Source of the DNA: Paraspadella gotoi
Taxonomy: Eukaryota; Animalia; Chaetognatha
Direction of reading: 5' to 3'
Assembly (NCBI GenBank): GCA_051294375.1
Contig: CM119264.1
Span: 11,569,832 to 11,633,831, forward strand
Length of the DNA stretch: 64,000 nt
Part shown: piece by piece, positions 1 through 64,000 of the stretch
How positions within the stretch are numbered: position 1 is the stretch's first letter
Layout of the letters: the number at the start of each line of letters is the position of its first letter
Position numbers and translations under genes: made by a program
The notes under the pieces: generated by a model
Told to the model about the DNA's origin: nothing
Database searches by the model: none
Seen by the model: only the letters and a program-made list of their open reading frames with translations

Positions 1-612
1 GGGGATCAGATCTTCATCATTGAAGGGTAACATTCTCAGCATTAACAGATGAAATCATCAGCATTAAAGGATGAGATCTTCAGCATTTAGGCATTTTACG
101 ACATGAAAACAATTTTAAATATTGTTTACTGTTACTACTTTATTATCATTATTATTTTCTCTCTCTCTCCCTTCTTTTAAACGCATTTCGCAGACTTATG
201 CATGTATGGTTTATTTGTTTTCTGTGCTGAATCAACCTTGTTGCATTCGAATAAAAACCGCTTATTTAGGGATGAGATTTTCAGCATTTAGAAATGTGTT
301 ATCCCAGAGAAAGAGATGAGATATTCTGCATTAAGGGATGAGAAATTCAGCATAAAAGGATGAGATCTATAGTATTAAGGTAAGAGATATTTGGCATTAA
401 GGGATGAGGGATTCAGCATAAAAGGATGAGATCTATAGTATTAAGGTAAGAGATATTTCGCATTAAGGGATGAGAAATTCAGCATAAAAGGATGAGATCT
501 TTAGTATTAAGGTAAGAGATATTTCGCATTAAGGGATGAGAAATTCAGCATAAAAGGATGAGATCTATAGTATTAAGGTAAGAGATATTTGGCATTAAGG
601 GATGAGGGATTC
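1..612. repeat. Minisatellite: ~22-bp monomers (CAGCATTAAGGGATGAGATCTT-like) forming a 66-bp higher-order repeat at ~331-612
   Basis: TTAAGGGATGAG recurs at 331, 397, 463, 529 and 595 (period 66 = 3 x 22). Looser 22-bp monomers occur at 1-90 and 262-330. Confidence 0.9.
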
Positions 613-2600
613 AGAGGCTGAGAAGTTGAAGGAATCAGAGGTGAAGAGATTCTGAGGTCAAATCCGGCGAAATCAAGTCACGTGCGACGGACGAGAGAGA
701 CGCACCCTCGACTGACTCGAGAATCCCCTTGACGTCTCTCTCTACTCTCATCTTTCTCTGCTTTCTCTCTCTCCTCTCTCTCTTCTTCTCCTCTCGTCTC
801 CTCTCTCTCTCTCTCTCTCCGCTTCTCTCTCTCTCCTTTCTTTCCTTTTTAATTCCAATTCATTCTCTTCTCTTTATTTTTCAGTTCATTCTTCTTCTTT
901 TTTTTTCTCCCTCTCTTTCCTTCTTCTCTTTGAACTCCTATTTTTAGCATCAAGATGCGCAACCATTTATATCGGGCTAAAAGTGGGAAAAGTATTGAGC
1001 GGGTGATGAAATGAGGGAATTGAAAAATGATCCTTTTCCCGCGCGAATTCTCACATCAACCAAAAGAAAACAAATGGCTCCTCTCAAACTCCTAAGGCTA
1101 CACAAATTTTTCATGTTAAAATAAGGATTTTTTAAAAAATATATTTTCTTCAGAAAAAAGTTTTTTTTTTAGGATTTCTTTTTAATCTATTAATAATATT
1201 GTCGTTTAGTCTGTTGGTCTTTTAATTTGCCTTTCAGTCGGTCTCTCGTCTGCTCTGAACATATGAAAAGCAAAATTTTAGAAACAGAATATATGTTTGT
1301 TCAATGTTCATGTTAAATATCTTGGCTCTTCATGATCTTCTTAAATCGATTTTTCTCTCAGTCGGAATCTTCATCATCTCATTATTTAACTCTTTGGTAA
1401 ACATTTTACTGCATCGAGCATAACCATCATGTGGGATTATCTCTGTTTTAAGCTACGTTAGATTGCTCCCTATTGCAGCCTATTGTAACTTGGATTGTAT
1501 CGGCAGTTGCATCCTCTTTACTCGCACCCGCTCAATTTTCAATCTGCCATCAACTCCCAAATCGTTTCTCATCTCTCCTAATTCCTCGGCCTATTGAATG
1601 AATCACCCTGTATCCCTCTACCTCATAATTGTCTCAATCGCATTCGATCGCTCTATATCGCTCCTCATTGCTCGCCACCTTACGCCCACTCCGCATCTCC
1701 CTCCAAACTTGTCAGAATCGCTCTCCGTCGCCCTCTTCGTCGCTCTGGATCGCCGCTTCGCATTTTTTTTTGGGGTCTCGAATTCGCTTTGAATTATCCT
1801 AACGAGTCTGACTGGAACAAAAGAGCAGAGGCGCGAGAGGCGCTGCCTCTTTCCGCCGCCAGACGCGATGCGAAACTGAGGCTCATGAATTATTCCCCTC
1901 CTCATTCCCATAATTCTTCTCTGGATGAGAGGGACCCCGTATCAGAGCCCTGAGGTGTCCCCATCTCCGCCCCTCCCTGCTTGATACCATAATTAGGGGA
2001 CCAAAAGGGAGTCCCTATCGTATGTCATCCTCAGGCTTCTGCTCGGAAACGAGTGTTTGATTCGCAATGATTTACAGTCCACTAAAGAGGTTAAAAGTTC
2101 AAAATTAAATAATCCGAGAACAAAGCCACATCGATCTCAGAACGGATCGGTGGATGAAAAGGGCTCCGCCTTAGGACCCCAAGATTTTTCTCAGCTGAAG
2201 GCCCCTGAGACATCACCTCATGAAAAGAAATCAGCTGCGTCAGGTCGGAGGTCATTAACCGAATAAAGAGATGGCAACAGTCTGTAGCAAACTGCTTCAA
2301 ACCGGTGATTTCGTATTATTAATATTTCAAACATTAAATTCTCTTTTTGTTCCAAGGGGATCACGACAAACGCCCTCGGTCAGAATTTAATCTGCCATCG
2401 GTATTTAGGTAAGTCGCGGAATTTAATGAAAATGATACAACCAATATGATAAAATGAAGGATTAATTTTCTTTGGCTATTTTAACACAATTTTAAATTAA
2501 AAACTTGTTTTAGACACTAATCTTTCACCTCCGCCCAACCATAGAAAGGCAATTAACATCTCCGCCTCTTTTTCACAATGGAGTCAGAAATTGGCTCCAA

Positions 2601-2682
<82 letters not shown>

Positions 2683-2876
2683 CCCATCCATCTAAACGCA
2701 TTATTTATTTACAATTCAATGGTTTTAACTTTTCATTTTCGCATTGACTCCTGAAGACAGAAGGAGATCCAAATTCGATCATTCTCGCGATGGCAATAAT
2801 TTCGTTTGGTCGAGGAATAACAGATTCAACTAATGAAATCGTCAATTGAAGCGAAACGTCGATTCCGTTTTGATGA

Positions 2877-2910
<34 letters not shown>

Positions 2911-3786
2911 NNNNNNNNNNGCCTTTTTCCTCTGCCCCGATATCCCCGCTTTTCATGATTTAAATTATATCCTACTATAATTGGCCAGCTAAAATTTAAC
3001 TTTTTACCACGAATAAGCTCTTTTTTTTAAAGTTTATGATAATTTCGCAGATTACGACATTTTGCATCATAAAAATTGCGTAGATAAAGCAGCTCGTTTT
3101 TCAAACAAGCGAGATCGTCAAAGTTATTATTAACCCAATAGCCTGGTAGCGCGCCATTTATGCAAATTGGTTTTTGTTATGGACGGAGAGAAGGTAAATG
3201 GAGAAGAAGAGAAAGGCAAGGAAGGTGGGTGAGGCGAAGAAAGGAGAGTAAGGGATTGGGTGAGATTTGCCTAAAAGGTTTTGATCGAAGACGACGAGGA
3301 CGACGACGACGACGAGCGTGCTCAGTTGCAAAAGTCGCTCAACTGGAATAACTGGAAGAAAAAGAAGAAGACGAATGGTTCGTCCCAACTCAACAACTCG
3401 GTAAGAATTCATACTCAGTTTTTTTTTCATTTCTAGCGAAATCAGAACCTAACCATTATTATCATTCCGTATTATATCAAGTATAATAAGTTTTACAACA
3501 TATTGATATAATCTCAATCAGGATCAGTTTGCCAACGATCGACTTGCAATTCCTTACGATAACTCTGCTGACCAGCCAGTAAATAACACGTCCGACTCTT
3601 CTGCCCGCACAGAGAAGGCGTTGTTCCACCGAGCAGCAACTTTGGCGGGAAAACTAAAGACGCGAGGGGATTTATTCTTTGATCCGCCGCTTAACTCGTC
3701 GGCAACGATTCTGGCGCGAGAACCGGAACCATAGACTTGTTAGTGGAGACGAGGAGAGCAAATAAATGAGAGGAAGAAGGGGCGCG

Positions 3787-3854
<68 letters not shown>

Positions 3855-4416
3855 AGAGAGAGAGAATTTATATCCGATTTGCTTTCCGATCATTTATTCT
3901 TCCTCGAGTGTCTTTTTTTCTTCCTTTCTCTGCCTCCGTTTTTCTAGTCATAAGTTTTTTCTCCCCACTTATTTATTTTTCTAGGAAAAAAAGGAAAGAT
4001 AAGGAATGGAAGATATAATAAAAAAGGAAAAGAGGGGGGAAAAAGGAAGGGAAAGAATAAGAGTAGGAAAGGGAAAGAGGAATGAATCTAATGATGGAGA
4101 GCGAGCAAAATAAAGTATTTTCTCGGCCGATGCACAGATGTTCTGTGTATGTCGACGTAAACAAGAAGGGCGAGTCCTCGCGTAAATAAACAACAATTAC
4201 ATCTACAATTTGTTCGTGTAGAAAGAGAAAACACTTCAAGAGCAATCGAAAGATGGTAAAGGAAAAGAAGAAAACAAAAGAAAGAAAAAGGAGGCAAAAA
4301 ACCTAAAGAAAGAGGAACGAACGAATTGATAGGACATTTTTACCGGATGTAGGGATTTATGGCGACGGAAAAATCTTGAACGAAAGGACTGAAAGCTAAG
4401 AGAACGAATTCGGCTT

Positions 4417-4469
<53 letters not shown>

Positions 4470-5087
4470 AGATATTTATCACAGGTTTTTTTTCTTTTCT
4501 ACTGTATTTTAAGTAGGACGTAATTTCGACGCCGCCCCACCCGCTTTTACCCGGAAGTTTCTCTCTAACTTCAACGTGTGGCTCCATTTCAACCGCGAGC
4601 GGCGCGATTCCAACACTCGGCGCCGAAAAGTTTTTCACAGAAACGCTTTCCGTCGTCTTAGACTCTGCCGGCGCCTTCGTCAACTTTGGGCGTGGAATTG
4701 TTGCCAACAGCAATCTCTCATGCGAACTGTCTCGTCGGCGCAATCTCAGCAGCCGACGTCGGCGCCGAATTTGCCTTTAAAAACAACCGGAAGCCGAAAA
4801 GTGGGGCTGTCTCGGCGACGCTGAAGGCGAGGAGCGACGCGACGCGAGCTGCGCCGCCACGAAGCGGCGACGCCGATCGAGCTGCCGGTCGGTGATAGAG
4901 TGACGAAGTGTCGATGCATATGCGGGGAATGGAATCGGGTGGGCGGAGAAAAGGGAAGAACCCCCGGGGGAAGCTTTTCTGTGAAACTCACCCCCTGTTC
5001 TTCGCCCTCAGAGTCATTTGTTCGAGGGAAAGAACCCGAGAGTAAAGGGGGCGGCGCAACATTTTTTTCCCTTTTCTCTTTCCTAAA

Positions 5088-5123
<36 letters not shown>

Positions 5124-5132
5124 TCTCTTTCT

Positions 5133-5216
<84 letters not shown>

Positions 5217-5939
5217 CTCACACAAACGAGGTTTCAAAGTCTTTACCATCAGCGATTGAAATTCAATCCCCTTCTTTTTCAGAATCTTCAACCGGGACGC
5301 CACCCCGTTTTATATTTCAGCAATTCTTACCGAAGACTGCCTTCAGTGATTCCCTTCCTAACACTCCCATGGCAACCGACATCCATCCAAGCCACATCCC
5401 TTCACCCTGCACCCCTCCCCCTCTCCCCGACCGAGAGGCCATCAAACTCTCGCCTCTTTTTTCCCCTTAAATCGAGATTTGTTGTCGATTTCTCACCGAA
5501 ATTAGGATGAAGGAGAAGACGAAGAACAGGTAAGTTCGACGAGGTGAGAAGAGGTGAGAAGAGGCGAGGGGGGGGGTGAAAAGAAATTCAGTTGAACCTC
5601 AAGTTGAGTTTTATTCGAGGTTTTTGAAGAAATCGAGGCGTTTGAAACTAGAAATAGAGATATAGCAACCTGCTTATATAAATAATTAAGGTTAGATAAT
5701 TAAAAAAAGACGCTTAAAAAGAGAAATGAGAATAGAATTAAAATGATTAAATCGATTTACTATCTTAAAATCTAAAAAAAGTAGTGAAAGAAGTAATTTA
5801 ACAATTTTCATATCAATGTTTGATTAGCGTTAACTTAGCGATCATTACTTTTTAAAAGGATTTTCTCGGTTTTGACTGTTAGGTAGGTTTTAAGAGAATA
5901 CTAACACTTATAATTAAATAAAAAGGACTGGAGGGGGAT

Positions 5940-6034
5940 TATCACTGTTGAGGTTGGCCACCAGTGTAGGATTTCTCCACGGTAGGAAAAGACTGGCCGA
6001 CGAAACCACTCTTACTCATCAACTTTGGCTGATG
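5940..6034 (+). ncRNA. Degenerate type I hammerhead-like fold, probably inactive
   Basis: Stem I TATCA(5940-44)/TGATG(6030-34); core CTGTTGA where the consensus is CTGANGA; stem II GTTGGCCA/TGGCCGAC; GAAA at 6002-05; stem III CCA/TGG. It has two core deviations: A6>U and the U of NUH is missing. Confidence 0.3.
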
Positions 6035-6941
6035 TGAAATTTAATTCGCTCGCAGCCGAAAAAAAAGATCATAAGTCGCCATTTGAGACGGAGAGTCGTT
6101 GCGCGACCGCTCGGGGGCGCGAGGCACGGTCACGTGACTCTTCATTCGGGCGATTTTCTTAGGGTTCACACGAAGGTGAAAACTTTAAAGAGCCTCTCAC
6201 CGCCGCGACCTTGAGACGACGACGATCGTGATGAGGAATCGAGGCTTGTGAGAATCACGGGGCGGAACCTCGAATCACCAGAGGCGAAAAAGGGAAGCGT
6301 TTGATAATTCTCGGAGGACTTTTTTTTTAGTTTCTCGTCCGTTTATTAACTCTGACTGTTTAAAAGTATTTTCACTTTTTATTAACGCTCACTGTTTAAT
6401 GTGTTTATTGTTTAAGTATTTTCACTGTTTAAGCATTTTCACTCTCGCCGTCTTCTCTTATTCGTTATCATCAAATAGTATTTCCGTATTCATTACCTTG
6501 AAAATCTATTTACAATCTATTTACAATATACAATGTACAAAGTGCACGTATCGCTGTAGGAACATTTTCAAGGCGTCGACTGATTGGCGTTATTTTCCTT
6601 CGGAGAATTAGTAACGTCGATGTTGATGATTCTGCGGTTTCTCTCCTTATCTATTTTCGCCCCCAAGAACATTAGCTTCTCCCCACGACTTGTTTCTAAA
6701 ATAAGAACTTGCAACACTCCCCCAGAACAACCCGAGTTGCTTCCATCGCACCTACTACGTATGTATACCGTTTTCTTAGCTTCCTTAATTGTTCTCCTTT
6801 CCCATCCTTAATTATTCTTCTCTTAACTTTCTCTTTCTTTTCTTTTCGTTCCATCCCTAACCTTTCCTATCCTTTTCTTGCCTATTCGTTTTATTCTACT
6901 ACCCTCTTTCCTTTGTTCCTCCACTCACTTTCAGGCTGTCC

Positions 6942-6973
<32 letters not shown>

Positions 6974-8815
6974 GTCTCTCCCTCTCTCTCCTGCTTCACT
7001 AACCCGCTGGTCCCCACTCTGTCTCCCTCTTTCCGACCGGCTCGTCAATGGCCGGAGCCAAAAACTTGTTTCCACCGAAAAAAATAGCGACGTCATCAAA
7101 AATTGACTCGACTAAGGAGCATCCGGCTTTTCTCTCTCGCGGCTCGCCCCCTTAAAAACTTTCTTACATAAACGCCGTCGTCGTCGTCGTCGTCGCTTCA
7201 ATGACGAGCGCCTGTCTACAGGTGCCGGGACGTCGCCCGACGAATCTCAAGGCGTCGAAGCTTCGATTCATTTCCCGAAAATGTGCTTCGTCGCTCGCGG
7301 GATTTCGGCCACGGGCGAGAGTCGTTTCGTTTCCATAGCAACGCGACGAAGACTGCTTCGCAACGGCGGGAGAAGAACATCGAGGAAGCAATGTTCGTTT
7401 CCGGTTAAGATGGCGTTCGCACCTGGAGACTCATTTGCTCGAGCGACGATGGAGAAGGGGAAAAGGAAGACGAGATGACGACGACGACGACGACGACGAC
7501 GTGTACTCTCCTTCGCAAGATGACTTTAGTTTCAAGATTTTTTTTTATTCTGTGACCCTTAATTGGACTCGGGAGACGCTTTTAAATTCGGTGCCGTTCC
7601 AGAGTCTTCTCTTTTCCTTCTTCGTCTTAAAATTAGATTTTAATTATAACGTCGCTTTGTTTATTGAGCTCATTTGAGTCAAACGACAGTCTGCGTAAGA
7701 CGATTCTTTTTTTCACGAGATTGTCATGTTTTTGACCTGTTTTGTATATCGTTTGTTGAAGATGTTTGCAATGAAACATCCAGTCCGCTGAAAGCCCTAA
7801 TTTGATTCCCCGTTTGATTTGTCTTTGTTCTCTTTCCCGTTGTAGATCTCTCTCTCTCATTTTGTTTTTTTTTTCCTCCTTCGTTTTTCCCGTCAAGTCT
7901 TCTTTTTCCTCTTTCTCGTCTTCGTCCTCGTTAACTCACTCGCCTCACCTTGGACATCCTCACCTCGGAATTCCATTTTCCTCCCCTTTTCCTTCTTCCC
8001 GTCATTTTTTCCCTTCCAACTTATTGACCTCCAACTCGTCAAGGATTGACCCTTCTCCCCTTTCGATCGTCTTCTCTCTTTTTACCTCCTCCCTCTCTCC
8101 CTCCCTCTCTCGTCCTCTCCTCGTTTTCCGCCTCGCTTCCTCCTCATTTCCTCTCCGATTCTTCTTCATTTCTTCCTCATTTCCTCTCCGCATCTTCCTC
8201 ATTCCGAATCCGACCGGTCGAAGGGGGGCGAGGGTGGGCAAAGGGGGTGAGTTCTGTGGGGGAGGGGGTTGAAGAAAGGAGCCGTCGAATTGGGGGAGAA
8301 AAAAAGAGTAAGTAAGTTACTGAAGAAATACGAACTAATCGGTTAAGCCCGACGAAGAGTGTCTCCCCGGAAGGGGCGTAACTTGAAGGTTTGCGAATCG
8401 AGTGCGTGAGGGGAACGAGGGGATTCGAGTGGTGCCTCGTGATTTGCGAGATGGGCGGGGAAGGGCTAAGGGGAGATTGAGGGTGCGGCGTCTCTCGAGA
8501 AAAGAGAAAACACGTGACCCTTTATTTCGCCCCCTGTTCGTCGCAATCCTTTCTTTCTCGTTACCCGCGCTAATTCTATTTTCTTTTTGCCTTTTTTCTT
8601 TTTTCTTTTTTTTTTGGGGGGGGGGAGGAGGGAGGGGTGGGTCGTTCCTTTTCGGTTTTTTTTTCTTTTCCTCGGTCGGATGCTCAACATCAATCAATCA
8701 ATCAATCAATCAAATGGATTAATTGTTAGAAAAGCAAAAAATAAAACATTACAAATAAATTAGAATAAATCTATCAATCAATTGGAGTAAAAATCAAACA
8801 TTAAAAATATATTAG

Positions 8816-8848
<33 letters not shown>

Positions 8849-8985
8849 TTTTTTTTAAGTTACGCCTAAAAAACAGCGCTGTTTGGATGTTGGGATTTAT
8901 TTTAAAACCAAGAAAAATTAAAAAAAAAAAAGATAGCAAGTTCTGAATCTTGTATTCATCCTCCCGGATTAAGACAGCATCACGA

Positions 8986-9147
<162 letters not shown>

Positions 9148-9805
9148 CCGGAAGCGAGAGCGCCAAAGAAGAGGCGAGTTAATTTCTGCCTGAGTTGCTT
9201 ACAACAATGCCGACCGGCGAGGGTTTCCTCATCGGAGAAAAAAAATGGAAAGAGGAGGAGGAGGAGGAGGAGGAGGAGGAGGAAGAGGAGGGAGAGAATG
9301 AAATTAGGAGAGGGGGGGAAGATGGATGGACTGATGAAGAGAGGATAATTTGAAAACGAGGAGGATGAAGGACCGACATAAATCTCGATGTGGTTAAAGC
9401 CAATTGTTCTCTGCGAGGCTAAAGGTTAAAGGCGCTTCGGGAAGAATTCTTTAGGTTAATCACTTCATTCTTTTTCTGTCATTATTAATATTGTTTTTTT
9501 TTTCCAGAACGCTCACGTAACGCGGTATAATGAGATTCTTTAAGAGGACTAAGATGCGCACGTCGCCAATGGCAACAACCTTCGGAATCAAGCGATAATC
9601 GAGGCGGACAACAGGAAATGCGACTTTGACGTCGCATTTCTCGGAAAAGATAATTACTCATGAACCGCAAAGATTATTACCTCGTCTTTCTAACGTCTTC
9701 TCCATCTCGGAGCCAAATCCAACCATTAATTTCGTCTCGCTTCTTTTTTTTTTTTGCGATTAAAATCCGATTTTCGAATACGAAGACCTTGAGAGGTAGA
9801 AATGA

Positions 9806-9941
<136 letters not shown>

Positions 9942-11130
9942 ATGGACGAAATCTAAGAGAATTAATTTCTCATTTTTTTCGTTCAGGAGGCCTAAATAGA
10001 GCGCCTAAATAGACGCCTGTGCCGCAAACGTAAAGATGGCGTTGAGTGATGTCATTGCCAAAAAAACTGAACCAAACCGTTAGGCGCATAATCAATGGTG
10101 ACGCCCGATGTTGCACTTTTAATGTTTAATTTAAGTGATTCCATATGATTACTATTTTCCAATGACACCCCCTTTAGGGACTGACCCCTTTCTCTCCAGC
10201 CCTTTTTAGATTCATTTATAACAATAGTCTTTGGGTAACTTATTTTACCTACATTATAATTCAACGTATCTAAGGATATCGATGAAAAGGAGAAAAACAA
10301 TATAGAATAAAAGAAAATTAGTCTATAAAAGGAAACAGATGGATATACAGATAGAGATAGAAAGAATAGAGAAGAAAGCAGGTAATAAAATACAAGGACG
10401 ATAATGAAGGAAGTAGGAGAGTGGGAGAAAAAAAATCGACGTTAAATAAGGAAGGAGGAAAGAAAGGAAAGTCATTTTGAGCGGAAAAAAGAAAAGGTAA
10501 ACAGGAAAAAAAAGACAAGAAGAAAAGAAAGCGAGCGGGAATGAGGAAAAAAAAGGAAGGCAATATTCGAAAGTTGCTGTCATAAAAGCCGACACACGTT
10601 TGGTTGTCTTGTGTCCTTGCGTCGAGATTCCTTTTGAGAAGAGCGAGGGGAAAAGGAGGGTTGACTAGGGAGTGTGGGTGATATTAAATACACATTGGAG
10701 GTTTAGCAATAAGAAAACATTTGCTTTTTCTTAAAATCCGAAATTAATTATTGAACTTCAAATTATTAAAAAAACCCAAAAAAACAGAATTTGTTCTGAA
10801 ATTACTAAAAACTTACAAAACTTTCGAATTCTAATCTCAAGAAATCATGAAGTGTTTTTTATAGAAACTTATTTTGTCTTTGAGTTGGAAATAAAAAAAA
10901 AACAAACTAGAATGGTGTTGTAAATCTGTGACTCAGAAAAGCAATTGATTAATCCTGACTTTGTTTTCACTAAATTCTTTTTTCAAGATTGTCGTCTTTG
11001 TTCCAACGTTTCGCTCATTTCGGATTTTTTTTTGGCCTCAACTTTTTATTACCTTCTTTTTGTGCCACATTAACTTTTTAACTGTTTTCATTTTCTCCAA
11101 AAAACCGAAAGATATGCAAGTGAAGGAGAG

Positions 11131-11233
<103 letters not shown>

Positions 11234-12248
11234 TGAATGGTAGTAAGAGCCAGGTTAAAGCCGAGCAGAGCGTCGAGAGTCGAGTTCACGCTCCGTCGGT
11301 CTTTCATCACTACGAAGAGGGAAGTGGGAGAAGGTTGAAAAGAGCGGAGGGGGAGAAGGCGTGCGAAATGTCGGCATGATCGAGAAAAAGCGAAAGGAGT
11401 CGGAGAGAGGCGTAAGACTAAGAGAGGTTTCTTTATGCATTGGAAAGCTTTCTTACTAACCTTTCAAAGCACGACAGAACCTTCTCACCAAACGATGTTG
11501 GTATGCCGCTACCCTTTCGAATGTTTGCTGCGTTGCTAGGGAACCAGAGTTATTATGACGCAGTCTCATGTTTTTCCTTTTGTTGAAAAACGAATTTTTC
11601 TCTTCCGACCGACGGATCGCGTCCGGCCCAAAGACTCTTTTCACTGCGCTTATATGTCCGAGGAAAAAAATAGGACCGAAAGTATTCGTAGGCGTTCATA
11701 TCTACTATAATTCGAACAAAATTTCCTTTTTAATATTTTTATTGATTTATAATTTTATCTGTTATGCCAGCGAATTTCTGTTTGTTTAATCATCCTATAT
11801 TTCTTGTTTGGCAACCATGATAAATGTCAGTTTCCGCATTCAATCTGCGACCATTCTGTGTCGTCTGACTCTTCATTGTTAACAATATTGTTGGCAATTC
11901 AACTTCTAGACAGACGTCGGCAAAGAACGCTAATAAAACTTCGAATCAGTTCATTTTTACTTTATAATCTCTATAAACTATTCAATTTGTTAATAAATGT
12001 GTGAAAATGTTAGGCTTAGCTATAGTTCTGATAAACCTTTCCAGATTATATTTTTACATTAAACTCGCTCGCCCCATAGGCCAATTTTTTGTGGTTCTTT
12101 TCGAGCTACATTAACCGACCGCAAAGAGTCGCATATTTGTCCTTTTATGTTCTCGCCCGTTTCTTCCGCGGACCAATAATTTTCTTGGTCACTCAATTGC
12201 CGCGGGGAAGGCGGGGGACGTGGAGTTAGGCGGCTGCTCTCTCTCTTC

Positions 12249-12302
<54 letters not shown>

Positions 12303-12525
12303 CAAGCTCTTGCACCCTCACTACACCCAATCGATGGTCAAACGAAGGCGAAAGCGCAAGAAAAGGTCAGCGACCAAAAACGTCGTTTTGTTTGTTATTT
12401 TTGTTGTAAAAAAAAGAGAATATAAACAAAAAAAAAGTCGGCCGAGCAAACATCGCGAGAGGGACCAGTTGCTCTCTGTCGCGTGATAAGAATTCGCGAT
12501 GGGAAATGATGACAAGGGTGGAGAG

Positions 12526-12576
<51 letters not shown>

Positions 12577-14713
12577 GCGAGAGAGAAAAGAGAGAGAGAG
12601 GAGAGAGAGAGAGAGAAAGAGAGAGTAAGAGAGAGAGAGCAAGAGGAGAGAGAAGAGAAGAGAGAGAGCGAGGTTTGTTTTAGAAAATACTAAAAGACTA
12701 AAAGTGTTTACTGTTTAGGGAGTCTTTAATTTTTTGTTTCTTAACGTTTTCAATTTGAAAGATGGGTACAATTAATTGGTTTTCTTTTCCTAAGTTGCCT
12801 TTTTTCTTTAAATATTTTAGTCACATTTTTTAATAATCGAATTACCTTCTTTGCATATTCTTTTTCCGTATTTCTTTAATTTACGTTTACACCTTTTTTT
12901 TTTCTTACGTCTTTCCACACTTTTTTTCGAATTTTTCCTCCCGTTTTTCTCATTGCGCTTTTTTCTTTTCTTTTTTCTTTTTTCCATTTTCCCTCTCCTT
13001 TTCCTTTTCCCCCCATATGCGTCCATCGCCGCATCCGCCGCCGCAGCCACTTCCGACGCTTCCGCCGACCCCGCAGCGCCGCGCAGTCCCAAGCGAAGTC
13101 CTCGCCATCTCTTTTTTCCCCCCAGCGCGGAGTTCATTAGGGAAACAAGAGAGCAACAACTGACAAAATACCTCAGGCTTTCCGACTTTCGGGGTTTTTT
13201 TTCGCCCCATTGCCCGCGGCGAGGTTCTTCTTTCTGCGGCTGTCGTCGCGGCCGCCGACGGCTTCGTGGCTCCTGATCTCAAGTCCTCGTAGAGTGCTGA
13301 GTCGTCTCGAGTTCGCGTCCTGCTATGAACCGTATCAATGATAAAAGCAGACGGCCGACTGAGAATGAATCGGAATAACGATTATTATGTCCCTTTGCCT
13401 CCAACTCCATCCATCCTCTTTCTTCTCATTGATTGTGATATAAGGAAATCAACAACAACGACAACGCTGTTTCTTGTGACTAATGTCTCCACAGTCGTTA
13501 CCTCACCATCTCATCGACCATCCAATCTGCTGTTCCCTTCACTCGGATGCACCTTGCGAGTTGACACCTGTTAGAATTGTCGTCACCCCATGTATTTTGA
13601 TTTTATATGTCAGCTTCACATGGGTCAGTCCACCATTGTTTTTTCCAGTTGCCTTTTTCCTATGACCTAGTAAATCGTTTAGTTACCTGATTCCACAATT
13701 TTTGCTTCCTAACCTGAAAATTCGTTTTGGACTTTATGTCCGAATCACCTCGTTTTCTCAAAATGATATTTTGTTGTTTTGTGATTCGAATCGACGTCGC
13801 TCTTATCGATTGTGTGTTTGGGCAAAAGGAAAATTCCTCGTCGTCGTCGTCGTCGTCGTCGTAGTCAAGTGCGCCGCGTTTTTACCTTTATTGGAACTCT
13901 TATTTTTCTCGCAGGATATCGTTAATTTTGGAAAAATTTACAAAGTTAAATGATATAGATTTTTGTTTAAAAAATCAGGGATCGTTTTAAATCGCTGGAA
14001 GAAAAAGAACAGAGCCCAATTACTTTTATCACAGTTTGATGGTTAAATAGCTAATAGGCAGAAGCTTTGTGAATAATTACTTAATCAAATTGTTGTCTTA
14101 GCTTATAATCTTGTCTGCCTCATCTCATTTTTTTATTTCAATTTCAAATTATACGACGAACGTAGTTCTACTTCTTAAATTAAAATTCCTCCTTCCGGTT
14201 TTTCATCAAATTGATATTTTTTCTCTCGTTTCCTCGATTCGTCTTCCTTCGTAAATTGAAAAAAAAAATCGTGGAATTAACTCGAGATGAAAAATGGGAA
14301 GTTTGGATTCGGGCGAATCGGCTAAAATTAAGAACGATAACCGATAAAAACGAGAGGTAAACAAGAATCGGCTGAAAAACAAACGAACTGAGATTTAAAA
14401 AAAAATGAATCCCGAGACGCGTTACTTAAGGGACTGAAAACAAATTGAGACTCGTAAACAAAAAAAAACAAAACAAAAAAACAAAGAAATTAATGAGAAA
14501 ACGAAAAAAAAGCCACAAAAAAGTAAAAAAATTCACACTTTTACAAATTAACTACAAAATTTAACTAAATGATGCGTCAGCCAGTAGATTTTTAAACTTA
14601 AACAGTAAATAAAAAGTGAGTTATACATTTGATTAAGATTGATTAAGATCCTCCGATGGGTTCATCTACTCACTCCCTGTGATCGCGTTTTCACAGTTGT
14701 GACGCAAACGGTT

Positions 14714-14864
14714 GAAACGCGAGGTTAGCTGCGCCTCTTTCCTTATAAAGATATCCGCTGCTTCGATGTTTTAGGGTAAGTTACGAGAAAAGGTGCGGAC
14801 GCAACCTCGACTCGCGTTTCCTTACCTCGCGGCTTACCCGAGGATATCGAGTTTCGATGCAGCG
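14714..14864 (+). other. Long imperfect stem-loop with a second, interleaved helix (candidate structured RNA or decayed inverted repeat)
   Basis: 14762-14787 pairs with 14826-14851 at 24/26 positions, 6 of them G-U. CGCTGC/GCAGCG extends the stem. GAAACGCGAG (14714-23) is the exact complement of CTCGCGTTTC (14811-20), which lies inside the loop. Confidence 0.45.
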
Positions 14865-15258
14865 AATTTTATTTTAACGATAAATTCGAGGGGCGACCTC
14901 GGAAGAGTTTTTGCGCGTGCGCAGTGATCCGTAGCTGTCTCTTCTGGAGAGGAGGTGTCGAAGGAAGACGGGAGGAATTGAAAGGAAGGAAGATAGAAGT
15001 TGATTCGGGAGGGAGGTGAGGTTGGTAAAGGGAGGTGAGGTTGGTAAAGTTAAAAAAGTAGATCCTTTTCAATGACGCCTCAACGTGGGAATGTATCACG
15101 TCATTCGGACGATTTCGGGTGCGTTCCTGTCACAGCAAGGAAAGTTTAAATATCGGGAAAATAGAAGCTTTGATACGAAAGAGAGAGAGAGAGAGAGAGA
15201 GATGAGAGAGAAGAGAGAGAGAGAGAGAGAGAGGAGAGGAGAGAGAGAGAGAGAGGAC

Positions 15259-15290
<32 letters not shown>

Positions 15291-15937
15291 AAGAGAGAGA
15301 GAGAGAACTCTTGGAACCCCGGTTAACTAAGGGGAGGGATAACGCGGCGCGAAATACTCTAGAAAAACTCTGAGAGTCTAGAACGAGGATGGAACGAGAT
15401 GGAATCGGCGGTTAATGGGCGATGACGACGACGACGACGACGACGAGGACGACAACGACGTACTTATGCGATCTGTCGCATGGCGTCGAGGTTGAACTCG
15501 TGGGAGAATCGATCGCTTGACNNNNNNNNNNTGAAAGGAGTGGGAGAGAACGAATAGATGGCGTGGGTGAATGAGAGATGGGCGTGGCTGAGTTGCGAGC
15601 GGCGAAGAGAACGAGAAAAGCTAAGCGGAATGAAATGAAGATATCGCGCCAGACTCGTTGCGGTCGGTGAAAAATAAAATAAAAGGATCGAAACGAAATT
15701 GTTCTTAGTTATTATTGGGCGTTTGATGGTCAAATGGATCGATTGAAAGAAAGGATTTGACGTCAAAACAATCTTAATTCCAAGATCTATATTTTGTTAC
15801 AACAAAGAAAAGTGTATACTGTCTTTATCACATTATCTACGCAAAACTAAATTACTTAAAGAGTAGAGACGAAGCCGAGTTGAATCGAAGAATGCGTATA
15901 ACCGCGAGGGTGGATGTCTCGGAGGTGCGAGAGCGGC

Positions 15938-16058
15938 CCGCGGAGGTGCCCGCGGAGGTGCCCGCGGAGGTGCCCGCGGAGGTGCCCGCGGAGGTGCCCG
16001 CGGAGGTGCCCGCGGAGGTGCCCGCGGAGGTGCCCGCGGAGGTGCCCGCGGAGGTGCC
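15938..16058. repeat. Perfect 12-bp tandem repeat (CCCGCGGAGGTG) x10
   Basis: Read directly from the sequence. It translates as (PAEV)n, (RRCP)n, (SAGT)n or (HLRG)n depending on frame. Confidence 0.95.
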
Positions 16059-16165
16059 GCCGCCCATCGCGCGCCAAAGAAAGGAGTTGCGAAGTGGAGT
16101 CAAGGCGAAAGTGATGAATGTCTTCGACTAATGACTTGGACTCAATCAAGTCTCCGGCAGTCGTT

Positions 16166-16217
<52 letters not shown>

Positions 16218-16550
16218 CACACACTTTGTCTTTCTCTACGTCACCTCTCTTTTTCTCTTTGTTCCTTTTATTTTCTCTTGTTCTATTCTTGTTCCCTTCT
16301 TTTCCTTTCCCGACTTCTTCTCTCGTTTGTCAAGCGACGTCGAACAGATAAAGTTCCTTTCCTTTTTTTCCCTTATTTTTGTTTCTACTACGATCTTCAA
16401 TACATTTAAACCAATGTTAAAAACGCGTGATTTTATTTGTATCGATATTTAAGCGAAAAATATTAAAAGACACATGATTAAAACACATCACTCCACTGGA
16501 CCATCCCCAACGCACTCTTTCACTCCGCCAAACCACACCCCGTCTCCCTT

Positions 16551-16873
16551 TCACCACTTGAAACACTCCACCCCAACGTCCTCCACGTGACCGCAGTCGT
16601 GATCTCCCCACGAGTTGCGCGCGCAATCTTCGATCGTTCGTTCGTCTCCATCGCACTCGAGCTGATCGACCCAGACGGGACCCGATCCTGGGCCGAAGAC
16701 CTCGGGATCGAGTGCCACGCCCCTAGCGAATCCCAACATCCGGCAGACGACGGTGGCGTCCGCGTTGCCGAAGGCGTCGTCGCAAACAGTGCCGAATTCT
16801 CCGTCGTGGAGAATGGCGACGCGACCGGAAGTGGTGCCACCGCCCAGGAGGCGCACCTCTTTCGTTCCGACGC
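16551..16873 (-). CDS. Terminal exon encoding a group A scavenger receptor cysteine-rich (SRCR) domain; exon 3 of the CBM14-SRCR gene
   Basis: VRLLGG..SGRVAILHDGEFGTVCDDAF...ATVVCRMLGF...FGPGSGPVWVDQLECDGDERTIEDC..NSWGDHDCGHVEDVGVEC has the typical SRCR motifs and 6 Cys. TGA at 16551-53; AATAAA on - at 16432-37. The acceptor is uncertain: exon starts at 16873 or 16858 are both phase-1 compatible. Confidence 0.93.
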
Positions 16874-17214
16874 CTCATGACCGGGCGGAGGGGTTTGCGA
16901 AAAGGATGGATTGATTTATTGATCGATCGGTTTTATTTTTTTTCTTTCGTTTTCTTTTTTTTTACTTTTCTTTAAAAAAAAAATAATATTCTTAATTGTT
17001 ATTTGATTAATTAATCGTTATGTTTTATCTCTCTTTTCGTTGTATTTTTGTAATTAATGAAAAACGACAATTTTAATGGCTTTAACAACGATTGTTCAAA
17101 AAAAAAAAATCATTAAAATTGTCGTTTTTCATTGATTAATCTTGACTTAATCTTTACTAAGGACGAGGACTGCAATCTCTTCACAATCACGAAGATTGAA
17201 GAACTTGACCCACA

Positions 17215-17400
17215 AACAATTTGACAAACACAATTTGACAAATTTGACAAATTTGACAAATTTGACAAATTTGACAAATTTGACAAATTGACAAATTGAC
17301 AAATTTGACAAATTTGACAAATTTGACAAATTTGACAAACACAATTTGACAAACACAAACACAAACAACTTGACCNNNNNNNNNNTTGACCCACAAACAA
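17215..17400. repeat. Intronic 9-bp tandem repeat (TTTGACAAA)n with a 10-N gap
   Basis: Read directly from the sequence. The unit is a near-palindrome (reverse complement TTTGTCAAA). Confidence 0.9.
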
Positions 17401-17413
17401 TTTGCTCTCCTAC

Positions 17414-17614
17414 CCGAATTCAGATGGCATCCGGCGACCCGAGGGCTTTCGCATCTTTCCGACACTCGGTCCCAATGCAGCCAACCCGGGCACCACATCG
17501 TCGTCAGCCTCTGAGAGGGCGTCTCGAAAAATTCGCAGACGAAATACGCGCTGCAGTCTGGGTGGGGAAAGGTTTCGCCATCGTAGTTGCAGGACGGGAG
17601 ATAAGGCGGACGAG
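17414..17614 (-). CDS. Exon 2: chitin-binding type 2 (CBM14/peritrophin-A) domain
   Basis: Translates as RPPYLPSCNYDGETFPHPDCSAYFVCEFFETPSQRLTTMWCPGWLHWDRVSERCESPRVAGCHLNS, with 6 Cys and the HPDCxxYFxC...CPxxLxWD....C pattern. Acceptor AATCAG|, donor |GTAGGA, 201 nt, phase 1-1. Confidence 0.88.
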
Positions 17615-17929
17615 CTGATTCGAGAATGAGACAAGTTGAGAAGGCAAGTTAGAAAATTATATTTGTTGTATCTCGACTCGGTTCTTTCTCTTCTTTATTT
17701 GCGCCGCGAGTACTCGCGGGCAAAAAAATGTTTTTTAGCCATGTCATGTCATGTCATATCATGTGATTAAAAGGGAAATACACGTCAAAATAATGTCACT
17801 GCGGCGCAACTCATTGGAATTACCGTTTTTGTTTTTTAAAAAAAAATAGTTTTTTAAAAAAATTCTTCTTAAATTTTACACAGCAATATTTTTACAGGGT
17901 AAATTGAAAAATGATTAAATACTACTCAC

Positions 17930-18032
17930 GGTAACTGTTAGTAAATCGTATGAAGGAGAAGGCGAAAAGGATAAATAGCGAATGATTTGTTGGTGAAATC
18001 TTGAAGAAAAAAAGGAAAAGAACGTTGATCAT
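17930..18032 (-). CDS. Exon 1: hydrophobic signal peptide or anchor of the CBM14-SRCR gene
   Basis: ATG at 18032 gives MINVLFLFFFKISPTNHSLFILFAFSFIRFTNSY, ending at a consensus phase-1 donor C|GTGAGT that joins exon 2 in frame. Confidence 0.65.
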
Positions 18033-18880
18033 TTTGATATTTTTTTTTTCCACTCTCGTCTCGTCTGACGCATTTAATTTAGTTCATAGACATAATTTTG
18101 TGTTGATTTGCGAACCGAATGGCAACCACTCTTTTGTTTTCCTGTTCAAAGATCGTTACAAAGTTTCGATCGCTACCCAATAGAATAGAGTACATTATAC
18201 ATTATACAATATACAATGTGCCCTGGTGATGTAACTTTGCCCGAAGGGAGGAATGATTGACTCGCGGTCCGAATGTAAATGAGTCATTTCGGCCAAAAAA
18301 GACTCCGTCCCAAAGAGAAGCCTGCAGAACCTCATTTGATATTCATAAATTTGTCGTCGTTGTCGTTTTCGTCGGCGTCTTCGCTCGGATCCTGCCCCAC
18401 ATTTCGAACCCGTCTTCTTGCCCCCCTCGAAGCACACCCTCCCCCAAAGTCAGGGTCAGGATTGTACAGTCGGTCGATGGTTGAGTCTTGATACTAAACG
18501 GATCTCGATGAGTTGATGACGAGATTTAGCCATGATGTAGCCATGATGTAGCCATGATGATGTAGCCAAGATAAGGCAAATCAGATTGACATGCTCTGAT
18601 TGTATATTATTCAACCTAAAAATAAACAAGATTAATTTGGCATACAAATCGATTGCAATTCGTTGAAAAAATGTGGAAAACTCGTGTCCCATTCAAACGT
18701 AACTCAGTTTTGTGAAAAACGAAGTCTGAAAGACGAAGAGAACGATTATCAACTCGAATGTGTCGCTGAAAAATCATCAAAACGGAAATGAAAATAGACG
18801 GCGCCCCTTCTACGTCTAGAACTATGGACGAGAGAGAGAGAGAGGACTGAAGAGAGAGAGGAGAGGAGAGACGAGAGAGA

Positions 18881-18939
<59 letters not shown>

Positions 18940-19025
18940 TAATTCTGTGTTTGAATTCCCCTCCGATCGTTTCAACAGTTTTATCGCCGTTTTTTCCTTT
19001 TTCGAATGAGAGAGGAGAGAGAGAG

Positions 19026-19069
<44 letters not shown>

Positions 19070-20484
19070 GACGAGAGAGAGAGAGAGAGAAGAGGAGAGA
19101 GAGCAGACGACATTGGCGGTGGTGACTTCAAGTAGGGTGATGTTGGTGGTCGAGGGTAATGGGTGGGCGGAGTCGGAGACTTAGGGGTCATGAGTGGGTG
19201 GAGTCGATGGGTGTCTGGGTCGCTTGGTGTGGCGGGTTTAATGTGAATCGGAGGGCCGAGAGGGGAAGTCGAAGATGGGGGGAGGGGGGTGAGATGTGTG
19301 AGGGGAGGAAAAGCGAGAGTTTCATTTCGTTCCCCTCACTTTCGAAAAAAAAAAGCGAAGCGTCCTTTTATCGCGGTTTCGCAGCTTGGGACGAGGAGGA
19401 GGAGGAAGCCGCCGCCGCCGCCCGCCGCCGCGCCGCCCACGCCACCGCCGCCACCGCGCCCTTTCCAGCAACCGCCGCCATTCGCTGCCGCCCTCCACCG
19501 CCCTCCACCGCCCACGTCGTCGGCGGAATGGAATCATGCGGTTCCATATCGTGTTTATGCGACTGGGAACGAAATGTGGGCGAAAGACGTTCGGGTCCTG
19601 AGCGGAAAAAGGGTAAGAGAGGGGTGAACCTGGCGTGGTGAAGGACTCAAGGTGGGGTAGTTACGATAAGTGTGCAGAAGTGAGGATTCTAAGAAGTGAA
19701 ATTGGTGATAATTGTAGGGCGAATAACAATCTAAAATGGTGAATATTAAATTGTGTACTTTAAATCCGTGAATCCTGTTGGGAATTTTTGTGAAATGTGA
19801 GAGGATTTATATTTCCGAAAGGTGAAAATTGTGCTCTTTAAATATAGATATTTAATGGTTAATGCAGATGGTTGAATCCTGAGATAATAGAAAAAGGTTT
19901 AGATCTTTTTACTTTTTCATTTGCTTCCTCATGGAAATCGAAATTTCGTAAAAAACCGATAAAGGGACGGAGGAAAATTGGGGAATTCACTCTTTTCACT
20001 ATTTACTCAGTAAATACTTATTACTTTTGAAAGAAATAATTTTTTTTTTTTCAAATAAGGAGATAATCGGCAAAAATGAAATCTCAAAAGCTATTCTTAA
20101 AAACAATGAGTCCGAAAACTCCTTTATTGTCAAGAATAACGTGTCAAAAAAGGTTTCGCCTTCTCGGTGAAAACACGAAGACAATGGCAAAGGATGTCCC
20201 ATAACATTGAAATCTCAAAGTCGACGCTTGTCACGACGACGGCGACAGACTGGTCTCCAAACGAACCCGCAAAGCCAAACCAGTGACCTCGCTACACGAA
20301 AACAACTACGTCAAGCTCAGAGGTCAGATGGAAAGCATGAAAGGAAAAATAAACGAGCGCAAAACGTCTCGTTCCAACCTCGTTTTTCCTTTTTTCATTC
20401 CCTTTTTTTTTTTCATTCGCCACTCCCTCGTTTCGCCGTCGCCTTCGCTTTCGATCTCGTGAGCAGAAAAGTAGGCTAAACGCG

Positions 20485-20524
<40 letters not shown>

Positions 20525-23254
20525 CGCCGCCTCCGCCGCCGTCTCTTGGAGCACGGAAGCGGAGAAGGCGATCGACGCTCGACATCCGGTCGCCCATTCC
20601 TTCCACCCGGTCGCCGCGCACGAGCGCATTCCGAAGGCGTGCCGCCGCCGGAAATGGGGTCACTGGGGCGAAGAAAAAAAGGGGATGCTCGTCGGGCCTG
20701 AAGAGGGTCCGCGCTCTCGCGTCGATGAACCTTTTCGTTGTTATAGACGTCGTTGTCGTCGTCGTCGACGTCGTCGTCTCCATTCCGATCGAAACAAAAG
20801 AGCACATGTTCGACACGTCGTCTTTGACACGAAAAGAAACGATGATCGGCCAATTAGCAATCGCACCTCGTACGAAGACCAGGTTGTTAAGATACCATCG
20901 GTACTAAGGACATTAAGCCGGGGACGGAGATAATAAAAACGTTATCACTGCTAACGACATTAGGTCCCAGGGCCATTTACATACGGCGACGAATCGAAGG
21001 GGGTCCCGCCGAACGGATCCACGAGCTTCCACTTTTATCCCACTTTTCGAATCATTAGAGATTATGACAATTACTCTTTTTGGAGGGAAGGGAGACAGAG
21101 AGGAGTGTGGTAAGAGAGGGGAGGGGGAGATGACAAAGGAGACAGGTTTGTGTAAAAGAGGGTCTTAATAATAGGAGGGACAGCGATTAAGACGAAAAGA
21201 AAAAAAAAAGAAAGAATAGGAAGAATCTTTAAATAAAGAAGAGAACTTGAATCAATTCATCTTTTTATTACAAGATTGAGAAGCCTTTCTGTGACACCCC
21301 GGTTTTTTTTTAGAGTTTAACCTTCTCACCTCGACACTTCCTCGGCATCTTTGGGGGAAGTGAACGACAAGAAACCCGAGCGGCGTGAAATGACGCCGAC
21401 GGCGACCTAGAACCAAACGCCGCGCTCGAGCCTCGAGATTTGGGGAACCAAAAAAGTGGGAACTAATTGATGAGATTGAAAGGAAAGAAAGGCCTTGTTC
21501 TTTTGTTGAACTCTGAGATAGAACCGTAGAAAAGACCTTTCAATAGAGAGTGCGAAAAAGAAGGGTACGAAACAAATTCATGTAGATTATAGCGGATTTT
21601 AAGAAAAATAGTCTAAGAATGACACGAAAAGAAACTTATTGAATAAGATGGAAAGGAAGGCGACCAAAAATAAAAAAAGGAAAGAAACAAGGAAATCAGC
21701 GGGAGAAAGGAAATATAAATAAAAAGCTGAGAAGTAAACGAAGAGAAAGAAAGAAAATGGATGCGGATCCCTGGAGAGAAAAAAAAAGAAAGGAGAGAAG
21801 AAAGAGGGATGAAAAGAAAGGGAAGAACATACATCTCAGCTGAATTGGACTGTGGGGGGGGGGACTGTGCGGGGGGCAGGACTGGGCGGAAAGACAGTAC
21901 AGACATTGAGATTCGAATCGTCTCCGTCGCCGTCGCGCGTCGTTCGTCGTCGTCGTCGTCGTCGTTTTATATTGAGTTAGTTTTACATGATTCTTTGTAT
22001 AATTTCGTATCTGGACAGACGCCAGTCACTCAATTCGGAACATTCTTCTCGTTGAACCGCGAAGCTTTCTTCTTTCTCTGTCCACTTGCTTACTCTGCTT
22101 ATTTCCATTATTCTCCGAATGTAAATCTCTGTTTGGTCAATAGTCATTGCATTTCCTAATGACCCTAGAAAATTTCAGACATTCGCTGATTTAACTATGC
22201 CCCGCAGTCCCGAGTCTCGGTTCAGTGAAATGGATCTCGTTGCTTGAAAAAGACAGTGACGAGTTTCACATTCCTCTGTCTCGTTATCCTTTTTCCTTTG
22301 TTCTCCCTTCCCCCCCCCATTCTCTCGTTCTCTCTCCTTCCGTTCTCCTCTCTTTTTCCCTCGTCTCGATCTCCCGCCTAATCTCGTTTCCCGTCTTAAT
22401 CCACTTTTTCCCCTGGAGAGAGTTCATGCCGCGTCGGTTGTCGAGTTCACGCCGCCGGTCGTGAGGCTTTTGTCGCCGGCGGCGGTGGCGGCGCCGGCCA
22501 CGTCTAAGGCGGCGGCGTCGGCGGCGTCGGCAGCGTCGGCGGCGTCATCGGCGATGGCGACGAGTGTGGCTTTTCGCCCAAAACCAATTAAATCGCTCTC
22601 CGGAGCCTCTCGCCTCGAATCGCCGAAGAATAAGAAAAGGAGAAGGAAAAAAAAGTTTCATTTAATGATTTCGTTTTGTGACTTTTTTTTTTTTTTAGTT
22701 CGAAACGTAAAAAAAGAAATAAGGGAGAAAGAGCGAAGAAAAATGAGAATCTCATTGATTCGGACTCGATTCGCTCTCGAAACGATCGATTTGGGACAAA
22801 CAACTCGGATTCGTTTCAAAATAAGGATTTCTGATGTGAATCTCATAGAGTCAGTTGGTCCTTTTTTAGCCAGTCTATTGTCTAAGATCAGGATCGAGTT
22901 CCAATGAAGTTGCGAATGATTATCTTTAAATTTACACTTTTAACGTGATAAGTACATTTCTGAGTACTAAAAAGACCGATTCTGATTGGCTCATTCAAAG
23001 CTGGAGTCAACGCTTGAACTTTGTTCTTGCGCCTTCTCGAGCAGCGGCGCAGCACAGCGCAGCTTCGCAGTGTCGCAGCGTCGCAGCGTAGCTCCCTCTC
23101 TGACCAACCGATCGACGGAGGAAGGACTTGTTCACCGTCGCGATCATCGGTTGACAACTCCGCTCGAGTGGAAAATTGTCTTCTGTCAGAGTTGGAGCTC
23201 AAGACCTCATCTCCCTTGGCAATGGTGAGACTGGGGAGAGACGGACGAAAGAGA

Positions 23255-23285
<31 letters not shown>

Positions 23286-23579
23286 CGCTTAGTTTTTCTC
23301 GAAATTATTTCTAGTCCACATTGGAAACCACAACTTTATAGATAATACAGAAAAACATAAATTTATAAAAAATGTTAGTAACATTGACATCCAATCGGAA
23401 GTAACATATGCAGAGTCCAGGCAAAATCAATCCTTTGTAAGAAATGATTAGATTTTCAGATGACAATTTGGGGAGCAGAGAAAAATGATTCCAATCGGAA
23501 AGAATCGAGACTCGCAAACGTGGGGGTGTGGCGGTATATTCACACCGCCTCACGTCCACCATCCTTCAGCCAAATCCAT

Positions 23580-23797
23580 TGGCTCAGAGGGGGAACTCAC
23601 CATCCCAGGCGTAGTGTTCCATCCACAGTCCTAACGATTTCCATCTGCGTTGGCAAAGCGAGACCGTCCTAGGGTAACTGTGCCAGTGACTGGAGGCGTC
23701 ACTGAGGGTCGGAAGCCCCCAAAGCCAACAGTGAGATGCCCCATCCCAATGGGCATCACAGGCAACCCGGCTGTTGCCATAGGGGACACTTTTTTTT
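23580..23797 (+). mobile_element. SINE-like element: tRNA-like head, twister-like ribozyme core, 3' hairpins and oligo-T
   Basis: A-box-like TGGCTCAGAGG (23580-90); B-box-like GTTCCATCC (23616-24); core 23649-23729; hairpins GATGCC/GGCATC and GGCAAC/GTTGCC; T8 at 23790-97. Homologous in layout to 37668-37870(-). Confidence 0.55.
23649..23729 (+). ncRNA. Candidate type-P5 twister ribozyme
   Basis: GUUGGC-AAA-GCGA-GA-CCG-UCCUAGGG-U^AA-CUGU-GC-CAGUGAC-uggaggc-GUCACUG-AGGG-UCGGAAGC-CCCC-AAA-GCCAAC follows the twister order P5, P2', GA+T1, P1, UAA, P2, GC, P3, P4/L4, P5'. L4 CGG can pair with CCG and L4 GC with GC. Confidence 0.6.
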
Positions 23798-24803
23798 GTG
23801 GAAAGGGGGGGATTCAGAGAACAGCGCGTTGGATAAGTTCGGATGAAATGATACCATGGGAAAGTCGATTGCGAGAATTTGCTGAAGGCAACAACCAGGG
23901 CTTCTTTCATATTTAAGGACTCTGCCCTTGGCTCGGTCTTTGATTCCCCACTCGATTCAGATGCGACGCTTCTTTTCTTTTTCTTTCATTCGCAACTCTT
24001 TATTGGCATTTAAGTTAATTTATCGTCTTAAATGATTAAATGAAACAGAATTACGTTGGACTGAGGGCGGAGTGATGTAGAATTTACAACTGTTGCAGCA
24101 GTGGTGCGTCGAGCGCCTTTTATCGGTGGAGACTGGAGAGGGTTAAAGCTTTTTGCTCTGAATATCCCGTCTTGTTTTTTCACTTTTTCAACGTTGATGT
24201 CAAAACAGAATTGAAATCCGAAAGAATAAAAAAAAATTGAAAAANNNNNNNNNNNNNNNNNNNNNNNNNNNNNNNNNNNNNNNNNNNNNNNNNNNNNNNN
24301 NNNNNNNNNNNNNNNNNNNNNNNNNNNNNNNNNNNNNNNNNNNNNNNNNNNNNNNNNNNNNNNNNNNNNNNNNNNNNNNNNNNNNNNNNNNNNNNNNNNN
24401 NNNNNNNNNNNNNNNNNNNNNNNNNNNNNNNNNNNNNNNNNNNNNNNNNNNNNNTCTCTCCCCGATCGAGTCTTTCGTTGTCGAAGGGGCGAGAATCGAG
24501 TGACCGCGAAAATGAAGTGGAAACCTCATTCTCTGCTTACATAATACATTCCGCTTCGTCTCCGTCCTCTTTACATAATACATCGGGGTTGTGATGAAGA
24601 GCCACGCTTCGTTTCAAGAGAGAGAGAGAGAGGGAGAGGGAGAGACAGAGAGAGCGAGATGGAGAAAAAGAGAAAGAGACTAGTCTAGGAACTGGATTCT
24701 TTTCACATGGAAATTCGTTGAAGGGAGAATGAAAAAAACGAGGAATAAAAAACCGAGAGGGACAGGCTCGAAAACCTGTCTTGTATTCTCTCTCTCTCTC
24801 TTA

Positions 24804-24853
<50 letters not shown>

Positions 24854-25669
24854 CTATTTCTTTATCGTCTTTTTGGAATAGGAATCCGAATCCCAAGGCC
24901 ACGAAATACTCAGAGGCTTCGTATCCACCGCAAGAAGATGAGGCTTAAAATTACATTCACTACATTGAGGATAAAATTGTAAGATGCGCTTATTTTCCGA
25001 CTTTCCATTTCGTGAGTCTTTCTCTTCAATCCCTTCTCTAACCACACACGAATTATCGTCTTTTTCAAACTCGCACCCATTACTTAATTTTTTTTTCCCT
25101 TTCGGTCTATTTTTCCTTTTCAGTCTTTATCCTCAGACTAATTCACTCTCAAGTCTTTTAATCTCCTTCCTATATTCTCTTTNNNNNNNNNNNNNNNNNN
25201 NNNNNNNNNNNNNNNNNNNNNNNNNNNNNNNNNNNNNNNNNNNNNNNNNNNNNNNNNNNNNNNNNNNNNNNNNNNNNNNNNNNNNNNNNNNNNNNNNNNN
25301 NNNNNNNNNNNNNNNNNNNNNNNNNNNNNNNNNNNNNNNNNNNNNNNNNNNNNNNNNNNNNNNNNNNNNNNNNNNNNNNNNNNNNNNNNNNNNNNNNNNN
25401 NNNNNNNNNNNNNNNNNNNNNNNNNNNNNNNNNNNNNNNNNNNNNNNNNNNNNNNNNNNNNNNNNNNNNNNNNNNNNNNNNNNNNNNNNNNNNNNNNNNN
25501 NNNNNNNNNNNNNNNNNNNNNNNNNNNNNNNNNNNNNNNNNNNNNNNNNNNNNNNNNNNNNNNNNNNNNNNNNNNNNNNNNNNNNNNNNNNNNNNNNNNN
25601 NNNNNNNNNNNNNNNNNNNNNNNNNNNNNNNNNNNNNNNNNNNNNNNNNNNNNNNNNNNNNNNNNNNNN

Positions 25670-25706
<37 letters not shown>

Positions 25707-26411
25707 CTGTCGAATTCACAAGGGATAACCAAGAACATTTTTTAACATGCCACTCGGTAAAGGGGTAAGACGAAAGTTCGTTAACCTAGTATTCGATTAA
25801 TTAACCCTGCATCATCGAATAAGAATTAAATATAAATATGTCGACAACAACATATACAAGTTTTCGCACGAAGAGGGAATCGATGGAATTTCCGCATCGC
25901 CCAATAATTATTCCCAATTATTGATGCGACAATAACCGCAACAACATCCCTCTTTTTGTTACCCGCCTCCTTCCCACTGCCAAGCCATCATGGCGTCCGT
26001 TCGCCGCCGCACCGCCGCCGCCGCCGCACCGCCACCGCCGTCGCCGCCGCCACCGACGCGCGAAACCTCGGTTTTTGATTGAATCGGAATCCTTTCATAA
26101 CCGAAAATCCTTCACGCCGCTCCGGCGGCCGTTCGCCATCATCCGACGCCGTCTCCACAGCCGCCAGCGCAACGACCGCCCGGTCCATCCTCAATTTTCC
26201 GTCCACTCGTTCACCCTCATCCACTTCGTCTCCACCCTCTCCCCCCTCTCGGCCCCCCCTCCATTGCTGGCTTAGTCGAGATCATTAGAAGACGAAAACG
26301 AAGAAAGAATCTGACGAGATTCCATTCGACGCCGAATCATCATTCTCTCGGAAGGACGACTTTTTTTTTTTGGTCGATGTCGTTTCTGGTCAAAGTTTAG
26401 CAAATCGCCGT

Positions 26412-26575
26412 TCGACCAGTCGCCATTTCGTCATTAGCGTATTTGCCATCCGCTCGACCAGTCGCCATTTCGTCATTAGCGTATTTGCCATCTGTTCGAC
26501 CAGTCGCCATTTCGTCATTAGCGTATTTGCCATCCATTCGACCAGTCGCCATTTCGTCATTAGCGTATTTGCCAA
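26412..26575. repeat. 42-bp minisatellite, ~4 copies
   Basis: TCGACCAGTCGCCATTTCGTCATTAGCGTATTTGCCATC+NNN starts at 26412, 26454, 26496 and 26538, with no unique spacers. Confidence 0.95.
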
Positions 26576-29500
26576 TTCGTCGTTCGATGATTTTTGGTTA
26601 TTCATCGATTTGAACTTTTTTTACTTGAGCTCGTCCTTCAGCTCAGTATTAAACGTACAATTTTGTAATTTCGAACAATAAAATTAGACTAGAAGTAAAA
26701 CGAAAACGCACATGAAAAAAATACTACTTTATGGGTGAAAATCTTGTTAAAATTCGATAAATTTTCGTCAAAAGAAGAATAAAAAAAAAATTCCGATAAA
26801 AATTCATCGATGCGTTTTTGTTCGAAAGAAAAATAAAATTCAAGTTCAGTCGACCGACAAAAACCAAATTTTATCTAAACATGTTTTACACTTTTCAATT
26901 AAATATTTTATTTTCTTTCCATCTTCCATTGTCTCGGTATTTTATGATAAAGAACTCCCCCCAGTTTTTTTCCTTATTTCTCTTTCTCTTCTCATTTCGT
27001 CTATTTTCCTCCATTTTCTTTTTAAGCATTAACGAGAGTCGGGAGACGCAAAACTCTATTCCCTTTCATTGACGACCTTTCTCCTTTTCAATCCTTCGAT
27101 GTTAAATAGGAAACATCAAATTAAATACATAAAATATTTAACCGTAAGTTTGTTTTGACGCGGAGCGAAAAAATATCGCAAAATCCATCTGAAACTGTCT
27201 TATCTTAATTCTTTTTTGGCCTTTTGGTTACCATGGAAAAAATCGATGTTTTTTTGTTTTAATCGAAATAAAGATTAAAAAATATGGAGGGCCCTTTGGT
27301 CCCTTCTTTAATATACTAGTTAAAGATTCTTGCAATATGTACAATTGTATTTGGAATTGGTAATGGTTATTTGAGTCGCTGCGAGCCTACCCTGCTTCAT
27401 ATAATTCCGCTCTCATGTTACTATCCAGCTTCACTCGTNNNNNNNNNNNNNNNNNNNNNNNNNNNNNNNNNNNNNNNNNNNNNNNNNNNNNNNNNNNNNN
27501 NNNNNNNNNNNNNNNNNNNNNNNNNNNNNNNNNNNNNNNNNNNNNNNNNNNNNNNNNNNNNNNNNNNNNNNNNNNNNNNNNNNNNNNNNNNNNNNNNNNN
27601 NNNNNNNNNNNNNNNNNNNNNNNNNNNNNNNNNNNNNNNNNNNNNNNNNNNNNNNNNNNNNNNNNNNNNNNNNNNNNNNNNNNNNNNNNNNNNNNNNNNN
27701 NNNNNNNNNNNNNNNNNNNNNNNNNNNNNNNNNNNNNNNNNNNNNNNNNNNNNNNNNNNNNNNNNNNNNNNNNNNNNNNNNNNNNNNNNNNNNNNNNNNN
27801 NNNNNNNNNNNNNNNNNNNNNNNNNNNNNNNNNNNNNNNNNNNNNNNNNNNNNNNNNNNNNNNNNNNNNNNNNNNNNNNNNNNNNNNNNNNNNNTTTAAC
27901 ATAGATTCTCGCGGCCGCTTCGATCGCCCGATCTTAGGTGCCGAGCCCGTGAGGACTGAGGGGTGTTGTTAGGGTGGAAGTGGCACCCGCTCCTCGCAAG
28001 ACGTTGGGGTGGAAGAAGCAAGGGGTTGGTTCAGGATTTCGATTGTGGCGCCATTGGCGGGACGGAGGCAGACTTTTGTCGAAAAGCGCAAGGCATGTTT
28101 ACGGATTTCTCGGAAATGGCTCCACCTCCCGAAACCGAAATTGGCTCAGATCAAATTCCAACTTTTTTTCCATCTCGACTTTATACCGCTTTATTTTTTT
28201 TTATCCCCCCGCCTCAGGTTTTCTGTTTTTTTTAAGCAATATTTTCGGAAGAAAGAAAGAAAGAAGGAAAGAAAAGTTTTGAGTGAAAGGAGAGTCGACA
28301 AGAAAATAATGGAGGAAAAAAAGAAGGAGAAAATTTTGGAAGAAAAAGGGGGAAAAAAAAGAAAAGGAGGGTGAGTCGCTGGAGTTAAGGGATGACGAAA
28401 CGAAATCGGGTGGGTTTCGCGGGCTTATTAACAGAATCGGTGGAAGGGTTTGTGAGCTTTGGGTAGGGTGTCTTTGGCAACCTCACCGCCACCGTAATTT
28501 CCGGTAGCGAAGGCGAAAGAGAGAAACCCTGGATTGTGAGGCGACGCCCGAAAGCGGAAGCGAGAGACGGCGAAATCTGAAGTGGGCGGGGATCAGAATG
28601 GCGGAGAAACAAAGGGAAAAAAAAGTGGGGAGCGGGTCTGGTTGAAACTTGAAGTGGATAATCCGAGTACCCGAGGTGAGCAGCGCCCGTTGCCCGAGCG
28701 CGCGCGCGGCAACCAGGACGCCAAGGGGCGCGTCCCACACAAACGCGACTAACATTAAAGAAAATGGAGGCGTGGGGACTGTTTTCCATAAACTTAAATC
28801 ACCCGGAAGCGAGATCCGANNNNNNNNNNNNNNNNNNNNNNNNNNNNNNNNNNNNNNNNNNNNNNNNNNNNNNNNNNNNNNNNNNNNNNNNNNNNNNNNN
28901 NNNNNNNNNNNNNNNNNNNNNNNNNNNNNNNNNNNNNNNNNNNNNNNNNNNNNNNNNNNNNNNNNNNNNNNNNNNNNNNNNNNNNNNNNNNNNNNNNNNN
29001 NNNNNNNNNNNNNNNNNNNNNNNNNNNNNNNNNNNNNNNNNNNNNNNNNNNNNNNNNNNNNNNNNNNNNNNNNNNNNNNNNNNNNNNNNNNNNNNNNNNN
29101 NNNNNNNNNNNNNNNNNNNNNNNNNNNNNNNNNNNNNNNNNNNNNNNNNNNNNNNNNNNNNNNNNNNNAGAGAGAGAGAGAGAGAGATCCCAGCAGCGAA
29201 GATGTTTGCTTTCTTAGGGACGGCAATAAAAACAAACATGAAGAAAATTCCACGGCCTTCGATTCAGCTGCGACGGAAAGTGAAGGTAGGGAAAAAGGGA
29301 AAAAGGGAAGATGGAGATTGGAGAAGGGAAAATGGACTCAGGAAGGAAGAGCAAAGTTAGTGAACTTTTAAAATTTTTGAAAATAAATGAAAGATAAAGA
29401 TTTGTTTTATTTTATGTTATGATTCTAGGTAATGAAATAGGAGAAAGCCAAAGATCATATATTTTGTCTCACCGTTTCTTAGTTCTTAAAATTTAATTTT

Positions 29501-30644
29501 AAAGGTAAGAGTATAAACAGCAGGACAAAAGAAATAGAAAAAAAGGAAAAGAAAGAAAAGGAGAATAATAAATGAGATGTTTAGAGAAAAAAAGGAAAGG
29601 AAGGGAAAGAAAGGAACTGATCCGTATAAAGGTGTAACTATTGGCTTTGATCCGTGAGGTGGGAGAAGAAAAAAAAAACGAATAAAAAAGGAATAAAAAC
29701 GCATGAAAGCCGAAGAGGAAAAAAAAAGAGGAGGAAAAGAAGCAGAGAAATAAAAAAAAAGGAAAGATGGAAGAAAACATAGATTGAATAAAGGAAATAA
29801 AAAAGAGGAACAAAAGGAAATAAAAGAAGAGAAGAAACGAAGGAGATTTTGCCGAGAAATCGCGTGGAACGAATCGTTAAAAAAAATGAAATTCGCGTCG
29901 CTTCGATTAGTTTTGAATTCGATGCGTCGCGAGGAAGTGGCATGTCTTTAACTTGAGTTTCTGTTAATAGATGTTTTTTAATCAAATTTAAAATTTTTCT
30001 TTATAATTCGTTTTTTGCCTTTTTTTTAAATATCAATGGTAATATAACTCATATTTCTACGTACATACATTCTCATCCTTTCCAATCATAATTTTTTGGC
30101 ATCTTGGCGTTTTTTATTGTGTCCTATTCGGTGTGATCCTATTTTATTTTCTTGTTTTCAATATTCTGTTAATGCACTTTTTTTTTGTTAGTATTGTATG
30201 TATATTCTAAAGGGGCGAGCTGGGAATTGCTAATATTTCGCAGCGATCTTTCCCCTTCAGTTTTAACCCCGAACGCAACCAGTTTTTTAGCCTTCTCCTC
30301 ACCTCCTTCCTCAATACTCGTACTTACTTTAGCCACGCTCGACCTGACCCGGCCTTACTTACCCGGGTCCCACCCCAACCAACATTACCATCTCTCGTTT
30401 CGTCCCGTCTTCAGGCTGCGCCCTCTCTCTTCCCACCTTTGACCGAGCTTTAAAATGTCGCCCGGTGGGCGTCGCCGATAATTCCTGGCTCTTCCGGCAG
30501 CGTCACGCCCTTTCGATGATAGTGACGACGACGACGACGACGACCTCGAATGTCGTCGCATTCGTCATCGACATCGTGAATATCGACCGGAGAGTGGGGG
30601 CGTGCGCCGGAAAGCGGAAGGACGAAATAGAGAGAGAGAGAGAG

Positions 30645-30727
<83 letters not shown>

Positions 30728-30943
30728 TAGATAGAGAGAGAGAGAGCGAGAGAGAAATCTTTAATCCTCAAAAAAAAAATGAAATAAGTAAAAAGAAAAA
30801 AAAATTAAAAAAAAGAAGAAAAGGACAGATAGGAATAAAGGGTCATCGATATTAGCGGCAGCGTTTTTCTTCTCTACCGGAACCGGTTAACAAGGAATAC
30901 GACTGGAAAAAAATGAAAGTGAGAGAGAGAGAGAGAGAGAGAG

Positions 30944-31045
<102 letters not shown>

Positions 31046-31354
31046 ACCAAAGTTAATTAAAAACCACCGGTGGAGAATTGTTCTCCAAAACGAAACAAAA
31101 TAAAAAACAAAAAACAAAAAACGTAAAAAATTTAAAAACTGATTAAAAAAAAATACGGCTTCCGAAAACACGAGAGTTAAAATACTTTTCGTTTTTAAAA
31201 AGTTTTTTTAACTAAAAAATAGCGATTGCTCAATGCTTCTGTTTTAATTCAAATTTCAATTAATCAAAATTTTAAAACATTGCATTCTGGCATTGCATCC
31301 TTTCAACTTTGCCACCCGCCCTCTTCGCTGGCCAGCGTCTTCTACTCAGAGCTA

Positions 31355-32202
31355 CAGATCTGGTCAAAGCATTTTATTTTATTATTTGAAGAAAAATAAT
31401 ATTTTCTAGGACTCATTTAGTTAATAGTTTGTCGGATAACCATTTGCTTCCACCACCACTTTTATGCAACGAGGGAGAGAGTCGTAGAGGCTCGGCAAAT
31501 ATGAAAGGTACCACTCCCTCTCAACTGTCGTACCATTGTACTGCAAAATGTACTTTTTTATCCTTGACCAGACATTTTCAATAATGTTGCATCAGGTTTC
31601 TAAGTCAACCTTTAAGCACCTCGATCCCGTTTTCCTCATGATATTTTTGGGGTGCTTTGGCTTTGTATAATAAAAAGCCACCCATTCACAGTTGAATGAC
31701 TGTCAACAATTCTTCTTCTCTCCATTTTTTTTTCAACTGGCTTGCAGAAGCCTTACGGTCTTGAATTTTGAGACTTTTTAGGTTATCGTTCTTGTTCTTC
31801 GTGGATATGCAAGGTCATCTGCTTTTAACAGCTCGTCCAAGGTTTCCAGTTACTTTAAATTTATTGACAACTCTGCGGATGGCTGTAGGAAAGAAATGAG
31901 ACTGTTTGGCAATCTTATATCTTGACAAAACCGCCTTCTAAAGCTTAACAATTATAGCTTCTTTTTAAGGTTTAGCTGTTTTGTAGTTTCAATAGTAAAA
32001 AAATGGATACATTTTTTTTTATTAAAAAAAAAATGTAAGACAAAATTTTGATCTTTTATTTATTTTAGCACAGCTTCTATAATATTTAGCCGAAATAAAG
32101 ATATTTGTTTTCGCTTTCAAATAAACCCAAGTTTTAATTAATAGGACGACAGACAAGCGAGATAATAGGGGTTCAAAGTTAAACTTTTTTAGACCAGATC
32201 TG
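31355..32202 (-). mobile_element. Internally deleted, decayed Tc1-like (Tc1/mariner) DNA transposon
   Basis: TIR CAGATCTGGTC (31355-65) / GACCAGATCTG (32192-202), flanked by TA on both sides. Minus-strand remnants: HTH region IVKL*KAVLSRYKIAK..AIRRVVNKFKVTGNLGRAVKSR*P.ISTK..QDRKASASQLKKKW; NIIENVWSRIKK (SPDLNPIENVW-like); C-terminus LYDSLPRCIKVVVEANGYPTNY*. Confidence 0.9.
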
Positions 32203-32464
32203 TACATACAGCTTACTTAAACCACTCAGTACTCCACCCCTTTGCTCCAGCGGAGTCCGCCTATAGTGGGGGAGCGATTTTTCAGAACCAGTTTTTTTTC
32301 GTTGAATGTCAAATGGAAATTTCTTCCATCTTCGTTTCTTCGTCGACGGCTTAGAACCGAAAACAAACAAGTCAAGGTTTATGCAAACAACAAAGGACGA
32401 CGACGAACGCTTTTTCTTTCAAGGGTGGAGAGATGGAGATAGAGATAGAGAGGGCAAAGAGAGA

Positions 32465-32503
<39 letters not shown>

Positions 32504-33615
32504 CTTGGTAAGATGTCGCAAGTTAGAGAGGGAGAGATTACCTCGGTGAGTAAGTATAATAACCTCTTTTTTGTTCACGTGGGTAGAATCGAAGAACAAA
32601 CAGTAAAAGAGAGTAAACATAGTTAAAAAACAAATTTATTAATATGATAGTAAGAAATCAGCGAAACGCGCAACGTATTTGGTTAACGCAATTGAGTTGG
32701 TATTAACAAAACTTTAAAAGAGAGCAGAGTAAAGAAAAGAATAAAATTGAAGAAAAGGAAAGGAAGAGAAATAGATTTCTCCGACTTTGAATTCGGCACA
32801 CCTCGTAAAAAAGGGAGGAAAGGACCGAGTGTCGGCGCCGAAATCTGGGACCGGATTCCGGCGTCACAATGGGACACACTTATGCAGCATTAAAATTCGA
32901 TACCCTCAAGGGGCATTAAAATGCAGAGTTCTCATAATGCGGCATTCTTTTGCATGGCTGCATTGCGCTGTGGCTCCTTAATAAGTTGCCGGCCTTAGGT
33001 AACAAAATATTCCTTCTTCATTGCATAAAATTCATTTTAAGAAGCCACCTCAGCAATAAAGCAATAAATTTAACTTAAATTAAAATTATAAAAGTGAATG
33101 TATTTTTTAAATTGTTTACATTTAGTTGGTCAAAAATATATTTTAAGCTGAATATTGTATATATTTATTGTATATTTTGTATAATAAATATAGTTTTTTG
33201 AATTTTTAACATACATAATGAAAAAATTGTAAAATGAGTTATATTTTCTTGTATCAACTTTTGACGAGGAATTCGAATGTGCCATCAAAATTAAGAAAAG
33301 TCCATTTTAAAATTTTAGAATTTCTTAAGGATAGTACTATATATAAATATAGCCTCATACAAAAATTAAAAAAAATATAAAATTTTGTTTTTTTTGATTG
33401 TTAATTGACAATTAGAATTTTTATACATTACTTTCACTATGCTGTACTCAGCAAGCAACGAAACGAGCCATGGCCTATTTTTGGCGAATGAATTGACTTC
33501 GGAGAGTGGTCGCAGTTATTTGCGTCTACGTTACCACGCCTTTTCGACGCTAAAGTCCCTCACGCTCCCTGGCTCACTCATTCCTTCACACTCTCACTTT
33601 TTTTGAGGCCCGAAA

Positions 33616-33864
33616 ATGAAAAAGCCTTTTGCCCTTATATTCTTGCTCCTTTTCGCCCTTCCTGAGTATTACTTCCCGACCCGATACTTACCCTCGTCCT
33701 TACTCTACAACTCCCGAATTCAGTCCACCGCCTTACGCTTCGAATCCCCGACGATTCGATCCCCAGTTTACGAACCCGCTGCTGCTGTTGCGGCGCCCGT
33801 GGCGCCAGCGTCGTCAGCGTCGGCGCCCGCCACTCTCGAGGCTTTCCGGTTATCATTATGCTAA
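33616..33864 (+). other. Unverified 82-aa ORF with a signal-peptide-like N-terminus
   Basis: MKKPFALIFLLLFALP has a basic n-region and hydrophobic core, followed by a Ser/Pro/Ala-rich body. No domain recognised. Confidence 0.2.
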
Positions 33865-34023
33865 TCGCGGAGCAGTTATAGAAGTTATCGTCGAGTTATG
33901 GCCTAATAATCGGGCGCCCGCTTCTTTTTTTCCTTCTAATCCTTTTTCTTCTTGTCCCTCTCATGTTTTTTCTTTGGTTGGTCGACGGAGGAAGCGAAGC
34001 GCTAATGGAACCAAGTGTCTCTC

Positions 34024-34123
<100 letters not shown>

Positions 34124-35212
34124 CTCCTCTCTTCGCGGAGAATAACGAGTAGTTCGGTCGTGGCGACATCGGCGGCGGAATTGATTCTTATTCTTAACAT
34201 AACAATTAATCAACCGTTCCTCTCTCTACCGAAAGTTTATCCCGGATGTAATTGGGAATCGATCGATTCTTCTGAAACGAGTTTGCTCTTTTGCTATTCT
34301 CGTTAAAAGACGCGATTGGGAAGAAGCTTTAAACCCCCCCTCCCAAAAAAAAGAAGAAATAATAACGACAACAGCACACATTTCTTTCCCCAATATGATT
34401 CGACAACTTTAGCCCCATAGAGTCGCTTTCAGGCCTACTTACTCTCCGCATAAAGGCGACTCGAATCGTAATTCCCCCGTGAGCGCCATTCCGATGCTAA
34501 TCTATTGTTTTTCCGTCCTCGGATCTTCGGGCAGAAACTTTTTTTTCTTTTCAAACTTATTTTTTTTCTTTTCTGGAGAACGTTACTGTCGCTGAGTTGT
34601 TCTTCTTTTTGCCTCCAGTTTCGAATTCTTTCTCAATTGTTTGCTGCGCCCATGGTGTCTCCCTTTCAACAGCTTTTAGGATTTGTTGCTTGCCTTCGCT
34701 CAGGGGTTGCTATGACATTTTTCAGTTTGGAATTTCATCAGTTTTTCCCTTAAAAACTTTCGTTTCTCAAATTTATCTAGTTTTTCAATTTTTCCCCTCG
34801 TTTTTTTCTCTCTTTGTTTTCTCTGCTTCCACCGTTTTATCTTTCCAATTTTCTATTTCGCTTCCTCTCTCAAGACTTTTCTATTTCGCTTCCACTCTCA
34901 AGACTTTTCTATTTCTCTTCTTCTCTCAAGACCTAACTTTCCTTTCACCCAAAAAATCTTCTTGGCGTCGAGGAGATTCGAGGAATTAAGAGAGAGAAAA
35001 CTTGGAAAATAGAAAAGAAATAACTTCGGGATTTGAGCTCGAGCAGGGAATATCAATGGCCGAGCGCGTGACGGAATGACGCGAGATTGACGGAGCGTTG
35101 TGACGCTAGAGTGACGCGGTTTGCCGCGAGTAGGGGAGCAGCGCCATATTATTCTTTTTCACGCTCGACGCCGCGGGCATTCCTAACGATCTCTCGCTGC
35201 TCTCTACCCACC

Positions 35213-35266
<54 letters not shown>

Positions 35267-36856
35267 CTCTCTCTCTCTCTTTCTCTCTATTCTCTATCTC
35301 TCTCTCTCTCGATGCTCAACTGTTCTAAAAAAAAAAGAGAGAGAAAAACAGAGAGAGAAAGAGAAAGAGAGAAAGAGCGTTGAAACGATGAGAATAATAT
35401 GCATCTACAATGGTCTGGGGACCACTTGCCGTTCCGGGACGAGAGAGAGATAGAGAGGGGTAAGAAAATATGGAGAAGAGGGAGACACGCGTACAAGGGG
35501 TGAAAAGAGGAAGAAGTGGCGAGAGGGCGAGAGGGTGAGAAGGTGAAAGGGAGGTAACGTGAAAAATAAAGAGAGAAAGGGAGGAGAGGATTTCTCCCTT
35601 AAACCCCCCCCCCAAAAAAAGGAAAAATAAAACAAGTTAAGGAAGCTTCTCGCTTTCCAGGAATTATCGCTCGGGGATCGAAGCGCAGAAACGAGAAAAT
35701 ACTTATCGAGCCTCAGCCGAAAAAAAAAGACAAAAAAAGGGGTTCCTAAAAACGTTCGGAAAAAAAAAAGAAAAAAGAAAAATGTCCAAAAACGCGGAGA
35801 AAAAAAAAGCGGGGAAATATCGCCCCGCGAAGAATTGAATAGGAATTGCGTTGGATTTAGAAAGAAGAGAGATAAAAAAAATAATAGCGGCGAGCGAGAG
35901 GGACAGAAAAAAATCGGGCGAAGATTTTTGTCCTTCTAAGTTCGATATGTTTGTTTTCTAACTTGCTACGTTAAAGTTTTAATAAAAACTTCTTTACATA
36001 TCATATCATGTTTTTCATTACCAAAGGTAGAAATTGTCTTACCTGAGATTTCCGCGGCGATTGGTAGGAGAGAGAAAGTGGGAGAAGAAAAATACATGAT
36101 TTAAATTAGCATGTTAAAAAATTACACGGATTATCAGAGAAAATAAGAAATGATGTCCTTAGATAATTATGATCTTTTTTATTTTTTGGCGTACACGTTA
36201 TCAAAATCCCGCGCTTTTAGCTGTCGATTAATTTTTTCTTTTCGAAACGTACTCTGCCGTTATCAGTACTTTCGATCGTTTCTCCGCTCAAATTGAAAAT
36301 TGTAATACGAGAAAGTTTATCCTAAGAGTTTTAAGTTTTAAGCTTTAATTTTTGAGTTTACGATGTTTTTCTCCGAAGAGCCCCGAATTCTTCTACAACG
36401 ACGACGATGATAGCGACGAAAAGCGGCGCCCGGATCGAATCTTGGCGACGCCGATTTCGCCCCGAAGGCTCGAACGGCGCCCTCGCGTTTTCGCGAAAGA
36501 GAAACACGTGCGAACTCGCCTACTTTGATTATCGGGGTTCGTTTTTCTCGAGTTAGACATGTAATAATCGTGTAAGGGGTCGCTTAAAGCGAGAGCCATA
36601 ATCAAGTTATTCATATTCATAATCTAGTAACAATTTTGTAAAGAGAAAAGATCACGCAAACGTTTCCTTACTCCTTAAACCCGAAAAGGGTCGTCTTGTT
36701 AAATTAAGTGTCGGACGTAACCGTCGACGACCGCGCCACCGATCTTCGAGTTTTTCACCGGAAGTGAGAATGAGGTTCAGCGCCCCCTCCCCGGCGTCGT
36801 CGTCGCCGAGTCCGACGCCAGACAATAATTTCAATCTAAATTCTAAAAAAACGGGT

Positions 36857-36912
<56 letters not shown>

Positions 36913-37391
36913 AGGAAGAGAAGGAAAAAAAAAACAGAAGCTCGCCTTTTTCCCCGGTGTCTTAAATTCTTTGTTCCCATTTTTTCGTTCCTCTTTTCTC
37001 TTCCGTCTCATTAACTCGAATCTTTTTTTCCACTAAAATTCGTAGCCAGAGAAGAAAAAAAAAAAAAAGCCGCCGACAAAGAAGTTTAAAAGAGATATAA
37101 TAGCGGTGATAAAAAGGATTTAAAACAGTCCCTTCTCATTCTTGCTCTCTATCTTTTTGTTTTTTTTTTCGTTGGGTTTGGAACCGGAAAATGTCAGGAA
37201 AATTTAATCTCGTTTGCATACGGAAGAAAGAAACTCTGCCAAACGGAGGAGCGAACCTAATTATACGTTATCAATTAGAGAAAAGATGCAGGCTGAGAAA
37301 AAAACAAAAAATCAGAGGGGGAATTAGAATGTAAAAATAAGGAAATGTAAAAGGATACGTAATTTCGATAGATTTAAATCTGTCGGGTCAG

Positions 37392-40356
37392 GAAGTCTCG
37401 CGCAATCGCGTCAACGCTCTCTACGACACCATGATCAACTTGGTGTCCGGCTGCGCGGGCGGCGCCGTCAACGTCATCACGGGACAACCTCTCGACACGG
37501 CCAAGACCAAACTCCAAATCTACCCCAAATACTATCGAGGAACGACCCACTGTTTGAAGGAGACTTACTGGAAAGAAGGCTACAAGGGAATTTACTGCGG
37601 TCTTACTCCCAATTTGATGGTGAGGCGTTTTCGATCTTTTTTCTTTCAAATTTAATCGTATAGGAACGGGGAGACGTGTGATGCCTGGGGCGTGAGGCAT
37701 CTCCCGACAGCTGGCGCTCAGGGCTTCGGACCTGCAGTGACAACCCCATGTCTCTGGCATGTTGATTGTTTATGCCGACAGCCTAACACCATCACCCTTC
37801 ACCAGCGTGACCGTGAGGGGATTGAACCCTTGGGTAACGAGTACTAAACTGACCAAGCCAACGGGACGAGCGGAGATTCATTACGTTACACGGGAGGCGT
37901 TTTATAATTTGAGCTGATCTTCTACAGGTGGTCTTGCTAGAGAGCACCGTTCTGTTCATCTTGTATCCCTGGATGCAACGAAAACTCGCCAAAAATTTGG
38001 GAATTTCCGTGGAAGAGTTAACGCCTTTACACAAGGCCGGGGCTGGTAAGGATAGACTTGCCATGAATTACGAAGTTGAACTTTTTTGCAATAAGTCTCG
38101 GTGGTCGAGATTAATTAAACTAGTAATTGAAAGTAAAACCGACAATACAGTAACGTTTACAATGTGGACATCAAAGTTGAAAAGAGCATCTACAACACCT
38201 TGGCGTCTTTCTTGTCGAGCGCCATCTCTTGACGAGGCGTTTAAAATGAAGCGACGTCTTTTGTCGTCTGATCTTTTGTCCGCCATTTTTTAACGTCGTT
38301 GGTCTCTTCTCATTTTTTTTCTAGCTCCTCACTCTCCTCTATTCATCTCTCATCTCTCTCTCCCTCTGTCTTTCTCTCTCTCTCTTCTCTTTCTCTCAAT
38401 CATCACTACACTCACTCTACTCTCTCTCTCTCTATCTCTCTCCCTTTCTCTCTTCTCTCCTCTCCAACTTCTCTCTACTCACCTTTCTCCCCTCTCTCTC
38501 TTCTATCCCTAACTCTCGGCACTCACTCACCACTCCTCCTTCCTCTCTCTCCTATCATCTCTCTCTCTCTCTCCCTTCTTTATCTCTCCCTTTCCTACTC
38601 TCTACCCACTCTATCCACTCTTTCAGCTCTCTCGACATCACATTCTCTCACTCTCTTTCTCCCTCTCTCTCTCCGCTCAATCTCTCGATCCTCTACTCTC
38701 TCTCCTCTCTGCCAACTACACTCAGTCACTCAGATTTCACTCCTCCTATCGCTTTTTCTGTCCTTCGTCCTCTTCCTCCCACCTCCTTCCATCAATCTTG
38801 GAACACGCTGGAGACAAAAGGAGAAAAAAGTGAAAAAAAAGGAAAAAAAAAAGGACAAGTGGAAAAAAAGGAAAAATATAAAAGTCGGTCCACGAATGTC
38901 AAAGAGAGAGAGAGAGAGAGGCAAGGAGAGAGAGAAAGAGAGAGAGAGACAGAGAGAGAGGAGAGAGAGAGAATAACTAGTCACAAAGAAGAGGCAAATG
39001 AGATCTCAGGCCAAGAATCATTAAAAGACAATTCTTTTCTCCATAAGTTGACCCGAGGAGGAAAAAGTCATTTTTAAATCACGCAGAGACAATTTTTATT
39101 TAACTGCTGATCTGCCCATCGTACCAGTAGTTGTAATTTGTTTTAAAACCACTGTAGTTTTAAAACTTTGTTTAAATAGTTTCTTAAATTGATATTCTAA
39201 GATACGTCAACCTTATAATTTCGGTCACGATATATTTAGCTAACTATAAATAAATAATAAATCTAGTCTTCCCCCTTCCTTTCTCTCCTCTCTCTCTCTT
39301 CTCGTCTTCTTCCTTTCCGTGCGCTGCTCTCTCTGCCTTCTCTGTCCCCGTCTTCTCTCTTGTATCTCTGTCCGTATTTCCCCTCTCCTCTCTCCCTCTC
39401 TCTTTTCGTGCTCTCTCTCTCTTTCAGGGCAGCTTGTCGTCGGGTGGCTTCGCCCTTGCGATGACTCCCGCCGAAGTCGTCAAATGTAGAATACAAGTTA
39501 TGAGAGAGACCTGTGTCTTCAAAGGTGAGTTTTTTGAAAGAGTAAGAAAAGATTAAGGTAAGTCAGGCCTTTGACTTTCCCAGATCGATTCCTCGCGGAC
39601 GCGAATCCTCCGATCCGTCGATTCGTCCGCGAACTCGTCCGCGTCGAAGGATGGAGGACGCTCTTTAAGGGGATGGACGCCGCCGTCGCCAGAGACGTCG
39701 TCGGCGGCTTCTTCTACTTTGGCGTCTACGAGGCCGTGCTTAAGGTGTGTCTTAATGACGGTTGGCCTTTTAGAGACCTATAAGAGGCCAAGATGTTAAA
39801 GGGGACATCGTGGTGGGTCTATTTAAGATCAAACTGCCAAAGACGCTCTTCTGTTGAGAGAATAAGATATGATAGGCCAAGTTGAGTAAGTCGTGTGTCT
39901 TCCGAGCTGCTAGAAAATTCACTGTGGCAGATATTCTATTCATTTCGAAGCCAGATTGGTCAGTCCTGCAATCTTGCATTCATGCAATCAAAACTCGACA
40001 CCACAGCTACTGTGTCCACCGGGACAGAGAAGGGAAGAAGTGACTCACTTCAACATCNNNNNNNNNNGGCATTGAGATTTCAGGCAAGAATCTTAAAAGA
40101 CAATTCTTTCTCCATAAGTTGACCCGAGGAGGAAAAAGTCATTTTTAAATCACGCGGAGAATTTTTATTTACTGCTATCTCCCATCTCCACTAGTTGTAT
40201 TGTTTTAAAACACTGTAGTTTTAAAACACTGTAGTTTAACGTTTTTAAAAAAGATATTTGTATAATTTGAAATTCTAGGAATTAAGCGTCAACATAAATA
40301 AATAATAATCCTAGTTTCTTCCCCCCTTTCTCTCTCTCTCTCTCTCCGTTTATTAT

Positions 40357-40449
<93 letters not shown>

Positions 40450-41582
40450 ACTCACCCGAAACGACGTCGAAACGGAAAGGAGGTGATCCACATGGCGACG
40501 CCGCCCGCTCCGCGAGCGACGAAGATGTTGAATAGTGAGTCACTTCTTCCCTTCTCTGTCCCGGGTGGACACAGTACTGTCGGTGTCGAGTTTTTTGTAA
40601 TTGCATGAATGCCAAGATTGCAGGACTGACCAATCTGGCTTCGAAATGAATAGAATATCTGCACAGTGAATTTTCTAGCAGCTCGGGAAGACACACGACT
40701 TACTCAACTTGGCCCGATTCATATTTTATTCATCTCAACAGAAAGAGCTCCGTCTTGGCAGTTCTGACTTATTAAATAGACCCACACCGATGTTCCCCTT
40801 TAACATTTCTTGGCTCTTTATAGGCCTCTAAAGGCCAACCTGCCTCATTCAAGACACACCTTTAAGCACGGCCTCGTAGACGCCATAGTAGAAGAAGGCC
40901 GCCGACGACCGTCTCTGGCGACGGCGGCGTCCCATCCCTTAAAGAGCGTCCTCCATCCTTCGACGCGGACGACGTTTCGCGGACGAATCGACGGATCGGA
41001 GATTCGCGTCGCGATCGGAATCGATTCTGGGAAGTCAAAGGCCTGACTTACCTTTAATCTTTTCTTACTCTTTCAAAAACTCACCTTTGAGACACAGGTC
41101 TCTCTCATAACTTGCTATTTCTACAATTTGACGACTTCGGCGGGAGTCATCGCATAGGGCGAAGCCCACCGACGGACAAGCTTGCCTGAGAGAGAGAGAG
41201 AGAGAAGAGAGAGATGACGAGAGAGAGGAGAGAGGAGAGAGAGAGAGAGAGAGAAGGAGGAAAGGGGAAGAAACTAGGATTTATTATTTATTATGTGACG
41301 CTAATTCTAGAATTTCAAAATTATACCCAAAATATCTTTTTTTTAAAAAACGTTAAAACTAAGTGCTTTTAAAAACTAACAGGTGTTTTTAAAACAATTA
41401 CAAACTAGTGGAGATGGGATAGGGATTAGCCAGTAAATAAAAATTCTCCGCGTGATTTAAAAATGACTTTTTCTCTGCGGGTCAACTTATGTGAGAAAGA
41501 ATTGTCTTTTAAGATTCTTGCCTGAAATCTTCAATGCCTCTCTTTGACTTTATTCTCTTCTCTCTCTTCTCTTTCTCTCTCT

Positions 41583-41655
<73 letters not shown>

Positions 41656-43557
41656 TTGACATTCGTGGACCGACTTTTTATTGGTTTTCCTTTTTTTTCC
41701 ACTTTCTTTTCTTTTTTTCCTTTTTTTTCACTTTTTTCTCTTTTGTCTCCGCGTGTGCCAAGATTGATGGATAGAGGGGGGAGGGAAGAACGAAGGACGA
41801 AAAAAGCGATAGAGAGTGAATGAGACTGAGTGTGTTGAGAAGAGAGAGAGATGAAGAGAGAGAGGAGAGAGGAGAGAGAGATGAGAGAGAAGAGAGAAGT
41901 GAGAGAGAGAGAGATAGAGAAAGAGGAGAGAGAGAGTGATGTGAGATGAGTGGAGTGAGGTGAGAGAGTAGAGGAGAGAGAGAGAGAGAGGAGAGAGAGA
42001 AGAGAGAGAAGAGAGAGAGAGAGGAGAGAGAAGGAGGAGAGGAGAGAGAGAGATGAGAGGAAAGAGAGAGAGAGAGAAAAGAGAGAGAGATGATGGGAGC
42101 TAGAAAAAAAATGAAGATAGAGACAACGACTGTTAAAAAATGGCGGACAAAGATCAGACGACAAAAGACGTCGGTTCATTTAAACGCACTTCGTCAGAGA
42201 TGGCGCTCAGACAAGAAAGACGCCCAGGTGTTGTAAGATGCTCTTTTCAACTTTTGCATGTCCACATTTGATAAACGTTTTACTGCTTATTGTCGGTTTT
42301 ACTTTCAAATTACTAGTTTAATTAATCTTCGATCCACCGAGACTTTATTGCAAAAAAGTTTTCAACTTTCGTAATTTCATGGCAAGTCTATCCTTACCAG
42401 CCCGGCCTTTGTGTAAAAGGGCGTTAACTCTTCACGGAAATTCCCAAATTTTTGGCGAGTTTTCGTTGCATCCAGGGCATACAAGAAATTGAACAGAACG
42501 GTGCTCTCTAGGCAAGACCACCTGTAGAAGATCAGCTCAATATTATAAAACGCCTCCCGTGTAACGTAATGAATCTCCTGTCTCGTCCCGTTGGCTTGGT
42601 TCAGTTTAGTACTCGTTTTACCCAAGGTTCAATCCCTCACGGTCACTGCTGCGTGAAGGGTGATGGTGTTAGGCGTTTCGGCATAAACAATCAACATGCC
42701 AGAGGACATTGGGGTTGTCACTGCTAGGTCCGAAGCCCTGAGCGCCAGCTGTCGGGGAGATGCCTCAACGCCCCAGGCATCACACGTCTCCCGTATACCT
42801 ATACGATTAAATTTGAAAGGAAAAAAGATCGAAACGTCTCACCAATCAAATGAGTAAGACCGCAGTAAATTCCCTTGTAGCCTTCTTTCCAGTAAGTCTC
42901 TTTCAAACAGTGGGTCGTTCCTCGATAGTATTTGGGGTAGATTTGGAGTTTGGTCTTGGCCGTGTCGAGAGGTTGTCCCGTGATGACGTTTGACGGCGCC
43001 GCCCGCGCAGCCGCCGACACCAAGTTGATCATTGGGTCTAGAGGAGCGTTGACGCGATTGCGCGAGAACTTCCTGACCCGACAGATTTAAATCTATCGAA
43101 ATTACGTATCCTTTTACATTTCCTTATTTTTTACATCTAATTCCCCCTCTGAATTTCTTTGTTTTTTTCTCAGCCTGCATCTATTTCTCTAATTGATAAC
43201 GTATAATTAGTTCGCTCCCTCCGTTTGGCCCAGAGTTCTTTTCCTTCGTATGCAAACGAGATTTTAAATTTTTCCTGAATTTTTCCAGGTTCCAAACCAA
43301 CCGAAAAAAAACAAAAAGATAGAGAGCAAGAATGAGAAGGGACTGTTTTTTTAAATCCTTTTTATCACCGCTATTATATCTCTTTTTAAACTTCTTTGTC
43401 GGCGGCCTTTTTTTTTTTTTCTTCTCTTGGCCTACGAATTTTAGTGGAAATAAAAGATTTCGAGTTAATTGAGACGGAATTAGACGAAAAGAGGAACGAA
43501 AAATGGGAACAAAGAATTTAAGACACCGGGGAAAAAAGGCGAGCTTCTGTTTTTCTC

Positions 43558-43615
<58 letters not shown>

Positions 43616-46600
43616 ACCCGTTTTTTTAGAATTTAGATTGAAATTATTGCTCTTGGCGTCGGACTCGCCGACGGACGACGCGGGAGGGGCGCTGAATACC
43701 TCATTTCTCACTTCCGCGTGAAAAACTCCGAAGATTCCGGGGCGCGCGTCGTCGACGGTTACGTCCGACACTTAATTTAACAAAAGACGACCCTTTTTCG
43801 CGGTTTAAGGAGTAAAGGAAACGTTTTGCGTTGAATCTTTTCTCTTTACAAAATTGTTACGAGATTATGAATATGAATAACGTTTGATAGTGGCTCTCGC
43901 CTTTAAGCGACCCCTTACAACGATTATTACTATGTCCTAACTCGAGAAAAAACGAACCCCGATAATCAAAGTTAGGCGAGTTCGCATCGTGTTTCTCTTT
44001 CGCGAAAACGCGAGGGCGCCGTTCGAGGCCTTCGGGGCGAAATCGGCGTCGCCAAGATTCGATCCGGGCGCCGCTTCGTCGCTATCATCGTCGTCGTTTG
44101 TAGAAGAATTTAGGGCTCTTCGCGAGAAAAACATCGTAAACTCAAAATTTTAAAGCTTAAAATTTAAAACTCTTAGGATAAACTTTCTCGTATTTACAAT
44201 TTCAATTTGAGCGGAGAAACGATCGTGAAAGTACTGATAACGGCCAGAGTACGTTTTCGTAAAAGAAAAAATTAATCGACAGCTAAAAGCGCGGGGATTT
44301 GATAACGTGCTGTACGCAAAAAATGAAAAAGATCATAATTTATCTAAGGACATTCATTTCATTATTTTCTCTATAAGTCCGTGTAATTTTTTAACATTGT
44401 CTAATTTTAAATCATGTATTTTTCTTCTCCCACTTTCTCTCTCCTACCAATCGCCGCGGGAAATCTCAGCGTTAAGACAATTTCTACCTTTGGTAAAATG
44501 AAAAACATTGATATTTGATATGTAAAGAAGTTTTTATTAAAACTTTAACGTAGCAAGTTAGAAAACAAACATATTCGATACTTAGAAGGACAAAAATCTT
44601 CGCCGATTTTTTTCTTGTCCCTCTCGCTCGCCGCTATTATTTTTTTTATCTCACTCTTTCTAAATCCAAACGCAATTCCTATTCAATTCTTCGCCCCCCC
44701 CAGGGCGATATTTCCCCGCTTTTTTTTTCTCCGCGTTTTGGACATTTTTCTTTTTTCTTTTTTTCTCCGAACGCTTTTTTAGGAACCCCTTTTTTTGTCT
44801 TTTTTTTTTCGGCTGAGGCTCGCAATAAGTATTTTCTCGTTTTTCCTGCCTTCGATCCCCGAGCGATAATTCTGGAAAGCGAGAAGCTTCCTTAACTTGT
44901 TTTATTTTTCCTTTTTTTGGGGGGGGGGTTTAAGGGAGAAATCCTACTCCTGCCCTTTCTCTCTTTATTTTTCACGTTACCTCCCTTTCACCTTCTCACC
45001 TCTCGCCCTCTCGCCCACTTTCTTCCTCTTTTCACCCCTTGTACGCGTGTCTCCCTTCTCCATATTTTCTTACCCCTCTCTATCTCTCTCTCGTCCCGCG
45101 CAACGGCAAGTGCGTCCCCAGACCATTGTAGCATGCATATTATTCTCATTCGTTTCAACGCTCTTTCTCTTCTTTTTCTCTTTTCTCTCTCTGGTTTTTC
45201 TCTCTGTTATTTTTTAGAACAGCTTTGAGCATCGAGAAGAGAGAATAGAGAATAAGAGAGGTAGAGATAGAGAGAGAGAGAGATGAAGCAGAGAACGGAT
45301 GAGAGAGAGACGATGAGAGAGAGAGAGAGAGGAGCAGAGAGATGAGAGAAGGGGAAAGAAAGGAGGAAGGGGGGGGGGGGGGTAAGAGCAGGCGAGAGAT
45401 CGTTAGGAATGCCCGCGGCGGTCGAGCGTTGTAAAAGAATAATATGGCGGCTTCCCCTCCGCCTCAAACCGCGTCACTCTAGCGCTCACAACGCTCCGTC
45501 AATCTCGCGTCATTCCGTCACGCGCTCGGCCCATTGATATTCCCTGCGTCTGAGCTCCAAATCCCGAAAGTTATTTCTTTTTCTATTTTTTTCCAAGTTT
45601 TCTCTCTCTTAATTCCTCGAATCTCTCGACGCCAAGAAGATTTTTTGGGTTTGAAAGGAAAGTTAGGTCTTTGAGAGAAGAAGAAGAAATAGAAAAAGTC
45701 TTGATAGTGGAAGCGAAATAAGAAAAGTCTTGAGAGAGGAAGCGAAATAGAAAATTGGAAAGAATAGAAACGCGTTGGAAGCCAGAGAAAACAAAGAGAG
45801 AAAAAAACGAGGCGGAAAAAATTGAAAAACTAGATAAATTTTGAGAAACGAAATTTTTAAGGGAAAAACTGATTGAAATTTCCAAACTGAAAATGTCATA
45901 GCCAACCCACTGCAAGGCGGAAGGCAAGCAACAAATCCTAAAAGGCTGTTTGAAAGGCGGAGACACCCGTATGGGCCGCAGCAAACCAATTGAGAAGAAT
46001 TCGAAACTGGTAGGGCAAAAAGAAGAACAATCTCTAGCGAAGTAACCTTCTCAGAAAAGAAAAAAAAAATAAGTTTGAAAAGATAAAAAAAAGTTTCTGC
46101 CCGCAAGATTCCGAGGAGGAAAAAAAACAATTGATTAGCATCGAATGCGCGCTCACGGTGGCGGAATTACGATTTTCGAGTCGCCTTTATGCCGAGAGTA
46201 ATAGGCTCTGAAAGCGACTCTATGGGGCTAAAGTTGTCGAAATCATATGGGGAAAGAAATGCTGTGCTGTTGTCGTTATTATTCTTCTTTTTTTGGGAGG
46301 GCGGGGTTTTTAAAGCTTCTTCCCCAAATCGCGTCTTTTAACGAGAATTAAGCAAAAGGGAGCAAAACTCGTTCAGAAGACATTCGAATCCGATTCCCAA
46401 TTACATCCGGGATAAACTTTCGGTAGAGAGAGAACGGTTGTTTGAATTAATTTGTAAGAATAAGATCAAATTCCGCCGCCGATGTCGCCACGACCGATAC
46501 TTACTCTTATTCTCCGGCGAAGATGAGGAGGACGACGACGACGACGACGACGACGACGACTTACGACACGACGACGACGTACGAGACGTACGACGACGAG

Positions 46601-47452
46601 GAGAGAGACACTTGGTTCCATTAGCGCTTACGCTTTCCTACCGTCGACCAACAAAGAAAAAACATGAGTAGGGACAAGAAGGAAAAAGCGATTAGAAGCG
46701 AAAAAAATAGAAGCGGGGCCCGATTATTAGGCCACTAACTCGACGATAACTTCTATAACTGCCTCCGCGATTTAGCATAATGATAACCGGAAAGCCCGAG
46801 AGTGCGCGGGCACCGACGCTTGACGTACTGCTGGCGCCACGGTGCGCCGCCCAACAGCAGCAGCAGGTTCGTAATAACTATCTCTCTCTTTTTNNNNNNN
46901 NNNNNNNNNNNNNNNNNNAGAGGGAGTCCGAAATCCAATTCTGATGACGAGACATAACAGCGAGAAGAGAAATTTCGGCGTCGGGAGATTTTGTAAATTA
47001 TGTTTTCAATTTTGGTGACGTCGTTGAAGACATTTATCTTATGGCGACGGAAGGCTTCCCCGAGCGGGCGGCGAAACGGGGGGGGGGACGGCGTGAGTGG
47101 GAAGGATACCCCTGTTGACTCATTTCGTCCTCAATGCTATCTTGCATTTGAATCCCACCGCTCGGCGAACTTTACGATTTAGGATTTTTTATAATTTATT
47201 TACTCTCTTCGTCGTTTCGTTTCAATGGCGCTTGGTTTAACTTAAAAGAGCTCCGACTTCAGTCGTCCTCGTTCTTTTTTTTTTGTTTTTTTTTTTTTCA
47301 TGTGTGTCCTTAACCTTTCGAACTTTTTCAGCATTTCCCAACCGCAGATAGGTTTTATTATCCAGAATTTTTTATCGTGTTTTCAGAGGGAGCCTGACTT
47401 TGCCTCTATCGGTGTTGCATTGTACTTATTTATTCATCATCTATCTCTTCTT

Positions 47453-47483
<31 letters not shown>

Positions 47484-48491
47484 TTCGTTCTCTCTCTCCC
47501 TCATCTCTCTCTCTCTCTCTCTCACATCTCTCTTCTGCATCCATTCTCCCACTACGCCGTCTTCCACAGGCGCGGATGCAAAACAAGACGACGAAAAAGG
47601 GAACTAAGGGGAAATGGGGTTTAGCGATGGCGCGCGCAATTTATTCGTCGGAGGGAGTCTCCGCCCTGTGGAGCGGGATTCGGCCGATCCTGATCAGGTG
47701 GGTGAAGCATCAGGTGGAGAAGGGAACCGAGGTTCAGGCGGGAATCGGGGATTCAGGCGGAGGACAAGATCATGTTGGGATGGGAAGGGGATTAGGCTGG
47801 TAAGTGGATTGTTGGGATTTATACGGGGAGACAGAAAGGTAAGGGGCGGAGACTAGGATCGAGCGAGGAATTAGTCGTATTAGATTAGAGTAAAAACTTT
47901 TCAATGATGATTAAAGTTAAAATTGCCGAAAATTTTAGTAAATAGTTATGAATTTTTGAAAAAAAAATAAAATGTTTACAAACAACGATTTTATTTTAAA
48001 AAATAGACAAGTTTCGGCTTTGATACAAGCCTTCTTCAGCCCAAAACAGAAAAAACCCTTGCCATTTCAATCTGAAATGAAAGAAATGAAGGAATTTTAT
48101 CGGAGGAACTAATGAATGTAATCATTCGTTTATAATTCAGTTAAATTCACCTTTTTATAATTTTTTTTCATAATAAAATAGAAGTAAAATTGATATATAG
48201 CTATTAAGGCGGGCCAAAATTGATCACTTTTTATCATTAAGAGTTCTGTAATATAAAATTCATTTGTTCATCATATACTTAATCAATATTTAACTAGTGA
48301 AGCACAGTATAACATTAAAGCGTTATTAATATTATTAATAGCTATATCTATAACCTATATCTGTCTTTCTCAGGACCATCCCAGGCTGCGGTCTCTTCTT
48401 CGTCGTCTACGAAAGCCTTCGATCGAACCTTCGGAATTTCTTCCTCGATCCCGAACCAAACCTCAAAGAGTTCGTCGATAAGAGACATTGA
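37392..48491 (+). CDS. SLC25 mitochondrial carrier, ornithine/basic amino acid carrier (SLC25A15/A29/A45)-like; spliced gene
   Basis: Exons: 37392 (ATG 37431)-37619 (LVSGCAGGAVNVITGQPLDTAKTKLQ...KEGYKGIYCGLTPNL); 37928-38045; 39428-39524 (TPAEVVKCRIQ, 1-nt slip); 39584-39744 (EGWRTLFKGMDAAVARDVVGGFFYFGVYE); ~40007-gap (complete only in the inverted copy, 40456-40576: GGVAMWITSFPFDVV); 47570-47697 (ARMQ...EGVSALWSGIRPILIR); 48374-48491 (TIPGCGLFFVVYE...*). The Px[DE]xxKxR/K carrier signature is clear in repeats 1 and 2 and partial in repeat 3. Splice sites are GT-AG with consistent phases where the sequence is clean. Confidence 0.9.
37668..37870 (-). mobile_element. Intronic SINE-like element: tRNA-like head plus twister-like core (second family member)
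   Basis: On - strand: TGGCTTGGTCAGTTTAG (weak A-box-like), GGTTCAATCCC (B box), then GCUGGU-GAA-GGGU-GA-UGG-UGUU...AACA-AUCAACAU-GC-CAGAGAC...GUCACUG-CAGG-UCCGAAGC-CCUG-AGC-GCCAGC, then GAGAUGCC...GGCAUCACA as in 23733-23760. Confidence 0.6.
40068..46893 (-). other. Indel-rich inverted duplicate of ~33768-40057, probably a long-read gap-fill or misassembly artefact
   Basis: 40456-46874 is the reverse complement of 33768-40057, extended to the end of carrier exon 5, with scattered 1-nt indels. It is bounded by N gaps (40058-67 and 46894-918). 40068-40445 is a third, forward copy of ~38993-39420 joined through a (CT)n tract. Confidence 0.85.
47990..48045 (-). mobile_element. Penelope-like element terminal remnant with a minimal type I hammerhead ribozyme
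   Basis: Minus strand reads GGG-CTGAAGA-A-GGCTT-gtatca-AAGCC-GAAAC-TT-GTC. The core is intact, stem II has 5 bp, stem III is minimal and the triplet is GUC, followed by AATAAA (47995-47990). Stem I pairs poorly. Confidence 0.7.
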
Positions 48492-50041
48492 CTTTTCCCG
48501 CCAATGCCGCTCTCGATTTAACGAGTTTGTTAGCGTGGTAATCATGAATTCACTAATGATTCAGAAGCGTTAATTCGTATATTAATCTGCACAAGTATAA
48601 TTTAATTTTCAGATTTTTTGCTAAGTTAAATAAATATAATAAATTATATAGCAAAGTAACTTGATTATAACTAAAAAGAAGCTCAATTTTCGTGCGTGAA
48701 AGGTCAACGGGAAAGGTCAATGACTCCAGTTCTATAACACAACCGAGGATAAACTTTGACGGGCGCCTCGAGGAGAGAGAAACTTCTCGGTCGCCGGATG
48801 AACCCGATCCATGAGTTACGATGTTACCCCCTTACTAATGTTTTTTTTTTGTGAATTGCTCAATGTTTAATTTCTTGATTCCATGTCTTTAATTATCCAC
48901 GTTTATTCACCCGTTAAATTGGGTTGATGCTTTTCACGGAATTTGTCCTGAGGGGGTAAGTTTTAGGATTTTTTTTTTTTTTTTGGTATCATTTCTTGTG
49001 CGTGCATCCGACAGGTTATTTGGGAAAACGGCGGGAAAAAAAATGGCTTAAAATCTCTCTCTCTTCTCTTCTTTCTCTTCTCCTCTCTTCTCTCTCTCTC
49101 TCTCTCCTCTTCTCTCTTCTCTCTCGTCAGAAATCTAATTTTAACGGCTTTAAAAAAGAGAGGAAAAAAAATGTTAAAAAAAATGAAAGAAAAGGTTTTT
49201 CGGTTTTGGCGAAAATGGCGGTAAAACGTCAGAGAAGACGGGAACTCGATTCGCGGGGAAATTTTCCGATTTCATTTGGGAAATCGCGAGAGGAGATTTT
49301 TCGTCGTCACTCCTCGGAGACGAAGGTGTGACGATGGGTGGGGTTTCCTCTCACGCCCAGAGAGTGACGAAGATTTGGCGAAGGGGTCGATGTTGCGCGT
49401 TAACCCCCAAGGCTGCTTTACTTGGTTGGGGTGTGTCCGAAAAAGATAATAAAAATGGGAAACATTTGCTATCCCTCGATGGTATAAACTAAAAGGATTC
49501 TTTGAAAGTATTAAAAATGTTGTTTATTGTAAAGCCTAAAGCGTTGTATCGTGGGAGATTGAAAAGAATTCATTAAAACTGAAAGGATTTTAAATGGGAG
49601 TTTCGGGAAAATGCGAAACTGTGAGAGACCCAGCCATGGGTGCGGCGATTCCGACTCCCCGGCGCCTTTCACCGGCGCCGATAAAAAAGCCGGGAGTCGC
49701 GATTACGTTTTAATTGCGTCTTTGAGAAAATTAGTTTCGAGCTACGGAGATGATGGTGGCGACGACGACGATTACGACGACGACGAAGCCGACGAAGACG
49801 ACGACGACCACTGCAGTGAGGTCGAATAACGAAACGCGAAATGAGAACGTCACTGCCGAATGCCGTCGCTATCAGCGTCAAAGATGGCATTGTCTCTCCT
49901 GATGGCATCGCCGTCACCCCGACGCTTCCAACAAAGATCGTTCCATTTCGCCAGATTAATGCCGCAGGATAAAAGAGAGAAGGAAAAGATGAGGGGAAGG
50001 GGAAGAGGGGAGAGAAAAAAGAATAATAGAAAGTATGTTTA

Positions 50042-50145
<104 letters not shown>

Positions 50146-53100
50146 GACGATAAAACTCGCATAATCGTCCACAGGTCGGTAAAAAACAGCTCGTAGTCTG
50201 AAACGAGTCTCGCAGTTATTTTGCGTTTTTGTTTGATGGGTTTTCAGCAACTTTACGAAAAGAGAAACAAAACAAAACAGTTGAGGGAAACGCAAACATG
50301 AACGTCCTCGTGGATCAGTTTGATTAAAAGTTTAACATCTACCGCTAACAGCTTACCTTATTTAATAATATATAAAGCTGACAATTTTCGAGATAAATCT
50401 CCCTCCGCTCGCCAAAATGCGCCTTAATCACCCTTTGTCGACAATGGCGTGCCAACAATTCTCAGCAATGCTCACCGGAGCGTGTCATAACGCGAGAGAG
50501 TTTTTGGCCTCGAGTTTTTGCCGGAACTCACCGGAACGCGGCGGGCGCGGTGTCGCACGCGGAGGCAAAGACCTCGTTCCGTTTCTCCTATGATGGATGA
50601 AAACTTTTCGTGACTTCCGCCGCAAACCGGAAACTGTTGGCGGAGGAAAATCGGAAGCGCGGAGAGAAGCGATCGAGGGCGTGGTGATGGAGGGGGAGGG
50701 GAGAGAGTGGAGGAGAAAAAAAGAGAGGGAGCTGACGAGATGGAGAAGAGGAGACCGGCGCCGGAAGTACAACGAGAAGAGGGCCTCTCATATTACGAGC
50801 GGAGGATGGAAGGAAACGACGGCGAAGATGCCAGTCTGACGAATGGCATCGAGTTGAGGTGGCGTCGCCCTTTGATCGCGGCATCGCTTCGCGGACATGA
50901 ATTTAAAGATGCCGACGCTCGGTCTCTACGATTTATAACCGAAGAGAAAAAAAAAGGAGCAGCAAGAAGAAACTATGAAAAAAAAAGTTTACGGATTTTC
51001 ATATGTAGTTACGATCTCAAAAGGGTCCCCGATCCCCCGACCGTGTCAAAAGGAAGCTCCAAAAACAGTTTGTAAATTTTAATGCGATTGTGTCTTTTTA
51101 TCTGTTATTACAATCGGAAAAAAAAAGAGCAAACTCGGTTTATCGGTTTATCTCAAAAATTTGAAAGGAAAAGTGATTAAATATCTTCTTTAAGGTCACT
51201 TTAATTTACATTCAAAGTTATGACTAAATAAATTTTTAAAAAATCGATTTTTCCTAAAACAAAAACAGGAAAAAAAACGTTAAAAGATGAAAAATAACAG
51301 GACGAACCATCTCGTTGCCGGGGAAGTGAAAAAATGATAATAAATTTTAAAAAACCTGTCGTCCACGTCGCTTCAGGTGAAAAAAAATATGAGAAATGGA
51401 TGCAGTTTATTTATTTATTTTATTTTATTTTATTTCATTTTTTTTGCATTGCGAAATTGCGGTGAGCCAAACCTTTCGTATCTATCTTTTTTTCGCTCGT
51501 TCCTTTCGTTCATTTGTCTTTCCTTTTTGTCCAATGTCCAACGCATCTGGCTCTCCCATTTTTGGCCATGATCAATCAGAGACTTCTTCCTTAAGTTTAT
51601 CTCTTAATCTGTATGTCCGTCTCGCCATTCTGCCATGGTCTCTAGGTTTTCCCCTTCCGCGATTTTTACCTTTTTTTTCACTCTCCAATACCCTCTTTTC
51701 CTCCTCTCTCTCTCTCGCTCTCTATCTCTGCGTGTGAGACTCGATTCGCTCTCCCCCTCTTTCTCTCTACGACCAGGCCATCCTTCTTCCGCCACTCATC
51801 GCCTGACAAACTTTTCGCTCGTAATGAGAAGTTTTCGGTGCGCCGGATTCCGGCAGCCGGTCGTCGGTTGCCGATTGGCGTCTCAAAAACTCGTTATTTC
51901 GTTTTGAGCGAGTCTTCTCGAAAAAAAAAGAAGACAGGTGCTCGGTGAAACTCATTTTTTTTTCGCTTTAGACAGATTTTCATCGCGAAACCTTTTCTGC
52001 TTCGCGGAATCCTGATTTCCCTTATCCAAGTCATGATTTTTTTTCTTAAATTGACCTAAAAGTAGGGTTTTTATAATTTTTTAAATCAATACTTTTAACC
52101 AATCAAAGGCTGGTTTGAAATTAATATCATTTATTTCTGTTTCGGCTTTCTAGTTTTGTCTATCTTTAGATCTGGGGTTTCACTTTCAAAAAAAAAAAAG
52201 AAAAAAAGGAAATATATGGCAACTGCGTAGCAATGGCAGAAACTACAGGGGAAAGACGCTCATCGTAGGAGTTTATTGACTTTGTCCTGACATCGCCGAC
52301 GTTCGAGACTAACTTTTTCTGTGACGCCACCGACCCAGCGTTTGTCTCGAGACTCATTCTCCATAACGCCGGACAGATGAATGTCATTGTTCAACGAGTC
52401 TCTGCTACGCGTCACAATAAAACCGACACGAGACCAACGATCGCTGTAAGAAGCTCCGGTTGTAAAAAATCAGTGCGTTAACGTTTCAGAGAAACGAGAG
52501 AAAAAGAGTTGTTTTCACAAAAGGAGCGAGATAAAAAAAAAAAACACAGTAAAAGCGAAATGAAAAAAAAAAAATTCTGTGTGTGTTTTGCCTCCCGTTT
52601 GAAAGAAGATGAAAGGAACGAAAACGGTCGGTCGGTCAGAAAGCTGAGAAAAGACAGATGGAGAGGGAGGCGTGGGGGGGGGGGAAGGGGGGGAGGAAGC
52701 GAAGAGAGAGAGAGATGGTGTGAAACCGGTGAAGCGCGTGAAGGTTCTCCTATGGGAAATCAAATTTTTTACAACCCCCGCCATTAAAATCCTACTCAGA
52801 AGTCGGACCAGATGACGACGACCAGTGGAGAGGCCGAAAGGAAGGAAAGAAGGAGAAAATCATAGGAGGAAAGAAGGAGACGAAGATTAAGAAGTGAAGA
52901 AGAAGATGGAGACAATGTCGGCGGGGGAAAGTTCAAAACGAAAGTTCAAGTAAAGAATTTATCTATGATTCGTTATTTGGTCCCCAAATATAAATAGAGT
53001 GTTCGTTCTCCTTTCGAGTTAAACGGAAACTCAACTCGATTTGTGAGTAATTAATACAAAAAGGATAACCAAAGTTTTGATAATTTGATCATGTTAAAAT

Positions 53101-53844
53101 GGCAATTGAAAAAAAAAAAGAATTAGCAGAAGAGTTTGATCTAAAAATAAATGGCGTGACGTCCTGTGTGATCTTACAGATCGGATTCACCTCAGGGAAA
53201 AGGAAATAAAAAAGGAAAAGAAACCAGGGAAAGACGGAAACAGGACGAGGGAATGTTTGCTCTCCTTTTCGGCCGGAAATCCGGACTCCGAAGAAGAAGA
53301 CGGAGAATCGCCGCCGAGAAATATCGGCAAAAATATGATGTCAGGGATGGAAAAGAGAAATTATAAAAAGTTTTTATTCAATGTGTACACCGCCAATTTT
53401 TTTTTTTCGCTTCCGCGAAGGAGAAAGAAAAATTAGAGAAGAAAACCGATAACCTGCCTCGGAAATTTTCTTGCGATGAAAAAGTCTTTGCTCCGTATGG
53501 AAATCAGGTTCAAATTCGTCTCCTCTGGTTTTTGCCGTCTTAACGCCATATTTCAATGAAAGTCATTTAAAGTTTTAATTTAGGGTCATGCTGTTAAAAA
53601 TGCTAGTCCGTCTTAAATTATCACCGATCAGAAAGGGTATTAATATTACCACCAATTTTTTAAAAATCAGCGAAACTGAACCAAATTTTTCCGTCGTTAA
53701 ATCTTTCGCTTGTCCAGCACCTTCTCGTTTTTTCACCATCAAGTCCCGACGACAATTTCATCAACGGAGAAAACGTCGTTAGGAAGGCGATCACGTTCGG
53801 AGGCGGATAAGTTATCAGCGGGGCGAAAAAAGTAGGTTTGCGAA

Positions 53845-53904
<60 letters not shown>

Positions 53905-55444
53905 GGTTAATTGAATCGTAAACCGGTTTCAGCGACCAAACAGCGGCGGAGGCAGAGGCGACCCAATTCTGGTGAAAAACAAATGGGGAGACTGAGATCT
54001 CTCGCGAGAAATGGATGGAGAGATAAAAGCGAAGAAAGGGAAATGCGAAACAGTTTATTATAACTTGTTTATAATCTTAACTAATACCTAATTTCTCGGT
54101 TTGTTTTGATTCCGCAAACAAGAGGATCGTCGATTTAATTTTCATTGAAGAAGTAGAAGAACAGGAAGGTGAACAATTCTGGGTCAAGACGACGACGACG
54201 ACTCGGCGATGAGGGAGAATCGAGGGTAATTTACCTTCCGAAGAAAAGGTCGACGACAGAAGGGGTCGCGGGGAGGTTGACCCTCTGTCGAAGCGGGCCG
54301 TGGGATCAGTGACACCTTAAAAAGGGTGATCACTGATCAGTTCTGAGGAAGAAAAGCTATGGTCACTATTGGTTGGACCAAGTTCTGGCCAATTTTTCGG
54401 GCCATATACTATGCAAAACCTACGAGCCGAATTTTTAAATTAAAACTTCCATAACAGCATGACATAACTGAAGAATCTTCGAATTGTAAAAAAATGTTTG
54501 AGTTCAAGGGAAAAACCTAGTTTTACGCAACCGAGACTGGTTTTGAATTTCGGGTGTCAAAATTAATGATAATTTTAATCTGAGATTTGATTTTAAAAGA
54601 ATTTTGGAATTTTTTTCGGAATGAAATTATCGGAATCATTATGCTTTTCTTTTTTTTCGATCGCTTGCCTTTCTTGCACTGCGAGTGCGGCTCAAAAAAA
54701 GGCCAATATGGCATCAGAGGTAAGGACTGCAAATTTTATTGGCAGCCTTCTTTGATCTAAATTCTAGATTAATTCCAAAACAAAACTGATTTTTATGTAA
54801 AGCGAATATATTTTGTAATATGCACAATATGCACACTAAGAACAATTTTTTTCTTCGACAATTTTCAGCCCAGCCTCAGTACGTCGACAACCACCGAAAT
54901 AAACCTAACCAAACAAAATCCACAAGCAGCTTCCAGTTTTAACTGAATTCTGTTTTATTTCACGTAATTTTAAGTCTTTTTAATCCGAAAAAAATTTTAC
55001 TGTCGCTCTATCAATAAATGACGTATTTAGTCACTAGAAATACAATCGGATTAATAATTTATTTCGAAAATTTTAAAATTCTCAATTATTAAATAATTGA
55101 TAAAACCCAGTTGAAACGAGCTGCTTAGGGGAGGAAAACAAAACAGCATCGTCGAATCAGACTTTGTTCGGACAATCGGACAATCAGACGTCGCTTTGCG
55201 GAAAAGTCGAAGACAAGCATCGACGAAAGAAAAGATTGGTTCAAAGGTTGGTCAATTAAAGTTCAAACAATTGAACAGTGAACACCCAATACCCTTTACA
55301 GTTCTCACAGCTAATTGATTGTCGGCCTGAAACCTAAACAAAATACGTAGCAATTGAAGCGATACCATGAAAAACAAAACAACACAAAAGGTCTGATCAC
55401 TACCTTTCCCGACCGCCAACATTTCCCCCGCTCTTTTTCCCAAG

Positions 55445-56240
55445 ATTCGCTCCAACCCTCGCCAATTCTGGCCAATTTCCGTGGCTCGTGTCACTTGGAA
55501 GTCTCGAGTTCGACGTCGATCTCGGCGTCATCGCGTGGCGCCATCTTTGTGGCGGCGCAATCATCGGGCCGCGACACGTCTTAACGGCGGGTCATTGCGC
55601 GTCGGAAGTGACGTCGGCGAGGGCGTCTGCGACGGACTTAAATGATGACGACCCTCGCTCACGAATCCTCAACTTGACGACGCGCTACAGACATCCACAG
55701 TTTCGGCGCACGTCGCGCGGCGTCTTCCACGACATCGCAGTCGTAATCGTCAACGCCACCTTCGCCTTCGACGAACTCGTGGCGCCGATTTGTCTCCCGG
55801 CGCTCGACGCCGAATTCGTGGAGAACGAAATGTTCGAGTTCGCCGGTTGGGGGCGCGCGTGGTCCGCTTCGGGATGGGAGAAGAGAGGAGAGGGTTCGGC
55901 TTCCTCCGCCGAGGCTTCATCACTTTATCCGTCCAAACTCCGATGGTCCCGTCTGCCTTTCGTGCCAGAGTCTATCTGTAAAAGATCGATGGCGCGATGG
56001 GGCGTCGGCTGGGGCGCCGTCTTCTGCGCCGGACACACGCGGCGCCGGCCGAGAGACGCGGCCTTGTGCGCCGGCGATTCAGGATCCCCGCTGGCGCGGC
56101 GAAACGAAGCGGGATGCTGGGAGGTGGTGGGCGTGTCAGCGTGGGGTCATCCGGGTTGCGCGCGCCGGCCCGCGGTCTTCGTCGACGTGGCAAAGTACGT
56201 ATTTTGGATCGAGTCGGTCGTCGACCAAAAGACGTCTTGA
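55445..56240 (+). CDS. S1A (chymotrypsin-family) serine protease; catalytic domain in a single terminal exon
   Basis: GQFPWLVSL..HLCGGAIIGPRHVLTAGHC (His), HDIAV (Asp), PICLP, AGWG, CAGDSGSPL (Ser), VVGVSAWG..GC...PAVFVDVAKYVFWI. There is no in-frame ATG upstream. Likely acceptor CTCTTTTTCCCAAG| at 55444; upstream exon(s) not resolved. Confidence 0.93.
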
Positions 56241-58514
56241 TTAAATCGTCACGAAGCTTAAATTCCATTAATTCATCCTTTGATCTGTTCATATCCGTTT
56301 GGCCTTCAAAGTGTATAAAACTCTGCGTACAATGTAATTTAATCGACGTATACATAATGAAATCGTAACGGAAAATATTGCTTAAATGCTAAATCAGTAA
56401 ATGTTCTTTTTTTTTTATCTTAACTGAAGAAGTAAACAAAACATAAAACAAATGTATTTTTTCCTCCTGCTTATCGTTTGCCACTTTTAAAAAAATAAAT
56501 GATAACAGCTGCAACGGGAAACTGCATTTTTGTCTTCTTCTCTTTTTCAATAATTTTTGTAAGAATCTTCATATTAATTTTCTTAGCATCTGCCTTTTCC
56601 ATTTTTTTTTCGCTCCCTCTCTCAGTCCCTCTCCTCTTTCCCTTCTTCCTGTCTTCATCGCTTTTTCTTTCCTTTCTCAGACTTCCGGTTTTTCTCCGCA
56701 ATTATTGGTAATCAATAATCTCGCCAACTGCGAGTAGCTAATCAAGATGGAGTAGGAAAAAAAAAGCGGGATCTTCTCCGGTGCTATTTTGTTTTTCATG
56801 CGCCCAACGAGATAGAAAACTGACAAACTTTTGTCATACCTAGAATTTAGACAAAGCTCTTTGTATATTTATTTATAACCGGATGTTTGAATAAAATATG
56901 GGATTTCTTATGAAATATTATCTTTATTCCCACTAGCGACCAACACGGTACGTCCAGACAAGAAAAAAAAGAGAGTTATATCCGAGGAAGTGGAAAAATG
57001 TGTAATTCGATTTAGCAATGGAAGCGCATGAACAAATGAACAAACAATAAAATCTCAGGTGTGCTGGCGAAGAAACAGCGTCGTATTAAGGGTGGAGGCA
57101 ACTTTTGTTGGCGAAGAGTCGAAGTGTAAGAAAATACGGTAGAGCGAGGTGTGAGGTGCTTAGGCGCTAGACAGGGAGGTGTCCGGTTTAATGAGGAAAA
57201 AAATATCTGAATTGTGATTTTCTAAAGACCCTGAATTGGCGGTGACCATAAACTGCGTAGCACCTTAAAAACTAAACTGCTAGTCACAACCTAATTAAAA
57301 ATATTTTATTTTCGATTTTTAAAAATATAATTATTATCCTTCATCGACGGAGAAAAAATGCAATAAGTGCAATATGCTAACTCAACATAAACACTTCATG
57401 AAGCATAATTGGCACTCCACGCATCAGAAAGAACTGACGCCTTTTTTTATCAATCTCATCTGAAAGCCAAATGGTTTTTATAGGCGCACCTCACCCATTC
57501 TCCCTTGAAACGCCACGCCCAAGTCCCCAGCCTTTCGGCCCGCCCATGCTCGAGTTTTTAGTGGGCGATAAAGGAGGTAAACCGAAACATCGTCCCGCAA
57601 GTTTAATCGCTAAAACTCACACGCTCGTTATACGAAGCATTCGCGGCGAGCCGGTTCTATACGAGAAAAAAAAATAGAGACAATTTAACTGAAACCGCCT
57701 TTTGTCTCTCTTTCTTTTTTAGCAACTGCGGCTGAGCGAAAAAAAAAACTAGACAGGATGTAAAAACAGTTTTTCATTTTCCATAACAATCGAGAAGATG
57801 ACAGACGATGATATGAACATCCCTTGTTGGGAGGTCCGCGGCGCCAGTGGTTCATCGTTGTTCAGGTAAAGCGTTGTTGTTGTTTTTGTGGGACCTGGCT
57901 GTTGTATTATGTATTATGTCTTTCTCGTATCTGATAGTGTTAAGAGTTTTGGCGGTTCACACTCGGCCTTATTAGCGGTTTGCAGTCGGCAATATATGGG
58001 GATAGTAATCGACACTGCTATGGGTCTGCAGTCGGCGTCGACGACGCACACGCGTTCGGTCGGCGGCGCCGCTAACGACCTCGGAACAGGCGCCTGGCAA
58101 ATGATGGTCGGCGTATGGTGAGAATCGACCGAACCGGAAGAATGTCATGAGCCTTGGGCGTGGTGGGAGGGGGAGCAGGTGGTACAGTGGTCGAACTGGT
58201 AAAGGTGGTAGAGAACGGCGATGGAAGAAAATATGGGAAGTTTGATGGCGTTGGAACGCCGTGGCGAGATCGTCTCTAGAGAATATAATGAGAAATTGTA
58301 ATTGCGCATTGAAAAGATTGTTGGTCTTTTAGATAAACAGTCTTTTCAGATGTTTTCAATTTCATCCGGGGCGTGAGGAAGTGCCGAGAGAACGATCTAG
58401 TGGACGGGAGGCAGTAAACGATGGGAACGCCCACACTCGCCGAGGGTTTGTTTTGATTCGAACAAAAAATAATGGTCGAACAAAATGGGGGAGATGAAAA
58501 AGAAAAGGGGTTTG

Positions 58515-58600
<86 letters not shown>

Positions 58601-58919
58601 GCCATAGAATGTCGGTGCTCAAAACGAAGGCGAAAATCCCGAGGTGTCGGAATAAATGGGAATCGAGAAAAAGCTTCGCCCCGCGGACCAAGAAATTGAG
58701 GTTGAGAAAATGGAGTGGAGTATTTGGGGGGAGGGGAGGGGGGAGGAAAGAAGAGCAGGGTCGGAGCGAGGTGAGATGCCCGCAGCAAAGTAAGGAGTGT
58801 CAGTAGGTCAGCAAGGAGGAAGAAAGAGCGGGGAAGGGGATATGTACGAGGAAAGGAGATGGTTCTTTTAAAATCCCCCAAATGTTTTTAGTTTACTGAT
58901 GGTGAGAAAGAAGAAAGTT

Positions 58920-58965
<46 letters not shown>

Positions 58966-59904
58966 GTTTTCTAACTGGGCTTGCGTGCGAGTGTGGTCGA
59001 TGTGCGTTCACAGTTGCGCAGGTGCGACAAATGTTGAGTGGGGCTTTAGTGAGGGAGAGAGAGAGAGTGAGGTTGTGATATAAAGTGATGGGGAGAGGAA
59101 GGAAAGGAAATAGGAAGGCGACGGTCCGATGATTTGGGAAGATAATTTCCAGCCGTCTGTTTTGCGTCGACGACGACGATAACGACATCGACGTCCAAAA
59201 CAGGAAAGTCGCGACAAAATAAATAGAAAATTTTAGAAATCACCGGCAGAACGGCTGCTGCGGCCGTTTTAGTAACACTGTTGTTTTTAGAAACTTTCCT
59301 TCGAATACTCGCAGAATTCTTTCTCACTTTGTGGAATAACGAAGGAGATGAAATTAAATTCGGTGATTGAATTCGCTTTTTAAATTAAGAAACAGAAACA
59401 AACTCATAAAAATAGAAACTTAGAATTTTTTTTTTTTTCAAAACAATTTTCGCGGTGGAATCGTTTCACTTTCCGGTTCTCAATTATCAACGAGATTCAA
59501 GGGCCGGAAATTAGTTCGGATTCAGCGATGATTTTCTGTCTCGACAGATGGCGTCTTTACCGGCGCCGGAGCGGCCTATCGGTTTCCACGGCACGCCCCT
59601 CATTCGGCACCCCTCATTGGCTAGCTCTCCACCCATCGGTCCCTCCAATCGCTCGCCGATTAAAACCCCCCAAAACCCCCTTTCAAAATCCCTCCTGGGG
59701 GCTCCACCTTATCTTCGCTTCCAATTTTAACCATTCATGAAGACGACTAAACCCAATTACGAGAGATAAAACCGCACATTATCCACATCAGGGGCCTCAT
59801 CCGACTTTGAAAAAAAGGGGTGAATGGGGAGAAGGGGTGAATGGCGTTTTGCAGATTGGAGATGGCGGAGAAACAGACTTAGGGATGTGGAGGGAGGGAG
59901 TGGT

Positions 59905-60078
59905 GAGCGGCGGAGCGGCAGAGCAGTGGAGCGGCGGAGCGCCGAAGCGGTGGAGCGGCGGAGCGCCGAAGCGGTGGAGCGGTGGAGCGGCGGAGCGCCG
60001 AAGCGGTGGAGCGGTGGAGCGGCGGAGCGGTGGAGCGGCGGAGCGGTGGAGCGGCGGAGCGGTGGAGCGGCGGAGCGG
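59905..60078. repeat. G-rich 8-bp-based tandem repeat (GGAGCGGC/GGAGCGGT) with interspersed GCCGAAGC variants
   Basis: Read directly from the sequence. Confidence 0.9.
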
Positions 60079-60159
60079 TCCATCCCGAGAAACGAAACTC
60101 TGGTTTTTTTTCCCTCGCCGCCGTGATGGATGGCCTATCGCCCGAATCCCAATCGTCTC

Positions 60160-60193
<34 letters not shown>

Positions 60194-61392
60194 TACGGCA
60201 ACGACCGTGGTGACAGCTTAGATTATTGGCGAACTCGGGACCGCGAAGGAAAGAAAAGGTGAAAGGATAAAGAGGGAGAGAAAGTGTGAAATAGAAAAGG
60301 GGGTCCAGGGATGCGCGCTGACATTTAGCGTACTGAAATTTAAAATGTACTTTTTAAAAAATAAACCTTTATCTTTTTCGATCAATTAATTGACGACATA
60401 TTGGAATAAAGTTGGAGATTTAAGCTCAGTTCAGTTCATTTTATAAGTTCAAATCGAGTTCATTTAACAAACTCTCATTAATTTGACGCTTGAATTCAAA
60501 GAGTTAATAAACGTAGAAGTAACGAGTTTTTTTCCTTTCTTCTTTGTCCTTTCTTCTTTTTCATTTTTTCGTCAGAAACTAGAAATTCTATTGACATTCA
60601 CGAAACGAAATTTCTTTCGTACAAACTGGATTTTATTCGAAAAGACAGCTGTACCTAGTAAATTCTAGAAAATTTCTTTATATATAAATTATAATGGTTT
60701 TAAATATTTCTCTCACTCAAGATTCAACGTCTGCTTCGGAAGTAAAAGCGTTTGAATTCACTGACTGACCTTTGAATCCCTCACTTTTCTCTGGATGAAA
60801 AGAGAGTGAAAGAAAAGGGAAAGGAAGGACGAAAAAGATAGGAAAGAAAAAAAAAGAACAAGATGTTTTTTCTTTCTTTCTTCCATCTTTTCCCTTCTTC
60901 TTCTTTGAGCCGAATACCCACTACTCGGCCACGGAAAGTGTAACATGTCAGGCTTCTTTGCCCTTTTCTTCGCGGCCCTTTCTCTTCCGTCTTTCCATTT
61001 TTGGTGACCACCAATGCGGGGACCCTCTCGCCCACTTGTCCACCTTCGCTTCTATTGTCTAGACCACGCGCGCGACCACCATCTCGTCCACCCACGAGAC
61101 GTCACCTCCTCACTTTTCTCTTGTTTCCCTCCATTTCCAATAACCTCCTCGCGAAGAAAGGGAGTGGATCGCTTTGACTTATGGGACCGGTTCCAGATGT
61201 CAGGAGGTCACCCCTTTCCCCGAAAGAAGACATGATGGCGACGATGCCTTTTCCGGGTTTTCACAAAACGAAGAATGGATGATACTCCTTTTTCTTTATT
61301 TCCTTTTTTTTTTTAAGATAGAAAGAAAAGATGGAGAAAAGGATGGAATTGTCGGTAAAGTGGGTTGGGTGAAAATAAAATAAAGGTCGTCA

Positions 61393-61455
<63 letters not shown>

Positions 61456-62550
61456 AGTTCTCAAAATGGCTTCTTAAGAGCAGAGTCTTCCTTTTTTGCC
61501 AAGAAAAATATTCTGCTTTAAAAAAAAGGATCAAGTGTGATGTTGGGAAATTAATTTGTCATCGCCGTTTTAAAAATAGTCATTAAAGTGTTTGTTTCGA
61601 AATAAATTGCTTGTCAAGCCCAAACACTATGTACATTTATGTTAATAAGACGTCTCTTGACTAAGCGATTTAATTAAATTTTTAAGTGGAGAAGCGAAGA
61701 GGCGGCGACGACGACGACGACGGTGACGACGACAGCGACGACGACGCGTCCATTTATTTTCCGATGTAAGTCGTTAAGGTATTAAGGGCGAAGTAATAAT
61801 TAGACGGAAATGTTCGTGGTTGCATTAAGGTGGCCCGTGGGAATAGGCTAATTAAACAAAGTAAAAAAGATAAAACGGAATCACCGCCTTCTTGAAACGC
61901 CTTACAATTACTACAGAATTAGCTCGGCTAAAAAAAAAGCGACGGATGATGGGAAAACCTTTGAAAAGTCAATCACTAAAGCGTCGCATCAGCAGAAAAA
62001 CATCGGCGCGCGTTCATATTTTATCGTCTCACTAAACAAAGTCTACCAGAGCGAAAGGAATCGATCAGGTTTTGAAAGGAATGAATAAAAAGTCATCGCG
62101 AGAAAAAAAAAAAAAAAACACGCGACGCCTCTCGGTGAAAAAAAAAGTCATCGACCGTCGGAGGAATTCCATCGATCCTCACAATCACGGAGGATCTTCG
62201 GTTCACCGGCGCCGGAAAGAAGCCGGGAGACGGCGTTTCCATCGGCGGGCGGAGAAAAAGACATTCGCCCCCCGCCGAACGCCTCCGTCGACGAAGAGAG
62301 AGAGAGAGAGAAAAAGAAAGGAGAGACTTTAGAGAGACAATGGAAAACAATTTGAGGAAAAACCGTAATGGGCCCATTAAAGGAACCTTTAAAAAGAAAG
62401 GGATATATATGGAAACAACGAGATATTTCTTTTCTTGTTCTTTCGCCGATGCGAATGGAATGTGGGCGGGGGCGAGTGAGGAAGGGAGGAAGAGGGAAGG
62501 GGAAAAGCAGAAGGAGAGGAAAGCAAAGAGTGAGAAACGGGTTAGAGAGC

Positions 62551-62603
<53 letters not shown>

Positions 62604-62667
62604 AAATGCTGATTACTATTTGGGGAATTGCCTTCCTATCGTCGTTGGTTAGCGAATTTAAAGAAAA

Positions 62668-62735
<68 letters not shown>

Positions 62736-63379
62736 TTGTTAACCGAGCGACATTTGAATAATGGATACTTAGAGCGAGTTTAAAAGCTGAAAGCCTTTTC
62801 TTGAACTCCTCTCCCCTTTCTTTTTCACAACCTCACCATTCACAATTCTCCGCCCTTAATCCTTCGCCCCGCTTCCCGCTTTTCACTGCCTTTTCTCACC
62901 TCGAAGTTTCACAAATCACTCGGTGGTTTTATAAAGAGCCAACTCTCTCTTACCCGTCGAGTTCTCGGCTTGCGTCCCGGTTATCGCTCTCCGCTTCTGG
63001 TTCCGCTTCCGCTTCCGGTTCCGCTTCCGCTTTCGCTTTCCCTTCTACTCTTGTTCTCCCTTCGTTGTTTCCGCTCCAGTTTCCGCTCCATCCCTTTCGC
63101 TCCTCTCTGCAAAACTCTATTCTTTTATATGGATATAACTCTGTCACAGCAACAACTCCTCCTCAGCCACTCCAACTCCTCTCCCACCAAAACCACCTCC
63201 GCTCCAGTTCAACCTCCTCCCGCTCCCTCTCCTCCGCCTCTCGCCAGTTTTCACTCGCATCCGTCGCCCGCGCGTGATCGATGTCACTGTGAAAACCTCT
63301 CTCACTTGGTCGCCATGGAAACCGAGAGAAAAATATTACCTGGAAAGGAGCAGGGAGGACTAGAAAACTCACTTTCTAC

Positions 63380-63455
<76 letters not shown>

Positions 63456-64000
63456 CTCTCTCTCGCTCTCTCTTCTCACCATCTCCCATATCGCTCGGCT
63501 TTGGGTTTGAAATCGTCTTCCATTTCACAATCGCCATTTTCTCTCGATTCACTGATCTTTCCGACGACCATTGTTGTCGGAAATCGATGGTGATGAGGAG
63601 CAGGAAGAGGAGGAAGATGTGAATCAGGAGGCGAAAAGAAAAAAAAAAACAAAAAAACAAAAACAATTAAAAAAAAAAAAAAATTCCGACTCGGTTTTCA
63701 TTCGAAAATTTCCTCGAACCTTCGCGCCTCAGATTAACTTAACGACGCAACCGCTGAATCCAAGAAAACGGAGAAAAAAAATGCGGATAAAAAAAAGAGA
63801 AAGAAAAGAAAAGGAGGAAAGGAAAGAAGAAAAGAGGAAATAAAAAAGTACGAGCGGCCCGGAAAAAAAAAGGGAAAAACCCTTTAATTTAAAAAGAAAA
63901 GAACAGCGTCGTAGGGTCGTCCCTTTTTCTCGTTCTAACGGAAATAATGGAAAAGATGGCGACGCTAAAACAAAAGATATTCTTGGGGGGAAAAAAATGA

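Follow-up and report, generated by a model that had tools for sequence, protein, structure and literature searches.

The window analyzed here, a stretch of 64,000 nucleotides from the chaetognath Paraspadella gotoi, carries a 255-bp repeat unit with the end motifs of a long terminal repeat (LTR), in which two Pol III box-like motifs are followed by a circularly permuted twister motif and two hairpins (Table 1). A diverged relative of this arrangement lies further along the window in two versions. Several protein-coding features were also present. A trypsin-like open reading frame (55371-56240, forward strand; PF00089, E 7e-34) had no close relatives in a protein search, a chitin-binding domain was encoded at 17187-17648 on the reverse strand, and mitochondrial-carrier exons were found on the forward strand at 37380-37619 (PF00153, E 1e-14), with a GT donor-like site next to it at 37620, and at 47246-47803. 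These domains are in keeping with an animal host; Atlas matches were mixed, and a search for homologues gave no match at E <= 1e-20 in 1195 candidates.

Table 1. Features of the repeat unit and of its diverged relative, with positions counted from the first letter of the window.
Feature	Position	Strand	Basis or remark
Target-site duplication GGGG, left copy (4 bp)	23523..23526	.	Sequence
Solo LTR, whole mobile unit at the site (255 bp)	23527..23781	+	Contig depth and loose ends stop at both places in four runs; sole pair of TGT start and 4-6 bp duplication around the motif
5' integrase recognition motif	23527..23533	+	7/7 vs. CsRN1 motif TGTGGYG (PMC3601003, Table 3)
Hairpin at LTR start, 6 bp	23530..23549	+
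Pol III A-box-like motif	23580..23590	+	1 mismatch to consensus; no listed family variant
Pol III B-box-like motif	23616..23624	+	1 mismatch to consensus; perfect 9-nt core in second locus
Type-P5 twister motif (P5, P2, GA, T1, P1, UAA, T2, P3, P4, L4)	23649..23729	+	Rfam matches, descriptor, pair check
P5, 6 bp	23649-54 / 23724-29
Conserved GA	23662-63
T1 pseudoknot, 3 Watson-Crick pairs	23664-66 with 23710-12
P1, 3 bp, 2-nt loop	23667-74
UAA	23675-77
Predicted self-cleavage site U^A	23675..23676	+	Homology with twister (PMC8501958, PMC5408937)
T2 pseudoknot	23682-83 with 23715-16
Hairpin, 7 bp	23735..23757	+	Common to second locus, one compensatory change
Terminal hairpin of LTR	23761..23778	+
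3' integrase recognition motif	23775..23781	+	5/7 vs. MSYYAMA (PMC3601003, Table 3)
Target-site duplication GGGG, right copy (4 bp)	23782..23785	.	Sequence
T8 run, flanking DNA outside the family	23790..23797	+	Family depth ends at 23781-82
Diverged second locus: weak A box, B box (37819-27), P5-type twister-like motif (37710-37806), shared hairpin (37680-37701)	37680..37860	-
Second version of the diverged locus	42592..42782	+	Within inverted near-duplicate of 6.3 kb

Limits and Ends of the Repeat Family

Twelve public runs contain the stretch, and contigs of four of these (X1, X5, X9, and X10) were aligned to positions 23250-24050. The aligned contigs numbered 11,022, 2,592, 455, and 1, respectively, and the family covered only 23527-23781. 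In X1, 176 contigs left the alignment at 23526-27 and 276 at 23779-82, with a flank agreement of 0.42-0.48; these junction counts by themselves indicate hundreds of insertions. The X1 flanks were AT-rich and mutually dissimilar, and among the rows listed the majority cells at the junctions ended and began with ATAT. Summed contig depth in X1 (1.0-1.8 million vs. 45-62) gives no copy number and was used solely to set the limits of the family. The multi-copy family proposed in a previous sequence-only reading was thus borne out by thousands of aligned contigs with sharp ends. Its limits had been misplaced by 53 bp at the start and 16 bp at the end, both of which lie further upstream than proposed, and the T8 run that had been counted as part of the element is flanking DNA, since family depth ends at 23781-82.

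Enumeration of all combinations of a TGT start with a 4-6 bp duplication around the twister motif returned one pair, with the start at 23527 and GGGG on both sides. The ATA end of the unit is a published variant of the CsRn1 clade (PMC2582038). A single X10 contig (organism B, depth 6) continued past the LTR end at 23781 and, after 2 letters, agreed by eye at 11/12 letters with the tRNA-Trp primer site that PMC2582038 gives for CsRn1-type elements; the same stretch of this contig, also by eye, agreed with the complement of the bee tRNA-Trp end in Fig. S2 of PMC10886601 at 11/13 letters. No two-LTR element, polypurine tract, partner element, transcript end, or circle was seen among the window copy and the contig rows listed.

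Two further observations were made on the aligned contigs. The X10 contig comes from a different organism and was 97% like the LTR (6 differences in 191), a likeness that contamination, a close relative, and horizontal transfer would explain alike. At 23622 and 23678 in run X5, the loose ends of 11 and 8 contigs, respectively, belonged to sequence that is related to the LTR but diverged from it, in which the B-box core is perfect and a further L4 loop of twister type occurs; this suggests further subfamilies.

Pol III Box-Like Motifs

The A- and B-box-like motifs noted in the sequence-only reading were found in the head of the LTR, each one mismatch away from the consensus. A box pair of this kind occurred in 7 of 5000 shuffles of the LTR head, and three such pairs were counted in the whole window. 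None of the 15 head variants fell within the 20 box positions (P 0.018, an indicative value since the copies are related). At the second locus, the B core is perfect and the A box is poor. Compared with the Helenus consensus given in PMC10886601, the LTR boxes lack some of the conserved letters (YGG, GGTTC), and a reverse CCAAT motif overlaps the A box. Both AATAAA and T4 were absent from the 255-bp LTR. The head had been described as tRNA-like, a description that found no support, as ARAGORN returned 0 genes and the Rfam tRNA family was not among the four matches at E <= 10 in the 551-bp neighbourhood. The two boxes probably form a Pol III promoter.

Anatomy of the Twister Motif

The helices and conserved bases of the motif, both of its mismatches, and the two downstream hairpins were confirmed in the sequence at the places previously given for them. 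In the window copy, P3 has 7 bp, P4 has 3 bp, and P2 forms 3 of 4 pairs. The conserved GA, UAA, and U..AAGC are all present together with the two pseudoknots T1 and T2, and the catalytic and pseudoknot bases are intact. The mismatch that closes P2 is C23678.A23661, which adjoins the catalytic G, and the one at the base of P4 is A23705.C23720. The position formerly proposed for the cut is supported by homology with twister.

A strict descriptor was defined as GA plus three bases pairing with U-NNN-AAGC, UAA, GC, at least 3 of 4 pairs in P2, at least 2 in P1, and at least 3 in P4. It matched once in the window and at least once in 1 of 300 dinucleotide shuffles. When UAA was relaxed to UNA, three matches were obtained, namely the window copy and the two versions of the second locus; 2 of 300 shuffles contained one match and 0 contained two. 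The previous assignment to a P5-type twister with a covaried T1 pseudoknot agrees with these frequencies and with T1 being changed on both sides in the second locus.

Constraint within the Family

Variants were counted at a 1% threshold in the four runs, which gave 31 variable places among the variants listed. Positions 23638, 23643, 23679, and 23681, where the window copy differs from nearly all aligned depth, were left out; at 23679 and 23681, the window letters and the common letters both pair with the opposite P2 strand. Within the 81-nt motif, 7 of 12 variable places fell in the 17 unconstrained (loop, linker, or mismatch) positions (P 0.002), and 6 of 8 did so without CpG sites (P 0.001), P values that are indicative only because the unconstrained set was chosen after the variant table had been seen and the copies are related. 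Variable places above 5% numbered two in the motif, both in the P3 loop, vs. 10 in 92 head positions. The P2 closing C.A showed no variant at or above 1% among those listed in the four runs and is thus a trait of the family rather than damage to the window copy. The decay suspected in the sequence-only reading therefore holds only in part. The motif is very probably a twister that has been selected to work, and we lean toward the common copies still cutting RNA. Separately, 8 of these 31 places are CpG transitions, which hints at methylation of the repeat by the host.

A Second, Diverged Locus

Between the window copy and the second locus, four pairs are changed on both sides (in P5, the middle T1 pair, P4, and the downstream hairpin) and two pairs are changed to G.U. 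The pair closing P2 is C.A at one locus and A-U at the other, and both loci contain two broken pairs. At the second locus, UCA stands where the window copy has UAA, so that the cleavage-site A is lacking there and the twister-like motif of this locus is probably impaired.

The two versions of this locus sit in an inverted near-duplicate (33768-40057 vs. 40524-46874) with 85.7% identity, 759 gap positions vs. 198 mismatches over 6700 columns, a gap of 10 N between the halves, and a carrier exon that is frame-broken in one version. This looks like a long-read fold-back or assembly artefact, and the two sites were consequently counted as one locus. In the enumeration of possible ends, the version at 37.7 kb had no pair of TGT start and 4-6 bp duplication, and the version at 42.7 kb had one 400-bp candidate that was absent from the other version. 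Another candidate unit (37677-37890, reverse strand; 42562-42783, forward strand) begins with TGTAACG, ends with CATCACA, and is flanked by 9-bp direct repeats with one mismatch, a length that does not fit the 4-5 bp duplication of an integrase. The locus lies antisense directly behind the mitochondrial-carrier exon and is probably intronic.

Covariance Models, Folding, and Natural Relatives

The covariance-model check that had been suggested for the motif returned nothing: 0 Rfam matches reached the gathering score in the 64-kb window, and the best of the four matches in the 551-bp neighbourhood was twister-P1 at 19.0 bits (E 0.25), where gathering needs 67.2. Covariance models score pseudoknot bases as sequence, by which a covaried T1 is penalised. 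We also built a model of our own (R1) from 26 of 56 parsed motifs, taken from 66 phage and prokaryote loci in the canonical P5 order; T1 was fixed by the search pattern, and 20 of the 26 motifs were without P3. The window copy was not among the 13 matches of this model at E <= 10, and its two best matches (E 0.086 and 0.41) both hit the second locus, though in partial or wrong register. The 56 parses included 31 with at least 3 pairs in P2 and at least 2 in P1, in which the P2 closing pair was U-A in 25, C-G in 4, C.A in 1, and U.U in 1. P1 had at least 4 bp in 29 of these 31 natural-looking motifs and has 3 bp in the window copy; a twister stays active without P1 (PMC5408937).

Folding of the isolated motif with ViennaRNA, a model that leaves pseudoknots out, gave probabilities of 0.99 for P5, 0.91 for P3, 0.01 for P2, and 0.07 for P4, and in a longer transcript the probability of P5 dropped to 0. 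The strand fold of 23640-23800 was ordinary (z -0.45). Searches for the exact family motif in metagenomes and virus contigs gave 0 matches. A degenerate motif matched at least 120 metagenome and 5 virus loci, with 59 of 64 metagenome parts scanned. None of these 125 loci had P1, P2, and P4 together, their best BLAST match had an E of 0.12, and the CGG/CCG form of T1 was absent from them as a structured motif. Phage and prokaryote contigs (loci L126-L191) yielded about 30 distinct twister motifs in P5 order, with 96.5% of cells paired and double changes in 10 of 12 pairs. One of these loci, L190, resembles the window LTR family in its closing C.A pair and in a P1 of 3 bp.

Comparison with Known Elements

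The features of the unit were compared with those of several described systems. In the accessible text of Kojima 2024 (PMC10886601), Helenus elements are non-autonomous LTR elements with tRNA-type boxes, and their animal families make 4-bp duplications and depend on Gypsy. The Helenus/TRIMp3 elements of that paper resemble the window element, or what is proposed for it, in a short LTR with A and B boxes, 4-bp duplications, dependence on Gypsy, one tRNA-Trp-primed family, common solo LTRs, and an LTR length range into which the window LTR falls. Unlike them, the window LTR has no tRNA similarity, weaker boxes, and no T-run behind the B box, with a twister in that place. The main text of PMC10886601 contains "twister" 0 times and "ribozyme" once, in a reference title, and its supplement returned 0 matches for four twister L4 motifs in a search that would miss motifs broken across lines.

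The supplement of the same paper also allowed some observations on other LTRs. In DataS1 part 9, a T4+ run stands behind the B box in 10 of 12 Helenus LTRs. Two LTRs from gall wasps, Helenus-2_SyJa-LTR and Helenus-2_SyUm-LTR, have no T4+ run, a TGTGG start, a tRNA-Trp primer site, and, as judged by eye, a type III hammerhead-like motif in the slot held here by the twister. This parallel suggests that the ribozyme takes the place of the Pol III terminator. In both, this motif comprises, again by eye, a GUC triplet, CUGAUGA, GAAA, three stems, and a loop-loop complement of about 10 nt. SyJa is the sole tRNA-Trp-primed family in Fig. S2 of PMC10886601, and the text of the paper makes no mention of the hammerhead-like motif. 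The two families are close sisters and consequently count as one event.

Plant LTR retrozymes, as described in the accessible text of Cervera et al. 2016 (PMC4918200), likewise carry a ribozyme within an LTR that measures a few hundred bp, make 4-bp duplications, show Ty3/gypsy-type ends with a primer site, and occur as solo LTRs, and their hammerhead is predicted to be blocked in long RNA, as the folding results predict for the window twister. They differ in having plant hosts, a type III hammerhead, a tRNA-Met primer, and, in that text, no mention of Pol III boxes, whereas the window LTR is from an animal and has a P5-type twister and a putative tRNA-Trp-type site. No hammerhead was among the Rfam matches at E <= 10 in the 551-bp neighbourhood. 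Metazoan non-LTR retrozymes are also small, non-coding, ribozyme-processed animal retroelements, but they consist of tandem repeats with type I hammerheads and are described without LTRs, primer sites, or 4-bp duplications (PMC7229834).

The CsRn1 clade (PwRn1, AgCR; PMC2582038, PMC3601003) shares with the window unit the TGTGGYG start, the ATA-type end, the 4-bp duplication, and, judging from the X10 contig, putatively the tRNA-Trp primer site. Its members, which have gag-pol with a CHCC Gag between two LTRs, are described as lacking env (PMC2582038). In contrast to the window family with its ATAT-rich junctions, they are autonomous and carry AATAAA, and the accessible text of these papers reports neither a ribozyme nor a target preference. 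Type-P5 twisters (Rfam RF02684; twister-P1 is RF03160) have the same order of elements, GA, UAA, GC, the U-NNN-AAGC loop, and both pseudoknots; the window copy departs from them in a T1 of CGG/CCG instead of CCC/GGG, a 3-bp P1, a C.A pair closing P2, and scores far below gathering. The twister variants of the RTE element Perere-3 in Schistosoma mansoni (PMC8501958) also lie in a high-copy animal retroelement. That element is autonomous and non-LTR, with a P1-type twister at its 5' junction where the duplication forms P1, whereas the window twister is permuted and internal to an LTR. Weighing these likenesses, we somewhat prefer to see the window element as an LTR retrozyme in its way of working and a Helenus LTR in its architecture, although it falls short of the full definition of either, having no hammerhead and no tRNA similarity.

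Discussion

We put at roughly 0.6 the probability that the 255-bp unit is a solo LTR and stems from an abundant Ty3/gypsy-type retroelement that has CsRn1-clade ends, is likely non-autonomous, and is likely transcribed by Pol III from the boxes within the LTR, and that the unit bears a permuted twister motif predicted to cut RNA at 23675/23676. That the element is non-autonomous and driven by Pol III is, taken by itself, a likely proposition. The sequence-only reading had also proposed a non-autonomous retroelement and drawn a comparison with retrozymes, both of which are supported here. The class it had named, a SINE, does not stand in view of the LTR ends, the 4-bp duplication, the lack of an A-rich or simple-repeat tail, and the position of the T8 run outside the unit. 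With the SINE unsupported, the cut would do more than part a tRNA head from a SINE body: if the element has two LTRs, both RNA ends would be fixed by it.

The proposed full element would consist of an LTR, a primer site, a polypurine tract, and another LTR, with Pol III starting near 23570 and meeting no T4 stop in the LTR. Cuts in both LTRs would give a unit-length RNA with 5'-OH and cyclic-phosphate ends, which a host ligase would close into a circle. A CsRn1-clade reverse transcriptase primed by tRNA-Trp would copy the circle, and the integrase of the partner would insert the DNA. The ribozyme would thereby take over from two parts at once, the Pol III terminator and the terminal R repeat, and solo LTRs would arise by recombination or directly from circle-derived cDNA. 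RtcB circularises animal retrozyme RNA (PMC7229834). By analogy with this and with plant LTR retrozymes, the route of double cleavage, ligation, and reverse transcription of the circle by a CsRn1-clade partner is a serious possibility that falls somewhat short of even odds.

Other readings of the same data were weighed. The unit could be the LTR of an autonomous CsRn1-clade element, with gag-pol inside, that carries the twister by happenstance; the boxes would then be incidental, and the ribozyme would trim genomic RNA or aid cap-independent translation, a job that twister variants perform for an autonomous RTE element at its 5' end (PMC8501958). The end motifs, 4-bp duplication, and tRNA-Trp primer site are traits of autonomous CsRn1-clade elements, the reverse CCAAT motif overlaps the A box, and the internal part of the X10 contig is known from the 30 letters listed of the 85 behind the LTR. 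However, the unit lacks the AATAAA that is present in all six modelled Metaviridae LTR groups (PMC3601003), its boxes are invariant in the family with a perfect B core at the second locus, and cutting in both LTRs would presumably strip the cap, poly(A), and R repeats, so we regard autonomy as unlikely. To the same degree unlikely is a Helenus-type LTR with a dead twister relic, belonging to a family that was propagated along the usual TRIM route and whose motif has ceased to cut. The two mismatches that run through the family (C.A closing P2 and A.C at the base of P4), the weak model scores, the folding that hides the core, and the second locus without its cleavage-site A speak for such a relic, but common variants keep away from the core, no catalytic or pseudoknot base is altered, activity does not require P1 (PMC5408937), and a Pol III transcript would meet no T-run terminator in the LTR.

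A quite improbable alternative is that the 255-bp unit is itself a complete mobile element that has no internal part, spreads by way of an RNA copy, and relies on a borrowed gypsy-type or Ginger-type integrase for its insertion. The hundreds of different flanks on either side, the ATAT preference, and the absence of any continuation common to the rows listed for the organism-A runs would fit it, as would the proposal that plant retrozyme circles give solo-LTR cDNA (PMC4918200). Against this stand the one contig with an LTR-to-primer-site junction and the consideration that identical internal parts collapse into few contigs while the flanks were judged from listed rows. Moreover, one cut per unit would give a unit-length circle only from tandem copies, and no head-to-tail joint was found among the 15 listed of 82. 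A tRNA-derived SINE with an internal twister would account for A/B-like boxes near the 5' end, short length, and high copy number, but hardly for LTR end motifs, fixed ends on both sides, a 4-bp duplication, no tail, a T8 outside the unit, and a putative primer site behind the 3' end; we give it almost no weight. Nor do we give more to the twister likeness being a chance fit inside an LTR. Although no covariance-model score was significant, the descriptor statistics, the variant pattern, and the diverged locus, where the elements recur in the same order and compensatory changes include one in the pseudoknot, all argue against chance.

The preferred reading, a non-autonomous LTR element with a working twister, would touch on how ribozyme-bearing retroelements are grouped. 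In the accessible literature, LTR retrozymes are placed in plants and algae with hammerheads and animal retrozymes are said to lack LTR features (PMC7761336, PMC6765202, PMC7229834, PMC11722881, PMC13570524), and a role for twister is assigned only at the 5' ends of RTE non-LTR elements (PMC8501958, PMC7761336, PMC6765202, PMC7229834, PMC11722881, PMC13570524). We found no paper on a twister in an LTR, and none combining "CsRn1" with "ribozyme", in the open literature, a coverage from which most subscription journals and Repbase fall out. We tentatively suggest, at somewhat less than even odds, that LTR retrozymes exist in animals. A lineage of Pol III mini-retroelements that is primed by tRNA-Trp and depends on CsRn1 would have swapped its T-run terminator for a self-cleaving ribozyme more than once, for a twister here and for a hammerhead in two gall-wasp Helenus families, and would replicate through circular RNA.

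Should the motif be dead, the family would still be a new Helenus-like one with a ribozyme relic. Natural twisters with a changed pseudoknot escape current Rfam models, and similar families may consequently be widely missed. If the preferred reading is true, the permuted twister gains a concrete biological job, and a twister in the LTR of a very abundant animal element joins two classes that have been described separately, Helenus and the retrozymes. The rationale for the ribozyme would then be a simple one, the formation of RNA ends where Pol III has no stop signal, and it predicts both the cut site and a circular RNA.

What the first reader, a model, noticed from the sequence alone, without database searches (positions are those of the whole stretch)
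37668..37870. Second, strongly diverged copy of the tRNA-head plus twister-like element shows compensatory changes in three helices
Seen on - strand, inside the carrier-gene intron after exon 37392-37619. The order of parts matches copy 1 at low sequence identity, but pairing is kept: P5 GCUGGU/GCCAGC vs GUUGGC/GCCAAC; P4 CAGG/CCUG vs (A)GGG/CCC(C); pseudoknot CCG:UGG vs CGG:CCG. P1 is longer (UGUU/AACA). Invariant blocks are UGCCAG, GUCACUG, GAAGCCC and a downstream GAGAUGCC-loop-GGCAUCACA hairpin. The B box GGTTCAATCCC is canonical. Inference: RNA structure has been conserved across two subfamilies, and the 3' hairpin may be the signal recognised by a partner reverse transcriptase. The cleavage-site region reads AUCAACAU rather than UAA, so activity is uncertain. 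Being antisense, it would not cut the host pre-mRNA. The copy at ~42585-42790 belongs to the inverted duplicate and is not independent.
Basis: partly seen in the sequence, partly recalled or inferred. Interest (0 to 1): 0.8.

Follow-up and report, generated by a model that had tools for sequence, protein, structure and literature searches.

The report
Decayed twister-ribozyme solo LTR in intron
This intronic repeat is a damaged copy of a very abundant animal repeat family whose tRNA-like part is followed by a conserved twister-type RNA fold; the fixed ends and 4-base target sites of its relatives make it likely the leftover end (solo LTR) of a small retrotransposon rather than a SINE, and intact relatives are predicted to cut their own RNA, possibly as pairs.

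Summary
The observation largely holds. Window 37659-37890 (-) and 23527-23781 (+) share the layout of a P5-permuted twister with a P3 arm. One pair each in P5, T1, P4 and the 3' hairpin is swapped on both sides.

Two details are wrong. The 'long P1' and the 'AUCAACAU' site come from insertions of about 8 and 7 nt that related contigs lack. Relatives read UAA, preceded by a self-complementary 8-mer. This copy is therefore likely dead.

The SINE/LINE reading is not supported. Copy 1's family has sharp TG...TA ends, a 4-bp duplication, an ATAT target preference and no tail; this copy's relatives share that 3' end. Best reading: solo LTRs of Helenus-like Pol III TRIMs whose twister likely cuts out a unit-length RNA, as in plant retrozymes. 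No two-LTR element, PBS or cleavage was shown here.

The scan reported this system before on other DNA of this genome. Two published wasp Helenus LTRs carry an unremarked hammerhead core at the same position.

The parts
37659..37890 (-). Copy 2: whole unit, 232 nt, decayed solo-LTR-like repeat (family B)
   Evidence: 3' end: long relatives align from 37659 and loose ends show the shared terminus. 5' end inferred from the depth fall near 37880-37906, a TGTAA start and 1 RNA-run contig in register. Flanks CCCG / CGAT give no duplication.
37849..37860 (-). A-box-like motif of the tRNA-like part
   Evidence: Sequence, offset 31 in the unit; promoter function inferred
37818..37828 (-). Canonical B box; about 11 nt upstream of it are lost relative to relatives
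   Evidence: loose ends behind 37829 in 18, 13 and 17 contigs of X3, X7, X8
37710..37806 (-). P5-permuted twister fold with P3 arm: P5 37806-37801/37715-37710, P2' 37797-37794, GA 37793-37792, T1' 37791-37789, GCC 37758-37756, P3 37755-37750/37741-37736, P4 37734-37731/37722-37719, L4 37730-37723
   Evidence: order compared with the Rfam P1 consensus, a real P1 twister in L001 and Table 1 of PMC8501958
37781..37788 (-). About 8-nt insertion absent from related contigs (register ambiguous by a few bases)
   Evidence: tables 4, 5c and 7
37773..37780 (-). Self-complementary 8-mer in place of a looped P1 helix
   Evidence: self-duplex -9.5 kcal/mol against +2.9 for a 2-bp hairpin
37770..37772 (-). 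UAA in the family register; predicted cut between 37772 and 37771 in intact relatives
37761..37767 (-). 7-nt insertion splitting the 5' strand of P2, absent from related contigs
   Evidence: table 4 (7 left out at 37760: 3, 1 and 4 contigs in X3, X7, X8) and table 7
37680..37701 (-). Conserved 7-bp hairpin after the twister, with one pair swapped on both sides
37392..37619 (+). Host exon, mitochondrial carrier (SLC25-type)
   Evidence: Pfam PF00153; X9 contig covers 37391-37618
37620..37927 (+). Host intron, 308 nt, of which 232 are the element in antisense; spliced out
   Evidence: Joint in 1 contig of X9 at depth 98.7
23527..23781 (+). Copy 1 (family A): 255-nt unit, TGTGGC...GCCATA, flanked by GGGG/GGGG. 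A box 23580-23590, B-like box from 23616, twister 23649-23729, palindrome 23667-23674, UAA 23675-23677, hairpins 23735-23757 and 23761-23778
42560..42803 (+). Indel-rich duplicate of copy 2 inside a 5-kb inverted repeat; likely an assembly artefact

Best explanation
This is a damaged copy of an abundant repeat that carries a tRNA-like part followed by a twister-type fold; it is likely a solo LTR of a non-coding, Helenus-like mini-retrotransposon (TRIM), and the twister of intact relatives is predicted to cut the element's own RNA.

Model:
1. RNA polymerase III would start at the A/B boxes in the 5' LTR and read through an internal region into the 3' LTR (inferred).
2. Each LTR's twister would cut at U^AA. 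The segment that should form P1 is a loopless self-complementary 8-mer, so two twisters likely pair to complete each other (inferred, about even odds).
3. The unit-length RNA, with 5'-OH and cyclic-phosphate ends, would be ligated to a circle, reverse-transcribed by a Gypsy-type partner and inserted by its integrase with a 4-bp duplication, preferring ATAT. The ends and target pattern are shown; the rest is inferred by analogy to plant retrozymes.
4. Solo units would arise by LTR-LTR recombination or short cDNAs.

This copy has two insertions in the catalytic core, about 11 nt lost from the head and several broken pairs. It is likely inactive and, being antisense, is spliced out with the intron.
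For: Twister layout
- All conserved blocks occur in permuted order in both copies.
- Using majority letters of related contigs, 31 of 33 pairs hold and 6 are swapped Watson-Crick pairs (P5, P2, T1 twice, P4, hairpin). 6 of 8 double changes keep pairing, p about 0.02 at 1/3 each.
- Most of copy 2's own substitutions revert to better pairing in relatives.
- In family A the only 2 variable positions (5% or more) of the 81-nt core fall in the 7-nt P3 loop, p about 0.006.

Ends
- Loose ends pile at 23527 and 23781: 138 and 170 contigs in X1, 130 and 180 in X5, 114 and 142 in X6, 31 and 37 in X9. Flanks are unrelated (agreement 0.40-0.46) with ATAT beside each end.
- Copy 1 has a perfect 4-bp duplication.
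- Family B shares the last 9 nt and the ATAT flank.
- Animal Helenus make 4-bp duplications (PMC10886601). TG..TA and TA..TA LTR ends are on record for plant Copia (PMC9804982 passages).

Palindrome
- The 8-mer is self-complementary in both families despite different sequence; 1.6% of window 8-mers are (995 of 62362).

Precedent
- Helenus-2_SyJa and -2_SyUm LTRs hold a hammerhead core about 30 nt behind their B box (read by eye).

Dead copy
Against: - No two-LTR element, PBS, PPT or partner retrotransposon was seen here; no genome was held. The only hint is 1 contig in X3 with a backward joint 37827 to 37697. Full elements are known to me only from unchecked notes.
- Copy 2 has no flanking duplication and its 5' end is inferred.
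- The right end is TA, not the canonical CA.
- Rfam scores are far below gathering.
- Thermodynamic folding of copy 1 supports only P5 and P3 (pair probabilities 0.84-1.0); P2 and P4 are at 0.07 or less (pseudoknots not modelled).
- Family A has A-C mismatches at one end of P2 and of P4, and a non-canonical B box.
- Pair registers were set by me from the twister template. The covariation rests on two families.
- No cleavage, Pol III transcription or circular RNA was tested.
Confidence: 0.7

Rival explanations
1. The units are LTRs with a twister that works as a monomer, with a 2-bp P1 closed by a 4-nt loop, and it only trims the transcript; or the fold is a conserved relic. No pairing of ribozymes and no circle is needed.
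For: P1 typically has at least two pairs, and inefficient cleavage occurs without it (PMC8501958 section 17). The outer two pairs of each 8-mer can form in cis. No circle or dimer was observed.
Against: The inner four bases are also self-complementary in both families. A 2-bp hairpin costs +2.7 and +2.9 kcal/mol against -11.0 and -9.5 for the duplex. One relative variant (4 contigs, X8) swaps the second pair and keeps the third, which leaves only a 2-nt loop in cis.
Confidence: 0.13
2. The unit is itself a short non-autonomous DNA transposon moved by a Ginger-type or similar DDE transposase, and the tRNA-like part and twister are passengers.
For: Sharp ends, a 6-bp imperfect inverted terminus, a 4-bp duplication and a TGTNR start in both copies. 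Ginger2 makes 4-bp duplications at AT-rich RTATAY sites (PMC2836005 passages). No paired LTRs were seen here.
Against: Ginger inverted repeats are 40-270 bp (Ginger1) or 50-180 bp (Ginger2); here 5 of 6 bases. A DNA transposon puts no selection on an RNA fold, yet pairing is kept between families.
Confidence: 0.1
3. A tRNA-derived SINE with a twister body taken from an RTE 5' end and a 3' hairpin bound by a LINE reverse transcriptase.
For: A and B boxes followed by a structured body; twisters occur at the 5' end of the RTE element Perere-3 (PMC8501958 abstract; PMC7761336 passage).
Against: The tRNA-like part is internal, both ends are fixed, the duplication is 4 bp, there is no A-rich or tandem tail, and 5' loose ends are about as frequent as 3' ones. 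RTE twisters are unpermuted and cut at the element's 5' end; here the cut site lies mid-unit.
Confidence: 0.07

Closest known systems
Helenus TRIMs / TRIMp3 (Kojima 2024, PMC10886601; text parts 1-4 of 6, a term search and supplement passages read)
   Same: tRNA-like A/B boxes inside a unit of LTR size, 4-bp duplication as in animal Helenus, solo copies, no coding capacity. Helenus-2_SyJa and -2_SyUm show a ribozyme core (hammerhead, by eye) just behind the B box.
   Different: A twister fold plus hairpin follows the boxes. None of the 14 AAGCCC hits in the supplement lies in a twister core (line breaks or variants could hide one). The right end is TA. The paper names no ribozyme in Helenus. 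PBS and PPT were not seen here.
Plant LTR retrozymes (Cervera 2016, PMC4918200; passages and Discussion read)
   Same: Self-cleaving motif inside an LTR-sized unit, 4-bp duplication, solo LTRs, predicted unit-length circle and Gypsy-type partner.
   Different: Animal host, twister instead of type III hammerhead, internal Pol III boxes, stunted palindromic P1. Circles are shown there and untested here.
Type-P5 twister ribozyme (Rfam RF02684, clan CL00120)
   Same: Permuted order with ends joined in P5; UAA, GCC, GU-NNN-AAGC, GA and both pseudoknots.
   Different: Has a P3 arm and a loopless 8-nt P1 segment. Scores 15.7 bits against gathering 37.6. This copy is disrupted.
Perere-3 (RTE) twister variants of Schistosoma mansoni (PMC8501958; abstract, sections 3, 17, 19 read)
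   Same: Twister in an animal retroelement, with a P3 arm and a reduced P1.
   Different: Unpermuted, at the 5' end of an autonomous non-LTR element, with P1 completed by host flank.
Dimer-cleaving minimal hammerheads of Penelope elements and amphibian retrozymes (PMC6765202 and PMC7229834 passages)
   Same: A stunted helix completed by pairing of two copies.
   Different: Different ribozyme class and non-LTR elements; dimer action is only predicted here.

Membership tests
Twister ribozyme (type P5) | Conserved blocks UAA, GC, GU...AAGC and catalytic GA in permuted order | tested here: met
   UAA in register in copy 1 and in copy 2's relatives
Twister ribozyme (type P5) | Helices P2, P4 and pseudoknots T1, T2 with covariation | tested here: met
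   31 of 33 pairs, 6 swapped, with majority letters; 29 of 33 and 4 swapped with the window's own letters. Two families only.
Twister ribozyme (type P5) | P1 helix next to the cut site | tested here: inconclusive
   Only 2 bp possible in cis; 8 bp between two molecules
Twister ribozyme (type P5) | Rfam gathering score | tested here: not met
   19 of 67.2 bits and 15.7 of 37.6 bits; the P5 model, as shown, has no P3 arm
Twister ribozyme (type P5) | Intact core in this copy (37710-37806) | tested here: not met
   Two insertions and broken P2 and P3 pairs
Twister ribozyme (type P5) | Self-cleavage at N^AA | not testable with these tools
   Needs an in vitro assay
Helenus / TRIMp3 | tRNA-like A and B boxes inside the terminal repeat | tested here: met
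   Offsets 31/64 and 54/90, spacing 33 and 36; family A B box is non-canonical; ARAGORN finds no tRNA gene
Helenus / TRIMp3 | 4-bp target duplication | tested here: met
   Copy 1 GGGG/GGGG; ATAT on both sides among relatives. Not met at copy 2 itself.
Helenus / TRIMp3 | TG...CA termini | tested here: inconclusive
   TG...TA; non-canonical ends are on record
Helenus / TRIMp3 | Two LTRs around an interior with PBS and PPT | not testable with these tools
   None in the window; no genome held; reported only in unchecked notes
LTR retrozyme | Unit-length circular RNA between the two ribozymes | not testable with these tools
   Only contigs were available; no raw RNA reads
tRNA-derived SINE | tRNA head at the 5' end, A-rich or tandem tail, variable-length duplication (features partly recalled) | tested here: not met
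Ginger DNA transposon | Terminal inverted repeats of 40-270 bp | tested here: not met
   5 of 6 bases only against PMC2836005

The most novel reading that the evidence does not exclude
Animal TRIMs with Pol III promoters have repeatedly recruited self-cleaving ribozymes right behind the B box: a twister in this genome (likely tens of thousands of LTR copies) and a hammerhead in gall-wasp Helenus. Here the twister is an obligate dimer, so that only a transcript with both LTRs cuts out a unit-length circle and solo LTRs stay harmless. This would be an animal, Pol III-driven, twister-based LTR retrozyme.
Probability: 0.35. Interest if true: 0.85.

Novelty: new variant of a known kind. Interest (0 to 1): 0.6.

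Why it matters
Twister ribozymes have had one retroelement role reported in the papers I saw: trimming the 5' end of RTE elements. LTR retrozymes are described for plants with hammerheads, and animal retrozymes are described as non-LTR. A twister kept under structural constraint in the ends of very abundant animal repeats would link Helenus and retrozymes into one design, give a natural dimer-dependent twister, and suggest how Pol III-driven TRIMs replicate without a long terminal redundancy. This copy matters as the diverged second family that shows the covariation, and as a warning that damage in a single copy misleads register calls. Searches found no paper describing the combination; Dfam, Repbase and SINEBase could not be searched, and most subscription papers are outside the library.

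Tried and rejected
- Whole-window Rfam scan: 47 matches, mostly microsatellite-driven, none at either copy. ARAGORN: 0 genes.
- No whole genome is held, so copy number, full elements, antisense bias and a partner element could not be searched.
- Pattern scans: viral contigs 0 hits. Metagenomes 3 hits: two of one unpermuted P1 twister and one chance match. Prokaryotic genomes about 170 hits against about 191 expected; 0 of the 120 fetched have the layout. No relative outside this organism was found, and these collections hold little animal DNA.
- Two protein searches to place the host clade returned nothing. The host is only 'likely an invertebrate animal' (introns; SRCR, CBM_14 and trypsin domains).
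- No RT or integrase domain among the 80 frames scanned, out of 282 that passed my filter plus 2 added.
- No RNA holder is on record. Run X9 is a guessed RNA run. Its higher depth over the 3' half of family A was not used, because contigs cannot show level or strand.
- Summed depth over the elements is about 2,500-4,800 times flank depth for copy 2's peak bin and about 15,000-65,000 times for copy 1. The tool says this is no copy number; I take it as order of magnitude only.
- No empty allele of the intron was seen in the 4 runs laid.
- One search had mis-indexed helices and was replaced; only its 8-mer test is used.
- Look-ups of earlier findings by sequence and nearby gave nothing.
- Copy 1's host context was not determined.

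Full report
Setting. The window is eukaryotic, rich in GA repeats and has N gaps. The finding lies antisense in intron 37620-37927 of a mitochondrial-carrier gene (Pfam PF00153). One contig of run X9 joins the flanking exons across 308 nt with GT..AG ends. Copy 1 lies at 23527-23781 (+). A third copy at about 42560-42803 sits in one arm of a 5-kb inverted repeat centred on a gap. That arm differs by 446 gap letters against 129 mismatches, with 9 gap letters in the 227 nt of exon aligned, and the listed contig variants over that exon show none of them (table 4 was cut by 16 rows). It is likely an artefact and is not counted.

Is the fold real? Whole-window cmscan finds nothing at either copy, and the elements fold no better than shuffles. 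Narrow scans give a twister family as best match for each copy, weakly. The parts occur in the order of a twister opened at P5: P5, A-rich linker, P2', GA, T1', an 8-nt segment, UAA, P2, GCC, P3, P4, GU-NNN-AAGC, P4', P5'. This is the circular permutation of the order in Table 1 of PMC8501958 and of a real P1 twister with a P3 arm found in L001 and L003 (61.2 bits). A sequence-only alignment places P5, T1, the inner three pairs of P4 and the 3' hairpin in the same columns. All 38 of 38 cells pair, 4 of 19 pairs are swapped on both sides, and slid controls show 0 swaps. With two rows the shuffle control is reached 34 of 500 times, so that test alone is not significant. A descriptor tuned on these copies gives 0 hits in 100 Markov controls and hits 0 of 120 loci preselected for the L4 motif.

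What relatives show. Laying contigs of four runs at 80% likeness gives peak depth 2,500-4,800 times the flank in the three DNA runs; copy 1 gives about 15,000-65,000 times in its three DNA runs. These figures are order of magnitude only. Majority letters of relatives mend most of copy 2's weak pairs, in T1, P3 and P2. With them 31 of 33 pairs hold between the families, 6 as swapped Watson-Crick pairs; with the window's own letters the figures are 29 of 33 and 4. The two exceptions are A-C at helix ends in family A. In family A the only 2 variable core positions listed lie in the P3 loop. Against this, ViennaRNA, which cannot model pseudoknots, supports only P5 and P3 in copy 1 and only P5 in copy 2.

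Loose ends and gaps show that relatives lack about 8 nt at 37781-37788 and 7 nt at 37761-37767 and have about 11 more nt in the head. Without the insertions UAA (37772-37770) stands in register, and the stretch between T1' and UAA is an 8-mer as in copy 1. The locus itself, insertions included, is present in other samples: an X3 contig covers 37712-38120 with 0 other letters and an X8 contig covers 37740-38022 with 4 and no gaps. The damage is therefore genomic. Either way this copy is likely inactive.

The P1 segment. Both 8-mers are fully self-complementary, G-U allowed, though different in sequence; 995 of 62362 window 8-mers are. In cis only 2 pairs can close a 4-nt loop (+2.7 and +2.9 kcal/mol); between two molecules the duplex is -11.0 and -9.5. 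Hammerheads with a stunted helix cleave as dimers (passages of PMC6765202 and PMC7229834). A monomer with a 2-bp P1 is not excluded. The dimer idea was in earlier notes that I saw before this test.

What kind of element? For copy 1, loose ends pile at 23527 and 23781 in all 4 runs, flanks are unrelated, and ATAT lies beside both ends. In the window the unit reads TGTGGC...GCCATA between GGGG and GGGG. Copy 2's relatives end in the same 9 nt followed by ATAT. Copy 2 spans 37659 to about 37890 and has no matching duplication. The tRNA-like boxes are internal and there is no tail. This excludes an ordinary SINE for family A and points to integrase insertion. Animal Helenus TRIMs have tRNA-like LTRs, 4-bp duplications, solo LTRs and Gypsy-like PBSs (PMC10886601 parts 1-4 of 6). 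Ginger transposons share the TGTNR start and 4-bp duplication but have 40-270 bp inverted repeats. I did not see a two-LTR element. Unchecked notes on this genome describe 639-745 nt elements with 413-488 nt units, which implies LTRs of about 221-264 nt and brackets the 232 and 255 nt measured here. Whether they are the same families could not be checked.

Mechanism. Shown: the layout and its covariation, the ends, the target pattern, high abundance, antisense intronic position and splicing. Inferred: Pol III transcription, cleavage, dimer action, ligation to a circle, and reverse transcription and integration by a Gypsy partner, following the retrozyme model (PMC4918200 Discussion). My rough odds: twister-derived fold 0.92, LTR-type end 0.8, active in intact relatives 0.7, dimer 0.5, circle 0.45, this copy inactive 0.85.

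Novelty. The Helenus paper never names twister and cites a ribozyme only in its references. None of 14 AAGCCC hits in its supplement sits in a twister core (the rest of the supplement was not read). The consensus LTRs of Helenus-2_SyJa and -2_SyUm hold, by eye, a type III hammerhead core about 30 nt behind the B box. That supports the design and shows it is not without precedent in deposited sequence. Searches gave no paper on a twister in LTRs or a dimeric twister; I saw listings for these and passages of PMC7761336, PMC5680766 and PMC6154101. Supplements of bioRxiv preprints, Repbase, Dfam and SINEBase were not available and may bear on this. Verdict: a new variant of a known kind, between Helenus TRIMs and LTR retrozymes, already noted by this scan on other DNA of the same genome. 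This locus is a decayed solo copy.

Noticed in passing
PMC10886601 supplement, Helenus-2_SyJa-LTR and Helenus-2_SyUm-LTR: A hammerhead core (type III order, GUC triplet, complementary loops I and II) lies about 30 nt behind the B box. It was read by eye, is not named in the paper's text, and was not scored with a model. The lead came from note e1-10418673.
   Followed up: partly
window 33768-46874: A 5-kb inverted duplicate centred on the gap at 40058-40067. One arm is indel-rich with a broken exon copy; it looks like a fold-back read artefact.
   Followed up: partly
L001:769-920 and L003:534-685: An unpermuted P1 twister with a P3 arm (61.2 bits) lies directly behind GC-rich hairpins with weak tRNA-Sec likeness (E 0.12) in two metagenome contigs.
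   Followed up: no
window 37789-37868 (run X9, record 31): A 1823-nt contig at depth 339 in the guessed RNA run carries a family B head near one end. It could be an mRNA with an inserted copy or a longer element.
   Followed up: no
window 16554-17648 (-) and 55371-56237 (+): SRCR and chitin-binding CBM_14 exons, and a trypsin domain in one long open frame.
   Followed up: no
window 47246-47800 (+): A further Mito_carr match (E 3e-5) beyond the inverted duplicate, possibly a later exon of the same carrier gene.
   Followed up: no
window 245-640 and 59881-60110: Tandem arrays: a 22-nt unit with a 66-nt higher-order period, and a GC-rich array of about 8-nt units.
   Followed up: no
window 23782-23812: Copy 1 sits in a GGGG target, unlike the family's ATAT preference, and is followed by a T run that could end a Pol III transcript. 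Runs X1 and X5 show 4 and 2 extra G at 23804.
   Followed up: no
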